A DNA stretch of 64,000 nucleotides, from contig JAFAQT010000427.1 in the NCBI GenBank assembly GCA_019246215.1, forward strand, positions 12,882-76,881. Reading direction: 5' to 3'. The notes beneath the pieces are model-generated. The model was not told the origin of the DNA and ran no database searches. It saw only the letters and a program-made list of their open reading frames with translations. The translations under genes were made by a program, and so were the position numbers. Numbering within the stretch: the stretch's first letter is position 1; each line of letters begins with the position of its first letter. Positions 1 through 64,000 of the stretch are shown one piece after another. This DNA comes from Verrucomicrobiota bacterium. GTDB lineage: Bacteria; Verrucomicrobiota; Verrucomicrobiia; Chthoniobacterales; JAFAMB01.

Positions 1-2220
1 CTCGTCACCGCCTTCCGGTCGGATACCCCAAACGCCGACAGCATTTCGTCCCATGTCTCGCACGTCGGCCTCATGGAATCGGATGCTGATTCCCCGGCGG
101 GTGATAAGCACCACTTCGTCCATTCCGTTGGTAAGCAACGCATCAATCAGTTCATCTTCCTGCTCGATCTGGATGGCGATAATGCCGCCTTTCCGGACGT
201 TGCCGAAATCCGCCAGGTTTGTCTTTTTCACAATGCCGGATCGCGTGGCAAACATAACGTGGAGCTCCGGATTCCATGTTCCTTCGTCTCCCTTGGGATT
301 CCCTGTTTGGTCAACGGCTTCAATGCGAAGGGTCGCGGCAATCTTTTCTTCGGGCCGCAACTCGAGCAGATTCGCGATTGCCCGGCCTTTGGAAGCGCGG
401 CTCATTTCAGGGATTTCGTACACCTTTTCCACATAACAGCGGCCCGTTTGGGTAAAAAACATGAGCGAATCATGTGTACTCGCGGTGAAAAGGTGCTCAA
501 CGAAGTCACCCTGATCCCCGCGTACCTGTGCTTCACGGGTAGTCATCCCGATCACGCCTCTGCCCCCACGGCGCTGCGCACGAAATTCGCTTTCTGCCGT
601 GCGTTTAATATACCCTCCGTGGGTAATCGTAATGATGCATCCCTCATTTGCGATCAGGTCCTCGAATGCGATCTCTCCCTCCTCGAGCAGAATCGCTGTC
701 ATCCGGTCCGAACCGTATTTGTCCCTGATTCGCAACAGTTCGTCTTTGATGATCGACATGACCCGATCTGCCCGATTCAGGATGTCGAGCAAATCGTTAA
801 TCTTCCGGACAATTTCGCCGTATTCCTGGATGATTTTTTCGCGTTCAAGTCCGGTCAGTTGATAGAGGCGCAGATCGAGAATCTGATCCGCCTGATGTTC
901 GCTGAAAATATACCGGCCATCGACGAGACGGACTTCGCTCCGGATCCGAACGCCGATTTGCTCCACCGTTTCACGGCCGAATTCGTACGCGAGAAGTTTT
1001 ATCTTGGCTTCGTCGCGATTCTCGGAGCCGCGAATAATCTCGATAAAATCGTCCAGGTTCGCGAGCGCGATGAGATAACCTTCGAGAGTCTCAGCTCTAG
1101 CTTCAGCCTGGCGGAGAAGAAAACGAGTACGCCTGAGAACCACATCGCGGCGATGCTCGATATAACAAAGGAGCGCTTCCTTGAGCGACAGCAGTTTGGG
1201 ACGGCCGTGATCGATCGCCAGCATATTCACGGCGAAGGAACTTTCCATCGCGGTGTGCATGTAAAGATTGTTAAGGACTACCTTCGAGTTTGCATCCCGC
1301 TTAAGCTCCAGCTCGATTCTCGTGCTTTCGTCCGAGAGATCCCGCAAGTCACTGATGTCAGTGATGACTTTTTCCTGAATGAGTCCGGCGATGCGTTTGA
1401 GGAGTTCAGCGCGATTAACGTTGTAGGGGATTTCGGTGATGACGATTTGTTCGCGTCCGTTCTTCGTCTCTTCGATCGTGGCCGTACCGCGCACTTTCAG
1501 ACTACCTCTGCCGGTTTCAAAATACTGGCGAATCGCACTTTTGCCGTAGATGGTGCAGCCGGTGGGGAAATCTGGGCCTTTAATGAAGCCGAGCAATTCA
1601 TCAGTTCCGATATCGGGCTGATCAATCAATGCGCAAATTCCGTCGACGACCTCCACGAGGTTGTGGGGAGGCATATTGGTTGCCATCCCGACGGCAATAC
1701 CGGTCCCGCCGTTCACAACCAGGTTCGGAAAGGCGGCCGGAAAAACAACCGGTTCGGTCGTCGTCTCGTCATAGTTCGGCACGAAGTCGACCGTATCTTT
1801 TTCCATGTCCTCCATGAGGACCGCACCGAGATGGGTCAACCGTGCTTCGGTGTACCGCATGGAAGCAGGAGGATCGCCGTCCATGGAACCGAAGTTCCCT
1901 TGACCCTCGATCAGCGTATCTCGCATTGCCCAGGGCTGTGCCAGATGCACAAGGGTGGGGTAGATCGCCATGTCCCCGTGCGGATGATAATTACCCATGG
2001 TTTCCCCGACGATCTTGGCGCACTTGCTATGTTTCCGGTTCGGCTGGAGCCCGAGACCGTTCATGGCGTAAAGGATTCGGCGTTGAGAAGGTTTCAATCC
2101 GTCTCTGGCATCCGGAAGCGCACGCGAAATGATCACCGACATCGAATAGTCGAGAAACGATTTCGACATCTCTTCGGCGACGTTTACCGGTTCGATTTTT
2201 TCGTTCGGAAGAGTCGGCAT
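1..2220 (-). CDS. gyrA: DNA gyrase subunit A (partial; C-terminal part lies beyond the left window edge)
   Basis: Own minus-strand translation from the ATG at 2220-2218: MPTLPNEKIEPVNVAEEMSKSFLDYSMSVIISRALPDARDGLKPSQRRILYAM...GNYHPHGD...ASMRYTEARL (active-site Tyr region). The frame stays open to base 1. It is missing from the ORF track because there is no stop in the window. It starts 28 nt downstream of gyrB. Confidence 0.95.
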   Translation of the reverse strand, partial: MPTLPNEKIEPVNVAEEMSKSFLDYSMSVIISRALPDARDGLKPSQRRILYAMNGLGLQPNRKHSKCAKIVGETMGNYHPHGDMAIYPTLVHLAQPWAMRDTLIEGQGNFGSMDGDPPASMRYTEARLTHLGAVLMEDMEKDTVDFVPNYDETTTEPVVFPAAFPNLVVNGGTGIAVGMATNMPPHNLVEVVDGICALIDQPDIGTDELLGFIKGPDFPTGCTIYGKSAIRQYFETGRGSLKVRGTATIEETKNGREQIVITEIPYNVNRAELLKRIAGLIQEKVITDISDLRDLSDESTRIELELKRDANSKVVLNNLYMHTAMESSFAVNMLAIDHGRPKLLSLKEALLCYIEHRRDVVLRRTRFLLRQAEARAETLEGYLIALANLDDFIEIIRGSENRDEAKIKLLAYEFGRETVEQIGVRIRSEVRLVDGRYIFSEHQADQILDLRLYQLTGLEREKIIQEYGEIVRKINDLLDILNRADRVMSIIKDELLRIRDKYGSDRMTAILLEEGEIAFEDLIANEGCIITITHGGYIKRTAESEFRAQRRGGRGVIGMTTREAQVRGDQGDFVEHLFTASTHDSLMFFTQTGRCYVEKVYEIPEMSRASKGRAIANLLELRPEEKIAATLRIEAVDQTGNPKGDEGTWNPELHVMFATRSGIVKKTNLADFGNVRKGGIIAIQIEQEDELIDALLTNGMDEVVLITRRGISIRFHEADVRDMGRNAVGVWGIRPEGGDE

Positions 2221-2248
2221 GGAAAGGAACGTTGAACCTCGAACGTGA

Positions 2249-4852
<2,604 letters not shown>

Positions 4853-5033
4853 TTAAGCACAATAGTACGGCCGCAGAGAACGGTTTGCAAGCAATGAACG
4901 AGCACAACTTGTAGCGGGTAGACCACAGAAATTACACAACATTTTGGGGTTTGTCGACTGTAAATTCGGTCGTTTGCGGGGGATAATAGGCGAGGCGATT
5001 CGGGGAGGAAGCGCGTGCTAGATTGGCGTTGAC

Positions 5034-6446
5034 ATGGAAATGTTTGATTTTGTGGTTATTGGCGGAGGCAGCGCCGGTTACGCTGCAGCAGCGACAGCGA
5101 CGCGCTCAGGACTGAAAACTGTTTGCATCGAGGGAGGGGATGAAGTGGGCGGGCTTTGTATCCTGCGCGGTTGCATGCCAAGCAAGACTTTGATTGAGTC
5201 CGCAAACCGGTTTTTGACGCTGCGCCGGGCAACGCAATTTGGATTAAGCGCGGGCCCGATTGGCTTCGATTCTGGAGCGATTATTCAGCGGAAACGGGAT
5301 CTAATCGCGTCCTTCGCGCGATACCGGGAAGAACAACTGACGGATGGCAGGTTTGAGTTCGTCCGGGGCCGAGCCGAGTTCACAGACTCGCACCATGTAA
5401 AGGTGAAGTTATTGGCTGGAGGCGAACAACAGATCGAAGGGAAGTCATTTTTGATTTCTACGGGCTCGGTTCTCAATTCCATTGATCTGCGCGGTCTGAA
5501 TGAGGTTGGATTTCTGGACAGCAACACAGGATTGGACTCTGAACGTTTTCCGCGATCGATTGTGATTCTGGGCGGAGGAGCAGTCGCGCTGGAGTTTGCT
5601 CATTTCTACAATGCGCTCGGTGTCGAGGTGACAGTCGTGCAGAGGAGCAATCAGGTCCTCAAGGAAGCCGATCCGGATATCGCCGAGGCATTGGTTACAG
5701 CGTTGCGCAAGCGCGGGGTTCGGGTGATTTGTGGCACGAAACTCCTGCGTGTCGAACGAACTGAACTCGGGAAAAGCGTCTGGTACGAATGGAACGGGGA
5801 AAAACAGGTTGTTGAGGCGGTCGAGATCTTCTACGCTCTGGGCCGCAGGCCGGACGTTCTGGAACTAGGCCTCGAAAAAGCGGGCGTCGGAACAGATAAA
5901 CAGAACGCGGTAGCGGTGAACGAGATGCTGCAGACGTCGCAGCCCCATATTTTTGCGGCTGGGGATGTGACCGGGCTTTATGAAATTGTGCATATTGCGG
6001 TCCAGCAAGGCGAGACCGCCGCCCGGAACGCACAACGTTTACTCAACCGTCAAGCCCCTGAGAGCATCGACTATCGTTTAAAAATGTTCGCCATGTTTTC
6101 CGAGCCGCAGATCGCGGTGGTGGGCATCACCGAGCGCGAAGCCGCCAAGCAGGGATTGGACATCCGCGTCGCGAAATATCCTTTTGACGATCACGGGAAA
6201 TCAATTGTTCGAGGCGAAGTGGAAGGGTTCGTCAAATTGATTGCCTACGCGAAGAACGGTGAAATTGCCGGGGGAGCTGCGATTGGTCCGGAAGCTTCAG
6301 AAATTATTCACGAAATCGCGGTCGCCATGCACTTTCATTCAACCGCCGCAACGCTGGCGTCCATCCCTCATTATCACCCGACGCTAAGCGAAATCTGGGC
6401 TTATCCGGCGGAAGAACTCGCAGAAGTTGCCGAGAGAAGTCGTTGA
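5034..6446 (+). CDS. Class I FAD-dependent pyridine nucleotide-disulfide oxidoreductase (dihydrolipoyl dehydrogenase / MerA-like family)
   Basis: FAD fold DFVVIGGGSAGY. Redox-active disulfide GGLCILRGCMPSK. Second Rossmann fold ILGGGAVALEFA. C-terminal dimerisation His-Glu motif HYHPTLSE. The exact substrate cannot be assigned. Confidence 0.75.
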   Translation: MEMFDFVVIGGGSAGYAAAATATRSGLKTVCIEGGDEVGGLCILRGCMPSKTLIESANRFLTLRRATQFGLSAGPIGFDSGAIIQRKRDLIASFARYREEQLTDGRFEFVRGRAEFTDSHHVKVKLLAGGEQQIEGKSFLISTGSVLNSIDLRGLNEVGFLDSNTGLDSERFPRSIVILGGGAVALEFAHFYNALGVEVTVVQRSNQVLKEADPDIAEALVTALRKRGVRVICGTKLLRVERTELGKSVWYEWNGEKQVVEAVEIFYALGRRPDVLELGLEKAGVGTDKQNAVAVNEMLQTSQPHIFAAGDVTGLYEIVHIAVQQGETAARNAQRLLNRQAPESIDYRLKMFAMFSEPQIAVVGITEREAAKQGLDIRVAKYPFDDHGKSIVRGEVEGFVKLIAYAKNGEIAGGAAIGPEASEIIHEIAVAMHFHSTAATLASIPHYHPTLSEIWAYPAEELAEVAERSR

Positions 6447-7015
6447 CACTGCTTTTTGCTCCCTTCATAGTTGCGGGCGTGCTGAAAAAGTTTATCCCCC
6501 AAAAGCCAGGACAGACGGCACCTGCGGAAGAGGTCGGTTCTGGGGAGAGTCCGCCAACTCCACCGGCTGCTCAACCGTTAACTGAAACACAACCAACACC
6601 CGTTATGGCAGATATACCACCCACCAAGAATAACCTCTCGAAGGACGTCGAAATAAAAGGTTCGATCAAGTTTGTCAATGAATTCGTCTTTGATGGAAAT
6701 CTGGAAGGCGAGATTTCCTCTGTCGACGGCATTCTCACAGTTGGAGAGAATGCGGATGTGCGCGGAGAGGTGAAAAGCAAGACTGTGATCGTGAAAGGTA
6801 AGGTGCACGGGAACATTACGGTACAGGAACGTTGTGAACTTCATTCCCGTTCCCAGCTGATCGGTGACCTGAAAGCTGCGCGTCTGGTGATCGAAGAAGG
6901 CGCAACGTTCGTCGGCAAATCTGAGGTCACGCCCAGCAAGAATCTTGCTAAGGATTTTAGTGTCCCTGCTCCTCCCCACAAAGAAGAGCTGCAGAAGGTC
7001 GGTGCTCCACGTTAA
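6443..7015 (+). CDS. Bactofilin (polymer-forming cytoskeletal protein, DUF583)
   Basis: Typical beta-helical repeat: VEIKGSIKFVNEFVFDGNLEGEISSVDGILTVGENADVRGEVKSKTVIVKGKVHGNITVQERCELHSRSQLIGDLKAARLVIEEGATFVGKSEV. The start is uncertain: TTG 6443 has a purine-rich stretch (AGAGAAG) just upstream, and the first ATG is at 6605. Confidence 0.85.
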   Translation: MTLLFAPFIVAGVLKKFIPQKPGQTAPAEEVGSGESPPTPPAAQPLTETQPTPVMADIPPTKNNLSKDVEIKGSIKFVNEFVFDGNLEGEISSVDGILTVGENADVRGEVKSKTVIVKGKVHGNITVQERCELHSRSQLIGDLKAARLVIEEGATFVGKSEVTPSKNLAKDFSVPAPPHKEELQKVGAPR

Positions 7016-7025
7016 GGAGTTCTGA

Positions 7026-7844
7026 GTGGCTGCTAAAGGGCGGGTCGAAGTACAATGTCCTCATTGTGGTAACATTCAGTTAGAACCTGAGCTTGCGAAG
7101 TCCACCTACTGCCGAAAATGCAGTCGTTACATTCTGCTAAATAAAGGTCGAAAATCGACTGAGCCGCAGGAGCTAGAGCAGCAGCCTTCGGTCTTCCACA
7201 AGTTGGAAGGCCTCATCGGAATCCAGAGGACGGTTGTCGCACGGTGCTTCGAATGCACCGGTAAAAGGGAGGTGCCGAAGAGCGCCACTTCAACGATCTG
7301 TCCGCTCTGCGGCGCATATATCGATCTGCAGGACTACCGGATCATCGGCCATTACAGTCGTTCGATCCGGACTCGGGGGCGCTTGATCATCACCAGCAAA
7401 GGGGATCTGACCAGCAACCGGGCGATATGTAACTACGCTAAGATCCAGGGAACCATGCGGGGAAATCTGGTTTGCAGCGGGGAAGTGCATATCCGGCTAA
7501 GGGGAAAGCTGAGCGGCAGTATCGAGGCGAAGAGCGTCCACATCGACAAGAAATGTGAAGCTGAATTTGTGCGCCCGATTCGGGCAGAATTGGTCAATAT
7601 TGAAGGGATCATTTCAGCGCGGATTATTTCGAGCGGCAAAGTTTTGATTCAAAAGACCGGCCGGTTGACTGGGGCGGTGTTTGGTCGCGGATTTTCGGTC
7701 GAGAAGGGAGGCGAATTTTTTGGCGAACTTTCGATCGGTAAGGTGGAGATGACGCAAGGTGAACTGCTGGATGCGCCGACTCGTACAACGGAGACGAAAG
7801 GGAAGTCGGATACCGGCGCGGATTTCAGCCTGGTGACTGCATGA
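7026..7844 (+). CDS. Bactofilin-domain protein with two N-terminal zinc-ribbon motifs
   Basis: N-terminus: CPHCGN-x16-CRKCS and CFECTG-x14-CPLCG. C-terminal bactofilin-like repeats follow: RGRLIITSKGDLTSNRAICNYAKIQGTMRGNLVCSGEVHIRLRGKLSGSIEAKSVHIDKKCEAEF...IEGIISARIISSGKVLIQKTGRLTGAVFGRGFSVEKGGEFFGEL. Confidence 0.8.
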   Translation: MAAKGRVEVQCPHCGNIQLEPELAKSTYCRKCSRYILLNKGRKSTEPQELEQQPSVFHKLEGLIGIQRTVVARCFECTGKREVPKSATSTICPLCGAYIDLQDYRIIGHYSRSIRTRGRLIITSKGDLTSNRAICNYAKIQGTMRGNLVCSGEVHIRLRGKLSGSIEAKSVHIDKKCEAEFVRPIRAELVNIEGIISARIISSGKVLIQKTGRLTGAVFGRGFSVEKGGEFFGELSIGKVEMTQGELLDAPTRTTETKGKSDTGADFSLVTA

Positions 7845-7852
7845 TCCAAAGC

Positions 7853-8548
7853 CTAACGCGAGACGGGAGAAGCTGTGTCCTGTGCTGTCGGATTCGGCTT
7901 CGCGGTTTGTTGAGAGAGTTTGTCCGACAATCTGCCAGCTCTTCGCCCAGCCTCGCCTGAGAAGCTGCTTTCTGGATAACGTCGCACAATGCTTTCGAAC
8001 AATTGCTGGGCTTCTTTTAATTCTCCTCCTGTCTCGGCGAGGCGCGCCTGTTGAAACAGGGCCATCGGAGCCAGATACGACGTGTTGAATTGTGTCGCTA
8101 CCAACTTATACTTGTTGATGGCTTTGTCCGGGTGGTCCTCGCACTCAGCGTTGGCGGCCAGACCCATGTACCCTGCCACGAGCAAAGGATGCATACTAAA
8201 ATGCCGGACGAAAGAGTCGTAAGCGGCATCCGATTCCGGATATTTGCTTGCTGCTCTCAGTTTTGATCCGATCCTCAAGTAGGAATTGCCGGCCGCGATC
8301 GAGTCTGGAAAGTCGCGGATCACGGCCTGCCAACCCTCGATAGAATCTGCTGCGGCATACGCGGCTTCAGCTTTCTGAGTTTTTACCGCCTGAAGCCCGA
8401 AGTAGATACCCCCTCCAAGGAGCATGAGAACCAACACCAGAGCGCCAATGAGGACCTTCTGTTTGTGAAGCGCCCAAAAAATTTCAGGATCGAAAGTGGT
8501 GAGGGGCTGAGGTGAGTGAGATGGCTGTGCCGCGGGTTGACTACTCAT
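7853..8548 (-). CDS. Membrane-anchored TPR-like protein (YfgM-like architecture)
   Basis: One N-terminal TM helix (VLIGALVLVLMLLGGGIYFGL) followed by a helical repeat region resembling TPR/YfgM-type proteins. No catalytic motif. Confidence 0.45.
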   Translation of the reverse strand: MSSQPAAQPSHSPQPLTTFDPEIFWALHKQKVLIGALVLVLMLLGGGIYFGLQAVKTQKAEAAYAAADSIEGWQAVIRDFPDSIAAGNSYLRIGSKLRAASKYPESDAAYDSFVRHFSMHPLLVAGYMGLAANAECEDHPDKAINKYKLVATQFNTSYLAPMALFQQARLAETGGELKEAQQLFESIVRRYPESSFSGEAGRRAGRLSDKLSQQTAKPNPTAQDTASPVSR

Positions 8549-8737
8549 TAGATAAATTCATAGGATCTTCAGGCATGGCAAGAAGGTTGATGCGGGAATT
8601 CGGGAGGCAAAGTCTTTTCGGACCGGGGATAAACTCTGCATCGAATGGCACTCAGGCAAGTCGAAATTGATCGCATAAAAGCAGGCTGATCAGCGAAAGC
8701 AAGTCGTCCTATGCTGCATTTCTGAATGCTTGATGTG

Positions 8738-9712
8738 TTAGCCGCCAACTTCCGCTCTGGCTTCATCAGCGAGCGCGGTGCTCAGATAGCGTTCTCCCGT
8801 CGAGCATGCCACAGTTACGATGAGTTTGCCTTTGTTTTCCGGGCGCCTGGCGATTCCCAGGGCAGCATGAACGTTTGCTCCGGAGCTGATCCCCGCAAGG
8901 ATTCCTTCTTCCTTGGCCAGACGTCGCGCCATAACAAAGGCGTCTTCGTTCGAAACCAGGACGACTTCGTCGACGATCTGCAAGTGAAGATTATTCGGAA
9001 CAAAACCCGCCCCCGTTCCCTGGATTTTGTGAGGACCGGGTTTGAGCGGTTGGCCTCTCAAGGTTTGCTGAATGACGGGCGAATCCTTCGGCTCAACAGC
9101 GATCGCTTTGAATTCCGGTTTGCGTTTTTTGATGACTTCGGCCACTCCGGTAATTGTGCCCCCGGTTCCGACCGCAGAGACGAGAATATCAACCTTGCCA
9201 TCGGTGTCGGCCCAGATCTCTTCCGCAGTGGTTTGCTGGTGAACTGCTGGATTTGCGGGGTTATTGAACTGCTGCGGCATCCATGCATTTGGGGTGGTTT
9301 TCAGCAGTTCTTCCGCTCGAGCGATGGCGCCTTTCATTCCCTCCGATCCGGGCGTGAGAACCAATTGGGCGCCCAGCATCGCTAGCAGCGTGCGGCGCTC
9401 AAGGCTCATTGTTTCGGGCATTGTCAAGATGAGCTTATACCCTTTCGCAGCGCAGACGAACGCTAGGGCGATCCCGGTGTTGCCACTGGTGGGTTCGACG
9501 ATCACTGTGTCCGGCCCTATGATTCCTTCTTTTTCAGCAGCTTCAATCATCGACATCCCAATCCTGTCCTTCACACTGCCGAGCGGATTAAAAAACTCGC
9601 ATTTGATCGCTATTGTGGCTTCAATGCCGCGAGTGACGCGGTTAAGCCGGACCAGCGGAGTTCGGCCGACTGTTTCGACTATATTATTGTAGAGTATACC
9701 GTTCGTTTGCAT
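8738..9712 (-). CDS. cysK: Cysteine synthase A (O-acetylserine sulfhydrylase)
   Basis: [15 protein letters not shown]-lysine motif [32 protein letters not shown]. Confidence 0.92.
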
Positions 9713-9839
9713 TGCCTGGTTGGATTATGATTCAGGGACAGGCGGGAACTGCTTACATACACAAACCTGGGGTGGGTTCAAGTCGGCCAGGCACCAAATA
9801 TCGCGAACCGAAGCTGGCGAACTTCCAGGTTGAAGGGTT

Positions 9840-9869
9840 GAGGCCCGCTCGGTATTCCAAGCGGGCCTC
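9840..9869 (-). terminator. GC-rich hairpin immediately 3' of the RNase P RNA (possible terminator or processing stem, no U tract)
   Basis: Perfect 9-bp stem GAGGCCCGC / GCGGGCCUC with a 12-nt loop. It lies between the rnpB 3' end and the cysK start. Confidence 0.3.
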
Positions 9870-9871
9870 AC

Positions 9872-10336
9872 CTTGAATGGCATAAGCCGAATTCTGTTTT
9901 CCGCTTTCGCGCAATGACGATCATTTATCTCACTCGGTTTCCTGAGTGCCCGGCATAAAATGCCGGATGCGACTAATACCCGAGGGATCCTTCCCGCTTT
10001 CGCGAAAAGGACGAGCGGGCCACTCTTCCCTCTGCTTTGTCTTGCACCACATGGGGTTTTTCGTGCGATCCCGCTTACGCGGACGATCCGGTGGGCTCTT
10101 ACCCCGCCTTTTCACCCTTACCCAACACGACCAGGTGGCAGTGGTCAGTGTGACCGGCGATTGATACTGACCACTGGCAACTGACCGTGCTGGGCGGTCT
10201 ATTTTCTGTGACACTATCCGTTACTCGGGATTTGGATCCCGGGTACCCTCGCTTTCACAAGGCATGCCGCCCTCGGGTGTTCGGACTTTCCTCTGGCGAG
10301 AAACATTTCAGGCCAGCGATCGTCTGCCACCGCCGA
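9872..10336 (-). ncRNA. rnpB: RNase P RNA, bacterial type A
   Basis: The minus strand carries the universal blocks GAGGAAAGUCCGAAC (CR-I), ACAGAAAA, GGGUAAGGGUGAAAAGGCGGGGUAAGAGCCCACC and ACAGAAUUCGGCUUAU (CR-V). P1 (GGUGGCA/UGCCAUU), P2 (GACGAUC/GAUCGUC) and the P3 hairpin (CUGGC...GCCAG) can be drawn. Ends are approximate (+/-10 nt). Confidence 0.85.
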
Positions 10337-10478
10337 AAACTAGCATGGGCCAGCATCGAGGTCCAGCAGGATACTGGAAAGGGAATCAGCAAAATTAGGA
10401 TGAAACCGGAAAAATCTGTGTTATTGTTTCGATCTCATTTTCCCGGGATTTCCGGCGAGGGCGTTGGGGAAAAAACTC

Positions 10479-10506
10479 TTGCGCGGCGTGGGAAAACTAA
10501 TATAGT
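10479..10506 (+). promoter_or_regulatory. Candidate sigma-70-type promoter for the rpsL operon
   Basis: TTGCGC (10479-10484), a 16-nt spacer, then TATAGT (10501-10506), about 90 nt upstream of the rpsL ATG. This is a pattern match only. Confidence 0.25.
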
Positions 10507-10597
10507 CCACGCTCCCCTGGGTCTGGCGGAAGAGAGGTCCGTACTGCCAGAGCAGCTTTTAATCTCCGAACGATATGGACTAAACTGAATTTGCTAC

Positions 10598-11011
10598 ATG
10601 CCAACAATCAACCAGCTCGTAAGAAAGGGCCGCAGAAAGATGGCGGTGAAATCAAAGTCACCAGCCCTCGCCGATTGCCCACAACGGCGAGGAGTTTGTG
10701 TGCAAGTGATGACCCGTACGCCAAAAAAGCCGAATTCGGCGCTCAGAAAGGTGGCTAAGGTGCGCTTGACCAACGGGTATGAAGTGATCGCATACATCCC
10801 GGGAGAGGGTCACAACCTTCAAGAGCACTCGATCGTGATGGTTCGCGGTGGCCGCGTGAAAGATCTGCCTGGGGTTCGTTATCATATCGTTCGGGGAACA
10901 TTGGACTCTCTTGGGGTGGACGGCCGGCGGCGCAGTCGTTCAAAGTACGGAGCTAAGCGTCCGAAATCGAGTGCAGAAACGTCCGCGGCTGGAAAAGGCA
11001 AGAAGAAGTAA
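10598..11011 (+). CDS. rpsL: 30S ribosomal protein S12
   Basis: [13 protein letters not shown]...[10 protein letters not shown]...[13 protein letters not shown]. Short Lys-rich C-terminal tail. Confidence 0.98.
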
Positions 11012-11061
11012 AAATTGGCGGTAATTGGGCAAAGTCCCGATGCCGCGGCGAAAAAGAAACC

Positions 11062-11532
11062 ATGTCACGTCGGCACAGAGTCATTCATAAGATCGAATCG
11101 CTGGACAGCAGGTATGGCAGCCCAGTGGTGGCACGGCTGATCAGCACTGTCATGCGGAGCGGGAAAAAATCAGTCGCCGAGCGAATAGTGTACGAGGCTA
11201 TCGAGCGGAGTCGGGAAGGATCGGATTCCGTCGACCCACTGGATACTCTGCTGAAGGCGCTGGAGAACGCGAAACCGCGACTTGAGGTGAAATCTCGGCG
11301 GGTCGGCGGCGCGACGTACCAGGTTCCGGTGGAAGTTCCCCAGGAGCGACAAGTTTCGTTAGCGATGCGGTGGCTTGTAAATTTTGCCAAGAATCGTCGA
11401 GGGACGATGACCGACAATCTGGCGGCGGAGATAAAGGATGCCGCGTCAGGTCAAGGAAACGCGATCAAGAAGCGTGATGACACGCATAAAATGGCGCAGG
11501 CCAACCGGGCCTTTGCGCACTTCAGGTGGTAA
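11062..11532 (+). CDS. rpsG: 30S ribosomal protein S7
   Basis: [13 protein letters not shown]...[19 protein letters not shown]...[10 protein letters not shown]. Confidence 0.97.
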
Positions 11533-11537
11533 TCGAT

Positions 11538-13721
11538 ATGTCTACATCCGTTCTAGAGATAGAGAAGTCGAGCGTTATGACGACCAACCCCAACTCTCCA
11601 AATCGTGCTTACCCCCTGGAACGTACTCGGAATATTGGTATCAGCGCGCATATTGACGCTGGCAAGACGACTTTGACAGAGCGGATCCTATTTTACACGG
11701 GAATGATTCACCGGATCGGCGATGTGGATGATGGCAATACGGTAACCGACTGGATGGAACAGGAAAGAGAGCGTGGTATCACGATCACCTCTGCTGCCAC
11801 CACCTGTTTTTGGAATCAGCGCAAGGAGGAGGGGGTTTTCAAACTTTTTGAAAATCAGCCGCAGCGAGTCAACATCATCGATACTCCCGGGCATGTCGAT
11901 TTTACGGCGGAGGTGGAGCGTTCACTGCGTGTTTTGGACGGCGCGATCCTGGTCTTCGACAGTGTGGCTGGGGTACAACCACAAACCGAAACGGTCTGGC
12001 GGCAGGCGAACAAGTACAATGTTCCCCGGATCTGTTTTGTTAACAAAATGGATAAGGTAGGCGCCGATTTTAACAATGTAGTCAAAGAGATCCGGACCAA
12101 GCTTGGCGCGAATGCGTGGCCGGTGTTGATTCCACTAGGCAAGGAAGACTATCTCAAGGGCCAGCTCGATGTTATTAACAAGAAAGCAATCATTTACTCC
12201 GACAGCGATTCGTTCGGATCCGTTTACCAGGTCACCCAAATGCCGGATGAGCATAAGGATATGATCGATCGCGCCTATAATGACCTGGTCGAACAGGTAG
12301 CTAACCTCGATGACGAAGTCGGAACTCTCTTCCTTGAAGAAAAGTTGGTGACACCAAAAGACCTGAAAGCAGCAATCCGGCGACTGACCATCGCAAATCA
12401 ATTTGTCCCGGTCGCCGGCGGTTCTGCATTCAAGAATAAAGGTGTTCAATATCTGGTTGACGCTGTGGTCGACTATCTTCCGAGTCCGCTCGACATTCCT
12501 CCTGCGAGCGGCATCGATCCCGATACGCACGAGGAAAAATTTACCCCGACTGATGACAATGCGGACTTCTGTTCGCTGGCGTTTAAGCTCTGGAGTGATC
12601 CCTTTGTCGGCAAGCTCGTCTTTTTCCGTGTCTATTCCGGAAAGCTCTCGAAAGGAGACACAGTCTACAATCCGCGCACAAACAAGCGTGAACGCATCAG
12701 TCGTTTGATACAGATCCAGGCGGATAAGCGCGAGGACATCGAGACCTGCTACTCCGGGGATATCGCGGCGATTGTTGGAATCAAAAATATCACTACCGGC
12801 GACACCCTCTGTGACGAATCGTCCCAGATTCTTCTGGAACCTCCGTCCTTTCCCGAGCCGGTTATTTCTATGGCCATCGAGCCCAAGACGAAGATTGACC
12901 AGGAAAAAATGGCAACTGCACTGCAGCGCCTGTCAGAGGAGGATCCGACATTCCGGGTCTTCACCCACGAAGATACCGGCCAGACGATTATTGCCGGAAT
13001 GGGCGAACTTCACTTGGAAATCATCCGCGACCGCATGTTGCGCGAATTCAAGGTCGATGCAAATGCGGGCAAACCCCAGATTGCGTATCGCGAAACGGTC
13101 ACCAAAAATGCCACTGGTGAAGGGAAACTGATCAAGCAGTCGGGCGGCCGTGGTCAATATGGCCATGTGGTGGTAAAAGTGGAACCACGCGAGCGCGGAA
13201 AAGGCGTCCAGATCGAGAACAAGATCGTGGGAGGTGCCATTCCGAAGGAGTACATCCCTGCGGTAAAGAAAGGGATCGAAGAATCAGTTTCGAACGGAGT
13301 CGTCGGTGGATATCAGGTCATCGATTTCTATGTCGAGATCGTGGATGGATCGTACCACGACGTTGATTCGAATGAATTGGCGTTCAAGCTTGCCGCGATT
13401 TTTGCTATGAAGGATGCCTTCAAGAAGGCGCACTCGATCCTTCTCGAGCCGATTATGAACGTGGAGTGTGTCACGCCCGACGAGTATCAGGGCGATATCA
13501 TGGGAGATTTAAATCGGCGACGTGGCCGCATTGTTAATATAGAGGCCAAGAATTTTGCCACCATCATTCATTCAGAAGTACCGCTTGCCGAGATGTTCGG
13601 ATACGCAACCGCAATCCGATCCCTTTCAAAAGGACGCGCTTCCTATTCGATGGAGCCCTCTCATTTTGAGGCCGTGCCAGCCCAGATTGTTGCGGCGGTA
13701 TTGGATCAGAAAGGAGCATAA
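11538..13721 (+). CDS. fusA: Elongation factor G
   Basis: [37 protein letters not shown]. Start chosen at ATG 11538, which is preceded by AGGTGG. ATG 11577 and GTG 11526 are alternatives. Confidence 0.95.
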
Positions 13722-13724
13722 GTT

Positions 13725-14036
13725 ATGGCGAATAGTCAACGCATTCGTATCCGCTTAAAAGGTTTTGACTACAGGATGCTGGATCAGTCTGCGGTGGAGA
13801 TTGTCGAGACGGCCAAGCGTACCGGCGCAAAAGTTGCCGGTCCGATTCCATTGCCGACAAAGATCGAGAAATTCACGGTGAACCGTTCGCCGCACGTCGA
13901 CAAAAAATCGATGGACCAATTTGAAATGCGTACTCACAAACGGTTGCTGGATATTATTGAACCTACTGCGAAGACGGTAGACGAGCTGCGCAAGCTGAAT
14001 CTCCCCGCGGGAGTAGATATCACCATTAAGATTTGA
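13725..14036 (+). CDS. rpsJ: 30S ribosomal protein S10
   Basis: [18 protein letters not shown]...GPIPLPT...[13 protein letters not shown]. Confidence 0.97.
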
Positions 14037-14054
14037 CGGTTGTTCCAATAGAGA

Positions 14055-14711
14055 ATGAAGATTGGACTTTTAGGTCGAAAAATTGGGATGACGCGTGTGT
14101 ACGACGCGAACGGGGAAGCTACGCCCGTCACCGTAATCGAGGCGGGCGGCAACACCGTGGTTCAGCTTAAAAGCCCTGAAACGGACGGATATAACGCGGT
14201 ACAGGTAGGCTTTGATTCACAGAAAGAATCGCGCGTCACTAAACCCTTGCTCGGGCATTTTAAGAAGGCGAATTCCGAACCGAAAAAATATGTGAGAGAA
14301 TTTCGGCTGCCGGAAGGAACGCAGTTTGACACAGACGTGAACCTGGGCGTGAACCAGTTTCAGCCGGGCGAGTTTGTGGATGTTATTGGGAAATCCAAAG
14401 GAAAAGGGTTTCAGGGAGTCATGAAGAAGCATGGATTCGCTGGCCAACCGGCTGCACATGGGTCCAAGACTCATCGGCGAAATGGTGCGGTTGGAAATCG
14501 GTCAACTCCAGGGCGCATCTGGCGTAACATGGGGATGCCCGGGCACATGGGGGATGAACGGGTAACGGTGCAAAATCTGCGGGTCGTGCAAGTGCGGCCG
14601 GAGGAAAACGTCATCTTGGTTTGTGGAGCGGTTCCCGGATCAAATGGAAGCTATGTCGTCATACGACCGGCGAAGAAAAAACAGGAATCGGAGGAAGGGA
14701 AAAACAGATGA
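14055..14711 (+). CDS. rplC: 50S ribosomal protein L3
   Basis: GLLGRKIGMTRVYD...PVTVIEA...GKSKGKGFQGVMKKHGF. Confidence 0.97.
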   Translation: MKIGLLGRKIGMTRVYDANGEATPVTVIEAGGNTVVQLKSPETDGYNAVQVGFDSQKESRVTKPLLGHFKKANSEPKKYVREFRLPEGTQFDTDVNLGVNQFQPGEFVDVIGKSKGKGFQGVMKKHGFAGQPAAHGSKTHRRNGAVGNRSTPGRIWRNMGMPGHMGDERVTVQNLRVVQVRPEENVILVCGAVPGSNGSYVVIRPAKKKQESEEGKNR

Positions 14712-15316
14712 GCGCGACGGTTTTAACGATTGCTGCCGCCAAGGATGCAAAGATTAGGGTGATCGAAAATGGGCGCGGTACCCAAGCTCTGCACGATGTC
14801 GTGGTTGCTCTCCGGGCAAACCGTAGAAGCGGTAGTGCAAACACTAAGACGAAGGCGGAAGTTGTTTATTCGGGCAAAAAACCATGGCGGCAAAAAGGAA
14901 CCGGGCGAGCGCGTGCCGGCTACACCTCATCGCCGGTGTGGTCGGGCGGAGGCGTGGCTTTCGGCCCGAAACCGCGGGATTACTCAAGGAACGTGCCCAG
15001 AAGGATCAGGTGTCTTGCTTTGCTGAAGGCGCTCAGTTCCAGAATCATTGCGGGCGATGTGCTGATTGCCGAACACATCAAGGTGGCTACACCGAAAACC
15101 AAAGAGTTTATCTCGTTCCTGAAATCGCAGACTGAAGAGCGCAAGGTTCTTCTGGTCGCGACGCAATTTGACGATGCCACTTACAAAGCCGCCAGAAATA
15201 TTCAACCGGTACTGTTGAACACTGCGGCCGAAGTGAATACAGAACAGTTGCTCGCGTTCCGAAAAATTATCGTGACCAGAGAGGCCTTGGCCAGACTAGC
15301 GGAGAGATTGGCATGA
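14708..15316 (+). CDS. rplD: 50S ribosomal protein L4
   Basis: KKPWRQKGTGRARAG...SPVWSGGGVAFGPKPRDY. ATG 14708 follows GGAGGAAGGG and overlaps the rplC stop (ATGA). The longer track ORF from 14621 is rejected. Confidence 0.95.
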   Translation: MSATVLTIAAAKDAKIRVIENGRGTQALHDVVVALRANRRSGSANTKTKAEVVYSGKKPWRQKGTGRARAGYTSSPVWSGGGVAFGPKPRDYSRNVPRRIRCLALLKALSSRIIAGDVLIAEHIKVATPKTKEFISFLKSQTEERKVLLVATQFDDATYKAARNIQPVLLNTAAEVNTEQLLAFRKIIVTREALARLAERLA

Positions 15317-15597
15317 ATGAGCCGACCCACTTGATTCACAATATCCGGCTTACGGAGAAGGCGAGTTTGCTGAGCGAAAAGAATAACCAATACGTCTTCC
15401 GGGTCGATCCGCGCGCCAATAAGCTCGAGATAAAGCAGGCGATCCAGGAACTTTTTGGAAAGAAAGTTGTCCGTGTTAACACCGCCCAGTACGCCGGAAA
15501 AAAGAAGCGGGAACGCCGAGCCGATTTCGGCAGGCGGGCGCACTGGAAAAAGGCGATCGTGACGCTCGCTAGAGGGGAGAAAATTGACCTCGTCTAG
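15313..15597 (+). CDS. rplW: 50S ribosomal protein L23
   Basis: Position in the S10 operon, plus LTEKASLL...NQYVFRVDPRANKLEIKQAIQELFGKKVVRVNT. Confidence 0.95.
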   Translation: MNEPTHLIHNIRLTEKASLLSEKNNQYVFRVDPRANKLEIKQAIQELFGKKVVRVNTAQYAGKKKRERRADFGRRAHWKKAIVTLARGEKIDLV

Positions 15598-15612
15598 CAG
15601 GAGGCTGAAACC

Positions 15613-16464
15613 ATGCCATTAAAGAATTTCAGACCGCTCACTCCGACGCAGCGCTTCAAACAAACCTCGGAGTTCGACGAGATTACAAAAGCGAGACCCG
15701 AGAAATCTCTGCTCGAGCCACGAAAAAGGTCAGGTGGCCGAAACAACAGTGGGCGCCTGACTTCGCGCCACATTGGAGGCGGGCACAAACAGAAATATCG
15801 CATTATTGATTTCAAGCGAAAACTTCGTGATCTGCCGGCGACCGTGGAGGCCATCGAGTACGATCCGAATCGCTCGGCCCGTATCGCTCTCGTTCAATAT
15901 CCCGGGGGCGAGAAGGCTTACATCCTTGCGCCCATCGGGCTGAAGATCGGCGCAAAAGTGATCGCCGGCGACCACGTGGCTCCGGATCTGGGGAATGCTC
16001 TGCCGCTTAAAGCTATTCCCTTGGGAACAACCATTCACAATGTGGAGATCATTCCGGGCAGAGGCGGCCAAGTCGCTCGCAGTGCCGGTCAGCAGGCCAT
16101 TTTGAGCAATCGCGAAGCAGGATACGCGTTGGTCCGTCTGCCGTCGGGTGAAATCCGGCGCATTCATGAGAACGCGTATGCGACTATCGGCCAAGTCGGC
16201 AACGTCGAGCATATGAATGTTTCAAGCGGCAAAGCGGGGAGGAGCCGTTGGCTGGGCCGGCGCCCGCACGTTCGCGGTATGGCGATGAACCCGATCGACC
16301 ACCCGATGGGTGGTGGCCAGGGAAAAAGCAAAGGTGGCGGCGGGCGGCATCATCCTGTCAGTCCTTGGGGTCAGTTGTCCAAAGGGTTTAAAACCCGCCG
16401 CAAACACCAGCCAAGCGACTCGGTGATTATCGAGCGCCGGAAGAGCACGAAAAAGACGAAGTAA
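15613..16464 (+). CDS. rplB: 50S ribosomal protein L2
   Basis: [22 protein letters not shown]...RSAGQQA...[21 protein letters not shown]. Confidence 0.98.
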
Positions 16465-16467
16465 TCT

Positions 16468-16749
16468 ATGTCCCGATCCTTAAAAAAAGGTCCATTCGTA
16501 GACGTTAGGCTTCTCGAAAAGGTCGAGAAGATGAGTGGTGGTGGCGCCGCAAAGAGGCCGATCAAAACTTGGTCGCGTCGGTCAATGATTACACCTGACT
16601 TTGTAGGCCACACTTTCCTGGTGCATAACGGCAAAATTTTTAACTCAGTGTTTGTGACTGAAAATATGGTTGGGCATAAACTCGGCGAATTTTCGCCTAC
16701 CCGAAGCTTCAAGAAGCATGGTGCTCATACGGCCAAGGTGGCGAAGTAA
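16468..16749 (+). CDS. rpsS: 30S ribosomal protein S19
   Basis: [12 protein letters not shown]...[25 protein letters not shown]. Confidence 0.97.
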
Positions 16750-16777
16750 AAGGGCGTCCGGTTCAGACGTAAACGAA

Positions 16778-17311
16778 ATGCAGGTAACCTCCACATATCG
16801 ATTTGCGCGCATCTCAGCGTTCAAGGCGCGAGAAGTGACACGTGAAATCCAGGGTCAGTCAGCCTCCGAGGCACTGGATCTTTTGGCCTTCAGTCCGAAA
16901 AAGGCGGCTGTTTTGGTCAAAAAGACGTTGAAGAGCGCGATCGCCAACGCTGAAAACAACGCTGAGCTCAAGGTGGACACTCTTCTCGTCAAAGAGGCTA
17001 TTGTGGGAGAAGGCCCAACTTTCAAACGGTTTCGCGCGCGCGCCCGCGGTGGTGCAAGTCCCCTCCGGAAGCGCACGAGCCACATCCGGATCGTACTGAG
17101 CGACGAATTAACACCGAAGGTTCCGGCGAAACGTGCAAAACGGCGTGAGACCGGCCGGGAAGGCCGGAAGCCGAAAGCAACACATGAAGCCGGACAAAGG
17201 CGGCCGGCAAACGAAGCGATCCCGAGCGGAAAAGCTCCGAAGAAAATTGACGGGCCGACCGGCCCCAGCGAGCCGGTAAGCGAGGCCAAGTCAGTAGAAA
17301 AGAAAGACTAG
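16778..17311 (+). CDS. rplV: 50S ribosomal protein L22 with a basic C-terminal extension of about 65 aa
   Basis: [26 protein letters not shown]...[29 protein letters not shown], followed by a Lys/Arg/Pro-rich tail. The track ORF from 16670 overlaps rpsS and is rejected. Confidence 0.93.
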
Positions 17312-17312
17312 C

Positions 17313-18002
17313 ATGGGACAGAAAGTTAATCCGATTGGGTTTCGCCTTGCCCTAAACAAAGAATGGCGGTCGCGTTGGTATGCCTCCACGAAGGAGTTTC
17401 CGGAGTTTCTACATGCCGACTTAGGAATCCGGCGGTTTGTGAAGCAGAAGCTTTCCATGGCAGCTGTGTCGAAAATCGTGATCGAACGCGCATGGAACAG
17501 CATCCGGGTGACTATATTTACGGCCCGCCCAGGTATTGTGATCGGCCGCAAAGGAGCTGAGATCGAGAAGATGACCGAAGAAATCACGCGGATGTCAGGG
17601 GGGAAACAGGTCAAAATTGATATTCAGGAAATAAAGACTCCGGAATTGGATGCGCAGTTGGTTTCCGAGAATGTCGCGTTGCAGATTGAGCGTCGTATTT
17701 CGTTCCGCCGGGCGATGAAGAAGGCGGTGCAAACGACGATGGATTTCGGGGCGTTGGGCATCAAAATTCGCTGTTCCGGGCGCCTCGGTGGTGCGGAAAT
17801 TTCACGGGCTGAATGGTACCGCGAAGGCAAGATACCTTTGCACACACTCCGCACGCCGATCGATTATGGATTTGCTGAGGCGAACACCGTGTATGGCAAA
17901 ATTGGAGTGAAATGCTGGATCTGCAAACCGGAACCGGTGGCCGACCTGCAGACGCAGAAGAGAGAGGGTGCACATGAATTAACCCCAGGGCCCCGGCAAT
18001 AA
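17313..18002 (+). CDS. rpsC: 30S ribosomal protein S3
   Basis: [12 protein letters not shown]...(KH domain)...[25 protein letters not shown]. Confidence 0.97.
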
Positions 18003-18023
18003 GTTTCACCGTGGAGATATCGT

Positions 18024-18449
18024 ATGCCCTTGATGCCAAAGAGAGTGAAGTACCGGAAGACGCAGCGAGGAAGTCGCTGCGGCAACGCCAGCCGAAACAT
18101 CTCGATTGCCTTTGGTGAATACGCTTTGCAAACGCTTGATCGGGCTTGGATCACCAACACACAGATCGAAGCGGCTCGCATTGCGTTGACTCGTAATATG
18201 AAAAGAAAAGGGAAGCTCTGGATTAAGATTTTCCCTGACAAATCAGTGACGAAGCGACCGCCGGAAACCCGAATGGGGAAGGGTAAAGGCAATCCAGAGT
18301 TCTGGGTCGCGACGGTTCGGCCTGGCAACATTCTTTTCGAATTGGACGGCGTGACAGAATCGGTTGCTCGGGAATCACTACGGCTGGCCGCGACAAAGCT
18401 TCCCGTCAAAACCAGATTTATCAGCCGGCAGCGAGCGGTGGTTACTTAG
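18024..18449 (+). CDS. rplP: 50S ribosomal protein L16
   Basis: [13 protein letters not shown]...[10 protein letters not shown]...[12 protein letters not shown]. Confidence 0.97.
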
Positions 18450-18469
18450 TGATCCAGGCCAATTCAGCC

Positions 18470-18661
18470 ATGAAAATCAAGGAACTGCGCGAATTAAGTA
18501 ATGAAGAGCTGTTTGCTCGGCGTTACGAGCTGCGAAAAGACTCTTTTAATCTCCGCCTGCAGCAACAGACAGGCGCGACGGAGAAACCGAGCGTGATTCG
18601 GACAAGTCGCAGAGAGGTGGCTCGCATCGAAACGATACTGGCTGAACGCGCCAGGAAATGA
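18470..18661 (+). CDS. rpmC: 50S ribosomal protein L29
   Basis: MKIKELRELSNEEL...LRLQQQTG. ATG 18470 is preferred over the GTG 18449 track start. Confidence 0.9.
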   Translation: MKIKELRELSNEELFARRYELRKDSFNLRLQQQTGATEKPSVIRTSRREVARIETILAERARK

Positions 18662-18715
18662 ATAGCTGCCGACCAAGCCGGCCTAAGTGTCGTCCGCAGG
18701 AACTAGAAAGTAAAT

Positions 18716-19084
18716 ATGAGTGAGGAGACTGTGAGTGAGGAAGGTACTGCTGCAGCGGGCGAAGGCGCCGGTTTGTCCGACGATGGCACTGCGACGTCCG
18801 CAATCCCAGCCGCTCCAACGCAGCAGTCTGAAACTCCAAAGCGGCATCTTCGGAAGACCCGAGTGGGTCAGGTTGTTTCCAACAAAATGGAGAAAACGAT
18901 CGTGGTCGCGGTTGTTCGCCGAGTCCCGCATGCGAAATTCGGGAAAATTGTGAAGCGGACCAAGAAATTGTATGCGCACGACGAGAAGAACCAGTGTTCG
19001 ATTGGGGATTTGGTGCGTGTTCAAGAGACCCGACCTCTGAGTCGATTGAAACGCTGGCAACTGGTCGAAATATTGAAACACTAA
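18716..19084 (+). CDS. rpsQ: 30S ribosomal protein S17 with an acidic/Ala-rich N-terminal extension of about 42 aa
   Basis: Core: [45 protein letters not shown]...[18 protein letters not shown]. The only in-frame start upstream of the core is ATG 18716. Confidence 0.92.
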
Positions 19085-19101
19085 TTTGGAAAGGTTAGAT
19101 C

Positions 19102-19467
19102 ATGATCCAGATTCGTTCCAGGTTAGATGTGGCCGACAATACCGGTGCGCGTATGGCAACCATGATAGGGGTCATTGGTAAACAAACTCCCTACGCCTCA
19201 ATTGGGGATGTCATCACTTGTAACGTGAAAGAAGCGGCGGCGAACGGCACAGTGAAAAAAGGTGAGGTAGTCCGGGCAGTGGTAGTGCGGACCAAGCAAC
19301 CGGTAAAGCGGGACGATGGTTCCTACCTGCGTTTTGATAATAATGCGATTGTCATTATCGACAAGGATTTAAACCCCAGGGGGACCCGCATATTCGGACC
19401 GGTAGCCCGGGAATTGCGGGAAAAGAATTTCATGAAGATTATTTCGCTCGCTCCGGAGGTCTTATGA
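19102..19467 (+). CDS. rplN: 50S ribosomal protein L14
   Basis: [17 protein letters not shown]...RFDNNAIVI...[12 protein letters not shown]. Confidence 0.98.
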
Positions 19468-19736
19468 GCAAGCTGCGATTTCATGTAAAAAAAGGAGACG
19501 AGGTCAAGGTGATCTCCGGCAACCATCAAGGAGCGTCGGGAAAGGTGCTGGCGGTCTTACCGAAGAAGGGGCAGGTCCTGATCGAGGGAGTACGGTTAAT
19601 CAAAAAAACGCAGCGCAAATCTCAGGACAGTCCGAACGGCGCGATTATCACTCGTGAAGGTCCGATCCACATTTCGAATGTGAAACTGGTCGAATCCCGT
19701 GTGGCCAAGCCCGCAAAAAAAAGTCGGGGAGGGTAA
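19464..19736 (+). CDS. rplX: 50S ribosomal protein L24
   Basis: [23 protein letters not shown] (KOW motif). Position between rplN and rplE. Confidence 0.95.
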
Positions 19737-19739
19737 AGA

Positions 19740-20324
19740 ATGCAACCAGAACTGTACAAGGAGTATCAGACCAAAGTGATACCGGCTCTCAGCAAGAGCT
19801 TGGGGTACAAAAACGTTTTCCAGGTGCCGAAGGTCGACAAAGTGGTGGTGAACACGTGTATTCCCGCTAGTGTCAGCGACCTGAAACAGGCTCTTGAAGA
19901 TGCCAAAAGGGAGCTTGCGATCATCACGGGTCAGAAGGCTGCAGAGACCAAATCGAAAAAGAGCATCTCCAATTTCAAGCTTCGGAAAGGGCAGGCAATC
20001 GGCGCAAAAGTGACATTGCGGGGAGATCGGATGTACGAATTCCTGGAGCGCCTAATTAAAATGGCCTTACCGCGAATCCGAGATTTTCGAGGAATATCTC
20101 CGAAGGCATTTGACGGCCATGGCAATTACACACTGGGGGTCCACGATCAATCAATGTTTCCAGAAGTGGATCTTGATAAGATAAAGCGCACCGTCGGGTT
20201 TGACATCACAATTGTCACCACGGCGAGAACGAACGAGGAGGCCAAGGCGCTCCTGACCGAGTTGGGCATACCATTTAGCGACAAGAAGCAACCCACGAAG
20301 GCCTCTCCCGAGGAGAACCATTGA
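19740..20324 (+). CDS. rplE: 50S ribosomal protein L5
   Basis: PKVDKVVVNTCI...KVTLRGDRMYEFLERLI...LPRIRDFRG...FDGHGNYTLG. Confidence 0.97.
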   Translation: MQPELYKEYQTKVIPALSKSLGYKNVFQVPKVDKVVVNTCIPASVSDLKQALEDAKRELAIITGQKAAETKSKKSISNFKLRKGQAIGAKVTLRGDRMYEFLERLIKMALPRIRDFRGISPKAFDGHGNYTLGVHDQSMFPEVDLDKIKRTVGFDITIVTTARTNEEAKALLTELGIPFSDKKQPTKASPEENH

Positions 20325-20722
20325 TGAGTAACCTTTCAGACCCGATCGCAGATTTTTTGACTCGCCTTCGCAACGCTTCTCGCGCGCACCGCACCGATGT
20401 CTCGGCGCCTTATTCCCGAATCAAAGAAGAGATTGCTCGGATTTTGAAGCGGGAAGGATACATCTCCGAATTTGAAGTCGATACGCAAAGCAAGCCCGCT
20501 CAAATCAAGGTGACGATGAAGTTCGTGAATCGTACTCCGGCATTGAGTGGGCTTAAACGGGTCAGCAAGCCCGGGCTGAGGAAATATGTCGGTTCAACCG
20601 AAATTCCACGCGTGCTTGGAGGTCTGGGCGTCTCGATCCTTTCGACCTCACGTGGCATTATTACCGGTCGCGAGGCTCGCAAGGAACGCTTAGGGGGCGA
20701 ATTGTTGGCGGTGGTGTGGTGA
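20324..20722 (+). CDS. rpsH: 30S ribosomal protein S8
   Basis: DPIADFLTRLRNA...ILKREGYI...GLGVSILSTSRGIITGREARK. The ATG overlaps the rplE stop, so no room is left for rpsN. Confidence 0.96.
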   Translation: MSNLSDPIADFLTRLRNASRAHRTDVSAPYSRIKEEIARILKREGYISEFEVDTQSKPAQIKVTMKFVNRTPALSGLKRVSKPGLRKYVGSTEIPRVLGGLGVSILSTSRGIITGREARKERLGGELLAVVW

Positions 20723-20734
20723 GGAGGTCTTGAC

Positions 20735-21274
20735 ATGTCTCGTATCGGCAAAAAATCGATCGAAATTCCTGAGAAAGTAAAGTTGGCCGTTTCCGAGACT
20801 GGTTCGGTCAAGGTGGAAGGTCCCAGGGGTAAGTTGGAGTGGATTTTGCCGGACTCGATCAAACTTCGTGTCGACGGGAAACAAGCGGTTCTGGATCGGG
20901 ATACCGAAACCAGAGCTGTCAAAGCGCTTCACGGGCTTTCGCGAAGTCTGATTTACAACATGGTCGTCGGCGTCAGCCAAGGTTTCCAAAAAGGTCTGGA
21001 AATCCATGGTGTCGGTTTTCGCGCGCAGGTGCAGGGCAAGAATTTGAACTTGAGCATCGGGTTCTCGCATCCGGTGGTGTTTCCCATTCCGGACGGAATA
21101 AGAATTACGGTTCAGGAGAACACAAAACTTTTGATCGAAGGAATCGATAAACAGGCGGTCGGCCAGGTAGCCGCCGATATCCGTTCTTACTATCCTCCGG
21201 AGCCCTACAAAGGCAAAGGGATCCGGTACGCTGGCGAGCAGATCCTTCGCAAGGAAGGCAAGACGGTCCAGTAA
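20735..21274 (+). CDS. rplF: 50S ribosomal protein L6
   Basis: [16 protein letters not shown]...GPRGKL...[14 protein letters not shown]. Confidence 0.97.
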
Positions 21275-21320
21275 CAACGATGCAGGCAGATGGGAGAAAA
21301 TGATCTGTCCTTTAGGAAGA

Positions 21321-21677
21321 ATGAAAGCGATTGACCGCATTAAGATACGACATACACGGATTCGCCGGCGGGTGACGGGGACACCGACGCGTCCGCGTCT
21401 CGCGGTTCATTTTTCGGGCCAGCACATTTATGCACAAGTGATCGACGACTCGTCCGGTAAGACTGTGGCTGCCGTTTCAACGGTCGAATCGAGCGTGAAA
21501 GGGAGTCGTCGGACGAATGCGAATATGGCGACAGCAGGAAAAGTGGGTGCGCTTATCGCTGCAAGAAGTCTGCAGAAAAACATCAAAGCCGTGGTATTTG
21601 ACCGCGGAGGATTTAGATATCACGGAAAAGTAAAGGCATTGGCCGATGCGGCTCGTGCCGCTGGTTTGGAGTTCTAG
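21321..21677 (+). CDS. rplR: 50S ribosomal protein L18
   Basis: [20 protein letters not shown]...[24 protein letters not shown] 21321 follows AGGAAG. Confidence 0.95.
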
Positions 21678-21747
21678 GGTACACTAGAACTCAGATTTTG
21701 GTGGGAATCGGAGTAGCGAGCTACTCGCCTCCACCGCAGAAATATAT

Positions 21748-22272
21748 ATGGCAACTGACGGAAGAAATCGTCGGACAGACAATACGAGTGATCGAGGGGG
21801 GCAAAAAGGCGACACGACTGAGAAAGTGGTGTTTATCAATCGCTGCGCGAAAGTGGTCAAGGGTGGTCGCCGTTTCAGCTTCAGCGCTTTGATCGTCGCG
21901 GGTGACCACAAGGGGCGTGTGGGATATGGGTTTGGCAAAGCGAATGAAGTCTCGGAAGCAATACGCAAAGCGTCCGAATCCGCCCGGAAATCGATGGTGG
22001 CCGTCGCTGTTTACGAAAACACGATTCCGCATGAGGTGATCGGAGCATTTGGCGGTGGGCGAGTTCTGTTGCGGCCCGCATCTCCTGGTACGGGCGTGAT
22101 TGCGGGGGGCGGAGTGCGGGCGGTTGTGGAAGCGGCGGGCATCAAAGATGTGCTTGCCAAGTCGCTGGGTTCAAGTAATCACGCGAATGTTGTTAAGGCC
22201 ACCATCGAAGCTTTGCGAGGGCTTCGGCACCGCCAGGATATACTCAGACTTCGCGGAAAAGAAAGCAGGTAA
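21748..22272 (+). CDS. rpsE: 30S ribosomal protein S5
   Basis: [42 protein letters not shown]...[12 protein letters not shown]. Confidence 0.97.
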
Positions 22273-22356
22273 GAACGCACTTCTGCGACTCCGACGATGA
22301 CCGACCACAAGAATCCCGACGCACAGAAGCGCGTCTCTTTCGAGAACTCATTGATT

Positions 22357-22803
22357 ATGCGGCTAAATGAATTAAAACCTCGCCCAGGTTCGAAGCACCG
22401 GGTTAAGCGCCTAGGGTGCGGCGAGAGTTCCGGCCACGGAAAAACGAGCGGCAAAGGTCATAAGGGCCAAAAGGCTCGTTCAGGAGGAAGCATCCGTCCT
22501 GGGTTCGAAGGCGGTCAGATGCCGCTTATTCGGCGCTTGCCAAAGCGGGGGTTTAATAACGCGGCGTTCAAGGCCTCTTATGCGCTTGTCAATCTGGGCG
22601 ACCTCGAACAGTTCGAAGAGGGTTCTCATGTCACCGAGCAGGTGCTCCGCGAAAAAGGGCTGGTGAACGGAAAATATGATGGATTGAAGATTCTGGGCCG
22701 TGGCGAACTCACCAAAAAATTGACGGTCGAAGCCGACAAATTCAGTAAAACCGGACAGCAGGGGATTGAAAACGCCGGGGGAACTGTAATTATTCGCGGT
22801 TAG
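22357..22803 (+). CDS. rplO: 50S ribosomal protein L15
   Basis: [44 protein letters not shown]. The track ORF from 22297 adds a non-conserved leader and is rejected. Confidence 0.94.
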
Positions 22804-22820
22804 TTCGAGTCGTTCGCCCC

Positions 22821-24323
22821 ATGATTTCCGCATTCACGAATATCTTCAAAATTCCGGAACTGCGGCAACGCATTCTGTTTACGGTCGCTATGCTGGTCAT
22901 CGTTCGAGCCGGCGCTGCGATTACGATACCTGGAGTAAATGCTCACGTTCTGAACGAGTGGTTTCAGACCTCGCTTTCGAAATCGGCGGGAGGGGGTGTC
23001 GCTGCTCTTTTCAATATTTTTGCCGGAGGTGCGCTTGAGCATTGCGCAATTTTTTCTCTTGGGATCATGCCTTACATCAGCGCATCAATCATGATGCAGC
23101 TACTGACTGCCGTGATACCGCGTCTGAACAAGCTGGCTCGTGAAGACGGCGGCCGGCAAAAGATTACCCAATATACTCGATACGTGACTCTCGCGCTCTG
23201 TATCTTCCAGGGTTATCTGCTAGCCGTCTCTATGCAGAATCCTTCCTCCAATCCCTTTTTACAAGGGATCGAATCGGTGACGGCCCGGCTGGGGCCATTA
23301 GTTGAGAACCCCGGTCTCGGTTTTCAGATTGTTGCCACGATGACGTTGAGTGCGGGCACGATGTTCCTGATGTGGGTTGGCGACCAGATTACCGAGCGAG
23401 GGATCGGCAATGGAACGTCGTTGATCATCACCGTCGGGATCGTTGCGTCACTGCCGGGCGCTTTGGTACAGGTCTGGAACACCTTCGTGCCCACCGGTGG
23501 CGCTCCCACCCGGGTGAGTCCGATTGTGCTGGTTTTGATGATCGCATTCCTGGTTTTGGTGGTTGCATCGGTGATAGCCCTGACACAAGGACAGCGGAGG
23601 ATCAGCATTCAGTACGCCAAGCGTGTTGTTGGCCGGAAAGTCTATGGCGGCCAAACGCAATATCTGCCATTGAAGGTCAACTCTGTTGGAGTAATGCCGC
23701 TGATTTTTGCGCAGGCTATCCTGCTTTTTCCTTCCACGATTCTGAGCATGGCATTCCGAAATCAGGAATGGGCCGTAACACTTTCCAACGCCCTAGCTGT
23801 CGGGCTCTGGCATTATGTTCTGACTGGAGCCCTGATCTTTTTTTTCAGCTATTTCTGGGTTGCGATTCAATTTCAGCCGACGCAGATAGCGGATGATCTA
23901 AAAAAATATAACGGCTACATTCCTGGGTATCGGCCGGGGAAACCGACCGCGGAATTTCTCGAATATACATTGACTCGGTTGACATTTGCAGGCGCCTTCT
24001 TCCTGACGATTATCGCGGTGATCCCGGAAACCATGATCACTTGGCTGGGTGTTCCACGGATGACTGCACGCTTCTTTGGCGGCACCAGTCTCTTGATCAT
24101 TGTCGGCGTCCTCCTGGACACAATGCGGCAGGTGGAGACTTACCTCATTCAGCGGCATTACGACGGGTTCTTACGAAAAGGACGCATTCGGGGCCGCTTC
24201 GAACGCGCTGTTGGTGGAACGGGTAAAGTGGTGAAAGAGGGAGTTCTTCTATGGATGTGGGTGGCTTTCGCACTGTTAGCCGTCGCGGGCGTGGCTGTCT
24301 CAATATTTGTGAACCAGAGATAG
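22821..24323 (+). CDS. secY: Preprotein translocase subunit SecY, with a C-terminal extension containing an extra hydrophobic helix
   Basis: LRQRILFT...SLGIMPYISASIMMQLL...GGTSLLIIVGVLLDTMRQVETYL. The conserved end (HYDGFLRKGRIRGR) is followed by about 45 more residues, including VLLWMWVAFALLAVAGVAVSIFV. Confidence 0.96.
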   Translation: MISAFTNIFKIPELRQRILFTVAMLVIVRAGAAITIPGVNAHVLNEWFQTSLSKSAGGGVAALFNIFAGGALEHCAIFSLGIMPYISASIMMQLLTAVIPRLNKLAREDGGRQKITQYTRYVTLALCIFQGYLLAVSMQNPSSNPFLQGIESVTARLGPLVENPGLGFQIVATMTLSAGTMFLMWVGDQITERGIGNGTSLIITVGIVASLPGALVQVWNTFVPTGGAPTRVSPIVLVLMIAFLVLVVASVIALTQGQRRISIQYAKRVVGRKVYGGQTQYLPLKVNSVGVMPLIFAQAILLFPSTILSMAFRNQEWAVTLSNALAVGLWHYVLTGALIFFFSYFWVAIQFQPTQIADDLKKYNGYIPGYRPGKPTAEFLEYTLTRLTFAGAFFLTIIAVIPETMITWLGVPRMTARFFGGTSLLIIVGVLLDTMRQVETYLIQRHYDGFLRKGRIRGRFERAVGGTGKVVKEGVLLWMWVAFALLAVAGVAVSIFVNQR

Positions 24324-24335
24324 TGGAGAAGGGGG

Positions 24336-24943
24336 AAGAAGCGAATCGTTTTCCTAGGGCTGCCAGCTGCAGGAAAAAGGGACCCGCAGAGAATCCTTAC
24401 AGAAACGGGTCGGTATTCCAGCCGCGTCGACGAGCGATTCTTGGAGCGGAGGGAAAAAGCGGAACTTCGATGGGAATCGAGACCGCGAAGATCACTTCCA
24501 CTGGTAGCCTGACTCCGGACCAAATGGTTTTGCAGCTGTTGGCGCTTGGCTCGACAAGATGATACTCGGTTTTGTTCGATGGGTTTTCTGAAATGGTAAG
24601 GAAAAATCGAGCATTTCTAGGCCTTACTCTCCACGCGCAAGTTGGCGCTCGAACCGCGATTTCGTCGGAGCTCCCCCCGGCTGTGATCCACCAGCAGTGC
24701 TGCTAAGATTCGCATCTTCCAATTGCGGGAAAGTGATCAGCGTTCAGACGCCATATTAGAGAGGCGATTGATCCTGTCCGAACCTTCGGATCAACTGGAG
24801 GCTCGCCAGGATGATACCGGTAGCGCTTTCACGCGCCGGAGGGAGGAGTACAGGGAAAACAGTTCCGGTGACAGACTTTTATGATAGAGGAAGTATATTG
24901 GCGCGGCGTGGATGCGAGCCGTGCGGGAGAATCAGTTTTTTAA
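24336..24943 (+). pseudogene. adk: Adenylate kinase pseudogene (multiple frameshifts and stops)
   Basis: Adk-like pieces are spread over all three forward frames: KRIVFLGLPAAGK; GKGTRRESLQKRVGIPAASTSD; AILGAEGKSGTSMGIETAKITSTGSLTPDQMVLQLL, then a stop at 24560-24562; GFV-DGF; NCGKV; RQDDT; TVPVTDFY; GVDASRAGESVF. It occupies the canonical secY-adk-map position. The boundaries are approximate. Confidence 0.8.
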
Positions 24944-24967
24944 GGATGTGAGCGAGTTGATTATCGG

Positions 24968-25744
24968 ATGATCCCAATCAAGACACCGCAGGAAATTGAA
25001 AAGATGCGAGCCTCTTGCAAGCTGGCAAGTGCCATTCTTGAGAAGCTTTCTGCGATGCTCTGTCCGGGTATAACCACGAAGGATGTAGATCACTCAGGCG
25101 CGAAACTAATGGAGCAAGCGGGCTGCAAGAGCGCTTTCTTCGGTTACAGACGGTTCCCGGGTCACATCTGCATTTCTGTAAACGACGAGGTGGTTCACGG
25201 AATCGGCGGCTCCCGGCGTATTCAGTACGGGGACGTCGTGAAACTGGATATCGGCGTTGTATTGGACGGTTTCGTGGGCGACACCGCAGCCACTATTCCG
25301 ATCGGATTAGTGAGAGACGATGTGCAGCGGCTTCTGTCGGTGACCGAAGATGCGCTGAGCAAGGGGATAGAAAATGCGCGCGAAGGCCGTCGCCTGAACG
25401 AACTCTGTGCGGCGATCCAGGACGAAGTGGAATCCAATGGGTTTAGCGTGGTCAAGGAGTTTGTGGGGCATGGCGTTGGACGCCATCTTCATGAAGAACC
25501 ACAGATCCCAAATTATCGCACCCCTGGCGCTACAGCAAAATTAAGAGCGGGAATGACCCTTGCCATTGAGCCAATGGTCAATATGGGCCGCGCGGCGGTC
25601 AAAGTGCTGGACGACGATTGGACGGTTGTTACGGCTGACCATTTGCCTTCCGCACACTTTGAACACACAGTTTTGGTGACGAAAGGTGAACCAGAAATCT
25701 TGACATGGCGCGAAAAGACGTCATCGAAGTTGAGGGCAAGGTAG
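24968..25744 (+). CDS. map: Type I methionine aminopeptidase
   Basis: [11 protein letters not shown]...VVHGIG...GDVVKLDIG...DGFVGDTA...[17 protein letters not shown]...LAIEPM...EHTVLVT. Confidence 0.95.
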
Positions 25745-25923
25745 TTGAGTTGCTGCCCAATACGATGTTCCGGGTGGAGCTACCCAATCGACATCGGATT
25801 CTGGCGCATATCTCTGGGAAAATGCGATTGCATTTCATTCGGATCTTGCCAGGGGATAAAGTTATGGTAGAGATGTCTCCTTACGACTTGACCAAGGGTC
25901 GGATAACGTTCCGGCAAAAGTAA
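25705..25923 (+). CDS. infA: Translation initiation factor IF-1
   Basis: [41 protein letters not shown]...[21 protein letters not shown]. Overlaps the map 3' end by 40 nt. Confidence 0.97.
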
Positions 25924-25954
25924 GAATATTTTTAAGAGAAACGCTCCTGAGAGG

Positions 25955-25979
25955 GCACCCCTCGGGGTGCGTTTTTTTG
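25955..25979 (+). terminator. Rho-independent terminator-like hairpin between infA and rpmJ
   Basis: GCACCC-CTCG-GGGTGC followed by G and a T7 run (25972-25978), 32 nt after the infA stop. Confidence 0.6.
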
Positions 25980-25999
25980 TCCCCTGAGGACGGATTTGG

Positions 26000-26113
26000 A
26001 TGAAAGTGCGACCTTCTGTGAAACGGCTTTGTGAGAGCTGCAGGATTATAAAAAGAAAAAACGTCGTCCGTGTGGTTTGTAAAAATCCACGGCACAAACA
26101 GCGACAGGGTTGA
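26000..26113 (+). CDS. rpmJ: 50S ribosomal protein L36
   Basis: Own translation: [37 protein letters not shown]. It is below the ORF-track length cutoff. GAGGA lies 10 nt upstream of the ATG. Confidence 0.95.
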
Positions 26114-26173
26114 ACTGCCTGGATGAAGCAGTTGCGATTGATTTGTCCATGCGGACACCACCAATGATAGGAT

Positions 26174-26569
26174 ATGCCTCGATTACTTGGAGTTGATATA
26201 CCTGGAGATAAACGGATCGAAGCTTCGCTGCCCTACATTTATGGCATCGGGCCCAAAACCGCCAAAAAGGTCCTTGAGCAAGCAAACATTGACCCGAACG
26301 TGCGCGCGAAAAATCTCACGCCGGAACAGTTAGGCGAAATCGTTCATGCGATCAATGGGAGTGGATTACTGATCGAGGGGGATCTGCGACGCGATATTCA
26401 AGGCAACCTGAAGCGATTGCAGGCGATTCGATGCTATCGAGGAACACGGCACATTCGGGGACTTCCCGTTCGCGGACAAAGAACTTCAACCAACGCTCGG
26501 ACCCGGAAAGGTCCCCGCAAGACAGTTGGTGTGCAGCGCAACAAAGACGCCAAAGCAGGAAAAGTTTAG
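26174..26569 (+). CDS. rpsM: 30S ribosomal protein S13
   Basis: [26 protein letters not shown]...[26 protein letters not shown]. Confidence 0.97.
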
Positions 26570-26587
26570 CCCGACGGGGACCAAGGC

Positions 26588-27193
26588 ATGCCCAATCAAA
26601 CTGCGACACCAACGCCGACTCCTAAAAAAGATTCCGCAGCCGCAGGTTCTACAGCGATTTCGTCTGATCCGCCGGCACCTGTGGCGCCGGCGCCAGCACC
26701 GGCCGCTGAGCCTGCCAAGCCGACACGAACTCCGAAGGCCAAGACCAAGAAGGAAAGCGGGCCGACCGAAGGCGCCAAGGTAAGTCTCTCACTGGACGGC
26801 GGTGATGCCGAAAAGCCAAAGATCGTTAAGGCGAAAGGGAGTAAGAACGTTTCTGCGGGAGTTGCGCATGTGCTCGCTACATTTAACAATACTATCGTTT
26901 CGATCACCGATCTGAACGGCAGCGTAATCGGTTGGTCCAGCGCGGGAAAAGTTGGTTTCAAGGGATCCCGCAAGAGCACTGCATACGCTGCGCAGTTAGT
27001 AGCTCAGGATGCCTGCCGGCAAGCCATGGGACACGGTCTGAAGGAAGTTGAAGTGCTGGTCAAAGGTCCTGGGGCCGGACGCGAGTCCGCGGTTCGCGCG
27101 ATTCAGGCCATCGGCCTAGATATTTCGGTGATTCGAGACGTTACACCTGTCCCGCACAACGGTTGTCGTCCCCCGAAACAGCGCCGCGTTTGA
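26588..27193 (+). CDS. rpsK: 30S ribosomal protein S11 with a Pro/Ala/Thr-rich N-terminal extension of about 70 aa
   Basis: Core: [44 protein letters not shown]...[18 protein letters not shown]. It is preceded by the low-complexity stretch TPTPTPKK...[18 protein letters not shown]. Confidence 0.94.
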
Positions 27194-27212
27194 TTCGAAA
27201 GGGAATTTACTT

Positions 27213-27824
27213 ATGGCTCGTTACACTGGCCCCAAATCGAAAATCAGTCGTCGGTACGGAATCGCTCTGTTCGGTTCGAGTAAAGCACTGGAGAGGAAGA
27301 ATTATCCGCCCGGTATGCACGGTCCCAAGGGATCTCGTCGGAAGCAATCGGACTACGCAACCGCTCTCGCCGAAAAACAGAAAATGCGGCACATGTATGG
27401 TTTGTTGGAGCGGCAGTTTCGTCGTTACTTCGAAACCGCTCTGCGAAAACGCGGTGTAACCGGTGAGACCTTGCTGCAGATGCTGGAGACCAGGCTCGAT
27501 AATGTGGTCTATCGACTCGGATTTGCGAATTCGCGCGGAGCAGCTCGCCAACTGGTGTCCCACGGACATGTAACTGTGAATAATCGGAAGGTGAACGTAT
27601 CTTCTTATAATCTGAAACCGGGGGATGCGGTGGCAGTCGAGGACAGACCCGGTTCGCGGCGATTGGTCACTCGAAATCTTGAGTTGACCCAAATCCAGCC
27701 GGTGCCGGATTGGCTTGTGGTCGACAAGGACCAATTCCACGGTAAGATGATGCGAATTCCTTCCCGCGAAGAGATCGCTCCAGTGGTGAATGAGCAACTC
27801 GTCGTCGAGCTTTACTCGCGATGA
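27213..27824 (+). CDS. rpsD: 30S ribosomal protein S4
   Basis: MARYTGPKSKISRRYG...YGLLERQFRRYF...LETRLDNVVYRLGFA.SRGAARQLVSHGHV.VN. Confidence 0.97.
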   Translation: MARYTGPKSKISRRYGIALFGSSKALERKNYPPGMHGPKGSRRKQSDYATALAEKQKMRHMYGLLERQFRRYFETALRKRGVTGETLLQMLETRLDNVVYRLGFANSRGAARQLVSHGHVTVNNRKVNVSSYNLKPGDAVAVEDRPGSRRLVTRNLELTQIQPVPDWLVVDKDQFHGKMMRIPSREEIAPVVNEQLVVELYSR

Positions 27825-27872
27825 GCGCAGGGATATTTGTCAACGCCGCGTGTTGTCCGGTAGAGCTGAAAG

Positions 27873-28739
27873 TCACTTTTTGAAGATGTGGAGGAACTGC
27901 TCCTCAATCTCTGACTGAGACATCTCCAGATACGCTTCGACGGCGTCCTCGACCGCTAGCTTGCGCTCGCGGAGGAGCGATCCGAACAGACATTCGAATG
28001 GCATCAGATGCGGACGGGCCGATTCCAGCTCACGGCGAATCAGGTGGGAGAGCGGACCCGCCCCTTGATAGAAGTTCACCCTCTCGAATTCCGCGAGTAC
28101 TTCCTCGACAGCATACTCGATCCGGCGAATTTCAACTTTCCAGCGATCGCGGTCCCAAGTAATCAGTCCAAAACTCGCGCGGCGATCGCCGTCAAAAGGG
28201 AATCCTACGGCTCCAACGTTGACCAGAAGCGTAGCGTTCACCTGACGAACAAAAGGAAGGTGAGAGTGACCGACACAAAGAAGCCCGGGCGGATCGCTGC
28301 CGATCATTTCCTTGGCCTTCGCCTCCGTGGTTGTCGGGAAGAAGCCTTCGTGGTTCGATCTTGCGGAACCGTGGGCGACGGTGATCGAAAGCTTGTCCGG
28401 TCCAATCAGCGTCGTCGCAATGGGCAACTGGCTGATCGACTCCACAAAATCGCTCGTTAGATCGGCAGTCCACCGAGCGGGCATCCAATTGTAATAGTCC
28501 CTGATGTCCTGGGTTCGAGATTTCTGGCTCTGACGGATCACGTAATCTTCGTGATTCCCTCGCAAAAGGGTCCACCCCGATTGCGCGACAAATTCAGTCA
28601 CCTCGCGGGGGTTCGGTCCGCGGTTCTGAAAATCTCCGGCCACAAAGACTAAGTCCGGGTTGAGCCGGTCGATCTCTGCTGCGACTACTTCCAGAGCCGG
28701 CAGATTTCCATGGATGTCCGCGAGCACGGCGATTTGCAT
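27873..28739 (-). CDS. Calcineurin-like metallophosphoesterase
   Basis: Metal-binding motifs: VLADIHGN, VAGDFQNRG, LRGNHEDY, VGHSHLPF. Helical C-terminal tail of about 60 aa. Confidence 0.8.
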   Translation of the reverse strand: MQIAVLADIHGNLPALEVVAAEIDRLNPDLVFVAGDFQNRGPNPREVTEFVAQSGWTLLRGNHEDYVIRQSQKSRTQDIRDYYNWMPARWTADLTSDFVESISQLPIATTLIGPDKLSITVAHGSARSNHEGFFPTTTEAKAKEMIGSDPPGLLCVGHSHLPFVRQVNATLLVNVGAVGFPFDGDRRASFGLITWDRDRWKVEIRRIEYAVEEVLAEFERVNFYQGAGPLSHLIRRELESARPHLMPFECLFGSLLRERKLAVEDAVEAYLEMSQSEIEEQFLHIFKK

Positions 28740-28791
28740 CGGACGGTAGCCCTAAGCCGAAAATCTCACTGCCCACAGCGCTCGTGAAATT

Positions 28792-29886
28792 TTACCGGAG
28801 ATAACGTTCCTGGACAACTTCGAGCGCTTTACTCAGGCTCATCCTGCCTAGATAGTGAGCGAGCATCGGATCGGCATCCGGCGGCAACCTAGTCCGTAGT
28901 TCTTCGATTCGTTGAGAGGCCTGCTTCAATCTTTCCAAGTGAGCGTCTGGATTCTGGTCTCGAAACGGATGATCGCCTATGACGGCGAGCCGATCCCGCA
29001 AAGCCTCCGCAAGTACAACGTAGTACTGATCCATGCATCCAAAGTGTCGCCTGGACCTGTTCGCATTCAAGAGGGTTTTCCAAGAGACTGGCCGTCGACG
29101 GGGAAGCAATTGGCTCGATTGAGGAAGAACTAGTCTGAACTGTTCTGCGCTAAGCTCCCGCAGCAACTGTTCCAACGCCTCAAGACAGACCGTTGGCCGG
29201 TGGGCTTCGTGAAATAAAATGATAGCGCCGGAGACAATCGATCGCTTGATGCGTTCAACAATTCTTTTGGGATCATCGATCTGAGTGTCAAATGCCCTCG
29301 CGCTCCAGCCGACTAATTGAAGACCCCGCGCTGCCAGAATCGGATGAAGGAACGGATTTTTCAATCCGGCTGGTGCTCGAAACCAGATCGGCGCGGCCAC
29401 CCCAATCGAAGCGATTGTGGCTTCAAAGCCGTCGATTTCCCGCGCAAGAGCTCTCGGACCGAACCGCCAGAAACTGAATCTTGGATGGGTCTGAGTGTGA
29501 TTACCAATCGTGTGGCCCGCATGGAGGATCATGCGGGTCAGTTCTGGATGTCTGGCCGCTTTTGCACCGATCAAAAAAAAGGTCGCCCGAGCGCCGTATT
29601 TTTCCAGCAAGCCAAGAATTTGCGGGGTTGTGTCTGGGTCCGGTCCATCGTCAATGGTCAGCCACGCTGTTTTCGTGGTTGTGGAATACTTGGTTAGGAC
29701 TGGTCCGAACCCTTGAAGCGATGGGATCGTGGTAACCGCCACCAGCAACAAATGAGAGGCGAACAAAATGGATAGTCCCCAGAGCCACCCGACCGCCAAC
29801 ATGAAGAACGTCAGGAACGGTGCTAACACGATAAACCAGATTGTTACGGTCGGGCGAAAGCGCACTGGGCAAAAAAACAGCAGCAA
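28792..29886 (-). CDS. Membrane-anchored polysaccharide deacetylase (NodB/CE4 domain) with an uncharacterised C-terminal helical domain
   Basis: Two N-terminal hydrophobic helices. NodB motifs TIDDGPDP, ATFFLIG and HTIGNHTQTHP. The last ~90 aa (MDQYYVVLAEALRDRL...) have no family I recognise. Confidence 0.75.
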   Translation of the reverse strand: MLLFFCPVRFRPTVTIWFIVLAPFLTFFMLAVGWLWGLSILFASHLLLVAVTTIPSLQGFGPVLTKYSTTTKTAWLTIDDGPDPDTTPQILGLLEKYGARATFFLIGAKAARHPELTRMILHAGHTIGNHTQTHPRFSFWRFGPRALAREIDGFEATIASIGVAAPIWFRAPAGLKNPFLHPILAARGLQLVGWSARAFDTQIDDPKRIVERIKRSIVSGAIILFHEAHRPTVCLEALEQLLRELSAEQFRLVLPQSSQLLPRRRPVSWKTLLNANRSRRHFGCMDQYYVVLAEALRDRLAVIGDHPFRDQNPDAHLERLKQASQRIEELRTRLPPDADPMLAHYLGRMSLSKALEVVQERYLR

Positions 29887-30060
29887 AGAAAAGTAGCAAG
29901 TCCTTTGCTATCGGCTCTTAACGGATCGTTGATTGGCGGGCAGGCGAACCGTCTTTATCTACTCCATCGAAGAAGGAAGCGGGGACAATTCCCTGTACGC
30001 CGCGACAGCAGGGCGGGGCCGTCACTTTGCTCCTTGGCGGATTCGCGCTAGGGTAGCCGA

Positions 30061-32568
30061 ATGAATCGAGGGCCGGAATTACTCAGTCCCGCGGGCAATT
30101 GGGAATGCCTGCGCGCGGCCGTCGCGAATGGCGCTAACGCGATCTACTTTGGTCTGGAGCGCTTCAATGCTCGTATGCGAGCCGATAATTTTCGAACGGA
30201 GGAGTTGGTGGAGGTCATGGCTTACCTTCGCCGCTACGGGGTCCGCGGATATGTGACTTTCAACACGTTAATTTTCACCGATGAACTCCGGGAAGCCGAA
30301 CGCCTTTTAATAAAGCTGGAGGAGGCTAGAGTAGACGCGATCATCGTGCAGGATCCCGGCTTGGCGCGCCTAGCTCGCGAGGTCGCGCCGGAATTGGAGT
30401 TGCACGCTTCGACGCAGATGACAATCACCTCTCCCGAAGGCCTGCAGCTTGCGAGAGAATTAGGCATCACTCGAGCCGTGCTCGCTCGGGAACTTTCGTT
30501 GCGGGAGTTGAAGCGCTTCGCGACTGATGGATTTCCAGTGGAGGTTTTCGTGCACGGCGCCCTTTGTGTTGCCTACTCTGGACAATGTCTGACGAGCGAG
30601 TCGCTCGGGCAACGAAGCGCGAATCGAGGCGAGTGCGCTCAAGCGTGTCGTTTACCGTACCAACTGCTCGTGGATGGCCGTTTGAAAGATCTCGGCGACA
30701 AAAGGTTTCTGTTGTCTCCGCAAGATCTCGCAGGGATCGAGGAAATTCCCGAGTTGATACGCCTTGGGGTGGCTAGCTTCAAGATCGAGGGGCGCTTGAA
30801 GTCTCCAGAATACGTAGCGGCGGTTACCAGAGTCTATCGTGATGCGATAGATAGAGCGATGTCTGCGATTGCCTCTGAAAGTGAGGCGTGCGGAATTCCG
30901 GACCAAGATCTGTACAGCTTGGAGATGACTTTCTCACGGGGTTTGTATCCTGGTTGGCTGCACGGAGTAAACCATCAACGACTGGTTAACGGGCGATGCG
31001 GCAAAAAGCGCGGAGCTTTTGTGGGCTTCGTTCAGAATATTGGGAAGGATTTTGTGGAGATTAATCCAGAGGTAGAAATCAAGCCGGGGGACGGCGTTGT
31101 GTTTGACGCCGGAGACGATACCGAGCATGAACAGGGCGGCCGAATTTACCAGGTGCGATCTCGGCGGCTCCATTTTCGTAACGGGCAAATTGATTTTCAA
31201 CAGGTGAAAGTGGGTGATCGACTATGGAAAACGGATGACCCAGTTCTTAACCGGCAGTTACGACAATCCTTCGCGCGTGAACCCGAACGCGCGCGCACTC
31301 CGGTTGACATGGTCGTCTCAGGACAGAGCGGTAGTCCACTCCAGTTGCGCGTCATTTCCGGCAGCCACGCGGCCGAGGTATCTTCAGAACTCGAACTCAG
31401 CCCTGCCAAGACTTCGAAGTTGAGCAGCACAGTTTTGCGCGAGCAGCTGAGCCGCCTGGGTCAGACGCGGTACATCTTGCGAAAACTCGACGTCCATCTC
31501 CGGGGCGACGTTTTCATGCCGATAGGATTCATCAACCGGCTCCGACGGGGGGCGATTGCCAAGTTGGATGCCGCAATTGATGAACATCGTTCTGGGAAAG
31601 GCAAATCGCCCAACACTCCGCTATTCGTTCGGATCGCCACCCGGGAAGTGCCGTCGGTCTTGGAGCGAGCACCTCGAGGTCCGTCGGAATCGGCTTTGTG
31701 TCGGCTACTCGTCGACGCGACAGCCGGCCGGCATACGTCCTCCGAACTGATCGTACTTTGCCGGAGCTTCGATCAGATCGAGATCGCTCTGGAGGAAGGA
31801 GTCCAAACTATCTACGTCGATTTTGAAGATGTGCGGCTTTACCAGCAAGCCGTCGACATAATTGGTGATCGCGCCCACGCATTTCTCGCGACGCCCCGAA
31901 TTCAGAAATCCGGCGAGCAAGGGTTTTTCCGATTGATTGAGAACGCACAACCGTACGGCGTGTTGATTCGTAATCTTGGGTCGATCTCATTCTTCCGCTA
32001 CAAGGGCTTTCGATTGCACGGCGATTTTTCGCTGAATGTTGCCAATCCGTTGACGGCAACCTTTTTTGCGCAGCGAGGTCTCGATCAGCTCACGATTTCC
32101 TACGATCTCAATGTCGAAGAGGTGCTTTCATTACTGCGGTATGAGCCGGCAAATCGATTTGAGCTGACTATCCATCAGCATATGCCGATGTTTCATATGG
32201 AGCACTGCGTGTTTGCCGCATTCCTCTCGAATGGCAACGACTGCACAAGCTGTGGCCGTCCCTGCGACCGGCACGAGGTTAAGCTGCGCGATCGGGTCGG
32301 TTCCGAGCATCTGGTTAAAGCGGACGTGGGTTGTAGAAACACTGTTTACAATTCGCGGGCACAATCCGGCGCCCAATGCGCTCAGGCATTGCTGGCAGCG
32401 GGATTGCGACGATTCAGAGTGGAGTTTCTCAACGAAAACCGTTCGGAAGCGGGTCACTTAATCCGGGTGTACAGGCGATTAATAAACGGAGAAATCCCTG
32501 GAGAGGAAGTTTGGCGTGAGATAAAGGTCCATTTTCAATTGGGGGTGACGAAAGGGACCTTGGAATGA
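30061..32568 (+). CDS. U32-family protein, long form (peptidase U32 / DUF3656-type)
   Basis: N-terminal U32 signature: PELLSPAGNWECLRAAVANGANAIYFG...EVFVHGALCVAYSGQCLTSESLGQRSANRGECAQACRLPY. There is a second U32-like half near the C-terminus, with a Cys cluster at CVFAAF...CTSCGRPC. Confidence 0.8.
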   Translation: MNRGPELLSPAGNWECLRAAVANGANAIYFGLERFNARMRADNFRTEELVEVMAYLRRYGVRGYVTFNTLIFTDELREAERLLIKLEEARVDAIIVQDPGLARLAREVAPELELHASTQMTITSPEGLQLARELGITRAVLARELSLRELKRFATDGFPVEVFVHGALCVAYSGQCLTSESLGQRSANRGECAQACRLPYQLLVDGRLKDLGDKRFLLSPQDLAGIEEIPELIRLGVASFKIEGRLKSPEYVAAVTRVYRDAIDRAMSAIASESEACGIPDQDLYSLEMTFSRGLYPGWLHGVNHQRLVNGRCGKKRGAFVGFVQNIGKDFVEINPEVEIKPGDGVVFDAGDDTEHEQGGRIYQVRSRRLHFRNGQIDFQQVKVGDRLWKTDDPVLNRQLRQSFAREPERARTPVDMVVSGQSGSPLQLRVISGSHAAEVSSELELSPAKTSKLSSTVLREQLSRLGQTRYILRKLDVHLRGDVFMPIGFINRLRRGAIAKLDAAIDEHRSGKGKSPNTPLFVRIATREVPSVLERAPRGPSESALCRLLVDATAGRHTSSELIVLCRSFDQIEIALEEGVQTIYVDFEDVRLYQQAVDIIGDRAHAFLATPRIQKSGEQGFFRLIENAQPYGVLIRNLGSISFFRYKGFRLHGDFSLNVANPLTATFFAQRGLDQLTISYDLNVEEVLSLLRYEPANRFELTIHQHMPMFHMEHCVFAAFLSNGNDCTSCGRPCDRHEVKLRDRVGSEHLVKADVGCRNTVYNSRAQSGAQCAQALLAAGLRRFRVEFLNENRSEAGHLIRVYRRLINGEIPGEEVWREIKVHFQLGVTKGTLE

Positions 32569-32593
32569 ATCAGCAGAAAGGATTGCAGAAACG

Positions 32594-33844
32594 ATGAGCG
32601 CCGGCGGCATCAGAAGTTTTCGGAGGATGGAGAACTCACCGCTAGCCAGTATTCTGTCGATTGTTTTTATCGATCTGATCGGGTTCGGGATGATCATACC
32701 GATCCTGCCATTGTACGCCCAGCGGTTCCAAGCCAGCGAATGGCAAATTGGAATTCTGCTTGCTTCTTACTCTTTCATGCAATTCCTGGCCTCCCCGGTC
32801 CTGGGATGGTTCTCCGACCGGTATGGACGTAAGCCGGTGCTGCTTTGCAGCCTGATCGGATCGGCGACTGGGTACATCCTGATGGCCGGCGCCATTTCCC
32901 TTGCGATGTTATTTCTGGCGAGAATTCTGGCCGGAGTAGCTGGTGCCAGCGTGGGGACCGCCTCCGCTTACATTGCGGATATTACAGCTCCTGAAAATCG
33001 ATCCAAACGGATGGGGTTGATTGGCGCCGCTTTTGGAATTGGTTTCGTTCTCGGTCCGGCAATCGGCGGTATTTTAAGCCAGTGGTCTGTAATCGCACCG
33101 TTCTGGTTTGCAGCAGTATTGTCGATTCTGAACGCAGTTCTGATGTGGATCATGCTACCGGAACCAGAGAGGCATGCAGCGCGAGAAAGAGGTCCGGTCA
33201 ATTTAAGGCAGATCTTCGAGCAAGCCGGTGGCTGGCGTCTTGGAGTTGTGACGGCCATCTATTTCATCGCGATCGCTGGCTTCGCCGTCGTGACCGTGAT
33301 CTACCCTCAGGTGAGTCATCGACGGTTCGGATTAAATCAGAGCCAGATCAGCTATATCTTTGTGATGGTCGGCCTGATTGGTGCCGGGATTCAAGGCGGA
33401 GGCATCGGCAGACTGGTTCAGCGTTTCGGGGATGTCAACCTCGCAATTGCCGGCTTTGCCATCATGTGTGTCAGCATGATGATGATGCCGCTTGCTCGAT
33501 CCGTTCCTCTTTTCCTGCTGTTCACTGCCGGCCTAGCGGTGGGCAACAGTCTGTCACAACCTACCGTGAACGCTATCGCCTCCAAGAGCGCTAGTGCCGC
33601 GCTCCAAGGACGGGTGATGGGAGTTGTCCAATCAGCCGGTAGTCTAGGGCGCGTCTTTGGTCCCGTACTCGCCGGATTTTTGCTCACCGGCGATCACACC
33701 CGTCCGAATATTCAATACGGGAACACCCCGTTCCTGGTGGGGGGAGTCGTTATTGCAATCGCATTTGGTCTAGCGACGACGTTGCGCCGATCTACCCCGG
33801 CGAAAGCCGTCACGGCTTCGCCGGTTGAGGCAGATAAGAACTAA
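32594..33844 (+). CDS. MFS transporter (DHA1 / Tet-like)
   Basis: About 12 predicted TM helices. MFS motif A-like GWFSDRYGRKPVLL. The start may lie at an internal Met (MENSPLAS...). Confidence 0.8.
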   Translation: MSAGGIRSFRRMENSPLASILSIVFIDLIGFGMIIPILPLYAQRFQASEWQIGILLASYSFMQFLASPVLGWFSDRYGRKPVLLCSLIGSATGYILMAGAISLAMLFLARILAGVAGASVGTASAYIADITAPENRSKRMGLIGAAFGIGFVLGPAIGGILSQWSVIAPFWFAAVLSILNAVLMWIMLPEPERHAARERGPVNLRQIFEQAGGWRLGVVTAIYFIAIAGFAVVTVIYPQVSHRRFGLNQSQISYIFVMVGLIGAGIQGGGIGRLVQRFGDVNLAIAGFAIMCVSMMMMPLARSVPLFLLFTAGLAVGNSLSQPTVNAIASKSASAALQGRVMGVVQSAGSLGRVFGPVLAGFLLTGDHTRPNIQYGNTPFLVGGVVIAIAFGLATTLRRSTPAKAVTASPVEADKN

Positions 33845-34281
33845 TTGCTTTTGGACGGGGAGGGCGACTCGCCGGCAGCTGCTTTCCTTGCGCGCGCGGC
33901 TTTCATTTTTTCGGTGGTGGCGCTTTTCGAGGCAAGCAGCTTTTTCTGCTGCTCCGGAGTCAGGATCGCGTTGATATCGCTATCGAACTTCGTCTTGAGG
34001 GCAACCAACTTCGCTCGATCGCCATTTGCAGCTTGCCGCTCGTCGACATAGGCATCGATGATCGGTTTGGCTTTTGCCTCCTGATCGGCTGTCAGACCAA
34101 CCTGGTTCTTTAGCCGAGTCAACCTGGCGGCTTTGATAGCATCCGGAGAAGGCTTGTGTTTTGTCGTCGCGTTCGCAGTCGGGCTCGGGTCGGGAGAGGC
34201 TGCGTTCGCGATGAACGTGGTGAATAACGTGGCACAGAACAGCATCGCCGGGACTGCCCGAAGAAGGGATCTCAGGTTCAT
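33841..34281 (-). CDS. Periplasmic Spy/CpxP-family (LTXXQ-motif) protein
   Basis: Signal peptide MNLRSLLRAVPAMLFCATLFTTFIANA from ATG 34281. Two LTXXQ motifs (LTADQ, LTPEQ) in a helical Lys/Ala-rich protein. Confidence 0.6.
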   Translation of the reverse strand: MNLRSLLRAVPAMLFCATLFTTFIANAASPDPSPTANATTKHKPSPDAIKAARLTRLKNQVGLTADQEAKAKPIIDAYVDERQAANGDRAKLVALKTKFDSDINAILTPEQQKKLLASKSATTEKMKAARARKAAAGESPSPSKSN

Positions 34282-34362
34282 ACAACCTATCAAACACGTG
34301 TTAGAAGGGGAAGTTGCGGCTGAAGATCGAAACTGGCAGCACACCTTGGGAAGGGAAGAACT

Positions 34363-35349
34363 TCATGAGTTCAGCCAAACCGCGACATCTTTTGCCCAGT
34401 AGGTGATGATCATGTCAGCGCCTGCTCTGCGAAAGCCTGTCATCATTTCCATGACAGCTCGTTGCTCTTCGATCCAACCCATTTTCGCTGCGGCTTTCAC
34501 CATGGCGTATTCGCCGCTCACGTTGTAAACCGCGGTTGGTAACTCGAAGCGTTCCTTCACGCGCCAAAGAACATCCAGATATGGTAAGCCTGGTTTTACG
34601 ATCAAGAGTTCTGCTCCTTCTTCGACGTCTAAGGCGACTTCGCGCAACGCCTCGAGCGCGTTCGCGGGATCCATTTGATAAGTGCGCCGATCGCCGAATT
34701 GAGGTGCGCTCTCAGCCGCGTCCCTGAAGGGACCGTAAAATGCAGAACAGAATTTCGAAGCGTAGCTCATCAGTGCGACGTTCGTATATCCCTGAGCGTC
34801 GAGCGCGGTCCGGATAGCGCCTACTCGGCCATCCATCATATCGCTTGGAGCCACGATGTCCGCCCCCGCGGCGGCATGGCTGATCGCGGTTTTCACCAGC
34901 AGTTCCACGGAAGCATCGTTCAGGACATCGTAGCGGTTCCCTTCCTTGGCAACGACGCCGCAATGCCCGTGAGAGGTGTATTCACAAAGGCAGACGTCTG
35001 TGATCACAATCAGCTCCGGTGCTGCTTGTTTGATCGCGCGAACCGCCCGTTGCACGATTCCGGTTTCCGCGTATGCCTGGGATCCGTTTTCATCTTTTTG
35101 ATCAGGAATGCCGAACAACAGAATGGCGTTGATCCCGAGTTGGACGAGTGAGTGGCATTCCTGATCCAGGCTGCTTAAGGAAAGCTGCGCGACACCGGGC
35201 ATGCTCGATATTTCAGACCGGCCCGAAACTTTTTCAGAAATAAAGAGCGGATAGATCAGCTGACGAACGTCCAGACGAGTTTCCTGAACCATTTGTCGCA
35301 TTTTGTCGCTCGAACGGAGACGGCGCGGCCGATGGGTTAGATGAAGCAT
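34363..35349 (-). CDS. hemB: Porphobilinogen synthase (delta-aminolevulinate dehydratase)
   Basis: RPRRLR...LIYPLF...Cys-rich metal site DVCLCEYTSHGHCG...PSDMMDGRV...YASKF.SAFYGPFRDA...VKPGLPYLD. Confidence 0.95.
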   Translation of the reverse strand: MLHLTHRPRRLRSSDKMRQMVQETRLDVRQLIYPLFISEKVSGRSEISSMPGVAQLSLSSLDQECHSLVQLGINAILLFGIPDQKDENGSQAYAETGIVQRAVRAIKQAAPELIVITDVCLCEYTSHGHCGVVAKEGNRYDVLNDASVELLVKTAISHAAAGADIVAPSDMMDGRVGAIRTALDAQGYTNVALMSYASKFCSAFYGPFRDAAESAPQFGDRRTYQMDPANALEALREVALDVEEGAELLIVKPGLPYLDVLWRVKERFELPTAVYNVSGEYAMVKAAAKMGWIEEQRAVMEMMTGFRRAGADMIITYWAKDVAVWLNS

Positions 35350-35477
35350 TTCTTATGTTAACGGGGAATTTATTCAGGTTTCAACGATGGACGATTAACG
35401 GGTTCTGCCGTTTTGATGTGTCCTCGGCTTTCGGCTGAGCTATACTTTGGGGTTCATCTCGGCCCCTGTAAAATGCC

Positions 35478-36212
35478 ATGCAAAAGTTCTTACTAGTGAA
35501 TTTGAACAACACCTCAACGAAGCTCGCGCTCGCGGATAACGAAAAGCTGCTCGCAAAAAAGGTGCTAAACACCAAGATCTTATCAATCCCGGGGGTTAAG
35601 CGGGCCATCCGCACATGGAACTTTAGCTACGCGCTTGTCGGATCGGTTGTCCCGAAGAAAACGGCAATTTTTCGGAATCTGCTTCGTTCCCGGATGACGG
35701 AGGTCACCTCGGATTTGGATTTGGGGATCGGGATAGATTTCTCGGATCCGCACGGCATCGGCGCGGACCGGTTAGCAAATGCAGTTGGAGTCTCGGCGCG
35801 TTACGGATCTCCCGCCATCGTAGTTGATTTTGGAACGGCGGTGACTTTTGATATTATTTCCGGCAAGGGCGTGTACGAGGGGGGAGTCATTGCACCCGGG
35901 CTCGGCGTAATGGTGGACTACATGTATCAGCGGACGGCTCTGTTGCCGAAGATCGACCTGGAAGAACCGGTCAGTGTGATTGGTAAAAGTACCAGAAATG
36001 CGATGCTGGCCGGGGCAGTGTACGGTTATCGAGGTCTGGTCCGGCAGATCGTGACGGAAATAGTCGCGAAATTGGACGGAAAAGTAAGGATCGTCGCAAC
36101 CGGCAGTTATGCCGATCTGATTGCGGCAAAACTTCCGGAGTTGCAAATCGTCGATTTGGATCTCACTCTTGATGGTTTGCGAGTTATTGCGTTAAGAAAT
36201 TTCAATTCATGA
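35478..36212 (+). CDS. coaX: Type III pantothenate kinase
   Basis: LLVNLNNTSTKLAL...GADRLANAV...AIVVDFGTAVTFD...GGVIAPGL...LPKI...GKSTRNAMLAGAVYG. Confidence 0.9.
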   Translation: MQKFLLVNLNNTSTKLALADNEKLLAKKVLNTKILSIPGVKRAIRTWNFSYALVGSVVPKKTAIFRNLLRSRMTEVTSDLDLGIGIDFSDPHGIGADRLANAVGVSARYGSPAIVVDFGTAVTFDIISGKGVYEGGVIAPGLGVMVDYMYQRTALLPKIDLEEPVSVIGKSTRNAMLAGAVYGYRGLVRQIVTEIVAKLDGKVRIVATGSYADLIAAKLPELQIVDLDLTLDGLRVIALRNFNS

Positions 36213-37153
36213 GCACCCCCACCGCAATAGGTTTCGACATGGGAGCCACAAGTACCAAAACGGGCGTCGTCCGGGATGGCAAAATCCTCCTCAGAGGCAA
36301 CGTGATTGAGACCCGACAGGATGGTGACACAGAGGCGCTGATCGACGCCTTCATTCAGGAAATCCGGCGTCTGAAGGAATGGAATCCCGAGATTGAGGCT
36401 GTCGGGGTTGGAGTCCCCGGGATTATCAATCCTGTTGAAGGTGTCGTGGTGAACCTGACCAACGTGAAAGGGTGGAGGGACATCGCGTTGCGCTCGATTA
36501 TCATGGAGCGAACTGGCCTTTCGGGTAACCTGGAAAATGACGCCAAAGCAATGGCCTACGCGGAGTGGAAACATGGAGCGGGTCAGTCAGTACCGAACGT
36601 GGTCTGCGTGACACTGGGCACTGCGGTGGGGGGGGCGCTGATATTAAACGGGCGATTGTACCGAGGAGCCGCCTGGGTAGCCGGAGAAATCGGGCAGACC
36701 TCTATTGATTATCGCGGCGTCGATTTTGTCTATGGCAACAAGGGGGCTCTCGAGGCGTATGTTGGGCATCGCCAGATTTCGGCACGCGCCAAAGAGATAT
36801 ATGCGGAGGCGGGGAAGACTTTGTCCGACGAAGACGCCCATTTGGATCGTTTATGCAAGCTAGCTGACGAAGGAGATGAACTTGCCGATAAAGTCTGGCG
36901 TGATATCGGAACCAAGATTGGTGTTGGCCTCTCGAATGTGATCTGGCTGCTCAATCCGGATCGAATCGTAATCGGAGGTGGCGTTGCCCAAGCCGGTGAA
37001 CGATTGTTTGGGTATATCCGGCAAACGATCCGAACTCGCTGTGAACAAACATTTTGGGAGAAACTCGACCTGGTTCCCGCAACCTTAGGCAATGATGCGG
37101 GGATCATCGGAGCCGCGGCGCTCGCGCTGGATTCGGAGTTCAGGCTGAGGTGA
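36209..37153 (+). CDS. ROK-family sugar kinase (glucokinase-like)
   Basis: IGFDMGATSTK...GVGVPGIIN...ENDAKAMAYAE..HGAG...TLGTAVGGALILNG...GEIGQ...GG(G)VA. The 4-nt overlap with coaX suggests co-translation. Confidence 0.8.
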   Translation: MSTPTAIGFDMGATSTKTGVVRDGKILLRGNVIETRQDGDTEALIDAFIQEIRRLKEWNPEIEAVGVGVPGIINPVEGVVVNLTNVKGWRDIALRSIIMERTGLSGNLENDAKAMAYAEWKHGAGQSVPNVVCVTLGTAVGGALILNGRLYRGAAWVAGEIGQTSIDYRGVDFVYGNKGALEAYVGHRQISARAKEIYAEAGKTLSDEDAHLDRLCKLADEGDELADKVWRDIGTKIGVGLSNVIWLLNPDRIVIGGGVAQAGERLFGYIRQTIRTRCEQTFWEKLDLVPATLGNDAGIIGAAALALDSEFRLR

Positions 37154-37173
37154 GACAAACTGGGCGTAGCGGC

Positions 37174-37395
37174 TCAGAGCAGATCCTCGGTAACGACGCT
37201 TCGCTGTTCTCGAGAGCCTAGGATTCTCGCCTGCTCAATGACCACGTTTGAATCCTCTAGGAAACGATAACCGTTGCAACTTGGGCAAGTGACTACTCGC
37301 TTGGTCACAATGGAGTCACATCCTTCGCAAACCTTGTAAAGCTGCGGTTCCGCGGCTATTTTTGCCGCTTTCGCTGCTCGCTCGCTGAGAGACAT
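37174..37395 (-). CDS. Small zinc-ribbon protein (hypothetical)
   Basis: 73 aa with CEGC-x13-CPSC. No family recognised. Confidence 0.4.
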   Translation of the reverse strand: MSLSERAAKAAKIAAEPQLYKVCEGCDSIVTKRVVTCPSCNGYRFLEDSNVVIEQARILGSREQRSVVTEDLL

Positions 37396-37545
37396 TCCTT
37401 ATTTTCCTCTGATTTGGCCGAGTTGCACCATGATTTTCGGACGATCTGCAAAATTCAAACAAGTGTGCGAGCCGTGGCCAGTTGGCTGCTTTTCCGCGTT
37501 GCTCACTCGGCCCGTATCCATCCAGAGATGGTCGCGTTATCGCCC

Positions 37546-37564
37546 GTCCGGCTCGGACCGCCTT
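37546..37564. repeat. Palindromic 19-mer, copy B (reverse complement of copy A at 46434-46452)
   Basis: GTCCGGCTCGGACCGCCTT is the exact reverse complement of AAGGCGGTCCGAGCCGGAC. The match extends to about 24 of 25 nt. It contains a GGTCCG-AGC-CGGAC hairpin core and lies in an intergenic region. Confidence 0.5.
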
Positions 37565-37622
37565 TGCAAAAAACAGCCTGCCGACCTGCGGCAACGTCAC
37601 CGATTATACGCGAGACGGTGCA

Positions 37623-38621
37623 CTAGATTTCCATATGCCGACGCGGGACGAGATAATTCTGCACATAGTCGGTCACGGCTTGCTCAAGAGTGAACTTTGG
37701 ACCCCGGTATCCGGTTGCTTTCAGTTTCTCGATGTTGGCTTGCGTGAAGTACTGGTATCTTTCGCGGATCACCTCAGGCATCTCAATAAACTCGATCTGA
37801 GGGAGCCGGGAGAGAGCTGCGAATACGGCGTTTGCGAGATCAACCCATGTACGCGCCTTTCCACAACCTAGGTTAAAAAGACCGTGGGCGCTTCGCGTCA
37901 CCGCTAAATGAATGGTCATGTCGACAGCATCCTTCACGTATAAGAAATCTCGTTTTTGCTCACCGTCTTTGAACGCTGGTTTGTAGCTCTTGAAGAGGCG
38001 GATCTTGCCGGTTTCCAGGACTTGATCGTAGGCCTTATTGACAAGGCTTCGCATCTCACCCTTGTGCCATTCGTTGGGCCCGAAAACGTTGAAATACTTG
38101 AGACCGACGATCTTGGAGAAGAGTGCTTTCTGTTTTGCATAGCGGTCGAAGATTTGTTTTGAATAACCGTATGGATTCAGTGGACGGAGCGATTCGACAA
38201 CGGTCTCGTCATCCATCATGCCCTTGGCTCCATCGCCGTAGGTCGCAGCGGAAGATGCGTAGACAAATCGCGCATCATGAGCGAGGGCCCAATCGCACAG
38301 CATTTTAGTGTAGCGATAGTTGTTCTCCATCAGGTAGCCCGCATCGAGTTCGGTCGTAGCCGAACAAGCTCCAAGATGAAATACCCACCGGACCTCTTTC
38401 AGAATCAGACTATCAGCCTCCACTAACTCGATGAGTTTCGTTGATGAGACGTAGTCATCGAAGCTGAGCGGCGCTAGGTTTTGCCACTTCTCATCTTCTC
38501 CCAGCTGGTCGCAGACCAGGATATCTTGAAGGCCGAGCCGGTTGAGGCCCCAGAGGAGCGCGCTCCCGATGAAACCGGCTCCCCCTGTGAGCAGGATCTT
38601 GCCTTTTTCGAGTTCATTCAC
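37623..38621 (-). CDS. hldD: ADP-L-glycero-D-manno-heptose 6-epimerase
   Basis: ILLTGGAGFIGSAL...SSAATYGDG...YGYSKQ.FD...LKYFNVFGPNEWHKGEMRS...DGEQKRDFLYVKD. Start set at GTG 38621 (VNELEKGKILLTGG). The N-terminal 48 aa of the track ORF look non-coding. Confidence 0.88.
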   Translation of the reverse strand: MNELEKGKILLTGGAGFIGSALLWGLNRLGLQDILVCDQLGEDEKWQNLAPLSFDDYVSSTKLIELVEADSLILKEVRWVFHLGACSATTELDAGYLMENNYRYTKMLCDWALAHDARFVYASSAATYGDGAKGMMDDETVVESLRPLNPYGYSKQIFDRYAKQKALFSKIVGLKYFNVFGPNEWHKGEMRSLVNKAYDQVLETGKIRLFKSYKPAFKDGEQKRDFLYVKDAVDMTIHLAVTRSAHGLFNLGCGKARTWVDLANAVFAALSRLPQIEFIEMPEVIRERYQYFTQANIEKLKATGYRGPKFTLEQAVTDYVQNYLVPRRHMEI

Positions 38622-38674
38622 AATTTGAAATTTCCAGCCGATCGAGGTTGATTGCGCAATAAAAAAGATTCTGA

Positions 38675-39121
38675 ATGCGTGAGGGCCACCGAAAAATTCT
38701 TGTACTTGCAGCGGTTTTCTCTGGTGGATTGTTCGTGGGAGTCGCGGTGGTCGTTTTTCTTCAAGCAAGACCGGAGCCTGCGCCCGACACTACGAAGCTC
38801 AAGGATCTGTTGCATAACACCGCGCAACAAGAAATTGGACTACCGCCGCTGGCGGACGTCGAAGTGGAACTTACAATTGAGAGAGGGAACCTGGAGCAGG
38901 AGATCGAAAGAATTAAAGCGCTGGCAGCTAAGTTCGGTGGAGCAGCCATTCAGGGAATAGGGGATGATACTGGAACAGACGTGATGGCAGAAATCTCGCC
39001 GAGATTTACAGATCAATTTCTGGAGGCTTTGAAGCATCCTGAGAAACAGCCGGTCGCCGACCTGCGAGCGGGGGACAGTCAAAATGCTTTGGTCCAGGTA
39101 CGGCTGAGATTCCAAAGTTAG
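38675..39121 (+). CDS. Hypothetical membrane-anchored protein
   Basis: One N-terminal TM helix (ILVLAAVFSGGLFVGVAVVVFL) followed by a ~110-aa soluble domain with no motif I recognise. Confidence 0.4.
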   Translation: MREGHRKILVLAAVFSGGLFVGVAVVVFLQARPEPAPDTTKLKDLLHNTAQQEIGLPPLADVEVELTIERGNLEQEIERIKALAAKFGGAAIQGIGDDTGTDVMAEISPRFTDQFLEALKHPEKQPVADLRAGDSQNALVQVRLRFQS

Positions 39122-39133
39122 CGGGGTAGATCC

Positions 39134-39820
39134 GTGCGCAGAGTTTTTGTGACATTTGCGCTGCGGCAAGAGGGGGTTTCATTCGAAAAGAGGCTGACCC
39201 AACGCCTCGCCAAATCCGATTCGGTGCTTGGACGCCTGGATTCGAAGGAGGTTGCGGTTTATCGTCTCGGAATAGGAGTTCGCAATGAGGATCAATTCCA
39301 AAAAGCCCTAACGGATTTGCGGCCGGCCCTCGTAATCAACTCCGGCTTCGCTGGCGCCATTCGTACGCTGCTCGAGCCGGGCGACTTTGTTATCGCGGAA
39401 AACTTCAGTTCACCGGGACTACCCGAACGACTTGAAATCGCACGCATTTTTGAGGCGAGAGGCAGGTTCGCTTGCGTCGACACAGTGGCCGACCCTACAA
39501 CGAAGATGCGCCTCCGCTCCAAGGGAGACATCTTTGCGCTTGATATGGAGTCCGCCCGGGTCGCTTCGATTTGCCATGAGCATTCTATACCTTTAATCAC
39601 CGCGAGGATGATCTCGGACCGGTACGACGAACGGATCCCGGGCGTATTTCTCGGGCAACCAGTCGAGCAGATGAAAGATATCTTTCAGGCATTGGCCTTT
39701 GCGAGCCGAATGATCGTGCTGCGTCGCAGGCTAGCCGATCGGCTGGTGGCACTGGTTCAGCACATAAATCTGAATTCCGAATTTGGGTTTAATCTTCCTC
39801 CGGGCGGAACGCTCGACTGA
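39134..39820 (+). CDS. PNP/UDP-phosphorylase-family protein (MTA/SAH nucleosidase, futalosine hydrolase or HpnG-like)
   Basis: Family-typical blocks: VINSGFAGA, GDFVIAE, ALDMESARVA and ITARMISD. Specificity cannot be resolved from sequence alone. Confidence 0.55.
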   Translation: MRRVFVTFALRQEGVSFEKRLTQRLAKSDSVLGRLDSKEVAVYRLGIGVRNEDQFQKALTDLRPALVINSGFAGAIRTLLEPGDFVIAENFSSPGLPERLEIARIFEARGRFACVDTVADPTTKMRLRSKGDIFALDMESARVASICHEHSIPLITARMISDRYDERIPGVFLGQPVEQMKDIFQALAFASRMIVLRRRLADRLVALVQHINLNSEFGFNLPPGGTLD

Positions 39821-40793
39821 TCAAGCGTTCCATTGCCATAGCCGGCAACGCATTCTCGTACAAGATTGAATTGACTTCGTTGATGATCGGGGTCGTCACC
39901 GCAAGCCGGATAGCGCAATCTTTGGCGCTTCTGGCGGTTGGCACGCCTTCAGCCACCATCCGCATCGAATTTTGGATCTCTGTCAGGTGTTCGCCGCGAC
40001 CGATACGTTCCCCGACCCGGCGATTTCGGCTGTGACGACTGAAACAGGTCACGATGAGATCGCCTGCGCCGCTCAGCCCTTGGAACGTCTCTCTCTTTCC
40101 TCCCAGTGCCAATCCCAGCCGTGCCATTTCGGCGAGTGATCTTGTGACCAGCGCAGCCTTCGAGTTGTCGCCCAAGCCCAAACCGTCCGCGATTCCCGCC
40201 GCGATTGCGAAAATGTTCTTCAAGGCGCCTCCTATTTCGATGCCAACGATGTCCGAACTGGTGTACGCTCTGAAGGATCTGGTGGAGAGGACTCGCTGTA
40301 GCTTGTTTCCAAGCTCTTCCTGTGAAGCGCCAATTACCGTGGCGGTCGGCATGAAATTCGCCGCTTCCACGGCGTGATTGGGGCCCGATAATACCGCAAT
40401 TGGATGGCCGGGAAATGTGGATGCCAAGATCTCGCTCATGCGCGATCCAGTACCGGATTCGATACCCTTGACCGCTGAAAGTAGGATTGTGTCGCGGCGA
40501 ACGGAGCAAGTGGCTGCCAGAGAGGCGGCAACTTCCCGGAGCGCAGTGGACGGGGTAACAAAGAAGAGGATATCCGCCTTTGCTGTCTCGGAAAGTTCGC
40601 TTGTGACGAGAATCGACTTCGGAAGTGCGATTCCGGGCAGATATCGCTGGTTAACACGTTCCCGGTCGAGAGCCTCAGCTAGCTCTTTGCGGCGAACCCA
40701 CAATCGGACAGTATTCCCCTTATTCGCGATCAGCACGGCCAATGCTGTACCCCACCCGCCGCCGCCTATGATAGAGATGGTGTCCATTGGCAT
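39789..40793 (-). CDS. gpsA: NAD(P)H-dependent glycerol-3-phosphate dehydrogenase
   Basis: ISIIGGGGWGTALA...NQRYLPG...KGIE...GPNHA.E...GGALKN..AIAAG..DGLGLG.N.KAAL.TR...GLSG.GDL..TC. Confidence 0.93.
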   Translation of the reverse strand: MPMDTISIIGGGGWGTALAVLIANKGNTVRLWVRRKELAEALDRERVNQRYLPGIALPKSILVTSELSETAKADILFFVTPSTALREVAASLAATCSVRRDTILLSAVKGIESGTGSRMSEILASTFPGHPIAVLSGPNHAVEAANFMPTATVIGASQEELGNKLQRVLSTRSFRAYTSSDIVGIEIGGALKNIFAIAAGIADGLGLGDNSKAALVTRSLAEMARLGLALGGKRETFQGLSGAGDLIVTCFSRHSRNRRVGERIGRGEHLTEIQNSMRMVAEGVPTARSAKDCAIRLAVTTPIINEVNSILYENALPAMAMERLISRAFRPEED

Positions 40794-40818
40794 GAATACG
40801 GGAATCGGAAGGTGGCCC

Positions 40819-41436
40819 TTACTTCTTTCCGAATCGAGACTCCGTGCCGTTCATAAGGCGCACAATATTGGACTGGTGTCGCCAGATAGCCATGCCGGCA
40901 ATGAAGACCGAAAAACCAAACAGCGTCCAGAAATCTGCTCCCGTTTTCGCGACAGTTAATAACACTGCAAACGGCAGAGCGACCGCCGCGGAAATCGAAG
41001 CGAGCGAAACGTATCTACCGAGGTAGAACACGACGACCCACACAAGTGCTACCCAAGAAATAAGCGAAATTGGAAATAACGCTAGAACAACGCCGCCGGA
41101 GGTGGCGATCCCTTTGCCTCCTTTGAAACCGAGCCAGATTGTATAGTTGTGGCCTAGAATGCAGCTGATTGCCGCAATCACTCCGCCCAGGACGGGGCTT
41201 AACAGAGAATGGGCCGCAATCAAGAGGCCCAGTTTGACTGCCAGAAATCCTTTGATCGAGTCGCAGAAAAAAACGAGGTACCCCCATTTCTGGCCCATAA
41301 CACGCAAAACGTTTGTTGCTCCGATGTTTTTGCTGCCGTGCTGTCGGATATCGATGCCTTGAGTGCGGGCCACCAAATACCCGCTTGGGATAGAGCCAAT
41401 TAAATAACTTACGATCGCAATCAGCAACCAGATCAT
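40819..41436 (-). CDS. plsY: Glycerol-3-phosphate acyltransferase PlsY
   Basis: YLIGSIPSGYLV...HGSKNIGATNVLR...KGGKGIATSGG. Upstream of gpsA, as in many bacteria. Confidence 0.92.
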   Translation of the reverse strand: MIWLLIAIVSYLIGSIPSGYLVARTQGIDIRQHGSKNIGATNVLRVMGQKWGYLVFFCDSIKGFLAVKLGLLIAAHSLLSPVLGGVIAAISCILGHNYTIWLGFKGGKGIATSGGVVLALFPISLISWVALVWVVVFYLGRYVSLASISAAVALPFAVLLTVAKTGADFWTLFGFSVFIAGMAIWRHQSNIVRLMNGTESRFGKK

Positions 41437-41595
41437 AAATGTGAGTTAGTTCCCTTGGAAATTGTCATACGATTCGGGGCGGTCCACTCTTCCGCTTAAC
41501 GAAGCCCTAACAAAGTGCGTTGGAGCGGGGCGCCGGTCGAGAGGTTTCACACTTGATCGCAGGAAATTCACTTTGAGAAACAGTGATCGTTTGCA

Positions 41596-42102
41596 ATGAT
41601 TACGGGTCCCATGCACGAACTGACACGCATCGAACCGGCTACCATCGAGGATCTTCCGTCGTTGGCGGAATTGCTCATGGACCTGTTTTCGCAAGAGAAA
41701 GATTTCAGGCCGGATTACAATAACCAGATGCGCGGTTTGCGTCTGATCCTGGAACAGCCGAGCCGAGGGAGAATCTTCGTACTTCGCAGTGCCAACGGGA
41801 TTATCGGGATGATAAACCTTCTTTTCACGATCAGCACCGCCGAGGGCGGGTTTGTGATCCTCCTGGAAGATCTGATTATATCGAAGAGTTTTCGCGCCCA
41901 GGGCATGGGAAGTGAACTTCTAAAATACGCCCTTGAGTATGCAAAGCAGAAAAGCTTTTTGCGCATCACGCTTTTGACAGATCGAATCAGTGACGGGTCG
42001 CTTGCCTTCTTCGAGAAGCATGGGTTTCAAAGGTCTGACATGGTTCCAATGCGTCTTTATTTCGGGGCCGCTGCTGAACTTCGTTCGCCATCCGTCCCAT
42101 AG
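41596..42102 (+). CDS. GNAT-family N-acetyltransferase
   Basis: The acetyl-CoA binding segment (LIISKSFRAQGMGSELL) and the C-terminal FFEKHGF are typical of the GNAT fold. Confidence 0.75.
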   Translation: MITGPMHELTRIEPATIEDLPSLAELLMDLFSQEKDFRPDYNNQMRGLRLILEQPSRGRIFVLRSANGIIGMINLLFTISTAEGGFVILLEDLIISKSFRAQGMGSELLKYALEYAKQKSFLRITLLTDRISDGSLAFFEKHGFQRSDMVPMRLYFGAAAELRSPSVP

Positions 42103-42107
42103 CTGTT

Positions 42108-42794
42108 ATGCCCGCCTTTCTCGATTTGGGTTTTGCGAAAGTGGATGTCGATCGATTGGGGAGAAGGGGGTTCCCGGAAGCCGCATTGGCCGAGGGCAAA
42201 ACTCCGGAAGATTTGACGCAGATTCTTCAAGCGCTTGTGGAAAAGAATGGGGTTGCGTTAGCCACTCGTGCCGGATCACAGCATTTTGAAAAGGTACTTC
42301 AAATGCTTCCTGATGCACGTTTCGAGTCGATTGGGCGCTGTATCGTGATCGAGCGAACGCCCTTACCGCGTCTCTCGGGCAAGGTAGCAGTCGTTAGTGC
42401 CGGCACGACCGATCGACCGGTTGTTGAAGAGGCTCGAGTGACACTTGAGCTTTTTGGGAACAGGGTCGAGATCATCCAGGATGTCGGTGTCGCGGGAATT
42501 CACCGCGCGCTTGCAGCCCGGGATCGAATCGAATCTTGTTCCGTCGCGATTATCGTAGCGGGAATGGACGGCGCTTTGCCAAGCGTCATCGCGGGGCTGG
42601 TGAGCACGCCGGTGATTGCTGTACCAACGAGTGTAGGATATGGAGCGAGCTTTGGCGGAGTTGCGGCACTGCTTTGCATGCTTAACAGCTGCGCCAGCGG
42701 TGTGACCGTCGTCAATATCGATAACGGTTTCGGAGCCGCGTATGCAGCCTCATTGATCAACCGGGGAATTGCCGCCTCGATTTCAGGTTCCTAA
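42108..42794 (+). CDS. larB: Nickel-pincer cofactor biosynthesis protein LarB (PurE-like carboxylase/hydrolase)
   Basis: N-terminal LDLGFAKVDVDR..RRGFPEA. PurE-like core: VAVVSAGTTDRPVVEEA...VAGIHR...IVAGMDGALPSVIAGLV..PVIAVPTSVGYG....G.AALL.MLNSC..GV.VVNIDNGFGAA. Confidence 0.8.
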   Translation: MPAFLDLGFAKVDVDRLGRRGFPEAALAEGKTPEDLTQILQALVEKNGVALATRAGSQHFEKVLQMLPDARFESIGRCIVIERTPLPRLSGKVAVVSAGTTDRPVVEEARVTLELFGNRVEIIQDVGVAGIHRALAARDRIESCSVAIIVAGMDGALPSVIAGLVSTPVIAVPTSVGYGASFGGVAALLCMLNSCASGVTVVNIDNGFGAAYAASLINRGIAASISGS

Positions 42795-42878
42795 ATTGGA
42801 ACCAGCCAGCAGAATGGCAACAAAAGGTATGCACCCCAGGCCCCAGCCTTCCGCGCAATTTTGCTTTGCTAGATCCAA

Positions 42879-43898
42879 TCAGATCTTTGCGGCAATCGGT
42901 TCCTGTTTCTCGAGTCGGTCGGCAACGGCGTGATCGTGAAACGCCCGTCGGATGATTTCCTCGATTGGCTCCTCCTCCACGCTGAAGTCATGTACGTCGC
43001 AATTCGACAGTATTACCCGGCAGGCCTCCGCGACTCTACTTCGCGGGACCTTCAACTTCACCGATGTTCCGGTTCGTTCGATGATTTCTCCTAAATCGAA
43101 CGAACAAAAGGGTGTTTTTTCGAAGGTAAACCGCAGCAGCTTGTGTCCGCCAAAATTTTCGATGATCGCGTCAAGCTCTCCATCGAAAAAAACCTGCCCA
43201 TGATCGACGATAATTACTCGTTTGCAGAGTTCTTCGATATCCTGCATATAATGGCTCGTCAGCACGGTCGAAATCCGATTTTCTTCGCTGTAGTGCCGCA
43301 AAAAGTCGCGGACTTTTTTCTGGCTGACCAGATCCAGTCCGATCGTTGGCTCGTCGAGAAACAAGACTTTTGGTCTATGTATCAGCGCAGCAATCAACTC
43401 CATCTTCATGCGTTCGCCAAGACTAAGCTCTCGGACCATGATGTTGAGTTTGTCACGCACATCCAAGAGGTCGACAAGTTCGTCGACAACTCGCCGAAAA
43501 ATGCTTTCGTCTATCTCGTAGATAGCCCGATTCAGTTCCAGTGATTCACGAGCGGGCAAATCCCACCAGAGTGAATTCTTCTGGCCGAGTACGAGGCTGA
43601 ACTGGCGTTTGAAAGGTGCCTTCCGCTCCCACGGAATGAAATCCAGCACGCGAGCAGTTCCCGATGTTGGAACCAGGAGCCCGGCCAGCATTTTCAGTAC
43701 CGTCGTTTTCCCGGCGCCGTTCGGTCCCAGGAAGCCGACAAACTCGCCCTCCTCGATTTTGAAGGAGACGTTTTTCGCGGCGTGGATTTCGTCGTACTGC
43801 CTCGCGAACAACCCCTTCAAAGCGCCGGCTAGACCTTCCTGCTTTCTGTAGGCCCGATAAGTCTTTGACAAGGCGTCCGCGACAATTGCGCTACCCAT
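42879..43898 (-). CDS. ABC transporter ATP-binding protein (ABC-2 / COG4586-like) with a C-terminal extension
   Basis: Walker A GPNGAGKTT, signature LSLGERMK, Walker B LFLDEPTIGLD, H-loop TSHYM. Start set at MGSAIVADAL; the track ORF extends to 43952. No permease gene is adjacent. Confidence 0.85.
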   Translation of the reverse strand: MGSAIVADALSKTYRAYRKQEGLAGALKGLFARQYDEIHAAKNVSFKIEEGEFVGFLGPNGAGKTTVLKMLAGLLVPTSGTARVLDFIPWERKAPFKRQFSLVLGQKNSLWWDLPARESLELNRAIYEIDESIFRRVVDELVDLLDVRDKLNIMVRELSLGERMKMELIAALIHRPKVLFLDEPTIGLDLVSQKKVRDFLRHYSEENRISTVLTSHYMQDIEELCKRVIIVDHGQVFFDGELDAIIENFGGHKLLRFTFEKTPFCSFDLGEIIERTGTSVKLKVPRSRVAEACRVILSNCDVHDFSVEEEPIEEIIRRAFHDHAVADRLEKQEPIAAKI

Positions 43899-44029
43899 GC
43901 TCGGAATACTCGTTTGGAAGCATCCGCGATGCAACGCTAGCAAGCTTTTCACCTGGACTGGTAAGCGGCAAGCGGGAATCCTTCCCGTTGCTACTCCGCC
44001 AATCCCCCGAAACAGCCAAAGCGCTTATC

Positions 44030-45958
44030 CTATGCGGCTGTTCTTGGATTCGCCGCGCGAGCGACTTTCAGAAAAGGCCTGATTTTTTCAAACGCAGCTT
44101 CTGCAGTAATGCCATGCTTCTTTCGTAAGGCAGGGATCGTACCATGCTCGATGAATTGATCCGGCCAACCGATGCGAACGACCGGAGTGGTGATCCTTGC
44201 TTCGGAGAGGTGCTCCATGACCGCGCAGCCAAAACCGTTGTGGAGAACGTGGTCCTCGAAGGTGCAGATCACATCAACGCCACGCGCAAAAAACTCTAGA
44301 GTGCCGACATCCAAAGGCTTAATCCATCGCGGATTGATCAATGCGACTGAAATGCCTTCGGCTGCGAGGAGCTTCGCGGTTTCCTGCGCCAGGGCGAACA
44401 TGTTTCCGAGCCCGACCAAAGCCACCTCGCGTCCATGCTGGACGACTTCGGCTTTGCCGATCTCGAGCAGTTTGGGTTGTGGCTTCGGCTTTGCACCGGT
44501 GCCGGTTCCGCGCGGATACCGGATAGCGATTGGTCCCTGGTGGTAATTCACCATGGTCCAGAGCATGTCCACAAACTCCTCTTCGTCCTTCGGCTGCATA
44601 TGCACCATGTTTGGTATATGCCGAAGGTACCCAATATCGAATAGACCGTGGTGAGTCGGTCCGTCATCTCCCGATAAGCCGGCTCTATCCATACATAGGG
44701 CAACGTTCAGATTTTGCAGCGCGATGTCATGGATAAGCATGTCATAGGCCCGCTGCAAGAACGTCGAGTAGATCGCGAGAAACGGCTTGAATCCTTCGGT
44801 CGCGAGACCGCTTGCAAATAGCGCTGCGTGCTCTTCTGCAATCCCGACATCGAAATATTGCTGCGGATGCTGCGCGGCGAAATGGAACAGGCCGGTGCCC
44901 GAAGGCATCGCGGCAGTTATCGCTATGATTCTATTGTTCTGATCAGCGAACTTTGCCAGCGTCTGGCCAAATAGCTCGGAATAAGTCGGAGTCGGTGCCG
45001 CTGTGGTTTCACCCGTTTCGAGCTTGAATTTACCAAGGCCATGAAACTTGTCCGGCTTGGCGATTGCCGGGGCATAGCCTTTGCCCTTCTGCGTGATGAT
45101 GTGGAGCAAGACGGGTTCGTTCTGCCTTTTCAAAAACTCGAATGTCTGAATCAGCAACGGTATATCATGCCCATCGATGGGCCCGTAATAGCGGAGGCCC
45201 AGATCTTCGAAGATCACGCTCGGTAGAACGAGGTGCTTAACACCCTCCTCGACCTTATGCACGAATTGTTGTGCAAACCGGCCCCCTATCATTTCCACGA
45301 ACTTCGCCGCTTTTTCGTGCAAATGACTGTAGGCATCGTTGGTGACCAATTTGTTCAGATAATTGGCGATTGCTCCAACATTTTTCGCAATTGACCATTC
45401 GTTGTCGTTCAGCACGACAATCAACCGTTTAGTGTTGTCGGCCACGTTATTCAATGCCTCGTAGCTGGTGCCGCAGGTAAACGCGGCATCGCCCGCAACG
45501 ACCACGACGTTTTCTCGTCCACCTCTTCGATCCCGAGCCACAGCCATCCCAAGTGCTGCAGAAAGTGAAGTGCCAGCGTGGCCGGCTCCGTAACAGTCGT
45601 GATTACTTTCGGTTCGAAGCAAAAATCCATTCAGTCCCTGGTATTGTCTGATCGTGTTGAAACGAACGCGTCGTCCCGTCAAAAGTTTGTGGACGTAGCC
45701 TTGATGGCTGACGTCAAAAACTAGCTTATCCTTTGGTGTGCTAAAGACACGGTGCAAGGCTATCGTGAGCTCCACAACACCCAAGTTTGGCCCGAGGTGT
45801 CCGCCGACCTGCGAAAGAACCGTTATGAGTTCATCCCGGATTTCCTGAGCCAGCTGAGGGAGTTTCCCTTCCTCAAGGCGCTTAAGGTCCGAGGGCGAAT
45901 CGATCGTATCCAATATCCGTGCTTCGGACGGCGCTTCAAAAGAGTCTGATTTCTTCAT
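44030..45958 (-). CDS. dxs: 1-deoxy-D-xylulose-5-phosphate synthase
   Basis: GGHLGPNLGVVELT.ALH..F..P.DK...DVSHQ.Y.HK.LTGR...GHAGTS.SAALG...GDAAFT.G...EALN...DGPTHHG.FD. Confidence 0.96.
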   Translation of the reverse strand: MKKSDSFEAPSEARILDTIDSPSDLKRLEEGKLPQLAQEIRDELITVLSQVGGHLGPNLGVVELTIALHRVFSTPKDKLVFDVSHQGYVHKLLTGRRVRFNTIRQYQGLNGFLLRTESNHDCYGAGHAGTSLSAALGMAVARDRRGGRENVVVVAGDAAFTCGTSYEALNNVADNTKRLIVVLNDNEWSIAKNVGAIANYLNKLVTNDAYSHLHEKAAKFVEMIGGRFAQQFVHKVEEGVKHLVLPSVIFEDLGLRYYGPIDGHDIPLLIQTFEFLKRQNEPVLLHIITQKGKGYAPAIAKPDKFHGLGKFKLETGETTAAPTPTYSELFGQTLAKFADQNNRIIAITAAMPSGTGLFHFAAQHPQQYFDVGIAEEHAALFASGLATEGFKPFLAIYSTFLQRAYDMLIHDIALQNLNVALCMDRAGLSGDDGPTHHGLFDIGYLRHIPNMVHMQPKDEEEFVDMLWTMVNYHQGPIAIRYPRGTGTGAKPKPQPKLLEIGKAEVVQHGREVALVGLGNMFALAQETAKLLAAEGISVALINPRWIKPLDVGTLEFFARGVDVICTFEDHVLHNGFGCAVMEHLSEARITTPVVRIGWPDQFIEHGTIPALRKKHGITAEAAFEKIRPFLKVARAANPRTAA

Positions 45959-46235
45959 TCTTGATTTTATTTGAGTCCTTCAGCGGATCCTGAACGTTCG
46001 TTGCGGCCGTCGACGGCGGTCTTCCATTTGCAGTGCGGCTTAGTGTTTCAATTCGATTTTCCGCGCCAGCGAGCCGTTGGTTACAGATGCCAACAAGCCG
46101 AATACCTTCCTCGTATCGGACCAGTAACTCTTCTAACGGTAATTTGGAAGACTCCATTTCTTCGACGATCTTTTCCAATCTTTCCATCGCCGTTTCGAAG
46201 GAGATCTCTGCTCCCCATGGTTCGCTATTGGGCAT
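45936..46235 (-). CDS. xseB: Exodeoxyribonuclease VII small subunit
   Basis: ISFETAMERLEKIVEEMESSKLPLEELLVRYEEGIRLVGICNQRL. Start set at ATG 46235. It overlaps the dxs start by 23 nt. Confidence 0.85.
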   Translation of the reverse strand: MPNSEPWGAEISFETAMERLEKIVEEMESSKLPLEELLVRYEEGIRLVGICNQRLAGAENRIETLSRTANGRPPSTAATNVQDPLKDSNKIKNEEIRLF

Positions 46236-46433
46236 CGGTAGGTTTGCACAGTAAACGGAGGCAAAGAGAAAGCCAATACTTTCGTATTGACGACTAATCG
46301 CCAGAATAGAGGACCCACACGTCAGATTTATGACGCAGCAGAGAAGATTTTGATGAGAAATGGACAATCCGGCAAACCAGTGCACTAAGTCCCAGGTTGG
46401 TTTAGCGGCGTTGAGCTCAAACGATCCGCCGGC

Positions 46434-46452
46434 AAGGCGGTCCGAGCCGGAC
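46434..46452. repeat. Palindromic 19-mer, copy A (partner at 37546-37564)
   Basis: AAGGCGGTCCGAGCCGGAC. It contains a GGTCCG-AGC-CGGACC hairpin nested inside a CCGCCGG...CCGGCGG outer stem. Confidence 0.5.
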
Positions 46453-46536
46453 CGGCGGTAGGAGAGAGGGTATCTGAATCGATACGTGACCGACGAGCAA
46501 CGCAGCCGCCGGCTCATTTTCAGCTCAACCCCGGGG

Positions 46537-46640
46537 GGCCGTCGCAGCCTTGGCGATTTTGGGCCGTTGCTCGCTCGACTCGTATCAGTCTAGACACGGG
46601 CCTTCCCTGCTTCCAAAATCGCCAACTCTGCGACGGTGCC
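46537..46640. repeat. Long imperfect inverted repeat (stem-loop) just downstream of the HtrA-like gene
   Basis: Left arm GGCCGTCGCAGCCTTGGCGATTTTGG (46537-46562). Right arm CCAAAATCGCCAACTCTGCGACGGTGCC (46613-46640). Pairing is 13 bp plus 7 bp around a 2-nt mismatch, with a 50-nt loop. Confidence 0.6.
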
Positions 46641-46666
46641 GTCAAACCGGCCTCGGAATTGGGATA

Positions 46667-47722
46667 CTAGTCGCTGTCCCGGAAGCGTTGCGCATCTTCT
46701 CGGTTCGCCGGCGCAAAGAGCGGAAGCCTTTGTTGAAGATAAGTCGGATGTTCGGCTGCGGTGATTGTTACCGAGATCTCTTTTCCCTCCCGGAGAACGG
46801 TGATTGGGACATCTTCGTCGGCAGTCAGAAAAAATGAAGCGTTGAGGACGTCAGGTGGGGAGTGTATTGCCATCGAGCCAATCCGGAGCAGAACATCCCC
46901 GGGCTGCAGGCCCGAATCTGCCCCAGGGGATCCCTCGGCGAAACTCTGAATCACGACCGACGAGTCATGCACGAGTTCATCGGATTCGATGACATTTACT
47001 CCTACCCATCCCGGTCTAACTTCTCCGAATCGGACGTAGTCTGTTCGGACTTTTTGCGCCGCTTTCATCGGGAGGGCATAACAAGCTGTCCGATTGTCGA
47101 TTGGAAAAATCAGGATGCCCACCACTTCGCCTTTCAAATTCAGGACAGGAGCACCGGCCTCGCCTCGCTGCGCGGCGATGTTCGCCCGAATTAAGGTGGT
47201 ACTGAAATATTGGTTCAAATACTTAAGGTCAAAACCGCCGATCATTCCGAACGTTGGCGTGACCGAAAGGTCCATCGGATATCCGATTGCTACGACCGGA
47301 GACGCCATTTTCAATTCATCTGAATCACCGATTGGCAGCCACGGCGTGGTGGCGGTGAGTCGGAGAATTGCAATCCCGCTGCGAGCATCGGCAACGAGAC
47401 GTTCGGCCGGATAACGGTTCACACCAAATTCGACGACGATATCCCGAGATTCGCCTCCCACCGCGTAGGCAGTCATGATTGTGCCGCTGGGATCGATGAA
47501 AAAGCCGGTGCCGGCCAACTTGCCATGTTCGTCCTCTGCCTCGATACGAACAACGGCATTTTTTGCGCTGTCGAAGACCCTCGCAACTTCGGACGAGATC
47601 GAGTCTAAACCTTGCTGCGCAAGGAGCGGCGCTGCTCCAAGCATCAAAAGAACCATGCCCATGTTCAGAGCCTTATACCGGCGGAAGCTCTGCACAGGCC
47701 TACTGCCAAGAAATTCCAACAT
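46667..47722 (-). CDS. HtrA/DegP-family trypsin-fold + PDZ protein, predicted catalytically inactive
   Basis: Signal peptide (MGMVLLMLGAAPLLAQQ). Protease-fold blocks: GTGFFIDPSGTIMTAYAV, SGIAILRL, GEAGAPVLNLKGEVVGI. PDZ: GWVGVNV...GLQPGDVLLRIG. By-eye alignment to DegP places Ala, Gly and Ala at the His, Asp and Ser triad positions. Confidence 0.8.
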   Translation of the reverse strand: MLEFLGSRPVQSFRRYKALNMGMVLLMLGAAPLLAQQGLDSISSEVARVFDSAKNAVVRIEAEDEHGKLAGTGFFIDPSGTIMTAYAVGGESRDIVVEFGVNRYPAERLVADARSGIAILRLTATTPWLPIGDSDELKMASPVVAIGYPMDLSVTPTFGMIGGFDLKYLNQYFSTTLIRANIAAQRGEAGAPVLNLKGEVVGILIFPIDNRTACYALPMKAAQKVRTDYVRFGEVRPGWVGVNVIESDELVHDSSVVIQSFAEGSPGADSGLQPGDVLLRIGSMAIHSPPDVLNASFFLTADEDVPITVLREGKEISVTITAAEHPTYLQQRLPLFAPANREDAQRFRDSD

Positions 47723-47727
47723 TAAGG

Positions 47728-48222
47728 TTAAAAGCTGAACGAAGCTTCGTAACTGACGGGTCTGCCGTCGAGGACATAGCGGGGAAGCGCTGTTTGAGAA
47801 GGCCGGACAACGGGAACGACATGAGGCGAAACTGAAGAAGGATTAAAGTTGGACCAGTCCACATTTCCGCTCAACGCCAATCGGTACGAGGAGCGTTCGA
47901 TCACTGGACTGGACGCTACTTTTGCCAGATTGGAACTGGTCCCGACCATCTCCTTGTAAGGAGCCCAAACACCTGAACCGACGATCGTGGCAGCCACGAG
48001 AAAAGCGGCAAATGCTGCCCCATACGCGTAAGTCGGAACCCGGAAGCTCCAAAGACTCGAAAGGAAACGCTCAAACCAGATTTGCACTGCCGGCCGCCGC
48101 AATAGGTCCTGGCGCTGGCGTCGATGGAATTCGTTCAGGGTACGGTCGAAATATCCTGGGGGCGGCTGCTCGAATCGTTTGAGCCGGAGCAATTTCTGGA
48201 GCTGTTGTTCGTCGAGCATCAT
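47728..48222 (-). CDS. Putative anti-sigma factor (single-pass membrane protein)
   Basis: 4-nt overlap with the upstream ECF sigma gene. Cytoplasmic N-terminus, one TM helix (YAYGAAFAAFLVAATIVGSGVW), and a ~75-aa periplasmic tail ending ...YEASFSF. No zf-HC2 motif. The call rests on context only. Confidence 0.45.
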   Translation of the reverse strand: MMLDEQQLQKLLRLKRFEQPPPGYFDRTLNEFHRRQRQDLLRRPAVQIWFERFLSSLWSFRVPTYAYGAAFAAFLVAATIVGSGVWAPYKEMVGTSSNLAKVASSPVIERSSYRLALSGNVDWSNFNPSSVSPHVVPVVRPSQTALPRYVLDGRPVSYEASFSF

Positions 48223-48806
48223 TTCTTTCTAAACTCCTCAAGGTAATTCTGCAACTGCCGATGTGCATAGAAGAGCCGAGAGCGTACGGTAGCCTCGGGA
48301 ACTCCGAGGATTTTCGCAATCTCCGCGTGTGCCATGCCTTGAATGTCAAACATTGTCACCACTGCTCTATGCTCAACAGACAGCTTCATCATCGCTTCGT
48401 TCAATCTGTGTTGAAGTTCCGAAAGATCTACTTCGCGAACCGGGGTGTTCGCAGCCGTTAAATCAATGAACTCCTTGTCATTCTGCACATTGGCGTCCAA
48501 GTCGTCCAGACTCATCTGAAAACGGCGCCCACGTTTCTTTACGAAGTTAATCGTCATGTTCACCGCGATGGCATGGATCCAGGTGTAAAAACTGGACTTG
48601 CCTCGGAAGCCGTTGATCGATCGATACGCTTTGGCAAAAACTTCGAGTAGCAGATCGTTCGCGTCCTCATGGTTGGCCGTCATGTTGTAGATCAGCGAAT
48701 AAATCCGAGGGCTGTATTTTTTCCAAAGAAGGTCGAAGGCCCGAGTGTCGCCGCTCTGCGTCTGGCGAACCAACGCTTCATCGTCGGGCAAGTTCTGGTC
48801 GTCCAT
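48219..48806 (-). CDS. ECF-type RNA polymerase sigma-70 factor
   Basis: Region 2: FDLLWKKYSPRIYSLIYNMT.NHEDANDLLLEVFAKAYRSI..F....SFYTWIHAIAVN. Region 4: LSVEHRAVVTMFDIQGMAHAEIAKILGVPEATVRSRLFYAHRQL. Start at ATG 48806 or 48842. The track start at 48980 would overlap pal and is rejected. Confidence 0.9.
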   Translation of the reverse strand: MDDQNLPDDEALVRQTQSGDTRAFDLLWKKYSPRIYSLIYNMTANHEDANDLLLEVFAKAYRSINGFRGKSSFYTWIHAIAVNMTINFVKKRGRRFQMSLDDLDANVQNDKEFIDLTAANTPVREVDLSELQHRLNEAMMKLSVEHRAVVTMFDIQGMAHAEIAKILGVPEATVRSRLFYAHRQLQNYLEEFRKK

Positions 48807-48894
48807 TAACCCTTTGCTCTGCAATAGCGGATCAAACCCCATGAAGGCAGAGAAGGAAAGGGAAAACGGAAAACCGGATTTGCGGCCGCTGCGA

Positions 48895-49389
48895 TCAACG
48901 GACGACGCCACTTTCGACCCGGCGATTTTTCGCCCATGCGGATTCGTCATGTCCGGGATCGGCGGGCATTTCCTGGCCAAAACTCACTGTCTGGATGCGG
49001 CTTGCCGACACACCGAGCGAGAGCAGAAAATTTCTTGTGGCCTGAGCCCGGCGTTCCCCAAGTCCGCGATTGTATTCAGGGGTGCCCCTCTCATCCGTGA
49101 ATCCCGCAAGGATGATGTTATTGTGAGCGGTCTTCAAAAAACTCCCAATCTGTTTGAGCTTGGTTCCTTCATCAGGAGATATTTCAAAGCTGTCGAAAGC
49201 AAAATAGATGGGCTGAAATTGTCCCTTTGCGACGTTGTTGCTGAAGAACGAGACACCTTCCTGGCGTGGTGGAAGAGGCGTGCCGTTCACGTAGTCTCCT
49301 TGCGGTCCCGAGTACTCCTGTTTTTGCGGTTTTTGGCAGGCGGCAAGGCTCAGGGCCACCAAACAACTCAAAGCTGGTATTCCTTTCAT
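48895..49389 (-). CDS. pal: Peptidoglycan-associated lipoprotein (OmpA-family, Pal)
   Basis: Lipobox LSLAAC. OmpA-like domain: IYFAFDSFEISPDEGTKL...ILAGFTDERGTPEYNRGLGERRAQATRNFL...GVSASRIQTVSFGQEMP. Directly follows tolB. Confidence 0.88.
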   Translation of the reverse strand: MKGIPALSCLVALSLAACQKPQKQEYSGPQGDYVNGTPLPPRQEGVSFFSNNVAKGQFQPIYFAFDSFEISPDEGTKLKQIGSFLKTAHNNIILAGFTDERGTPEYNRGLGERRAQATRNFLLSLGVSASRIQTVSFGQEMPADPGHDESAWAKNRRVESGVVR

Positions 49390-49412
49390 TGTGCTCACAA
49401 AGACGTTTTTTT

Positions 49413-50567
49413 TCAACGGGACCAAGTCGGCTCGGAAATTTGTCCGAGATCGCTTACCAGGCGCGTCTCGCGGCCGGTAACAGTATCAAACAAATAAAGA
49501 CCGGTCCCTCTTGGAAGGATGATGTGTCGCGAATCGGGGCCCCAAACCGGGTTCCCGCCATTAGCTACAGCCACACGGGTTGCCCCTGAGTCGAAGTCGA
49601 GTATTGCCACTTGGAATCCGCCGCCGCTCCTGATATTAAAAGCGATTTTCCGGCCGTCCGCTGACCAATTAGGCTGTGTGTTGTAGCCAAAACCGGTTGG
49701 CAAGAGCCGGCTCGAGCCGCCCTGAGATGAAATGCGATAGAGTTGTGGTCCTCCCTTCTCATCGGAGGAGTAGATAATTTCTGTTCCATCGGGCGACCAC
49801 GTCGGAGAGGATTCTACGCCACGGCTTCGCGTCAGGCGGCGAGGCGAGTCGCCATTGATACCGGTCACGTAGATCTCCGGGTTGCCATCTTTGCTCATCG
49901 TGCATGCAATGCGAGTTCCGTCGGGAGAGATTGCGGCGCCCGAGTTGGTTCCGGGGAATTTGATGATGCGATTGCGGGCTCCGCTGGTCAGATCGACCAG
50001 GTAAATATCAGCATAGCCGCTCTGATAGCCGGTATAAGCAAGCCGCCGACCATCTGCGGACAATGCCGGGCTAACACTGATTGCGCCGTCGTGCGTCAGT
50101 TGGAGCGTCCGCGCTCCGTCATAGTCGCAGGTATAAATTTCTTTGTGGCCGCTTCGATCAGCTACGAAAGCAACCTTCGAGAGCGCAATCCCTTTCTGAC
50201 CTGTCACCGTCTCGATCAGGTCATTTGTAAACTGGTGAACGGCGTGCCGGGTCTCCCCCGGGTAACTTTTTTGCAAAACGATGCCACCGGATTTCTCGGT
50301 GGCCAGTCCGTTGAAAGAACCGGGCGAGGCGGTGCCGCTGACCGTGATAGTGGCTGTGGCCGCGTTAGCTGGATATAACGCACCAGAGAGCTGTATGTCG
50401 CTTTTCAAGATGCTAGTGGCCTCACGCCCTGCTTGGCCGCTGATCTCTTTAACCTCGACTTGTTGTGAGGTCCCTTTGTGAACCGTTATCACGGGTGCAC
50501 CGGAATCTTGGCCAAACAGAGCGGTTGCGAAACAAAGGGAGAGAACAACCAATGGCGAAACGTTCAT
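49413..50567 (-). CDS. tolB: Tol-Pal system beta-propeller protein TolB
   Basis: Signal peptide from ATG 50567 (MNVSPLVVLSLCFATALFGQ). Repeated PD40/WD40-like blades (SPALSADGRRLAY, ISPDGTRIA, PTWSPDGTEIIY, PNWSADGRKIAF). Upstream of pal. Confidence 0.88.
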   Translation of the reverse strand: MNVSPLVVLSLCFATALFGQDSGAPVITVHKGTSQQVEVKEISGQAGREATSILKSDIQLSGALYPANAATATITVSGTASPGSFNGLATEKSGGIVLQKSYPGETRHAVHQFTNDLIETVTGQKGIALSKVAFVADRSGHKEIYTCDYDGARTLQLTHDGAISVSPALSADGRRLAYTGYQSGYADIYLVDLTSGARNRIIKFPGTNSGAAISPDGTRIACTMSKDGNPEIYVTGINGDSPRRLTRSRGVESSPTWSPDGTEIIYSSDEKGGPQLYRISSQGGSSRLLPTGFGYNTQPNWSADGRKIAFNIRSGGGFQVAILDFDSGATRVAVANGGNPVWGPDSRHIILPRGTGLYLFDTVTGRETRLVSDLGQISEPTWSR

Positions 50568-50688
50568 CGTACTTATTGCGCTTTTGCCATTTACCTGCTC
50601 AACGTCTGAAGTCAATCCGAACGCCCGGACCGCGGCGGACCTAATTGCTTTACACTGCAGGCTTTCGCCCGCTAGGTTCGCATCTTTC

Positions 50689-51654
50689 ATGATTCATCGT
50701 GTTCGCAAAGCATTCGTGCTTGGTGCCGGCTTAGGGGTTCGGATGCGGCCTTTGACGAACCTCCTGCCGAAACCATTGCTTCCGATCTTTGGGAAGCCGC
50801 TGATCACGTTTGCCCTCGACCATTTGCGCCAGGCCGGAATCGAGAAATTCTGGGTCAACTTGCACCATTTGCCGCAACAATTTGCCGCACATTTTCCGAA
50901 CAACGAATATAATGGGACGCCTCTTGAGCTGGTGCATGAAGCAGCTTTACTAGAGACCGGAGGCGGGATCAAAAACATCCAAGATCGGATCGGGAATGAG
51001 GCTTTTGTCGTTTACAGCGGTGATATCCTGACCGATTTGCCCGTCCAACTCCTGATCGAGGAACATTATTCAAAGCGCAACGATGTGACTTTGGCTCTGA
51101 GGACCACCAGTTTTTCGGCGAAGATCCGTTGGCAACCGGAAACGGGCCGAGTCGTTAACCTGCTCGGGCCTCCAAAGTCTAGCCAACCTGGCCAATACGA
51201 TTTTGCCGGTATTTCGGTCTGGAACCCGTCTGTTTTTGCCCGGATACCGCGTTCCACCAGCATTTCCTTGGTCCCGATCATCATTGAATGGATGAAATCG
51301 GGTGGAAAAATCGGCGGGATTCCCTTGGAAGAAAGCCGCTGGTTCAACGTCGGTTCCAGGAAGGATTACCTCTCTGCACACCAAATTATTGCGCGGGAAC
51401 GATGGGTACCTGATTACCTGCGCGGTGGTTCTTGGCCGATCCAAATCGATATTTCGGCTCAGATCTCACCAGAGACCAAGATCCTTGGGGGATCCTTCGT
51501 AGGAGCTCGATGCAATATCGGGAGAGACGTTCTTCTGGAGGATTCGATTTTGTTTGCTGGTTCCTCTATTCCTCGCAGGACAACGCTGCGGTCCTGCATC
51601 GTAGCAGGCATTGAGATTGAACCGGGCGAATATCTGGAGACGGATTTTGTATGA
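50689..51654 (+). CDS. Sugar-1-phosphate nucleotidyltransferase (MurU-like) with a C-terminal left-handed beta-helix
   Basis: NTP-transferase motif AFVLGAGLGVRMRPLT...PKPLLPI.GKPLI. Hexapeptide-repeat tail. Paired with an AmgK-like kinase. The MurNAc-1-P specificity is inferred from that pairing only. Confidence 0.6.
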   Translation: MIHRVRKAFVLGAGLGVRMRPLTNLLPKPLLPIFGKPLITFALDHLRQAGIEKFWVNLHHLPQQFAAHFPNNEYNGTPLELVHEAALLETGGGIKNIQDRIGNEAFVVYSGDILTDLPVQLLIEEHYSKRNDVTLALRTTSFSAKIRWQPETGRVVNLLGPPKSSQPGQYDFAGISVWNPSVFARIPRSTSISLVPIIIEWMKSGGKIGGIPLEESRWFNVGSRKDYLSAHQIIARERWVPDYLRGGSWPIQIDISAQISPETKILGGSFVGARCNIGRDVLLEDSILFAGSSIPRRTTLRSCIVAGIEIEPGEYLETDFV

Positions 51655-52658
51655 GCTTGGAGCGACTTGTCGATCAAACCCGTGAGCGTTTTCCGCATTA
51701 TGACAAATCAAATGTTGAAATTCTGCCGCTCGAAAAAGGTGGCTCCGACCGAAGCTATTATCGTGTGCGCTTCAGCACGGACCATTCACTGATCCTTGTA
51801 ACGTACAATCCCGAGAAACCAGAAAACGAACGGTTCGTTGCCATCGCCAAGTTCCTAAATGAGATCGGGGTAAACGCGCCTTTCATCTACCATCATGACC
51901 ACCTTCAAGGTCTGATCTGGATGCAGGATCTGGGCGAAGAAGATCTCTGGCACTACCGCAATGAGCCTTGGGGCACTCGACGCCGCTTTTATGAAGCTGC
52001 CCTAGACCAGATAGGGTTATTGCACAGCTCCGATCCGGACTCCGGGAAAAAGCTGCACCTGCAATCCTGCTTCGACGAATCGCTTTATCGGTGGGAACAA
52101 AATTACTGCTTGCAGAATTGTTTCGGGCTTTATTTCCAGCTTCCGGCAACCGAAATAGATAAGCTGCGGCGACATGCGGCATTCGATAATCTCGCCAAAC
52201 GATTAGCTTCCTATCAAAGAGTTTTGGTCCACCGCGATTTTCAATCGCAGAACATCATCGTCTGGAACGAACAACTATACTTGATCGATTTCCAGGGGCT
52301 ACGCCCCGGGTTGCGTCAATATGATCTGGCCTCCCTCTTGTTCGATCCGTACGTCACCTTCGTTCATCAGGAACGCGAGCACCTTTTCCAATATTACTTT
52401 GAACGGAATGACCATGGCTGCACGTTGCCGGAGTTTGAGCGAGTATATCTAGACTGCGGGATTCAACGTCTGATGCAGGCACTCGGCGCCTATGGCGTGC
52501 TTGGAGTACTACGGGAAAAGAAGGAATTCCTGCGCCATATTCGACCCGCGATAAAAACGTTGATCGAGGTTGCGTCCGCCGCAGAGAACTTTAGCTTCTT
52601 TGCAGAATTTTTAACTGGTCTTCCGGACAGACCTAAACCCCAGGATCGACTCGCGTGA
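51651..52658 (+). CDS. Aminoglycoside-phosphotransferase-fold anomeric sugar kinase (AmgK-like)
   Basis: APH/choline-kinase catalytic loop: LVHRDFQSQNIIVWNEQLYLIDFQG...YDLASLLFDPY. 4-nt overlap with the upstream nucleotidyltransferase gene. Confidence 0.6.
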   Translation: MSLERLVDQTRERFPHYDKSNVEILPLEKGGSDRSYYRVRFSTDHSLILVTYNPEKPENERFVAIAKFLNEIGVNAPFIYHHDHLQGLIWMQDLGEEDLWHYRNEPWGTRRRFYEAALDQIGLLHSSDPDSGKKLHLQSCFDESLYRWEQNYCLQNCFGLYFQLPATEIDKLRRHAAFDNLAKRLASYQRVLVHRDFQSQNIIVWNEQLYLIDFQGLRPGLRQYDLASLLFDPYVTFVHQEREHLFQYYFERNDHGCTLPEFERVYLDCGIQRLMQALGAYGVLGVLREKKEFLRHIRPAIKTLIEVASAAENFSFFAEFLTGLPDRPKPQDRLA

Positions 52659-54655
52659 CCACAAAAAAGACCGATTTAGAACGGTTACAAACCGTTGTCA
52701 TAGAAAATCTTGAGCCTTGCATCGACGCAGGGCGTTATCCCATTAAGAGGGTTATTGGCCAAGAGCTGAACGTTTCAGCCGACATTTTCAAGGATGGTCA
52801 TGATCAGCTTTCGGCTAATCTCAAATGGCGAAAGGCAACCAGTACAGATTGGAACCGGACACCGATGAAGCCGACCGAAAATGACCGATGGGAAGGCGTT
52901 TGTCATTTCATCGAAAATGCGCCCCACGAATACACCATTGAGGCTTGGGAGGATCACTTCAAATCGTGGCAGGTCGAATATGCCAAGAAGTACGGCGCCG
53001 GGAACACGGACCTCAGAACTGAACTCGAGGAAGGCGCGATTCTCGTGGCAAAGGCTGCTGAACGTGCTAGGCGCAAAGACGACCAGAAACGTTTAGCGCT
53101 CTTTTCGCAGCAACTGAAAAATGCAGATGCTCATTTTGGTGCCCAATTGGCTAAAAATCCTGAATTGACGGGATTAATGGGTGCGTGGCCCGATCTCGAT
53201 CTGAGCACGGAACTGCGCCCTTATCTTCGAGTGACCGTGGATCGCTCGGAAGCGCTCTTTGCGGCCTGGTACGAATTTTTCCCGCGCTCTGCAGACGGTA
53301 AGCCGAATACCGGGTCGAAGTTTCGCGATTGCCTAGGCCGAATCGACGATGCAAAAGCGATGGGTTTCGATGTTATCTATTTTCCTCCGATTCATCCGAT
53401 CGGATTTACGAAGCGAAAAGGGAAAAATAATTCTACCACCAGTGAACCGGGCGATCCCGGTGTCCCCTACGCAATCGGCAGCCAGTTTGGTGGCCACAAA
53501 GCTGTAGAACCAGAACTCGGCACGTTGGACGATTTTGATTGGCTCGTGGATGAGGTGCACGCAAGAGGGATGGAAATTGCGCTAGATTTTGCGATCAACT
53601 GTTCTCCGGACCATCCTTATGTTAAAGAGCATCCTGACTGGTTTTTTCATCGTCCAGACGGATCCATCAAATATGCTGAAAATCCGCCCAAAAAGTATGA
53701 GGATGTTTATCCGCTGAATTTCTATAATCCTGACTGGAAGAATCTCTGGGAGGAAATGAAGGAGGTGATTCTTTTCTGGGTACGCCACGGAGTTCGCATT
53801 TTCCGCGTGGACAATCCGCATACCAAACCGAACTCTTTTTGGGAATGGATGATATCGGAAGTCCAGAGGGATTATCCGGATGTGATTTTTCTGGCGGAAG
53901 CCTTCACGCGGCCCAAGATGATGAAGGCGCTAGCGAAGGGAGGGTTTACACAATCTTACACCTACTTCACATGGCGAAATACCAAATGGGAACTGAGTGA
54001 GTACCTCTCTGAACTTACTCAGACAGAAATGAAGTATTACTTCCGCGCGAACTTTTTTCCGAATACACCGGATATTTTGCCGTTCTTCTTGCAGACGGGC
54101 GGCCGCCCTGCTTTTTTGATTCGCGCCGTTCTTGCTGCGACGTTGAGCACTGTGTATGGCATCTACAGCGGGTTTGAGCTATGTGAAAATGTCGCGGTTT
54201 CGGGCAAAGAAGAATATCTCAATTCGGAAAAATACCAGTTCAAAGAACGGGATTGGAATGCACCCGGCAATATCAAAGATTACATCGCAAAGCTAAACGC
54301 GATTCGGCGTGCTAACCGCGCGATGCACGAATACGAGAATCTCCGATTCCATACCGTCGAAAACGAACACATATTATTCTACTCCAAGGCGACAGAAGCC
54401 CTCGACAACATCATCCTGGTTCTGGTCAGTGTCGATCCGTTCAATCCGCAGAGCGGATTTGCCTATGTCCCGGTGGAAAATTTCCAGATCGACGTCGCGG
54501 ATTCATACCAGGTCGAGGATCTGATAACGGGCGAGAAATTCACTTGGCGCGGGCGCCGGAATTTCGTGATGCTCGATCCAAATTCTCGTCCTGCACATAT
54601 CTTTCGCATCCGGCGTCTGATCGGGATGGATGGAGCGCAAATGATCTTCGCATGA
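52655..54655 (+). CDS. glgE: Alpha-1,4-glucan:maltose-1-phosphate maltosyltransferase
   Basis: GlgE N-terminal domain: IDAGRYPIKRVIGQELNVSADIFKDGHDQLSANLKWRK. GH13 core: IYFPPIHPIG...GSQFGGH...LGTLDDFDWLV...GMEIALDFA...HPDWF...FRVDNPHTKP..FWEW...FLAEAFTRP. Confidence 0.85.
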   Translation: MTTKKTDLERLQTVVIENLEPCIDAGRYPIKRVIGQELNVSADIFKDGHDQLSANLKWRKATSTDWNRTPMKPTENDRWEGVCHFIENAPHEYTIEAWEDHFKSWQVEYAKKYGAGNTDLRTELEEGAILVAKAAERARRKDDQKRLALFSQQLKNADAHFGAQLAKNPELTGLMGAWPDLDLSTELRPYLRVTVDRSEALFAAWYEFFPRSADGKPNTGSKFRDCLGRIDDAKAMGFDVIYFPPIHPIGFTKRKGKNNSTTSEPGDPGVPYAIGSQFGGHKAVEPELGTLDDFDWLVDEVHARGMEIALDFAINCSPDHPYVKEHPDWFFHRPDGSIKYAENPPKKYEDVYPLNFYNPDWKNLWEEMKEVILFWVRHGVRIFRVDNPHTKPNSFWEWMISEVQRDYPDVIFLAEAFTRPKMMKALAKGGFTQSYTYFTWRNTKWELSEYLSELTQTEMKYYFRANFFPNTPDILPFFLQTGGRPAFLIRAVLAATLSTVYGIYSGFELCENVAVSGKEEYLNSEKYQFKERDWNAPGNIKDYIAKLNAIRRANRAMHEYENLRFHTVENEHILFYSKATEALDNIILVLVSVDPFNPQSGFAYVPVENFQIDVADSYQVEDLITGEKFTWRGRRNFVMLDPNSRPAHIFRIRRLIGMDGAQMIFA

Positions 54656-56064
54656 GAAAGGCTGTCTGGTTCGGGATTTTTGTTGCGGCATTCCTGTTTG
54701 GGTGTGGCCAGTCCAAAGAACAGGCGATTCAGGAATTGGAGAGATTGAACCTGAAATTTGCGCCAGATGATTTTGTGCAGTCGGCGGAAAAAGGGGATGT
54801 CAAGGCGATCCAACTCTTTTTGAATGCGGGTATCGACTGCGATGTTCAAAACGCCACGGGGTCTACGGCTCTAATGGCCGCTGCAAAAAATGGGCGAATC
54901 GAAGTGGTGAAGAAGTTGCTGGACCAGAAAGTGGATGTGAATGCCGTGGGTAAACAGGGAGTAACTGCTCTCATGCTGGCGGCGCAGAATAATCAAGTCG
55001 AGATCGTTAAGCTGCTTTTGAAAAAGAATGCGGATCCGAATGTGGAGGACCAAACCGGATGGTCGGCTCTGATGAAGGCCGTCTACCAAGGAAACACAGA
55101 TTGCGTAGCAGCTCTCGCCGCACGGTCGCGGCAGGAAGTGAATCGAGGATTGCTCATCGCCGCATTGACCGGGCATAAAGAGATCGCGAAGATCTTGCTC
55201 GACAATGGAGCCGAGATAGACACCCGAGCGGATGACGGACGGACTCCTTTGATGCTCGCGGCGGGCAAGGGTGACAACGATCTTGTGTCGTTTCTGTTGC
55301 AGGCCGGCGCCGATCCAACCCGCACTGATAAATCCGGTGCGACTGCAAGTTCCCTGGCGATCGCAAAGGGTTATAAAGTAATAGCAGATCGGTTAGAGAA
55401 GGCGCCGGTACCGCCGAGCGTCAATGCTTCCCCTTCAAATGCAGTCGCAACCCGCAATAGTTCGAAGCCAACTGGGGTAATGTCAGATCAGGATCTCCTC
55501 TCTCAACCGGAAGAAAGAAAGAGTTCTGTTTCCGATTCTCGCCGGACCGCTAACCCGGGAAACTCTGCCAAGGTGCCGGGCGATTCTGTTCAGACCAAAC
55601 CTGCTACCGTTATGGAGATCGAGCAGGAGTTTCTCCCGGTGAAACTCACCGAGGTCAACGGGAAAAAGGCAATGATTCAAGCTGCTGACGGAGAAAAATA
55701 CAGCGTTGCGATCGGAGACCAGTTGAAGGGTCTGGATTATAAGGTGACCGATGTTGTCATGCGCAGCACGGAAGACAAAGATGGCAATCCAGTGGATGAC
55801 TCCATCGTCAAGCTGCGAAATACGAAATCTGGGCAGTCTGTTGCGCTCATCAAAGGCGTGCCTGCACAGGAACACGCTGCGTACGCGATACTCGCTTTTC
55901 CTGGCTCTGATCAGACGCTAAAAATTGAAGTGGACCAAACTTTCTCGATTCCTGGGGATCCCGGTCACACCTACATAGTTTTGGATATTCGCCCGACACA
56001 GGTCATCATCCGGCGGATCGAGGACAATCGCGTCTCCACGCTGGAAAAAAAATCTCATAGCTGA
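54652..56064 (+). CDS. Ankyrin-repeat lipoprotein with a C-terminal beta-rich domain
   Basis: The ATG overlaps the glgE stop (ATGA). Signal/lipobox: MRKAVWFGIFVAAFLFGCG. About six or seven ankyrin repeats (e.g. GSTALMAAAKNGRIEVVKKLLDQKVDVN, GVTALMLAAQNNQVEIVKLLLKKNADPN, GRTPLMLAAGKGDNDLVSFLLQAGADP). These are followed by a Ser/Pro linker and a ~150-aa domain. Confidence 0.8.
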   Translation: MRKAVWFGIFVAAFLFGCGQSKEQAIQELERLNLKFAPDDFVQSAEKGDVKAIQLFLNAGIDCDVQNATGSTALMAAAKNGRIEVVKKLLDQKVDVNAVGKQGVTALMLAAQNNQVEIVKLLLKKNADPNVEDQTGWSALMKAVYQGNTDCVAALAARSRQEVNRGLLIAALTGHKEIAKILLDNGAEIDTRADDGRTPLMLAAGKGDNDLVSFLLQAGADPTRTDKSGATASSLAIAKGYKVIADRLEKAPVPPSVNASPSNAVATRNSSKPTGVMSDQDLLSQPEERKSSVSDSRRTANPGNSAKVPGDSVQTKPATVMEIEQEFLPVKLTEVNGKKAMIQAADGEKYSVAIGDQLKGLDYKVTDVVMRSTEDKDGNPVDDSIVKLRNTKSGQSVALIKGVPAQEHAAYAILAFPGSDQTLKIEVDQTFSIPGDPGHTYIVLDIRPTQVIIRRIEDNRVSTLEKKSHS

Positions 56065-56075
56065 AAAACCTGATT

Positions 56076-56891
56076 ATGAAAATTCCTCTTGAAGACCTTT
56101 TTGAAGATATTGTTGGAAAAGCGCAGCGGGGTCTACAGGTCAGTGACCAGGAGCTTTGTCAGCGAGCCCGCCTGGCTCTGGAAGAATTCCGGTTGCTCAA
56201 GAAGGGTTCAGGAACACCGGCATCGGTTCCCGGAATCGCTGAAGCTCTTGGACTCGGGCCGAACGCGTTGACTGCCAGTTACGCGAAGAGTTGGTACCCG
56301 ACCGATGTGCCGGAGATCGATGGAACGAAACAGTTTAATAGTCCGCTGATCGATATGACGGTAAACGCTTATCTGGTTTGGGATCCCGAAAACAAAGAGG
56401 CCGCGGTATTCGACACCGGGGCCGATGCAACCGAGCTTTTGGCTTTCATTGATTCCACTCGGCTTAGCGTGAAATATCTTTTTCTGACCCATACGCACCA
56501 AGATCATGTTGCAGATCTTGGCGCGATTGCAAAAAAGACACAGGCTGAGATTTTTTCGCCGGAACTGGAACGATTGCCGGAGACTAAAGTTGTCTGCCAA
56601 GGCGACCATATACAACTTGGTAAGCTGGGAATCGAAGCAAGGCTGACGAATGGCCATTCGCCTGGCGGCACATCCTACGTCGTGCAGGGTCTGCAAAATA
56701 CGGTCGCCGTCGTTGGCGACTCGTTATTTGCCGGATCAATGGGCGGTGCTCCGAACGACTATCAGAAGGCTCTTCGGAACAATTTGGAAAAGTTGCTCTC
56801 TCTGCCCGGAGATACCCTGATCTGTCCCGGTCACGGTCCCCTCACTACTGTTGCGAACGAATGGGAGCACAACCCCTTTTTTGCACATTAG
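56076..56891 (+). CDS. MBL-fold metallo-hydrolase (glyoxalase II-like)
   Basis: LTHTHQDHVADLG, later NGHSPGG and PGHGP. Has an N-terminal extension of about 90 aa. Confidence 0.8.
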   Translation: MKIPLEDLFEDIVGKAQRGLQVSDQELCQRARLALEEFRLLKKGSGTPASVPGIAEALGLGPNALTASYAKSWYPTDVPEIDGTKQFNSPLIDMTVNAYLVWDPENKEAAVFDTGADATELLAFIDSTRLSVKYLFLTHTHQDHVADLGAIAKKTQAEIFSPELERLPETKVVCQGDHIQLGKLGIEARLTNGHSPGGTSYVVQGLQNTVAVVGDSLFAGSMGGAPNDYQKALRNNLEKLLSLPGDTLICPGHGPLTTVANEWEHNPFFAH

Positions 56892-56894
56892 AAA

Positions 56895-57608
56895 ATGGAA
56901 TCGCTGCCGCCTGATGCATTGTCTCATAGGTGGGAGGCATACCGCCTCGGCGATTTGGCTGGGTTTCAACAGGCGAGCAACGAGCATGCTTCGATCTTAC
57001 GTGGGACGCCGAGTCTCCCATCTATGAGCCGAGGCACTAGTATTCTGGAACGCTTCTCTTTACGTGAAATCTTCCCTACTGATCGGCTGATTGAAGTTGA
57101 TCTGGGTTCGGGTCCCGGAAAGTTTCTGGTGGAATCGGCGCTACAATTCCCGGATCGAAATTTCTTGGGCATCGAACGGCTCCTTGGACGAGTGCGCAAG
57201 ACGTGTCGCGCCGCATCGGAGATCGGGTTGCCGAATCTCCGGGTATGGCGATTGGAACTCGAGTATACCGTTCGGTATCTTTTGCCCGAAAATTCAGTCT
57301 GGCGTTTTCACTTAAATTTTCCTGACCCATGGCCCAAACGAAGGCATCAACGCCGTCGTGTTGTTGACAGTGAGTTTTTGGACGCTATCAATCGCAGCTT
57401 GATCAACGGCGGAGAGTTCCGGATTAAGACCGATCATGAAGCTTATTTCGAGCAAATCACAAAGACAGTCGCCCGGTCGGATCTCTGGAATACGATAGAA
57501 TGGGCTGAGGAGGGTTATCCGCGTACCGATTTTGAGGAACAGTTTCTGCGGAAGAACTTGCCCATTTATCGGCTCAGACTCGGCAAACGAACCTCGGATC
57601 CGCAGTAA
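56895..57608 (+). CDS. trmB: tRNA (guanine46-N7)-methyltransferase
   Basis: SAM motif EVDLGSGPGKF...LGIE, and NFPDPWPKRRHQRRR. Confidence 0.88.
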   Translation: MESLPPDALSHRWEAYRLGDLAGFQQASNEHASILRGTPSLPSMSRGTSILERFSLREIFPTDRLIEVDLGSGPGKFLVESALQFPDRNFLGIERLLGRVRKTCRAASEIGLPNLRVWRLELEYTVRYLLPENSVWRFHLNFPDPWPKRRHQRRRVVDSEFLDAINRSLINGGEFRIKTDHEAYFEQITKTVARSDLWNTIEWAEEGYPRTDFEEQFLRKNLPIYRLRLGKRTSDPQ

Positions 57609-59811
57609 CCGCGAATCACAAGTTCACCGTTGAGCAACGCTGCGGTAACGGCCCCGTCTTGATTAAGATAGAAGCATTTCGGACTTGAGGGACTGGTGAC
57701 GGAGTTTGCGATGACCTCTGGTTTTGTGCCATTCAACACCAGTATCGAAGGCGACAATTTGGCGATCATCAGGTCGCGAGGAAATCGCCTGCCCATTTGC
57801 CGGCCACAGTACACCACATCCGCGTGACCGCATTTCAACGCTGATAAGCTCATCTCTGTCACCTTGGGAAGGATCAATACCCGGAACTGGTCCAGGCGAA
57901 CAAGGATTGCCTCGACCGCAGGATCTCGCGCGATAGGCTCGCTACGAACAGGTCGTTCGGAAAGGAAAATTTCAACGAGAGCTGCCCTTCCGTCCGAGTC
58001 AACGGACGGATTGCATCGCTCTACCCTGAAACGCAGAATCTGGTCTGCCACCTGCCCTTGAGGCGACGGGACGATTTGGGCCACTTGAAATCCACCGTTC
58101 ACCTGTTCCAATAGCTGGATCTCGTGCGCGGGCGTGTCGCACAGAATCAGTTCCTCGAGGCGATTCACCCCTTGAGATTGGAGATACGGTTCGGTGATGC
58201 TGCGCCAGTGTGAGAGTTTACCAGTGTTGATGAGCCAATCATGGCCCTTGATGTGCAAATGGAGCACGTGGTCAGACCCCTCCGACAAAGCGGTGACTCG
58301 ATCAGGCTGGAGCAGAGAGGATGGCGCAACGTTGATAGAATGGCAGGGAACCAAGGTCGCGGTGTGAAGTACGAGCAGGATAAGTTTGGTAATCAGCCAA
58401 CTGGTGTTGTTAAGGCACACTGCTATCGATCTGGAGACAATTCCCGCAAGCAGCGCGGTGACCCCCAGAAGCATCACTGTGGTGGCCAGCGGCACTACAA
58501 GGAGATTCGCAAAAATCGAGATCAGCGAAAGATGATGATCTTGAAAAATCAGGATCGGGGCGGTCGCAGCCCAGCAGACGCTGGAAAGACTGAAGAGCTC
58601 ACAGGTTTGGAACATTGCCTTGTGCCAGTTTCGTTGCCAAGGGGACAGTAGCCGCATAGGAAAGAATGGATCAATCTGGAATGGACGATAGAGCATGTGT
58701 CCGAAGGGTCTGACGGCAGTGAGGATGGCGAAAACCGCAACAAACGAGAGTTGGAACCCGGTTTGGAACAACTCTTGCGTGTCGTGAATGAGGATTAATA
58801 GACCTGAGCCGCACAGCGAATTGACCGCTGCAACAGGGCGTTCAAGCGAAACCCCGACAGCCATGAACATCGCCATCACCGTGGCTCGGAGCGTGGCGGG
58901 ATAGAATCCGGTGAGGGCACAATAGGAGATTGCCACGGGAACGATCGCGAGAGCGACCGTTTGGCGAGGTAACCGGATGTAGCGCAAGCAACTCCAGGCC
59001 AGTCCCGTAAAAAGGCCAACTTGCAGACCGCTGGCCGCGAATAGATGAATGGTTCCGGTGTCACGGAAAAGTCTTTTCAGTGCCGGGTTCGTTTCTGCTC
59101 TGCCGCCAAGGATTATTCCCTGGATCACTTGCGTTACTTCCGTGTCGTCTTGCAGTCCTTCTTGCAAAGCCTGTAGGATTCGGTGCCGCCCAGCGAGGGC
59201 GATTGCCACCAACGGGTTCCCCTGATTGTGCGTGGCCACTATTGCCGGGACATCGCGATGGGTCCGAAAGCTCAGATAAATATTCTGGCGCTGGAGATAT
59301 GCCCCAAAGTCAAACTCTCCGGGATTCAGCGGATGGGTTGGAACAAAAAATTTGCCCTGCGCGATGATGCGGTCGCCGTAGCCAAAAGGTTCACCGCAGC
59401 ATTCGGCGGAAACGTGAAAGCACACAGCTCGATTGTCAATGCAGCTGACGAGCGCAACAAATCGTTGAATGGAACGGAGTTGATCGAGCTTTGGCTCGCT
59501 CAACACCAAGAGAGTGACGGTGTGTTCATTTGCATCAAACGGCTTTTCGTGGCTGCGCTGGTAACCGACATCAGTTGTCACCTGGTTCCCGTGCCAGAAT
59601 GCGAACATAAAGAACGTCAGCAGAGATGCAGATGGTGTGGAGGAGATTTTCCATACAACGGGCGCTGCGCAGAGAAAGGCAGCAGACCAGGCCGGCCACC
59701 ATTCCGGATGCTGGTCTGAGGCGAGAACGCCGAGCGACGCGGCGATAAAAAGCGCTGCAAACGGTGCTCGTTGGCGAAAAGGCAAGGAAGAAGAGGATGC
59801 AGTCTCCTGCA
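57566..59811 (-). CDS. comEC: ComEC/Rec2-family DNA internalisation channel protein
   Basis: Polytopic membrane core with the competence-domain block TGTIHLFAASGLQVGL. The C-terminal MBL-like domain has a degenerate metal motif. Start set at ATG 59811 (MQETASSS). The track start at 59857 would translate an AT-rich palindrome. Confidence 0.8.
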
Positions 59812-59816
59812 TGTTA

Positions 59817-59837
59817 GTAACATATAAATAATATGTT
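59817..59837. promoter_or_regulatory. AT-rich perfect inverted repeat immediately upstream of comEC (candidate operator or promoter element)
   Basis: TAACATAT-AAATA-ATATGTTA, within a ~45-nt AT-rich island in otherwise GC-rich DNA. On the minus strand TTGCAT lies just upstream. Confidence 0.35.
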
Positions 59838-60351
59838 ATTATGCAAGTTAATCCCAACGCGTTTTCATGGCGGGATCTAGATCAGACTGGCCAAACTTTC
59901 CTGCCTTTTGAGGCCCAAGCCTCTGGAAGGGACTAAATCATAGCTGCGATTTTAGCCAACCGCGCTAAGAAGACGATTCAGAAGGCTCTTTGCCCCGAAC
60001 GGGCTCCAAATTCCTTTGCCACCCTACACCACCTCCAATCCGGAGGACCGGCTGTTTTCACGAGGGGACATTGTCTAAGGTTTGCAAGTCACGCCCGATG
60101 ACAAAAAAAGCCGGATCTGGTGCCCCTTCAGGGCGCGTCGCGTTAAAACGCGTTACCCGGCTAAAGTCCGGCTTTAGCCGGCTAGAGTCTGGGTTAAATT
60201 CCGCAGCAACCACCCGCCCTGAAAGGCAGAAATCGTCCTCTAAGGGCGAGAGAAACACGCAGGCTACAATTAGTCCCCCAAGACCAACACAATAGGTGAA
60301 CACCCGACCTGCCGGAAGAAGCGCAACGCGTGCGATGCTCAGCTGACCTGG

Positions 60352-61119
60352 CTATAGCGGAACTCTCAGCCCGTCCTTGGCTATGAGAACGACCATCTCA
60401 GGCAATTGCTTTCTCGCTTCCTGGATGATGGAGGCTTCGTTGCCGAGTAGTTCCGGCGCTAAATGCGTGAGCAAAAGCTTTTGCACTCGGCGGGTGACGA
60501 GAAATCGAAAGAGTTCGGTTGGCGAAAAGTGCGCAAGTTCACTCACTAGAAGATCCACTGGGTTGGCCAGTGGAACTTCCAAATCGGTTGGAGTGCCCAG
60601 ATCTCCTGAAAATAGAATCCGAAAATCGGGATGCTCGATTTGCAGGCTGTACGCTTTGAACCTGTTATTGCCGAACTTTCTGGAAAGAGACTCCAAATGA
60701 GTTGTTTGATGCGGACAGATTTGAAGCCCGCACACTTCAAAAAAATGTTGTGTTTTCCACGCAATAAACTTTATCTCGAAGGGGATAAAGTTGGAGCTGA
60801 GATAGATAGCATCCAGCCATTGCTGCAACGGTGCAGACAACTCTTCCGGCAGAAAGATGGTGAGCGGCTCGACGCGTTGGGAAAGCCACAGAGTTTGGAT
60901 CAGCATTGGCAAACCGCCGGTGTGATCCGCGTGCCCATGGGTGAGCAGAACCGCATCGATTGCGTTCAACGCGGTTCCGGCTTCGATGAGTGAGCGAGTG
61001 CAGGGTTCTCCCACGTCGATCAGAAGGGATTTATCGGACGTTGAAAGCAGCACAGAGTAGTGTCCGCGACCGGGAACGGGAAATCCGCTGGCTGAACCGA
61101 CGACCAATATTTCCGTCAT
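60352..61119 (-). CDS. MBL-fold metallo-hydrolase (RNase Z/BN-like short form)
   Basis: LLIDVGEPC...AVLLTHGHADHTGGLP, and a later H near the C-terminus (LLLTHL). Confidence 0.75.
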   Translation of the reverse strand: MTEILVVGSASGFPVPGRGHYSVLLSTSDKSLLIDVGEPCTRSLIEAGTALNAIDAVLLTHGHADHTGGLPMLIQTLWLSQRVEPLTIFLPEELSAPLQQWLDAIYLSSNFIPFEIKFIAWKTQHFFEVCGLQICPHQTTHLESLSRKFGNNRFKAYSLQIEHPDFRILFSGDLGTPTDLEVPLANPVDLLVSELAHFSPTELFRFLVTRRVQKLLLTHLAPELLGNEASIIQEARKQLPEMVVLIAKDGLRVPL

Positions 61120-61340
61120 TTAGGAGGCAATATTCGAGCAAAGCTCGTGTTTCAACAACTTTGTCATCCCGCGCATTGGCCTAATCGTTCTCCGTTTCAG
61201 CAACGCCGTATTTCGGCGGCGGGGGTATACCGGTTGTGCCTCAGGCGGTAGTGCGGTGCTTTTTCCAAAACTGATAATTTTTGCTCTTTCGCATTGGAAA
61301 AGCTTGTCAGCTGTCGGATTCCCGCCTAAAAGCATCGTCC

Positions 61341-62000
61341 ATGCGCAAAAAGCTGTTCGTCGCGGCTGTAGCAGGAGTTCTCGCCGCGCTTGCACAAGCC
61401 GACCCCAACGCGGCACTGACCCGTCTAGCAGACGGTTTTGATTTTCCTGTTGGCAAACCAAATGCTGATGGTTACCGGATATCTCGCGGCTTTACTCCGC
61501 ACGGCCATTTGGGCGAGGATTGGGTCGGGCAGGGAGGGAGTGGCACCGATTTTCGTGACCCTGTGTACGTGATCGGGAACGGTGTGGTGACATTAGCCCG
61601 GGACTTTCGCCGGTCCTGGGGAAACGTGATCGTAGTTCGCCATGCTTTCATGGAGGGCGGTCAGGTAAAGTATGCTGATTCCTTGTACGGACACCTCGAT
61701 CGGGTTCTCGTACGAGAAGGGCAACAAGTGCTTCGCGGACAGCAGATCGGCACCATAGGAAACGCGCACGGCTTGTATGCACCCCATCTTCATTTCGAAG
61801 TCCATAAAAACCTCGCAATCGGCGTTGTTCATACGATGTTCGCTGGCGACCTGTCGAATTATTACGTTCCTTCGGAGTTCGTCAATTTGCATCGCACGCT
61901 GCAAGCCGGGAATCGCTTGACCACAGTGGCCATGAATAACTATGTGATGCCGACTTTTGCTGGTATCCCGGCGCTCCCGTCTATGAACCCCGGCCAGTGA
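61341..62000 (+). CDS. M23-family metallopeptidase (LytM-type), secreted
   Basis: Signal peptide MRKKLFVAAVAGVLAALAQA. HxxxD motif HLGEDW. HxH motif APHLHFEVH. Confidence 0.85.
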   Translation: MRKKLFVAAVAGVLAALAQADPNAALTRLADGFDFPVGKPNADGYRISRGFTPHGHLGEDWVGQGGSGTDFRDPVYVIGNGVVTLARDFRRSWGNVIVVRHAFMEGGQVKYADSLYGHLDRVLVREGQQVLRGQQIGTIGNAHGLYAPHLHFEVHKNLAIGVVHTMFAGDLSNYYVPSEFVNLHRTLQAGNRLTTVAMNNYVMPTFAGIPALPSMNPGQ

Positions 62001-62072
62001 TTCAATTCGACTGTGACTAAGCAAAGTCGTTCCATTGGAGCCACTCCAAAAGTACGTCCTAATTGCTGAACA

Positions 62073-63635
62073 TCAGGTGCGTCGCAGCTTGTATTCGTAG
62101 CTGTCAACGAGAGCCAGCCAGCTAGCCTCAATGATATTATCCGAGACCCCAACGGTGCACCAGTTGTCGTGATGATCGGTCGAATCGATCAAGACCCTGG
62201 TCCGCGCGCCTGTGCCTTGGCTGCTGCCGATAATACGCACCTTGTAATCGTCCAGGGTCACCTGCTCGATGCTTGGATATACGGGGATCAGAGCTTTTCG
62301 GAGCGCCGCATCCAGAGCATTGACCGGTCCGTCTCCTTCAGCAACCGTGTAGATGTCCTCATTCTTCAAGCGAAGCTTCACTGTCGCTTCACAGGTTTCA
62401 TAGTTGTTTCTGACTGAGCGAATGTAGGTGCAGTGATACTCCAGCAACTCCCAAAAAGGCTCTGTCGGGCCCAATACCCGGCGAATCAGCAGCTCAAAAG
62501 AAGCCTCGGCCGCTTCGAACTCGTAGCCCAGGTGTTCGAGTCGCTTCACCTCCTGCAGGATCGCCGTAACGTTCAGAGATCCCTTCTCGAGTTCGAATCC
62601 GAGTTCTCGGGTTTTTGCCAGGACGTTGCTCTGACCTGAAAGTTCAGAGACAACGATATGTTGCCGGTTCCCGACCGCCTGTGGCTCAATGTGCTCGTAA
62701 CTGCGAGCCACCTTTTGAACGGCATGTGCGTGCAGTCCTCCTTTGTGCGTGAACGCTGTGGTCCCGACATAGGGGGCGCGGATATTGTGCTGGCAATTAG
62801 CCAGCTCGTCGACAAACATCGACAGATCCCGAAGCCGGCCCAAGTCCGGCACGACTTTGTTCCCCAGTTTCAGTTGGAGATTCGGGATCACGCTTGTCAA
62901 ATTGCAGTTTCCTGTTCGTTCGCCGTATCCGTTTATCGTGCCTTGAACTTGAATTGCTCCCGCCCTGATCGCGGCCAAAGCGTTCGCCACCCCCAGTTCG
63001 CAATCATTATGTGTATGAATTCCGATCGGCGTTGATAGTGCACGAACGACTGAAGAGGTGAAGTCCGAAACCTCATAAACCATTGCCCCACCATTGGTAT
63101 CGCAAAGCACAATGACGTCGGCCCCACCTTCCACTGCGGCCTCGAGCGACCCCATGGCATGTCTGGAATCGTCCTTGTATCCATCAAAAAAATGTTCTGC
63201 GTCGAAGATGACCTCTCGTCCTCGGGATTTTAGGTAGGCCACCGACTCTCGAATCATCCGTCGATTTTCTTCGAGTGAAACCCCCAGTATCTGCTCAACA
63301 TGCAGGCGCCAGCTTTTTCCCACGACCGTCACTGCCGGAGTCTCGGCAGAGAGCAGAAGTGCGATCTGCGGGTCCGCGGACGGCCCGATCTTCGCTCTGC
63401 AGGTGCTCCCAAAGGCGCAAATCCTGGCGTTACGCCATTTTAAACGCTTTGCAGCGTCAAAAAATGCGATGTCCTTCGGATTGGATCCAGGCCACCCGCC
63501 TTCAATGTAATGAACTCCAAACACATCCAACTTTTCAGCGATTCGGACCTTATCGTGCACGCTGAAAGAAATGCCCTCGGCCTGCGTGCCATCGCGCAAG
63601 GTCGTATCATAGATCATGATCTGTTTTGGATACAT
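62073..63635 (-). CDS. cimA: (R)-citramalate synthase (LeuA/CimA family)
   Basis: IYDTTLRDGTQAEGISFSV.DK..IA..LD.FGV.YIEGGWPGSNPKD is the CimA-type N-terminus. HxH metal site GIHTHNDCELGVAN. C-terminal LeuA-dimer regulatory domain. Confidence 0.8.
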   Translation of the reverse strand: MYPKQIMIYDTTLRDGTQAEGISFSVHDKVRIAEKLDVFGVHYIEGGWPGSNPKDIAFFDAAKRLKWRNARICAFGSTCRAKIGPSADPQIALLLSAETPAVTVVGKSWRLHVEQILGVSLEENRRMIRESVAYLKSRGREVIFDAEHFFDGYKDDSRHAMGSLEAAVEGGADVIVLCDTNGGAMVYEVSDFTSSVVRALSTPIGIHTHNDCELGVANALAAIRAGAIQVQGTINGYGERTGNCNLTSVIPNLQLKLGNKVVPDLGRLRDLSMFVDELANCQHNIRAPYVGTTAFTHKGGLHAHAVQKVARSYEHIEPQAVGNRQHIVVSELSGQSNVLAKTRELGFELEKGSLNVTAILQEVKRLEHLGYEFEAAEASFELLIRRVLGPTEPFWELLEYHCTYIRSVRNNYETCEATVKLRLKNEDIYTVAEGDGPVNALDAALRKALIPVYPSIEQVTLDDYKVRIIGSSQGTGARTRVLIDSTDHHDNWCTVGVSDNIIEASWLALVDSYEYKLRRT

Positions 63636-63744
63636 ATAAGTAAGTCGGGACTGATTCGGTATCCCAGGCCAGGAGAGATTGCAAGAGCTTCATACTTGAT
63701 CCTTTTCACTGGGCGCCCGCTACGAAGCGGCGCCCGCTGAGCCA

Positions 63745-64000
63745 TCAGCGCCTGATGGTCACGAGCGTACCGACCTTTGCCGCCTCGAAAAATCGGATCG
63801 CCTTGGATTCCGGCATGCGGATGCATCCGTGCGACGCGGGATACCCTGGTAAATAGCCGGCATGAAGACCGACCGCGTTGTTTATCCGGAGGAAGTATGG
63901 CATTGGAGCGCCGACAAAGGTCGAATTGGGTGGGCGCGGGTCATTGCGGACATCGACGTTCTCCTGTACGATCATTCCGTCCCGCACATAGGCTCCGTAG
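63745..64000 (-). CDS. L,D-transpeptidase (YkuD domain), partial; N-terminal part lies beyond the right window edge
   Basis: Catalytic motif GLHAGYLPGYPASHGCIRM. The frame is open to base 64000 (YGAYVRDGMIV...). Confidence 0.8.
   Translation of the reverse strand, partial: YGAYVRDGMIVQENVDVRNDPRPPNSTFVGAPMPYFLRINNAVGLHAGYLPGYPASHGCIRMPESKAIRFFEAAKVGTLVTIRR

Follow-up and report, generated by a model that had tools for sequence, protein, structure and literature searches.

The adenylate kinase gene of the secY-adk-map slot has decayed to a multi-frameshift relic in a soil Verrucomicrobia lineage

In this work, we describe the decay of the adenylate kinase gene (adk) located between secY and map in a 64,000-nucleotide stretch of Verrucomicrobiota DNA, which we call the window. 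The original prediction, that adk has decayed in this conserved slot to a relic with several frameshifts, is borne out by full-length homology combined with wrecked reading frames. We regard the interval as a true, non-functional pseudogene of the ancestral slot adk, and the slot copy as having very probably become dispensable through another gene for an AMP kinase; this combined reading is held with high confidence.

The secY stop codon occupies 24321-24323 and the map ATG begins at 24968, which leaves 644 bp between the two genes. According to the ORF list the interval has no ORF of its own above 103 aa, so the long-ORF-free gap described at the outset is real, and gene callers used on the public assemblies leave a hole of the same 644 bp. 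The Adk-like peptides on which the prediction was built were all found by translation, spread over the three forward frames. At its 3' end the relic keeps the ancestral TGA overlapping the map ATG (ATGA), and the same overlap of adk stop and map start is present in the examined relatives with intact adk (L007-L010, L086, L087). The region surrounding the relic contains more than 20 genes called as complete. Coordinates of the slot and of the lesions are given in Table 1.

Table 1. Features of the secY-adk-map slot and lesions of the adk relic (window coordinates)
Feature	Position	Strand	Basis
secY, intact, 500 aa, upstream border of the slot	22821..24323	+	ORF list
Relic (pseudogene) of adk, collinear with the complete 214-codon gene in relatives	24333..24971	+	DNA and frameshift-aware alignments, Pfam
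Former start codon, GGG in place of the GTG shared by all intact relatives	24333..24335	+	alignment
A5 run, +1 insertion in the P-loop codons (GKGT)	24374..24378	+	alignments
Other 12 indels relative to L086/L087	24431..24936 (span)	+	MAFFT alignment, indel list
TGA stop ending the frame followed in the original prediction	24560-24562	+	translation
TAG stop within the repaired frame	24618..24620	+	frameshift-aware alignment
map (methionine aminopeptidase), intact, 258 aa, downstream border of the slot	24968..25744	+	ORF list

Some features of the surrounding genes are recorded here as separate observations. SecY carries a C-terminal extension of ~40 aa with an extra hydrophobic stretch, VLLWMWVAFALLAVAGVAVSIFV, encoded at the 3' end of the gene (24180-24320), and loci of other phyla align to this 500-aa protein only up to about residue 459. 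The longest infA ORF begins 40 nt within the 3' end of map (25705-25744), an overlap called in public assemblies as well, and the true infA start may lie further downstream. Ribosomal protein S11 (26588-27193, + strand) is 201 aa long with a Pro/Ala/Thr-rich N-terminal extension of ~70 aa; its start differs among gene callers, giving 133 aa in L001 and L003 and 201 aa in L002 and L004. Downstream of rpsD (27213-29886) convergent genes of a metallophosphoesterase and a polysaccharide deacetylase are found, and rpoA and rplQ are absent from their usual place there. The window also encodes a 506-aa protein consisting largely of ankyrin repeats (54544-56064, + strand) and contains a 720-aa ORF without a Pfam match (73-2235, + strand).

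Derivation of the interval from adk was established by protein and DNA comparisons. When intact Adk proteins of relatives were searched against the 64-kb window with tblastn, matches appeared solely at 24345-24906, in frames +1, +2 and +3, with E about 1e-8. A translation stitched by hand scored 58.4 bits against the Pfam ADK profile PF00406 (E 1.2e-15; profile positions 2-148 of 151; gathering score 26.8), so that the Adk similarity expected of the window is detected by the profile and by tblastn alike. The stitching was guided by prior knowledge of Adk, which biases this score, and a frameshift-tolerant protein-to-DNA alignment was therefore added as an unbiased test. With the best references the relic scored 446-499 (446 with P0018, 494 with P0017). 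One hundred dinucleotide shuffles averaged 38.4 ± 5.7 and never exceeded 59, the reverse complement reached 32, and none of 20 other pieces of the window scored above 61. This alignment spans residues 2-212, and after repair of every shift 134 of 204 residues (65.7%) are identical to P0017. Similarity to the family (PF00406 / TIGR01351) is significant across the whole domain. In DNA the relic is collinear with the intact adk of L007, L008, L009, L010, L086 and L087; comparison of the secY-map interval among related genomes places an intact adk at the slot of close relatives, aligned along the whole relic.

The start-codon region is aligned as GGGGTGAAGAAG in L086 and GGGGGGAAGAAG in the window, and the change to GGG is found in the L003/L004 haplotype too. 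The body of the gene is interrupted by 13 indels of 1-2 nt each, with a net length change of −6 nt: +1 at 24374, −2 after 24431, −1 after 24544, −2 after 24560, +1 at 24598, −1 after 24655, −1 after 24697, +1 at 24743, −1 after 24774, −1 after 24792, −2 after 24854, +1 at 24904 and +1 at 24936. The frameshift-aware protein alignment independently needed 13 shifts. An earlier count of at least four frame changes plus stops was right in that both kinds of lesion exist, but it proved a large underestimate in view of the 13 indels and the lost start. The A5 run had been placed at 24362-24366; it actually lies at 24374-24378. This run is polymorphic, with five A in the window, L001 and L002 and four in L003 and L004, and in the window haplotype its +1 splits the P-loop GxPGxGKGT.

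The gene would be dead even without its frameshifts, because after repair 25 of the 69 columns conserved to at least 98% in 120 intact homologues are altered, catalytic residues included. The changes comprise R38G, P87S/R88E/T89M (PRT to SEM), R123A, C130S and G155D, and C153 is lost at a frameshift. The relic retains the RxDD arginine and the arginine that follows it; as catalytic arginines we take those corresponding to E. coli R36, R88, R123, R156 and R167. In the four-cysteine lid (CxxC...CxxC), invariant at all four positions in 33 aligned intact homologues, two cysteines are gone. Neither an uninterrupted ORF of ~214 codons with a start codon, nor the complete set of P-loop and catalytic arginines, nor the four-cysteine lid is found in the relic, and judged from its sequence adenylate kinase activity would not be expected of it. 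As the start codon and invariant residues are missing, no read-level correction could restore the ORF.

The nearest named relatives of the window are soil MAGs of Chthoniobacterales (Verrucomicrobiota). Relatives with SecY 80-97% identical to that of the window (L007-L010, L086, L087, L089, L090, L093) carry an intact slot adk of 212-214 codons with a GTG start and a stop overlapping the map ATG. Within the genus-level clade of the window adk is intact in L086, L087 and L007 (SecY 94-97% identical), and the closest intact copies are those of L086 and L087, two loci with 87% DNA identity in secY. These intact genes are under purifying selection, with dN/dS of 0.08-0.15 (0.11-0.15 for L086, L087 and L007) against 0.01-0.02 for secY. 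The ratio of adk dN to secY dN is 5-7 among relatives of the window and 2-8 in other phyla; relaxed selection on the relatives' intact slot adk, which would be an indirect sign of redundancy, is therefore not seen. Slot Adks of Chthoniobacterales (P0017, P0001, P0018, L008, L015, L025) pass TIGR01351 with 185-199 bits (cut-off 168). The same proteins fall below every NCBIfam adenylate-kinase equivalog cut-off (e.g., NF001380, 186-200 against 251) and are thus somewhat divergent, which would fit the generic label "nucleoside monophosphate kinase" in NCBI records. A structure model of the intact P0017 has a pLDDT of 89. Between the repaired relic and L086 we obtained dN 0.207 and dS 0.854, a ratio of 0.24, compared with 0.15 for the intact pair L087-L086. 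A two-branch model gives the crude estimate that the relic has been decaying for roughly 20-30% of the time elapsed after its lineage and that of L086 parted, which puts the onset of decay, equally crudely, well before the separation of the haplotypes described below.

A SecY protein identical to that of the window is encoded on five public contigs, belonging to two NCBI MAGs, two ENA assemblies and one Logan contig, and the relic recurs in four other public assemblies (NCBI, ENA) as two haplotypes. The relic of L001 equals that of the window, and L002 differs from it by one base. The haplotype of L003 and L004 is without the +1 in the A-run and has +2 (CC) rather than +1 at 24598, so that two indel sites differ, while the other 11 indels and the loss of the start codon are common to both. 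The secY gene differs from its copies in L001-L004 by 3-6 substitutions, all in third codon positions and none changing the protein. Over 644 bp the relic shows 21 substitutions between the haplotypes (3.26%), distributed over codon phases as 7/6/8, plus two indels; the 18 flanking genes, about 10.1 kb in total, are free of indels and carry 46 substitutions (0.46%), of which 78% affect third positions. The relic, with a divergence ~7 times that of the flanking genes, is the fastest-evolving segment of the region. It drifts without coding constraint, and its inactivation is older than the split of the two sampled haplotypes.

Two short ORFs of the region were considered as possible new genes and rejected. 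One (24251-24562, 103 aa) begins within secY, out of frame with that gene, and crosses the polymorphic A-run, so that the haplotypes do not have it in common. The other ends at the map ATG, and in L003 a C to T change at 24915 creates a stop right after its own ATG.

Large deletions have destroyed the slot copy in two sister lineages as well, each time independently. In L088 (SecY 94.8% identical) the slot measures 151 bp and holds the last (3') quarter of adk, in which there are additional small indels; this remnant scores 128 in the frameshift-aware alignment, against a null maximum of 34. In L006 (SecY 96.6%) 34 bp are left, which keep about the first 25 nt of adk including the GTG. In a neighbour-joining tree of rpsE-rplO-secY (2292 columns, 500 bootstraps) the intact L007 and the stump-bearing L088 were grouped with 100% support, as were the window, the intact L086 and the empty L006. 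Inside the latter group the window joined L086 in 60% of replicates, L006 joined L086 in 40%, and the window and L006 were never paired (0/500). Since the bootstrapped tree separates them, the three losses are independent within one genus-level clade; the lesions are structurally different as well. From this repeated loss it follows that the slot copy is expendable in this clade. It can be added as an observation on L006 (4967-5003) that the deletion junction turned the start codon of map into GTG.

Among loci of related Verrucomicrobiae with SecY 60-75% identical to that of the window, 26 have a slot adk and 21 an empty slot. When other empty slots (including L011, L012, L014, L017, L021, L094, L096, L099 and L101) were tested for adk remnants, 11 of the 12 scored intervals stayed within the range of shuffled sequences, L096 exceeded it by a small margin (42, where shuffles reached 36 at most), and four further slots were too short to score. 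Separately, in four Opitutia loci (L052, L056, L066, L067) a slot of ~600-630 bp holds a gene of ~200 aa, 28-35% identical to Adk over ~110 residues, which may be a very divergent or short-type Adk.

A second adk was looked for at several levels. Tblastn with five Adk proteins gave only chance-level matches in the 64-kb window outside 24345-24906, and no ADK, PPK2 or other nucleoside monophosphate kinase was revealed when 40 ORFs located away from the ribosomal cluster (38 distinct ones, two of them scanned twice) were run against Pfam. No second adk was found among 167 related loci (1.16 Mb), and the five further Adk proteins seen in context (P0017, P0044, P0195, P0170, P0352) all occupy the slot. 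Searches of protein databases for a Verrucomicrobia Adk family outside the slot found none, the three representatives seen in context all lying between secY and map. Eukaryote-like proteins with several domains and single-domain Adks without a label made up most of what the search of 50% representatives returned; a tree of these together with labelled slot Adks was star-like, and a profile search with 31 unlabelled representatives retrieved mostly tandem double-Adk proteins of Anaerolineae. In the literature we found no paper joining Chthoniobacterales with adenylate kinase and nothing relevant on adk pseudogenes.

Some unusual Adk proteins came up in these searches and are listed for their own interest. 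P0155 and P0349 (297 aa; Logan and ENA contigs) match both Pfam ADK (PF00406) and eIF-1a/InfA (PF01176) and, by their domain content, look like an Adk-InfA fusion, in which case map would be missing between adk and infA in that lineage. The sets P0271-P0320 and P0121-P0141 include proteins with two Adk units in tandem, about 467-494 aa long; where a source is named, which is so for few of them, it is Anaerolineae, Thermoflexales or Alphaproteobacteria. Multi-Adk repeat proteins of up to about 2700 aa head the representative search.

Two other readings of the broken frames have to be considered, namely that adk is really intact and the shifts are homopolymer or consensus errors, and that a working kinase is still made from the interval through programmed frameshifting, transcriptional slippage or other recoding. 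Errors of sequencing or assembly might be suspected, as the source sequences are metagenome assemblies and some of the indels fall in short runs (the A5 run and T6 at 24936-24941). Most indels lie outside homopolymers, however, with −2 deletions called four in number, and the same lesions repeat in four other assemblies, most of them in both haplotypes. The mutated start codon and the 25 near-invariant residues substituted after frame repair, catalytic ones among them, are unlike sequencing errors, and the neighbouring genes are intact and nearly invariant, without a single indel in the 18 that were tabulated. A truly error-ridden locus has a different appearance: at L043 (2944-4960; Acidobacteriota long-read MAG CAVQAH010000024.1) secY itself is spread over three frames and adk over two, which looks like indel errors of a long-read assembly. 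The view taken from the start that poor assembly is unlikely to be responsible is upheld, and we consider an artefact extremely improbable. The chance of recoding we regard as negligible. Several A and T runs are indeed present at shift points, but 13 events would be needed, including −2 shifts at non-repetitive sites, in a gene that has no start codon and whose repaired frame still contains stops. A gene read by programmed frameshifting has a single shift or two, located at slippery sites that are conserved, and relatives preserve both of its frames; here the shift sites vary between haplotypes, are absent from relatives and are mostly non-slippery. The even spread of substitutions across codon phases, the loss of the catalytic R38, R88 and R123 together with two lid cysteines, and the outright deletion of the gene in sister lineages also speak against a product.

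If the relic is a pseudogene, it could still be kept as a spacer or expression element for map-infA, for example by providing an internal promoter, a site for RNA processing or the sequence at which map translation is initiated. The length is nearly unchanged (647 vs 653-659 bp), the last ~35 nt before the map ATG are close to those of L086, and the 3' 150 bp are retained in L088. Against this stand the loss in L006 of all but ~25 nt of the 5' end and the relic's place as the fastest-evolving segment; moreover, no RNA gene was found in the relic, with no Rfam match, no sigma-70-like promoter and no terminator above shuffle expectation. A retained role of this kind is unlikely, and any role for map would be limited at most to the last few dozen bases. 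The near-full length despite 13 indels is compatible with youth of the relic, and may also reflect a mild spacing constraint. A different alternative accepts the pseudogene and supposes that there is no second adk; phosphorylation of AMP in the species of the window, as in the lineages of L006 and L088, would then take another route, through an enzyme such as polyphosphate:AMP phosphotransferase (PPK2 class II/III), pyruvate phosphate dikinase or a nucleoside monophosphate kinase of another family. It agrees with the absence of a second adk from the window and from the 1.16 Mb of related loci, and with the slot position of all five Adk relatives seen in context. The unrelaxed constraint on the relatives' slot adk also argues in its favour, being a little awkward for long-standing redundancy, of which it is not what one expects. 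The genome must, however, be far larger than the 64 kb searched, so that this absence means little, and neither PPK2 nor another candidate was detected in the window. To our knowledge adk is near-universal and essential in free-living bacteria, and spc operons without it, as in E. coli, where adk is encoded elsewhere, are accompanied by a copy outside the operon. About half of the sampled related Verrucomicrobiae loci have an empty slot, which likewise disfavours an adk-free state. We therefore judge this route quite improbable. Its strictest form, in which some species of the genus are without the classical adenylate kinase family, the sole copy having been lost three times, and a different enzyme handles AMP, is a long shot; polyphosphate-dependent AMP phosphotransferase or an unrecognised kinase, for example, may be the enzyme in such species.

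Redundancy with a second AMP kinase gene elsewhere in the genome is the likeliest explanation of the loss. Another gene, most simply a second adk, would convert AMP to ADP and make the slot copy dispensable; the relic would have no function of its own and would persist until a large deletion removes it.

The locus offers a clean and well-controlled example of a pseudogene within the most conserved gene cluster of bacteria, and a useful note for annotation. One genus-level clade of abundant soil Verrucomicrobia displays all three stages, from the intact gene through a full-length relic to a stump or a clean deletion, and the repeated loss points to a second source of adenylate kinase activity in the clade. 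Should a second adk exist, as expected, the case is one of ordinary evolution by gene displacement; should whole genomes prove to be without adk, the indispensability of this gene in free-living bacteria would be overturned.

Among known systems, the closest is the secY-adk-map arrangement of the Bacillus subtilis type (spc/alpha cluster), with which the relic shares position, orientation and the ancestral stop over the map start. The ancestral four-cysteine lid of the relic resembles the zinc-binding lid of B. subtilis Adk, and the similarity covers the whole Adk fold. Intact orthologues of this type are present in L007-L010, L086 and L087 and in most loci of other phyla; unlike them, the window copy is dead, having lost its start codon and catalytic residues and acquired 13 indels and in-frame stops. 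A second comparison is with genomes in which secY and map are adjacent and adk lies elsewhere, an arrangement generally known from E. coli; the loci of C. flavus Ellin428, Prosthecobacter, Akkermansia and Methylacidiphilales show the adjacent pair too, with adk presumably at another place in these genomes. Loss in the genus-level clade of the window leads to this same endpoint, at which L006 with its 34 bp and L088 with its 151 bp have arrived, and the window is on the way. The older empty slots of those genomes hold no clear trace of adk, whereas in the window the whole gene body is still readable, and the loss is therefore caught in progress. With ordinary pseudogenes of redundant genes the relic has in common small indels, indel polymorphism at the strain level, deletion in relatives and drift at or above the rate of flanking third codon positions. 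It differs from them in that the gene is normally single-copy and essential and lies within one of the most conserved clusters of bacteria. As a bacterial pseudogene the relic is typical; its unusual side lies in which gene was hit and where.

Follow-up and report, generated by a model that had tools for sequence, protein, structure and literature searches.

A predicted HtrA-fold protein lacking the catalytic triad is encoded beside an ECF sigma factor and a putative anti-sigma factor with an OMP-like C-terminal tail in Verrucomicrobiota

The window analysed here, a 64,000-nucleotide stretch of Verrucomicrobiota DNA, encodes an HtrA-fold protein (hereafter pseudo-HtrA) in which alignments and a structure model confirm that all three catalytic residues are replaced. 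Its gene is the third of a cassette in which it follows an ECF sigma factor and a putative single-pass anti-sigma factor of about 160 amino acids. Bacterial envelope-stress signalling classically relies on HtrA proteases and ECF sigma/anti-sigma pairs, and we know of no studied envelope-stress case in which the HtrA member acts other than by cutting. Here, a widespread clade has given up catalysis while retaining the HtrA fold, the PDZ domain and the place in the operon, and the partner anti-sigma factor bears a C-terminal motif of the type by which HtrA PDZ domains normally recognise misfolded OMPs. We propose, with a probability of roughly one half, that the pseudo-HtrA is a non-catalytic periplasmic third component of an envelope-stress module that binds the anti-sigma tail without cutting it, as a protector or sensor.

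An HtrA fold with the catalytic triad replaced

The pseudo-HtrA ORF (46667..47722, minus strand) encodes 351 amino acids. A hydrophobic segment close to the N-terminus (residues ~18-35) may be either a signal peptide that is cleaved off or an anchor in the membrane like that of DegS. It is followed by a predicted trypsin-fold, protease-like domain (47027..47554, minus strand; residues ~57-232), delimited by hhalign and by the secondary structure of the AlphaFold2 model, and by a PDZ domain (46748..47017, minus strand; residues ~236-325) that is matched by the Pfam families PDZ_2, PDZ_6 and PDZ. Pfam matches Trypsin_2 to residues 71-203 (E 2.4e-17) and PDZ_2 to residues 241-321 (E 1.9e-10). The hhalign profile comparison (74 family members, 13 canonical HtrAs) gives a probability of 100% and an E-value of 4e-59, with a gap of ~27 columns where the long LA loop of DegP-type HtrAs is absent.

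The AlphaFold2 model computed from the 74-sequence alignment has a pLDDT of 90.4, rising to ~97 in the PDZ domain; an earlier run on a shallow 38-sequence alignment (pLDDT 57) was discarded. Foldseek matches the model to DegP, DegQ, DegS, MucD and AlgW with TM scores of 0.6-0.8, the matches including the DegS-peptide complexes 3gdv and 6ew9 as well as M. tuberculosis HtrA structures, and MucD (8k2y) is among the best matches by both sequence and fold. The first-pass annotation, made from the letters alone, had read the protein as an HtrA homologue with a trypsin fold and a PDZ domain; domain searches, profile comparison and structure model all bear this out. With the NCBIfam models the protein scores under the cut-off for the HtrA (MEROPS S1C) model degP_htrA_DO (TIGR02037; 136.3 bits, cut-off 416.2), for the DegS equivalog (TIGR02038 / PRK10898; 88 bits, cut-off 423) and for MamO (38.6 bits, cut-off 800). 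Neither Pfam nor NCBIfam gives a MucB_RseB domain match: the predicted fold is that of HtrA.

To locate the triad columns, the protein was aligned by phmmer with solved chains of DegP-like proteins, MucD and DegQ. The position of the catalytic His is occupied by Ala87 (codon GCG, 47462..47464, minus strand), where TAYAVG aligns with TNxHV; that of the Asp by Gly116 (GGG, 47375..47377, minus strand), where RSGIAIL aligns with xxxDLAVL; and that of the Ser by Ala189 (GCC, 47156..47158, minus strand), with GEAGAP in place of GNSGGP. The hhalign comparison with the canonical HtrAs puts A87, G116 and A189 at the same three columns, as does the fold match, and shows the oxyanion-hole motif GNSGG turned into GEAGA. 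The substitutions originally proposed by eye (His to Ala, Asp to Gly, Ser to Ala) are thereby upheld.

The loss is not confined to this protein. None of 121 close homologues and none of 83 cassette-linked homologues has the His-Asp-Ser triad, and among the 120 nearest 50%-identity representatives it is absent from 108 and present in 12. The His-position column is variable in the family (S/T/A/E/D), and the Ser-position column holds A/G/I/S/E/L among the cassette-linked homologues. At the Asp position 78 of these 83 have Gly, while more distant representatives have Gly or Asn.

Could the protein be a peptidase that uses non-canonical residues elsewhere in the fold? H66, D112, S115 and E188 are conserved within the close group, and a few distant members carry Ser at the nucleophile column. 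However, the conservation of H66 and E188 does not extend to distant members, the 74-sequence alignment spanning the clade has no invariant His or Ser, and GEAGA has taken the place of the oxyanion-hole motif. A candidate triad H66/D112/S115 was rejected because H66 is absent in the distant members and because D112 and S115 are inherited structural residues shared with canonical HtrAs (the DPRSD block). We consider this reading very improbable; a triad at other residues, which the first-pass annotation had named as the finding that would overturn its own reading, did not emerge.

Selection on the gene is strong and purifying (dN/dS 0.04-0.06). A genome scan with a 27-sequence alignment found at least 520 relatives among species-representative genomes; the triad-less clade is found in two Verrucomicrobiota orders, Chthoniobacterales and Methylacidiphilales, and soil lineages labelled Udaeobacter carry members of it. 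The protease-domain core is highly conserved in the family. A decaying pseudogene or an annotation artefact, as the three missing catalytic residues under a public label of 'serine protease Do' might suggest, is effectively refuted by the intact reading frame, dN/dS of ~0.05, hundreds of orthologues and the confident predicted fold; judged from its sequence, the gene is intact and not decaying. Since the triad is gone while the PDZ domain is kept under such selection, 'pseudoprotease', the term used in the first-pass annotation, is the right description. Public annotations of these genes as 'serine protease Do' or 'S1C family serine protease' are functionally misleading.

A conserved sigma/anti-sigma/pseudo-HtrA cassette

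The first gene of the cassette (48219..48806, minus strand) encodes an RpoE-like ECF sigma factor of 195 amino acids, counted from Met59 of the mechanical ORF 48219..48980; its orthologues start with MDDQNLPD, and the called gene in L001 also has 195 amino acids. The Pfam matches (Sigma70_r2, Sigma70_r4_2 and Sigma70_ECF) cover regions 2 and 4 only, i.e. the protein is of the ECF type. It scores 101 bits against TIGR02937, above the cut-off of 42.9, and 133 bits against RpoE_Sigma70, under the NCBIfam cut-off of 236. Its dN/dS is 0.01-0.045.

The second gene, which on reading the sequence overlaps the first by ATGA, encodes the putative single-pass anti-sigma factor (47728..48222, minus strand; 164 amino acids). 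Its conserved cytoplasmic N-terminus, LLRLKRFEQPPPGYF...EFHRRQR, precedes one TM segment predicted from hydropathy (residues ~66-88), and the conservation profile shows a variable periplasmic linker of ~55 residues followed by a conserved C-terminal tail. The window protein has no Pfam or NCBIfam match. A homologue from a distant cassette has a zf-HC2 motif with an E-value of 5e-4, just under the gathering score, and the window protein aligns to this zf-HC2-bearing protein with an E-value of 3e-9. Position, topology and remote homology together point to a putative anti-sigma factor.

The pseudo-HtrA gene begins 5 nt further on (TAA-cctta-ATG), as the first-pass annotation had read. This arrangement is kept across the triad-less clade: the cassette was seen at every locus with enough upstream flank, about 77 close ones drawn from 80 GTDB species representatives and 6 distant ones, namely five members at 29-40% identity and Methylacidiphilum fumarolicum. 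The dead HtrA gene lies directly after the anti-sigma gene, often overlapping it, and the flanking genes vary between lineages. No sigma factor is found beside the two nearest triad-bearing HtrAs examined. Inspection of 84 loci by eye revealed no ECF-type promoter motif upstream of the sigma gene common to the two main subgroups, and no signal relevant to the operon rose above background in scans for sigma-70 promoters and terminators.

HtrA or regulator genes in such a position within sigma operons are familiar: rseB, mucB, mucD and M. tuberculosis htrA. Of the positional analogues listed in the first-pass annotation, RseB and MucD stand; DegS does not, since E. coli degS is not part of the rpoE operon.

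This genomic context also bears on another reading, in which the pseudo-HtrA acts in the periplasm as a chaperone or holdase without proteolytic activity. It would be a mere regulon member of the adjacent sigma factor, placed in the operon for co-expression alone, and would make no direct contact with the anti-sigma factor. The retained HtrA fold and PDZ domain fit it, as does the ability of protease-dead DegP to bind unfolded envelope proteins. Envelope genes neighbour the cassette, tolB-pal in the window and lpxB with an OmpA-family gene in Methylacidiphilum, and htrA-type genes such as mucD and M. tuberculosis htrA lie in or beside ECF operons elsewhere (cf. PMC8103513, PMC10027907). However, mere regulon membership would not lead one to expect the lasting and often overlapping linkage to the anti-sigma gene, which persists down to 29% identity while the other neighbours change, and it leaves the conserved, PDZ-ligand-like anti-sigma tail unexplained. 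We regard it as unlikely.

An OMP-like anti-sigma tail and the PDZ groove

In the window, the anti-sigma factor ends in the tail PRYVLDGRPVSYEASFSF-COOH (47731..47784, minus strand), a proposed PDZ ligand with an OMP-like [FY]-x-F ending. The consensus is PRYVLDxxPVSYExxFxF-COOH, with 17 conserved residues. The last residue is Phe in all 85 tails read, with counts of 77/77 for close and 6/6 for distant cassettes, and position -2 is Phe in 64 of the 77 close ones. The Methylacidiphilum tail is HYVIRDALTHYEAMVAF. Overall, the ending is [aromatic/hydrophobic]-x-Phe-COOH. The background among long ORFs is 3.5% for a terminal Phe and 0.8% for aromatic-x-F. Two apparent exceptions were rejected: the 'tail-less' anti-sigma of L031 is a frameshift, with the tail present in another frame, and the anti-sigma/HtrA 'Rosetta-stone' fusion of L054 is an artefact of a masked N-run over the junction, and the tail is present there as well.

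C-terminal YxF or WVF peptides are ligands of the PDZ domains of DegS and AlgW (see the reviews PMC8103513 and PMC8545111), and the anti-sigma tail resembles the OMP-type YxF ligand of these domains. On the HtrA side, the predicted carboxylate-binding loop of the PDZ domain, G238-W239-V240-G241-V242 (46997..47011, minus strand), aligns to RGWLGV of solved DegP-like HtrAs. In the 74-sequence alignment G241 never varies and W239 reaches at least 90% conservation, and in the 38-sequence one G238, W239 and G241 are all invariant; the PDZ helix residues D291 and F297 are conserved in the family as well.

Lys or Arg occupies tail position -1 when PDZ helix positions 290 and 294 carry Glu or Asp, and Ser is found there when these two carry Pro and Asn; this charge pairing stems from very few independent evolutionary events. 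When APC-corrected mutual information was computed for the 18 tail columns against those of the HtrA, the PDZ groove did not stand out. The top pairs are scattered, driven by two variable tail positions and dominated by phylogeny, and because of this phylogenetic structure the measure is uninformative. At 17 residues the conserved tail exceeds the usual length of a PDZ ligand, which leaves room for another partner.

A proposed binding-based switch

We infer that the PDZ domain of the pseudo-HtrA docks onto the free C-terminus of the anti-sigma tail; because of this docking, the pseudoprotease would hold the tail as an uncleavable 'substrate', and its dead substrate cleft may also take up the upstream PRYVLD block. 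In the resting state this would keep the anti-sigma factor out of reach of proteases in the periplasm and of the site-2 protease, a role like that of RseB or MucB. Under envelope stress, unassembled OMP C-termini carrying the YxF-type signal would compete for the PDZ domain and the tail would be let go; the released anti-sigma factor could then be degraded by other proteases, freeing the sigma factor. The sensor or chaperone role that the first-pass annotation offered for the protein is likewise a candidate role.

In its full form, with a dead HtrA holding, through its PDZ domain and possibly through its dead cleft as a permanent trap, an OMP-like degron that the anti-sigma factor displays on a flexible tether, and with unassembled OMP C-termini activating the sigma factor by competitive displacement, with no DegS-type switch, this would be an undescribed kind of stress sensing; we put it forward tentatively, as somewhat less probable than its being wrong. 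If true, one pseudoenzyme would join the functions of RseB (protector) and of the DegS PDZ domain (sensor), and the system would occur widely in Verrucomicrobiota, also in the abundant soil group with Udaeobacter. The binding model would give an example of a protease-based switch evolving into a binding-based one, and a testable envelope-stress sensing mechanism in a phylum with none known. No triad-less HtrA in an ECF cassette is described in the literature searched, the genomic-context tables of the ECF reclassification lying outside that search.

The same tail could serve the opposite end. The pseudo-HtrA might work with an active HtrA paralogue, as its adaptor or regulatory subunit, and present the anti-sigma tail for site-1 cleavage, which would make the pseudo-HtrA an activator rather than a protector. 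Pseudoenzymes commonly regulate active paralogues, and HtrAs are obligate trimers assembled via the protease domain, which makes mixed trimers, or recruitment of a catalytic DegS/AlgW-like protease, conceivable; the conservation of the protease-domain core would agree with this, and in plant DEG7 a degenerate HtrA protease domain serves oligomerisation (PMC3194040). Yet no active GNSGG-type HtrA is encoded within the 64-kb window, and no active HtrA gene is present in the cassettes examined. We judge the adaptor role improbable, a little more so than a mere chaperone of the regulon.

Comparison with known systems

A close counterpart of the cassette is the sigma-E pathway of E. coli, RpoE-RseA-RseB plus DegS. 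Both couple the translation of an RpoE-like ECF sigma factor to that of a single-pass anti-sigma factor (a putative one in the cassette). Both also encode a third protein, periplasmic (by prediction in the cassette), just after the anti-sigma factor, in the rseB position, and in both a C-terminal aromatic-x-Phe motif is the likely signal. The pseudo-HtrA shares with DegS the HtrA fold, the single PDZ domain and the short LA loop; unlike DegS, it is without the triad and is encoded in the operon. The cassette further differs from the E. coli system in that the YxF-like motif is on the anti-sigma factor itself and not only on OMPs, in that it has no RseB/MucB-family protein, and in its proposed logic, which would be competition and shielding where E. 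coli uses peptide-activated cleavage.

In the AlgU-MucA-MucB-MucC-MucD system of P. aeruginosa an HtrA-family gene, mucD, likewise lies inside the sigma operon, and the AlgW PDZ domain reads C-terminal WVF/YxF signals of MucE or OMPs, as proposed here for the cassette. Unlike the pseudo-HtrA, both MucD and AlgW retain the triad and proteolytic activity, and MucD has two PDZ domains and degrades the activating peptides. The sigE-rseA-htrA locus of M. tuberculosis (Rv1221-Rv1223) has the gene order of the cassette (sigma, anti-sigma, HtrA-family); however, the Rv1223 HtrA is an active membrane-anchored protease, and RseA is cytoplasmic and without an OMP-like tail.

Loss of catalysis in an HtrA-type domain has precedents outside stress signalling. 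In the magnetosome protein MamO, an HtrA-type trypsin domain has exchanged catalysis for a non-proteolytic role (PMC4794232), but MamO belongs to a different subfamily, serves metal binding and biomineralisation, and is not linked to sigma or anti-sigma factors. PflC of the Campylobacter flagellar medial disk is an HtrA fold without a triad, exapted as a binding or scaffold protein (PMC12222027); it differs in being a component of the flagellar-motor lattice with two PDZ-like domains, in another lineage and context. The pseudo-HtrA is orthologous to neither, its context being a sigma cassette and not a magnetosome or flagellar locus. Plant DEG7 retains a degenerate HtrA protease domain for protein-protein interaction (PMC3194040), but as the inactive second domain of an otherwise active protease, in eukaryotes and with no regulatory cassette. 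Set beside these systems, we infer that the cassette is a variant of the known HtrA/ECF envelope-stress modules, new in its dead HtrA and its tailed anti-sigma factor.

A pseudoprotease of the HtrA family

The 351-aa protein encoded at 46667..47722 (-), referred to here as dead HtrA, carries a Pfam Trypsin_2 domain (residues 71-203, E 2.4e-17) followed by PDZ_2, PDZ_6 and PDZ matches at residues 236-321. Its top NCBIfam model is TIGR02037 (Do/HtrA subfamily), at 136 bits against a curated cut-off of 416, and it scores far under the cut-offs of the DegS, DegQ, DegP, MamE and MamO models; by its domains and sub-cut-off scores, it is a clear HtrA homologue that fits every named HtrA poorly. An AlphaFold2 model built from a deep alignment (pLDDT 90.4, pTM 0.83) has its best PDB matches among DegP, DegQ, DegS, MucD, AlgW and M. 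tuberculosis HtrA (TM 0.6-0.8), with the DegS-YQF complexes 3gdv and 6ew9 also among the fold matches.

The triad columns were set by several independent comparisons: phmmer to solved chains, profile-profile hhalign and the fold matches of the AlphaFold2 model. Against solved DegP-like, MucD and DegQ chains, TAYAV aligns on TNNHV, RSGIAIL on R(S/T)DVAVL and GEAGAP on GNSGGP, placing A87, G116 and A189 at the His, Asp and Ser positions; their codons were also checked directly in the DNA sequence. The same columns emerge when 74 family members are aligned with 13 triad-bearing HtrAs (hhalign probability 100%, E 4e-59), and the best 120 database homologues, all Verrucomicrobiota MAG proteins of 57-100% identity, have no His, Asp or Ser at these columns (0/120). 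Profile alignment, structure prediction and orthologue survey thus confirm the by-eye proposal of the first-pass annotation that His, Asp and Ser are replaced by Ala (TAYAVG), Gly (RSGIAIL) and Ala (GEAGAPV), and support its interpretation of the protein as a pseudoprotease. No invariant or near-invariant His or Ser exists anywhere in the 74-sequence alignment, so the refuting condition set at first pass, a triad built from other residues, does not apply; a cryptic peptidase is very improbable, and dead HtrA is almost certainly a pseudoprotease.

Between residues ~68 and 70, hhalign shows that the family is missing the ~27-residue LA loop of DegP-type proteins (trypsin-fold domain at 47027-47554, -). 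Canonical DegP/DegQ-type HtrAs use this loop for the resting hexamer; without it the protease domain is minimal and DegS-like. Within Chthoniobacterales, dead HtrAs show unusually high conservation of the L3/LD/L1 loop regions (GYPMDL..TP.FG..GG.D.KY....F.T.LIRAN...QRGE.G.P).

Searched exhaustively among representatives of 50%-identity clusters, the family reaches down to ~30% identity. The triad is missing in 108 of the best 120 representatives spanning all three columns (S/T/A/N and others at the His column, G or N at Asp, G/A/I/S/V/Q at Ser), and the ranking does not reach a canonical His-Asp-Ser protein until position 108 (E ~1e-33). Scanning a single genome for each GTDB species yields at least 520 relatives, the best 80 of which are all from Chthoniobacterales, Udaeobacter or 'Spartobacteria' MAGs; distant clusters come from the cultured Methylacidiphilum fumarolicum, M. 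kamchatkense and M. sp. Yel, and from Methylacidiphilales MAGs. In four of six orthologue comparisons (79-89% identity) dN/dS is 0.04-0.06, dS being saturated in the other two; the corresponding values are 0.08-0.12 for the neighbouring anti-sigma gene and 0.01-0.045 for the sigma gene. A gene shorn of its whole triad might pass for a pseudogene, a reading to which we give next to no weight: dead HtrA is neither a pseudogene nor a singleton. It is a non-catalytic HtrA that is conserved and under selection, and its PDZ domain looks intact.

Separately, one otherwise canonical HtrA representative (P0268) keeps His and Asp but carries Ala in place of the nucleophile (GNAGG), and so may represent a natural Ser-to-Ala variant from beyond the cassette clade.

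A three-gene sigma factor cassette

The minus-strand gene order in the window is tolB, pal, ECF sigma (48219..48806), a 164-aa protein (47728..48222), dead HtrA, xseB and dxs. Read directly from the sequence, the sigma stop overlaps the next start (ATGA), and the TAA of the middle gene is separated from the dead HtrA ATG by cctta, the 5-nt spacing already noticed at first pass. The mechanical sigma ORF (TTG start, 253 aa) overlaps the 3' end of pal by 86 nt (48807-48980, 48895-49425, -); orthologues and a called gene of 195 aa place the real start at Met59 (48806). The resulting pal-sigma spacer of 88 nt is conserved among close orthologues (TTCTCTGCC...GTTTGATCC.CTATTGCAGAG); no promoter could be assigned.

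We surveyed 80 genome loci in addition to three earlier ones. The order sigma, small protein, dead HtrA holds in every locus with enough upstream sequence. Flanking tolB-pal and xseB-dxs are confined to the closest group (≥56% identity); a large Udaeobacter-like group has M24 peptidase and Zn_peptidase_2 genes upstream and ligA downstream. Five distant members (29-40% identity) and Methylacidiphilum retain the trio although their surroundings are otherwise unrelated, with neighbours including a polyprenyl synthase, a PBP, lpxI-lpxB and an OmpA-family gene. Neither of the two nearest triad-bearing HtrAs examined, a small sample, adjoins a sigma factor. A functional tie between dead HtrA and the sigma/anti-sigma pair is probable.

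In M. fumarolicum, a cultured methanotroph, the cassette (L091, 1-7101) lies between the lipid-A genes lpxI and lpxB and an OmpA-family gene, again an outer-membrane context and one in an organism that can be cultivated for tests. In the Udaeobacter-like subgroup (L018-L083), ~59 loci have a gene for the membrane peptidase Zn_peptidase_2 (PF04298, HExxH, YugP-like; E 2.9e-79) directly upstream of sigma on the same strand, preceded by the M24 peptidase gene (e.g. L057:3060-3758 +). This peptidase is a candidate for a protease that, in this lineage, acts on the anti-sigma factor; the window has no homologue (tblastn E > 1). Elsewhere in the window, a 506-aa protein (54544-56064, +) consists almost entirely of ankyrin repeats (Ank_2 E 1.2e-44), a type of protein uncommon in free-living bacteria; its gene follows, and overlaps the end of, a GlgE-type maltosyltransferase gene (52655-54655, +).

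A putative anti-sigma factor with an OMP-like tail

The 164-aa middle protein of the window has no Pfam or NCBIfam match. Across 78 cassettes, its alignment shows a conserved cytoplasmic N-terminus (LLRLKRxEQPPPGYFxxFLxEFHRRQR), a single hydrophobic segment (residues ~66-88), a poorly conserved periplasmic stretch of ~55 residues and a sharply conserved last 17-18 residues. In a distant cassette (L084) the counterpart has an additional N-terminal HxxxCxxC segment with a zf-HC2 match just under the gathering score (E 5e-4), and aligns with the window protein across the conserved N-terminal block (E 3e-9). Taken with the ATGA overlap that couples it to sigma, this supports assignment as a putative transmembrane anti-sigma factor with a shortened anti-sigma domain.

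The most interesting element is the tail, just beyond the gene singled out at first pass. The window protein ends in PRYVLDGRPVSYEASFSF and the consensus is PRYVLDxxPVSYExxFxF. Terminal Phe is found in 77/77 close cassettes, and position -2 is Phe in 64 of the 77 and Leu, Val or Ile in nine; the background in long ORFs from these loci is just 3.5% for terminal Phe and 0.8% for aromatic-x-Phe. In six distant cassettes the last residues are FLAF, FAF, GDF, YSF, FVF and VAF, and the motif can still be recognised in the tail from Methylacidiphilum, HYVIRDALTHYEAMVAF. Two MAGs only seemed to be exceptions: L031 (4240-4960) has an assembly frameshift in the anti-sigma gene, with the tail encoded in another frame, and in L054 (4350-5966) a masked N-run over the anti-sigma/HtrA junction mimics a fusion ORF, with the tail still encoded. 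Beta-barrel OMPs characteristically end in aromatic-x-Phe, a carboxy-terminus that, as a PDZ-domain ligand, activates DegS and AlgW (reviewed in PMC8103513, PMC8545111). The anti-sigma factor displays a PDZ-ligand-like tail on a disordered tether.

A possible non-proteolytic switch

On the dead HtrA side, the PDZ carboxylate-binding loop R-P-G-W-V-G-V, which aligns with RGWLGV of DegP-like proteins, and the PDZ-helix residues D291 and F297 are all invariant or almost invariant. Tail position -1 is Lys/Arg where helix positions 290 and 294 are Glu/Asp, and Ser where they are Pro and Asn, a pattern with very few independent events that weakly fits direct contact; a general mutual-information scan of tail against dead HtrA was uninformative. 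We infer that dead HtrA and the anti-sigma factor bind each other.

In the most economical model, the pseudoprotease would hold the anti-sigma tail, its PDZ domain binding the C-terminus and its dead cleft perhaps the PRYVLD block further upstream, much as both sites of DegP engage its substrates. Holding would protect the anti-sigma factor, so that one protein would do the work of both RseB and the PDZ domain of DegS. OMP C-termini accumulating under stress would compete for the PDZ domain, and other proteases would then trim the released, unstructured periplasmic region before it reaches the site-2 protease. We give this full model about even odds (roughly 0.5). A sigma-controlled non-proteolytic chaperone without regulatory contact would not account for the conserved tail; we consider it unlikely. 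Somewhat less likely still is an adaptor presenting the tail to an active HtrA paralogue. Tail holding by dead HtrA offers a clear, phylum-wide and testable hypothesis of a non-proteolytic envelope-stress switch, in which the dead HtrA-tail interaction is still a proposal.

Comparison with known systems

In the full-text literature searched, with incomplete coverage, neither a triad-less HtrA that is a fixed part of an ECF cassette nor an anti-sigma factor ending like an OMP turned up. HtrA genes are already known from sigma operons, namely mucD and M. tuberculosis htrA, but their products are active enzymes, unlike the triad-less dead HtrA. Known HtrA-fold pseudoproteases, MamO (PMC4794232), PflC (PMC12222027) and the second domain of plant DEG7 (PMC3194040), are unrelated to it in role and context. 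Lacking a triad and a MucB_RseB domain, and with equivalog scores far under the cut-offs, dead HtrA falls outside both the RseB/MucB and DegS/AlgW families. By analogy, the module would nevertheless work most like a hybrid of the two, resembling RseB/MucB in operon position and proposed protection, and DegS/AlgW in HtrA fold, single PDZ domain, short LA loop and YxF-type signal.

Follow-up and report, generated by a model that had tools for sequence, protein, structure and literature searches.

A tolB-pal pair adjoining a conserved trio of ECF sigma factor, membrane partner and triad-less HtrA-like protein in Verrucomicrobiota

Within the window (the whole stretch of 64,000 nt of Verrucomicrobiota DNA that was analysed), the minus strand carries five closely packed genes (50567-46667), which are tolB and pal, then an ECF sigma gene, a gene for a small membrane protein and an HtrA-like gene. 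As the initial annotation had described, these co-directional genes have short gaps. We measured 23 nt between tolB and pal, 88 nt between pal and the sigma gene (52 nt if an alternative ATG is used), a shared 4 nt (an ATGA overlap) between the sigma and anti-sigma-like genes, and 5 nt between the latter and the HtrA-like gene. It had also described a divergent upstream neighbour and no tolQRA. We found that the neighbour of tolB is a MurU-like nucleotidyltransferase gene on the plus strand (50689..51654), and that the remaining non-ribosomal ORFs scanned in the window contain no MotA_ExbB, ExbD or TolA domain. Downstream, a 431-nt spacer (46236..46666, minus strand) closes the module before xseB-dxs; its final ~135 nt are kept in relatives and are probably the xseB promoter or leader. 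A palindromic repeat (46433-46594) lies in the first ~300 nt of this spacer, and a related copy is found in another locus (L001).

The tolB-like gene (49413..50567, minus strand) starts with the ATG of the signal peptide MNVSPLVVLSLCFATALFGQ and encodes a TolB-like N-domain and a beta-propeller of PD40 repeats; its product scores 260 bits with the TolB model TIGR02800, below the curated cut-off of 343. The pal-like lipoprotein gene (48895..49389, minus strand) encodes a lipobox (LAAC) and an OmpA-like domain, and its product is also below the cut-off for Pal (TIGR02802, 112 bits vs 125). Upstream of tolB, we found a predicted sigma-70-like promoter (50588..50615, minus strand) with TTGACT at 50615-50610, a 16-nt spacer and TAAATG at 50593-50588. 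In 24 of 25 related loci, this motif recurs 28-50 nt ahead of the tolB start codon; it is rare overall, with only 30 matches in the 2.56 Mb of all loci (both strands). Judged by its sequence, the conserved motif appears to be tolB's own promoter, of the housekeeping type and not ECF-type; the TGAAC-N17-GTCT motif described below was not found ahead of tolB. The gene order tolQ-tolR-tolA-tolB-pal has been described as highly conserved (PMC7391070). As in the canonical cluster (ybgC-tolQRA-tolB-pal-cpoB), pal is close behind tolB here and a promoter lies immediately 5' of tolB; however, tolQRA is missing upstream and cpoB downstream, and an ECF module follows pal.

The sigma gene (48219..48806, minus strand; second in-frame ATG at 48842) encodes a 195-aa RpoE/AlgU-like protein with the Pfam domains Sigma70_r2 and r4_2. 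It scores 133.5 bits with TIGR02939, under the cut-off of 236, and its closest solved structures are sigma-E of E. coli (1or7) and, as the best, 6in7_B, which we take to be AlgU of P. aeruginosa. Protein identity is 67-98% over 80 loci. Inside the coding sequence (48378..48404, minus strand) lies a TTGAAC-N17-GTCT motif, which runs from codons L135 N136 to L142 S143 and is present in 31 of 31 near-clade loci. Codon usage is strongly skewed at both ends: L135 is TTG in 72 loci, CTG in 10 and no other codon (n = 82), and S143 is TCT in 60 of 82 loci vs 13 of 82 at the comparison serine S176. In 13 far-clade loci, the same motif with the same spacing was found 5' of the sigma ORF, where 0.015 matches are expected per 400 nt; it also lies inside the sigma genes of five of the six Opitutae-type loci. 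The GTC of the embedded motif is absent in 5 of 82 loci. Since the motif overlaps the conserved peptide LNEAMMKLS, its conservation is partly at the level of the protein. We regard the embedded motif as a candidate promoter from which the sigma factor would drive the two genes downstream; rseA P3 of E. coli, located within rpoE, is a precedent (PMC8595263).

The next gene (47728..48222, minus strand) encodes a 164-aa anti-sigma-like, single-pass membrane protein of an unannotated family. Searches of Pfam, NCBIfam and the PDB gave no match and no homology to any anti-sigma domain. The N-terminus of this partner protein bears the conserved motif LLRLKRxEQPPPGYF..EFHRRQR, and its first 60 residues hold 11 K+R and 7 D+E; the hydrophobic segment is residues 69-87, and the topology is N-in with a single pass. 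A low-confidence AlphaFold2 model has three N-terminal helices, the transmembrane helix and coil. The protein ends in a conserved tail, PRYVLDGRPVSYEASFSF-COOH (47731..47784, minus strand), with a motif shared by 66 of 72 species. The final residue is Phe in 68 of the 72 species (Tyr in 3, Leu in 1), another Phe stands at the antepenultimate position in 44 of 72, and all six distant Opitutae-type partners also have the C-terminal Phe.

From its position and topology, the partner is most likely the anti-sigma factor of this sigma factor. The missing homology to known anti-sigma domains and the short cytoplasmic part (about 60 residues) would also fit a protein of another kind, with the trio merely a conserved neighbourhood and the sigma factor controlled otherwise. 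We hold this to be very improbable, as the gene is translationally coupled to sigma through the ATGA overlap, similar overlaps are found in distant loci, the protein is N-in and single-pass, and its cytoplasmic motif is kept from Chthoniobacterales to Opitutae; moreover, short anti-sigma factors exist, e.g. CnrY.

The last gene (46667..47722, minus strand) encodes an HtrA/DegS-like protein with a Trypsin_2 fold (residues 71-203) and one PDZ domain (241-321); the MucD chain 8k2y is its second-best solved match. It had been called a dead protease, and alignment to DegP-like and MucD structures confirmed that all three catalytic residues are replaced: His by Ala87 (47464-47462), Asp by Gly116 (47377-47375) and Ser by Ala189 (47158-47156). 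The triad is likewise missing in 14 homologues, with identity down to 54%. Of the best 150 representative clusters, about 135 lack it too. The PDZ carboxylate-binding loop R-P-G-W-V-G (47000..47017, minus strand) is retained and corresponds in the alignment to the WLGV/ELGI loops of MucD/DegP-like chains. In the homologue alignment, R236, P237, G238, W239 and G241 are invariant, and the loop is R.GW.G in most representative clusters.

Two other roles for this protein were weighed. It might still be functional, either through non-canonical residues or as part of mixed oligomers that steer an active HtrA paralogue to the anti-sigma factor (a site-1 protease adaptor). HtrA proteins act as trimers and higher oligomers (PMC11642142), Glu188, which adjoins the former Ser site, is invariant in the homologue alignment, and a second, distant HtrA-like match lies nearby in five loci (L041, L047, L060, L061, L077). 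However, the residues at all the replaced triad sites vary (87 = A/E/T/D/S, 116 = G/N, 189 = A/I/G), which speaks against a new fixed catalytic site, and the module encodes no partner protease, so we give this possibility little credence. It is unlikely, too, that the dead HtrA is an effector, i.e. a chaperone-only holdase for envelope proteins that makes no contact with the anti-sigma factor and would be encoded in the sigma operon much as degP and mucD belong to sigma-E/AlgU regulons. Such a general holdase would not need to remain in a three-gene unit throughout the phylum. Across the order, the pseudo-HtrA and partner genes are strictly coupled, through 5-nt gaps or through overlaps, and the pseudo-HtrA always occurs alongside the Phe-terminated tail, even at 29-36% identity. 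In favour of a holdase, proteolytically inactive HtrA variants still protect cells by chaperone activity (PMC11642142), and the HtrA fold and PDZ domain are kept.

We found the trio of sigma factor, partner and dead HtrA in all 80 genome loci, and also in six distant Opitutae-type loci (29-36% identity), one of which is the assembly of a cultured isolate (GCA_010500615.1); the taxa surveyed are mostly uncultured. The trio occurs across the phylum Verrucomicrobiota and is far older and wider spread than its linkage to tolB-pal. That linkage was found in 23 of 25 species-level near-clade loci, which form one Chthoniobacterales sub-clade, and in 0 of 40 sister-clade (far-clade) and 0 of 6 Opitutae-type loci; the trio itself is kept in each of these. 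In two lineages (L004/5 and L027), tolB-pal is reduced to remnants beside an intact trio. With 23 of 25 related species-level genomes showing it, the adjacency is more than chance; two envelope units seem to have been placed side by side in one lineage.

Between pal and the sigma gene lies a conserved block with a predicted hairpin (48801..48870, minus strand), in which an upstream pyrimidine tract pairs with the sigma ribosome-binding site and AUG. The block is kept in 17 near-clade loci, and the stretch just past pal is variable. The predicted fold has a dG of -25.9 kcal/mol (z = -3.3) with weak covariation, so an RNA structure over the sigma ribosome-binding site is plausible. No promoter of the sigma gene's own was identified within the window. 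Between pal and sigma, we found no convincing terminator (the post-pal hairpin is no better than shuffled sequence, z = 0.2) and no RpoE-type promoter. Hence, co-transcription from the tolB promoter is plausible and read-through is possible; in the near clade, the sigma gene may be transcribed partly in this way.

Whether the five genes are one functional operon, with the ECF module co-regulated with Tol-Pal or specifically monitoring it, is a different matter, and we consider it doubtful. The conserved adjacency and the spacer without convincing terminator or RpoE-type promoter agree with one operon, as does the conserved block of species with an 83-nt spacer, which begins ~20 nt after the pal stop and leaves little room for a separate promoter. 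In addition, tol-pal mutations activate sigma-E in E. coli (PMC7391070). However, the pal-sigma spacer ranges from 28 to 503 nt among species, some of which have long hairpins there, the tolB promoter is sigma-70-like, and the trio stands without tolB-pal in every sister-clade and Opitutae-type locus. Of the co-regulation proposed initially, the adjacency within one sub-clade and the lack of a convincing terminator stand, and the absence of linkage elsewhere and the type of tolB promoter go against it. The trio occurs without tolB-pal and survives its decay, and the idea that the module monitors Tol-Pal in particular gained no support.

On balance, we lean modestly towards reading the region as two tandem units, the tolB-pal pair and then a three-gene envelope-signalling module, a judgement that covers the whole explanation including the following mechanism. 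The partner, as anti-sigma factor, would tether the sigma factor to the membrane. On the periplasmic side, the partner would have a variable linker followed by the conserved tail with its C-terminal Phe (often F-x-F), and the exported dead HtrA would bind this tail, acting as a receptor or shield without catalysis. Envelope stress would free the tail, e.g. when unassembled outer-membrane proteins compete for the PDZ domain, and unlinked proteases would then degrade the anti-sigma factor and liberate the sigma factor. Free sigma factor would re-make the anti-sigma factor and the pseudo-protease via the embedded TGAAC-N17-GTCT motif, a negative feedback as at rseA P3. The pairing of tail and PDZ domain is suggested by conservation and by analogy: we liken the tail to the Y-x-F termini by which outer-membrane proteins bind to the DegS PDZ domain, and the role of the dead HtrA to that of RseB/MucB or CnrX acting on their anti-sigma factors. 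The DegS PDZ domain binds the C-termini of outer-membrane proteins, and RseA is shielded by RseB (PMC8103513). Both AlphaFold2 models came out at low confidence.

Among known systems, MamO of magnetotactic bacteria is a repurposed, naturally inactivated HtrA/trypsin-fold pseudo-protease with a non-proteolytic role. The HtrA-like protein matches the MamO model (NF040961, NCBIfam) weakly and is only distantly similar in sequence, and function and context are unrelated. In CnrYXH of Cupriavidus metallidurans, a short single-pass anti-sigma factor has a small periplasmic C-terminal part held by a non-enzymatic periplasmic sensor from the same operon; however, this sensor, CnrX, is a metal-binding helical protein without the HtrA fold, and the sigma factor is of a different ECF group (the window sigma matches 4cxf only weakly). 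The ECF sigma, anti-sigma and HtrA-like genes are consecutive in sigE-rseA-htrA of M. tuberculosis, but there RseA is cytoplasmic and HtrA is catalytically competent, whereas the partner here is a membrane protein and the HtrA-like protein has no triad. The order sigma, anti-sigma, HtrA-like is shared with algU-mucABCD of P. aeruginosa and with rpoE-rseA-mucD of Xanthomonas. MucD is an active protease, whereas the large family found here lacks the triad throughout; MucB and MucC are also absent, and the partner shows no homology to MucA. With rpoE-rseABC and DegS/RseP of E. coli, the locus shares an RpoE-like ECF sigma factor (1or7 is among its best solved relatives), immediately followed by the gene of a proposed membrane anti-sigma factor, an operon-encoded candidate for a periplasmic negative regulator and an HtrA-family PDZ protein in the pathway, as well as a candidate for the sigma-dependent promoter inside the sigma gene that serves the negative regulators (rseA P3, PMC8595263). 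It differs in that the partner has no sequence relationship to RseA and itself bears an outer-membrane-protein-like C-terminal Phe, RseB and RseC are missing, and the operon-encoded HtrA-family member, being without a catalytic triad, cannot be the site-1 protease. The trio, as a variant of the RpoE/AlgU-type system, is a more interesting object than its linkage to tolB-pal.

Five co-directional genes follow one another on the minus strand, as the initial annotation described: tolB (50567-49413), pal (49389-48895), an ECF sigma gene (48806-48219), a gene for a 164-aa membrane protein (the partner; 48222-47728) and a gene for an HtrA-like protein (47722-46667), all placed from the ORF list and the sequence, in a window of ~53% G+C that its homologues assign to a Verrucomicrobiota MAG of the order Chthoniobacterales. 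The junctions are short: 23 nt separate tolB from pal, 88 nt (52 nt if an alternative ATG is used) separate pal from the sigma gene, the sigma and partner genes overlap by 4 nt (ATGA), and 5 nt lie before the HtrA-like gene. We found that the tolB product has the TolB layout of an N-domain and a PD40 beta-propeller (four Pfam stretches, E = 1e-33), with a visible signal peptide; its N-domain had no match in the Pfam search and was judged TolB-like by eye, and TIGR02800 aligned over model positions 131-418 with 260 bits, below its equivalog cut-off of 343. The Pal-like protein, encoded 23 nt after tolB, has a lipobox (LAAC) and an OmpA domain (E = 7e-20) and scores 112 bits with TIGR02802, slightly under the cut-off of 125. 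The sigma factor, of about 190 aa, consists of regions 2 and 4 only (Sigma70_r2, r4_2, Sigma70_ECF) and exceeds the cut-off of the superfamily model TIGR02937 (101 bits vs 42.9); its closest relatives of solved structure are AlgU and E. coli RpoE, and it reaches 133.5 bits with the RpoE equivalog model TIGR02939 (cut-off 236). All NCBIfam HtrA models score far under their cut-offs on the HtrA-like protein. Hence, since the TolB, Pal, RpoE and HtrA equivalog models all fall below their curated cut-offs, the names used here denote kinds of protein and not strict orthology.

The upstream neighbour is divergent, as first noted: a MurU-like gene (50689-51654) followed by an AmgK-like gene. Nor does tolQRA lie upstream, and the scanned non-ribosomal ORFs of the window gave no match to MotA_ExbB, ExbD or TolA. 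The canonical Tol-Pal operon layout, with tolQ-tolR-tolA upstream and cpoB/ybgF downstream of pal, is therefore not seen, and the gene downstream of pal is the sigma gene. The MurU-like nucleotidyltransferase and AmgK-like kinase genes (50689-52658, plus strand) both score well under NCBIfam cut-offs and point to a peptidoglycan-recycling bypass. They are followed by genes for a GlgE-like maltosyltransferase (52655-54655) and an ankyrin-repeat protein (54544-56064), and the block of four is syntenic in most loci of the near clade, the Chthoniobacterales sub-clade that includes the window. Distant from tolB-pal are a membrane-anchored TPR protein (7853-8548, minus strand), YfgM/CpoB-like by architecture only (TPR_6 match), and two adjacent bactofilin genes (6443-7844, plus strand). 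Positions 10598-27800 hold a large ribosomal-protein region (str/S10/spc/alpha-type), recognized from ORF sizes and from reading of sequences such as S12.

The synteny of the cluster was compared by mapping the window proteins by tblastn onto 80 species-level loci from one genome-collection scan. We found the trio of sigma, partner and dead HtrA-like genes in every locus of sufficient length. The adjacency, too, is conserved in relatives, with tolB-pal directly upstream in 23 of the 25 near-clade loci that have enough upstream sequence. The exceptions are two lineages (L004/5 and L027) in which tolB and pal have decayed and the trio is intact; between their MurU-like and sigma genes (5440-5690 in L004, the same in L005, 2450-3150 in L027) lie fused N- and C-terminal fragments of tolB, with pal truncated or lost. 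In these lineages, Tol-Pal is either gone or encoded by a further copy elsewhere in the genome. The arrangement with tolB-pal upstream and xseB-dxs downstream was found in a single sub-clade (dead-HtrA identity of at least 56%). No tolB or pal occurs within 10 kb in 40 loci of the sister, Chthoniobacteraceae-like far clade, where, by Pfam annotation of L064 and L037, a folB or Zn-peptidase gene lies upstream of the trio and a convergent ligA downstream. Six distant, Opitutae-type loci (29-36% identity) have an ECF sigma gene, then a gene whose product has no Pfam match, then a pseudo-HtrA gene, and tolB-pal was found in none of the six; among the six is an assembly from a cultured isolate (GCA_010500615.1), and the names on related matches are Oceanipulchritudo, Puniceicoccales and Opitutales. 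Hence, because the trio occurs without tolB-pal in far-clade and Opitutae-type loci, the module is phylum-wide and its linkage to tolB-pal is confined to one lineage. Instead of a new regulatory principle, the adjacency of tolB-pal and the sigma gene is a lineage-specific juxtaposition, which tempers the original claim made for it.

Other neighbours recur. In four of the six distant modules (L086, L087, L088 and L091), the sigma gene is directly preceded by a polyprenyl synthase gene, a recurring neighbour other than tolB-pal. In L064 (13702-15504) and L037 (13378-15117), a BadF-type sugar kinase fused to a SIS (MurQ/GKRP-like) domain is encoded on the far side of the convergent ligA, two genes downstream from the trio; a gene for cell-wall sugar recycling is therefore close to the module in another, unrelated setting as well, which may be coincidence. 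In the window, the 431-nt spacer between the dead-HtrA gene and xseB (46236-46666) contains a palindromic repeat of ~160 nt (46433-46594), perhaps a small mobile or REP-like element, with matches to L001 11742-11928 in both orientations. Relatives conserve the 135 nt next to xseB, a stretch that probably carries the promoter or leader of xseB-dxs.

We found the motif TTGACT-N16-TAAATG upstream of tolB (50615-50588 in the window). In 24 of 25 loci a copy sits 28-50 nt before the tolB start, and 2.56 Mb of sequence contain hardly any others; this conservation suggests that tolB-pal has its own housekeeping-type promoter. The pal-sigma spacer varies from 28 to 503 nt across the near clade. A search of it for sigma-70-like and RpoE-type promoters returned nothing convincing, with no RpoE-type promoter there in the window or in the other near-clade loci, and shuffled sequence folds as well as the terminator-like hairpin that follows pal (48887-48872). 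Long hairpins do occur in the spacers of two related loci, L001 (~5770-5830) and L022 (~5960-6010), as near-perfect inverted repeats between pal and sigma (e.g. GCCTGCATCTCTCGCAAATTT...AAATTTGCGAGAGATGCAGGC) that could be terminators or REP-like insulators; repeats of this type are absent from the window. A conserved block occupies the final ~65 nt of the spacer, and its predicted hairpin, which is unusual thermodynamically (dG -25.9 kcal/mol, z = -3.3), would mask the sigma ribosome-binding site and AUG; covariation is too weak to confirm this hairpin, the sequences being too similar, and an Rfam scan of 45800-50800 gave no match at E <= 1. Initially, the arrangement had been taken to suggest that the module is co-regulated with, or monitors, Tol-Pal. 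The first part stands as a possibility, since the spacer has neither an RpoE-type promoter nor a better-than-shuffled hairpin and the sigma gene may be co-transcribed with tolB-pal in the near-clade lineage; specific monitoring found no support.

For the sigma gene itself, we found TGAAC-N17-GTCT upstream of the ORF in 13 far-clade loci, vs 0.015 expected per 400 nt. In the window, no promoter of the RpoE autoregulation type (GGAAC-N16/17-(G)TCT) lies upstream of the sigma gene. The far-clade motif recurs, with the same spacing, within the sigma coding sequence of all near-clade loci (48404-48378 in the window), and five of the six Opitutae-type sigma genes also contain it. Codon usage at the motif columns is strongly skewed relative to other conserved Leu and Ser columns of the gene: among 82 sequences, Leu135 is encoded by TTG in 72, CTG in 10 and no other codon, and Ser143 by TCT in 60, compared with 13 TCT at the comparison column Ser176. 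The spacing agrees with the E. coli sigma-E consensus. [quoted passage not shown] Hence, we infer that the embedded motif is a candidate feedback promoter for the two downstream genes. Three further window matches to the motif (47421, 29257 and 4703) lie in coding regions, are unconserved and are as many as expected by chance.

Conserved blocks upstream of the far-clade sigma genes were first read as -35/-10 elements; frame analysis replaced this reading with an in-frame N-terminal extension of the sigma factor that varies at synonymous sites. This extension of ~35-55 residues (L036-L085, e.g. L064 8777-9466, L072 and L041) has peptides conserved within subgroups, such as ...SDLLSSG... and ...WPAPAQ..FP..., and its variation at synonymous sites indicates that it evolves as coding sequence. 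It is absent in the near clade, where the sigma ATG of most species directly adjoins a stop codon (TGAATG or TAATG), leaving a short upstream ORF that recalls the E. coli rpoE leader peptide RseD.

The HtrA-like protein has the HtrA domain layout, Trypsin_2 (E = 2e-17) and then PDZ_2 (E = 2e-10), and its residues 66-342 align to DegP-like, MucD and DegQ chains. Alignment to these structures bears out the earlier reading of a dead protease, with His, Asp and Ser replaced by Ala87, Gly116 and Ala189, and GNSGG by GEAGA. None of the 14 aligned homologues (identity down to 54%) has the catalytic triad, and about 135 of the best 150 representatives of an exhaustive search (clusters at 50% identity) also lack it; genuine His-Asp-Ser HtrAs are confined to the weak end of that list. 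Hence, this shared loss marks a large, old family of pseudo-proteases and not a recent pseudogene. Many other columns of the 14-homologue alignment are invariant, including the PDZ carboxylate-binding loop R-P-G-W-x-G, and the AlphaFold2 model is good for the PDZ domain only (pLDDT about 90).

The partner gave no Pfam or NCBIfam match even at E = 10, as a single sequence or as a 28-sequence profile, and a PDB search with that profile returned nothing relevant. Comparison of 72 species divides it into a conserved cytoplasmic N-terminus (LLRLKRxEQPPPGYF..EFHRRQR), a single transmembrane segment, a variable linker and a conserved C-terminal tail (PRY[VI]xDxRPxSYE....F); a low-confidence AlphaFold2 model (mean pLDDT 57.5) has three N-terminal helices, a transmembrane helix and coil. 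The last residue is Phe in 68 species, Tyr in three and Leu in one, and the antepenultimate residue is Phe in 44 of the 72. In the six distant modules the partner always ends in Phe, once as Y-S-F. A rival reading is that the partner is not an anti-sigma factor, and no known anti-sigma domain (class I ASD, RseA_N, zf-HC2 and similar) was found in it. Its context, namely the 4-nt overlap with the sigma gene, the N-in single-pass topology and the conserved cytoplasmic motif, argues for a putative anti-sigma factor.

Partner and pseudo-HtrA genes are never separated in any locus examined. Since the partner tail ends in Phe, the PDZ loop is kept and the two genes stay together in the loci examined, we propose that the pseudo-HtrA would be a receptor or shield for the anti-sigma tail, and that envelope stress would displace it from this tail. 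A triad-less protein of this kind might otherwise be a chaperone-only effector, or an adaptor for an active HtrA paralogue. Under the receptor proposal, the module would be an undescribed form of the outer-membrane stress pathway, used by Verrucomicrobiota, in which a DegS/MucD-like protease has become a permanent non-catalytic receptor, the outer-membrane-protein-like Phe-x-Phe-COOH of the anti-sigma factor docks in the PDZ domain, and signalling proceeds by competitive displacement and not through a site-1 protease activated allosterically; one Chthoniobacterales lineage would have wired the module behind the tolB-pal promoter. Taken whole, this scheme is tentative and rather doubtful. If its tail/PDZ part is true, it would show a route from a stress-sensing protease to a pure receptor and offer a way into envelope-stress signalling in Verrucomicrobiota, a phylum that is abundant but little studied, and cultured members such as Oceanipulchritudo coccoides make it testable.

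Our literature searches returned no description of a naturally occurring pseudo-HtrA paired with an ECF sigma factor, nor of a tolB-pal/ECF operon, and the main text of the ECF reference paper (PMC7826278) makes no mention of these features. Database annotation of the module proteins is limited to 'serine protease Do' and 'hypothetical protein', labels that are misleading. As a variant of the best-studied envelope stress pathway, the module is widespread and unannotated, and it is distinctive in that its HtrA-family component is a pseudo-enzyme and its putative anti-sigma factor belongs to a family without database annotation. Its gene order resembles algU-mucA...mucD; unlike that system, its HtrA-family member cannot cut. 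In E. coli, the DegS PDZ domain senses the Y-x-F C-termini of outer-membrane proteins, and RseB shields RseA (PMC8103513). Like those DegS ligands, the anti-sigma-like protein of the module itself ends in such a motif.
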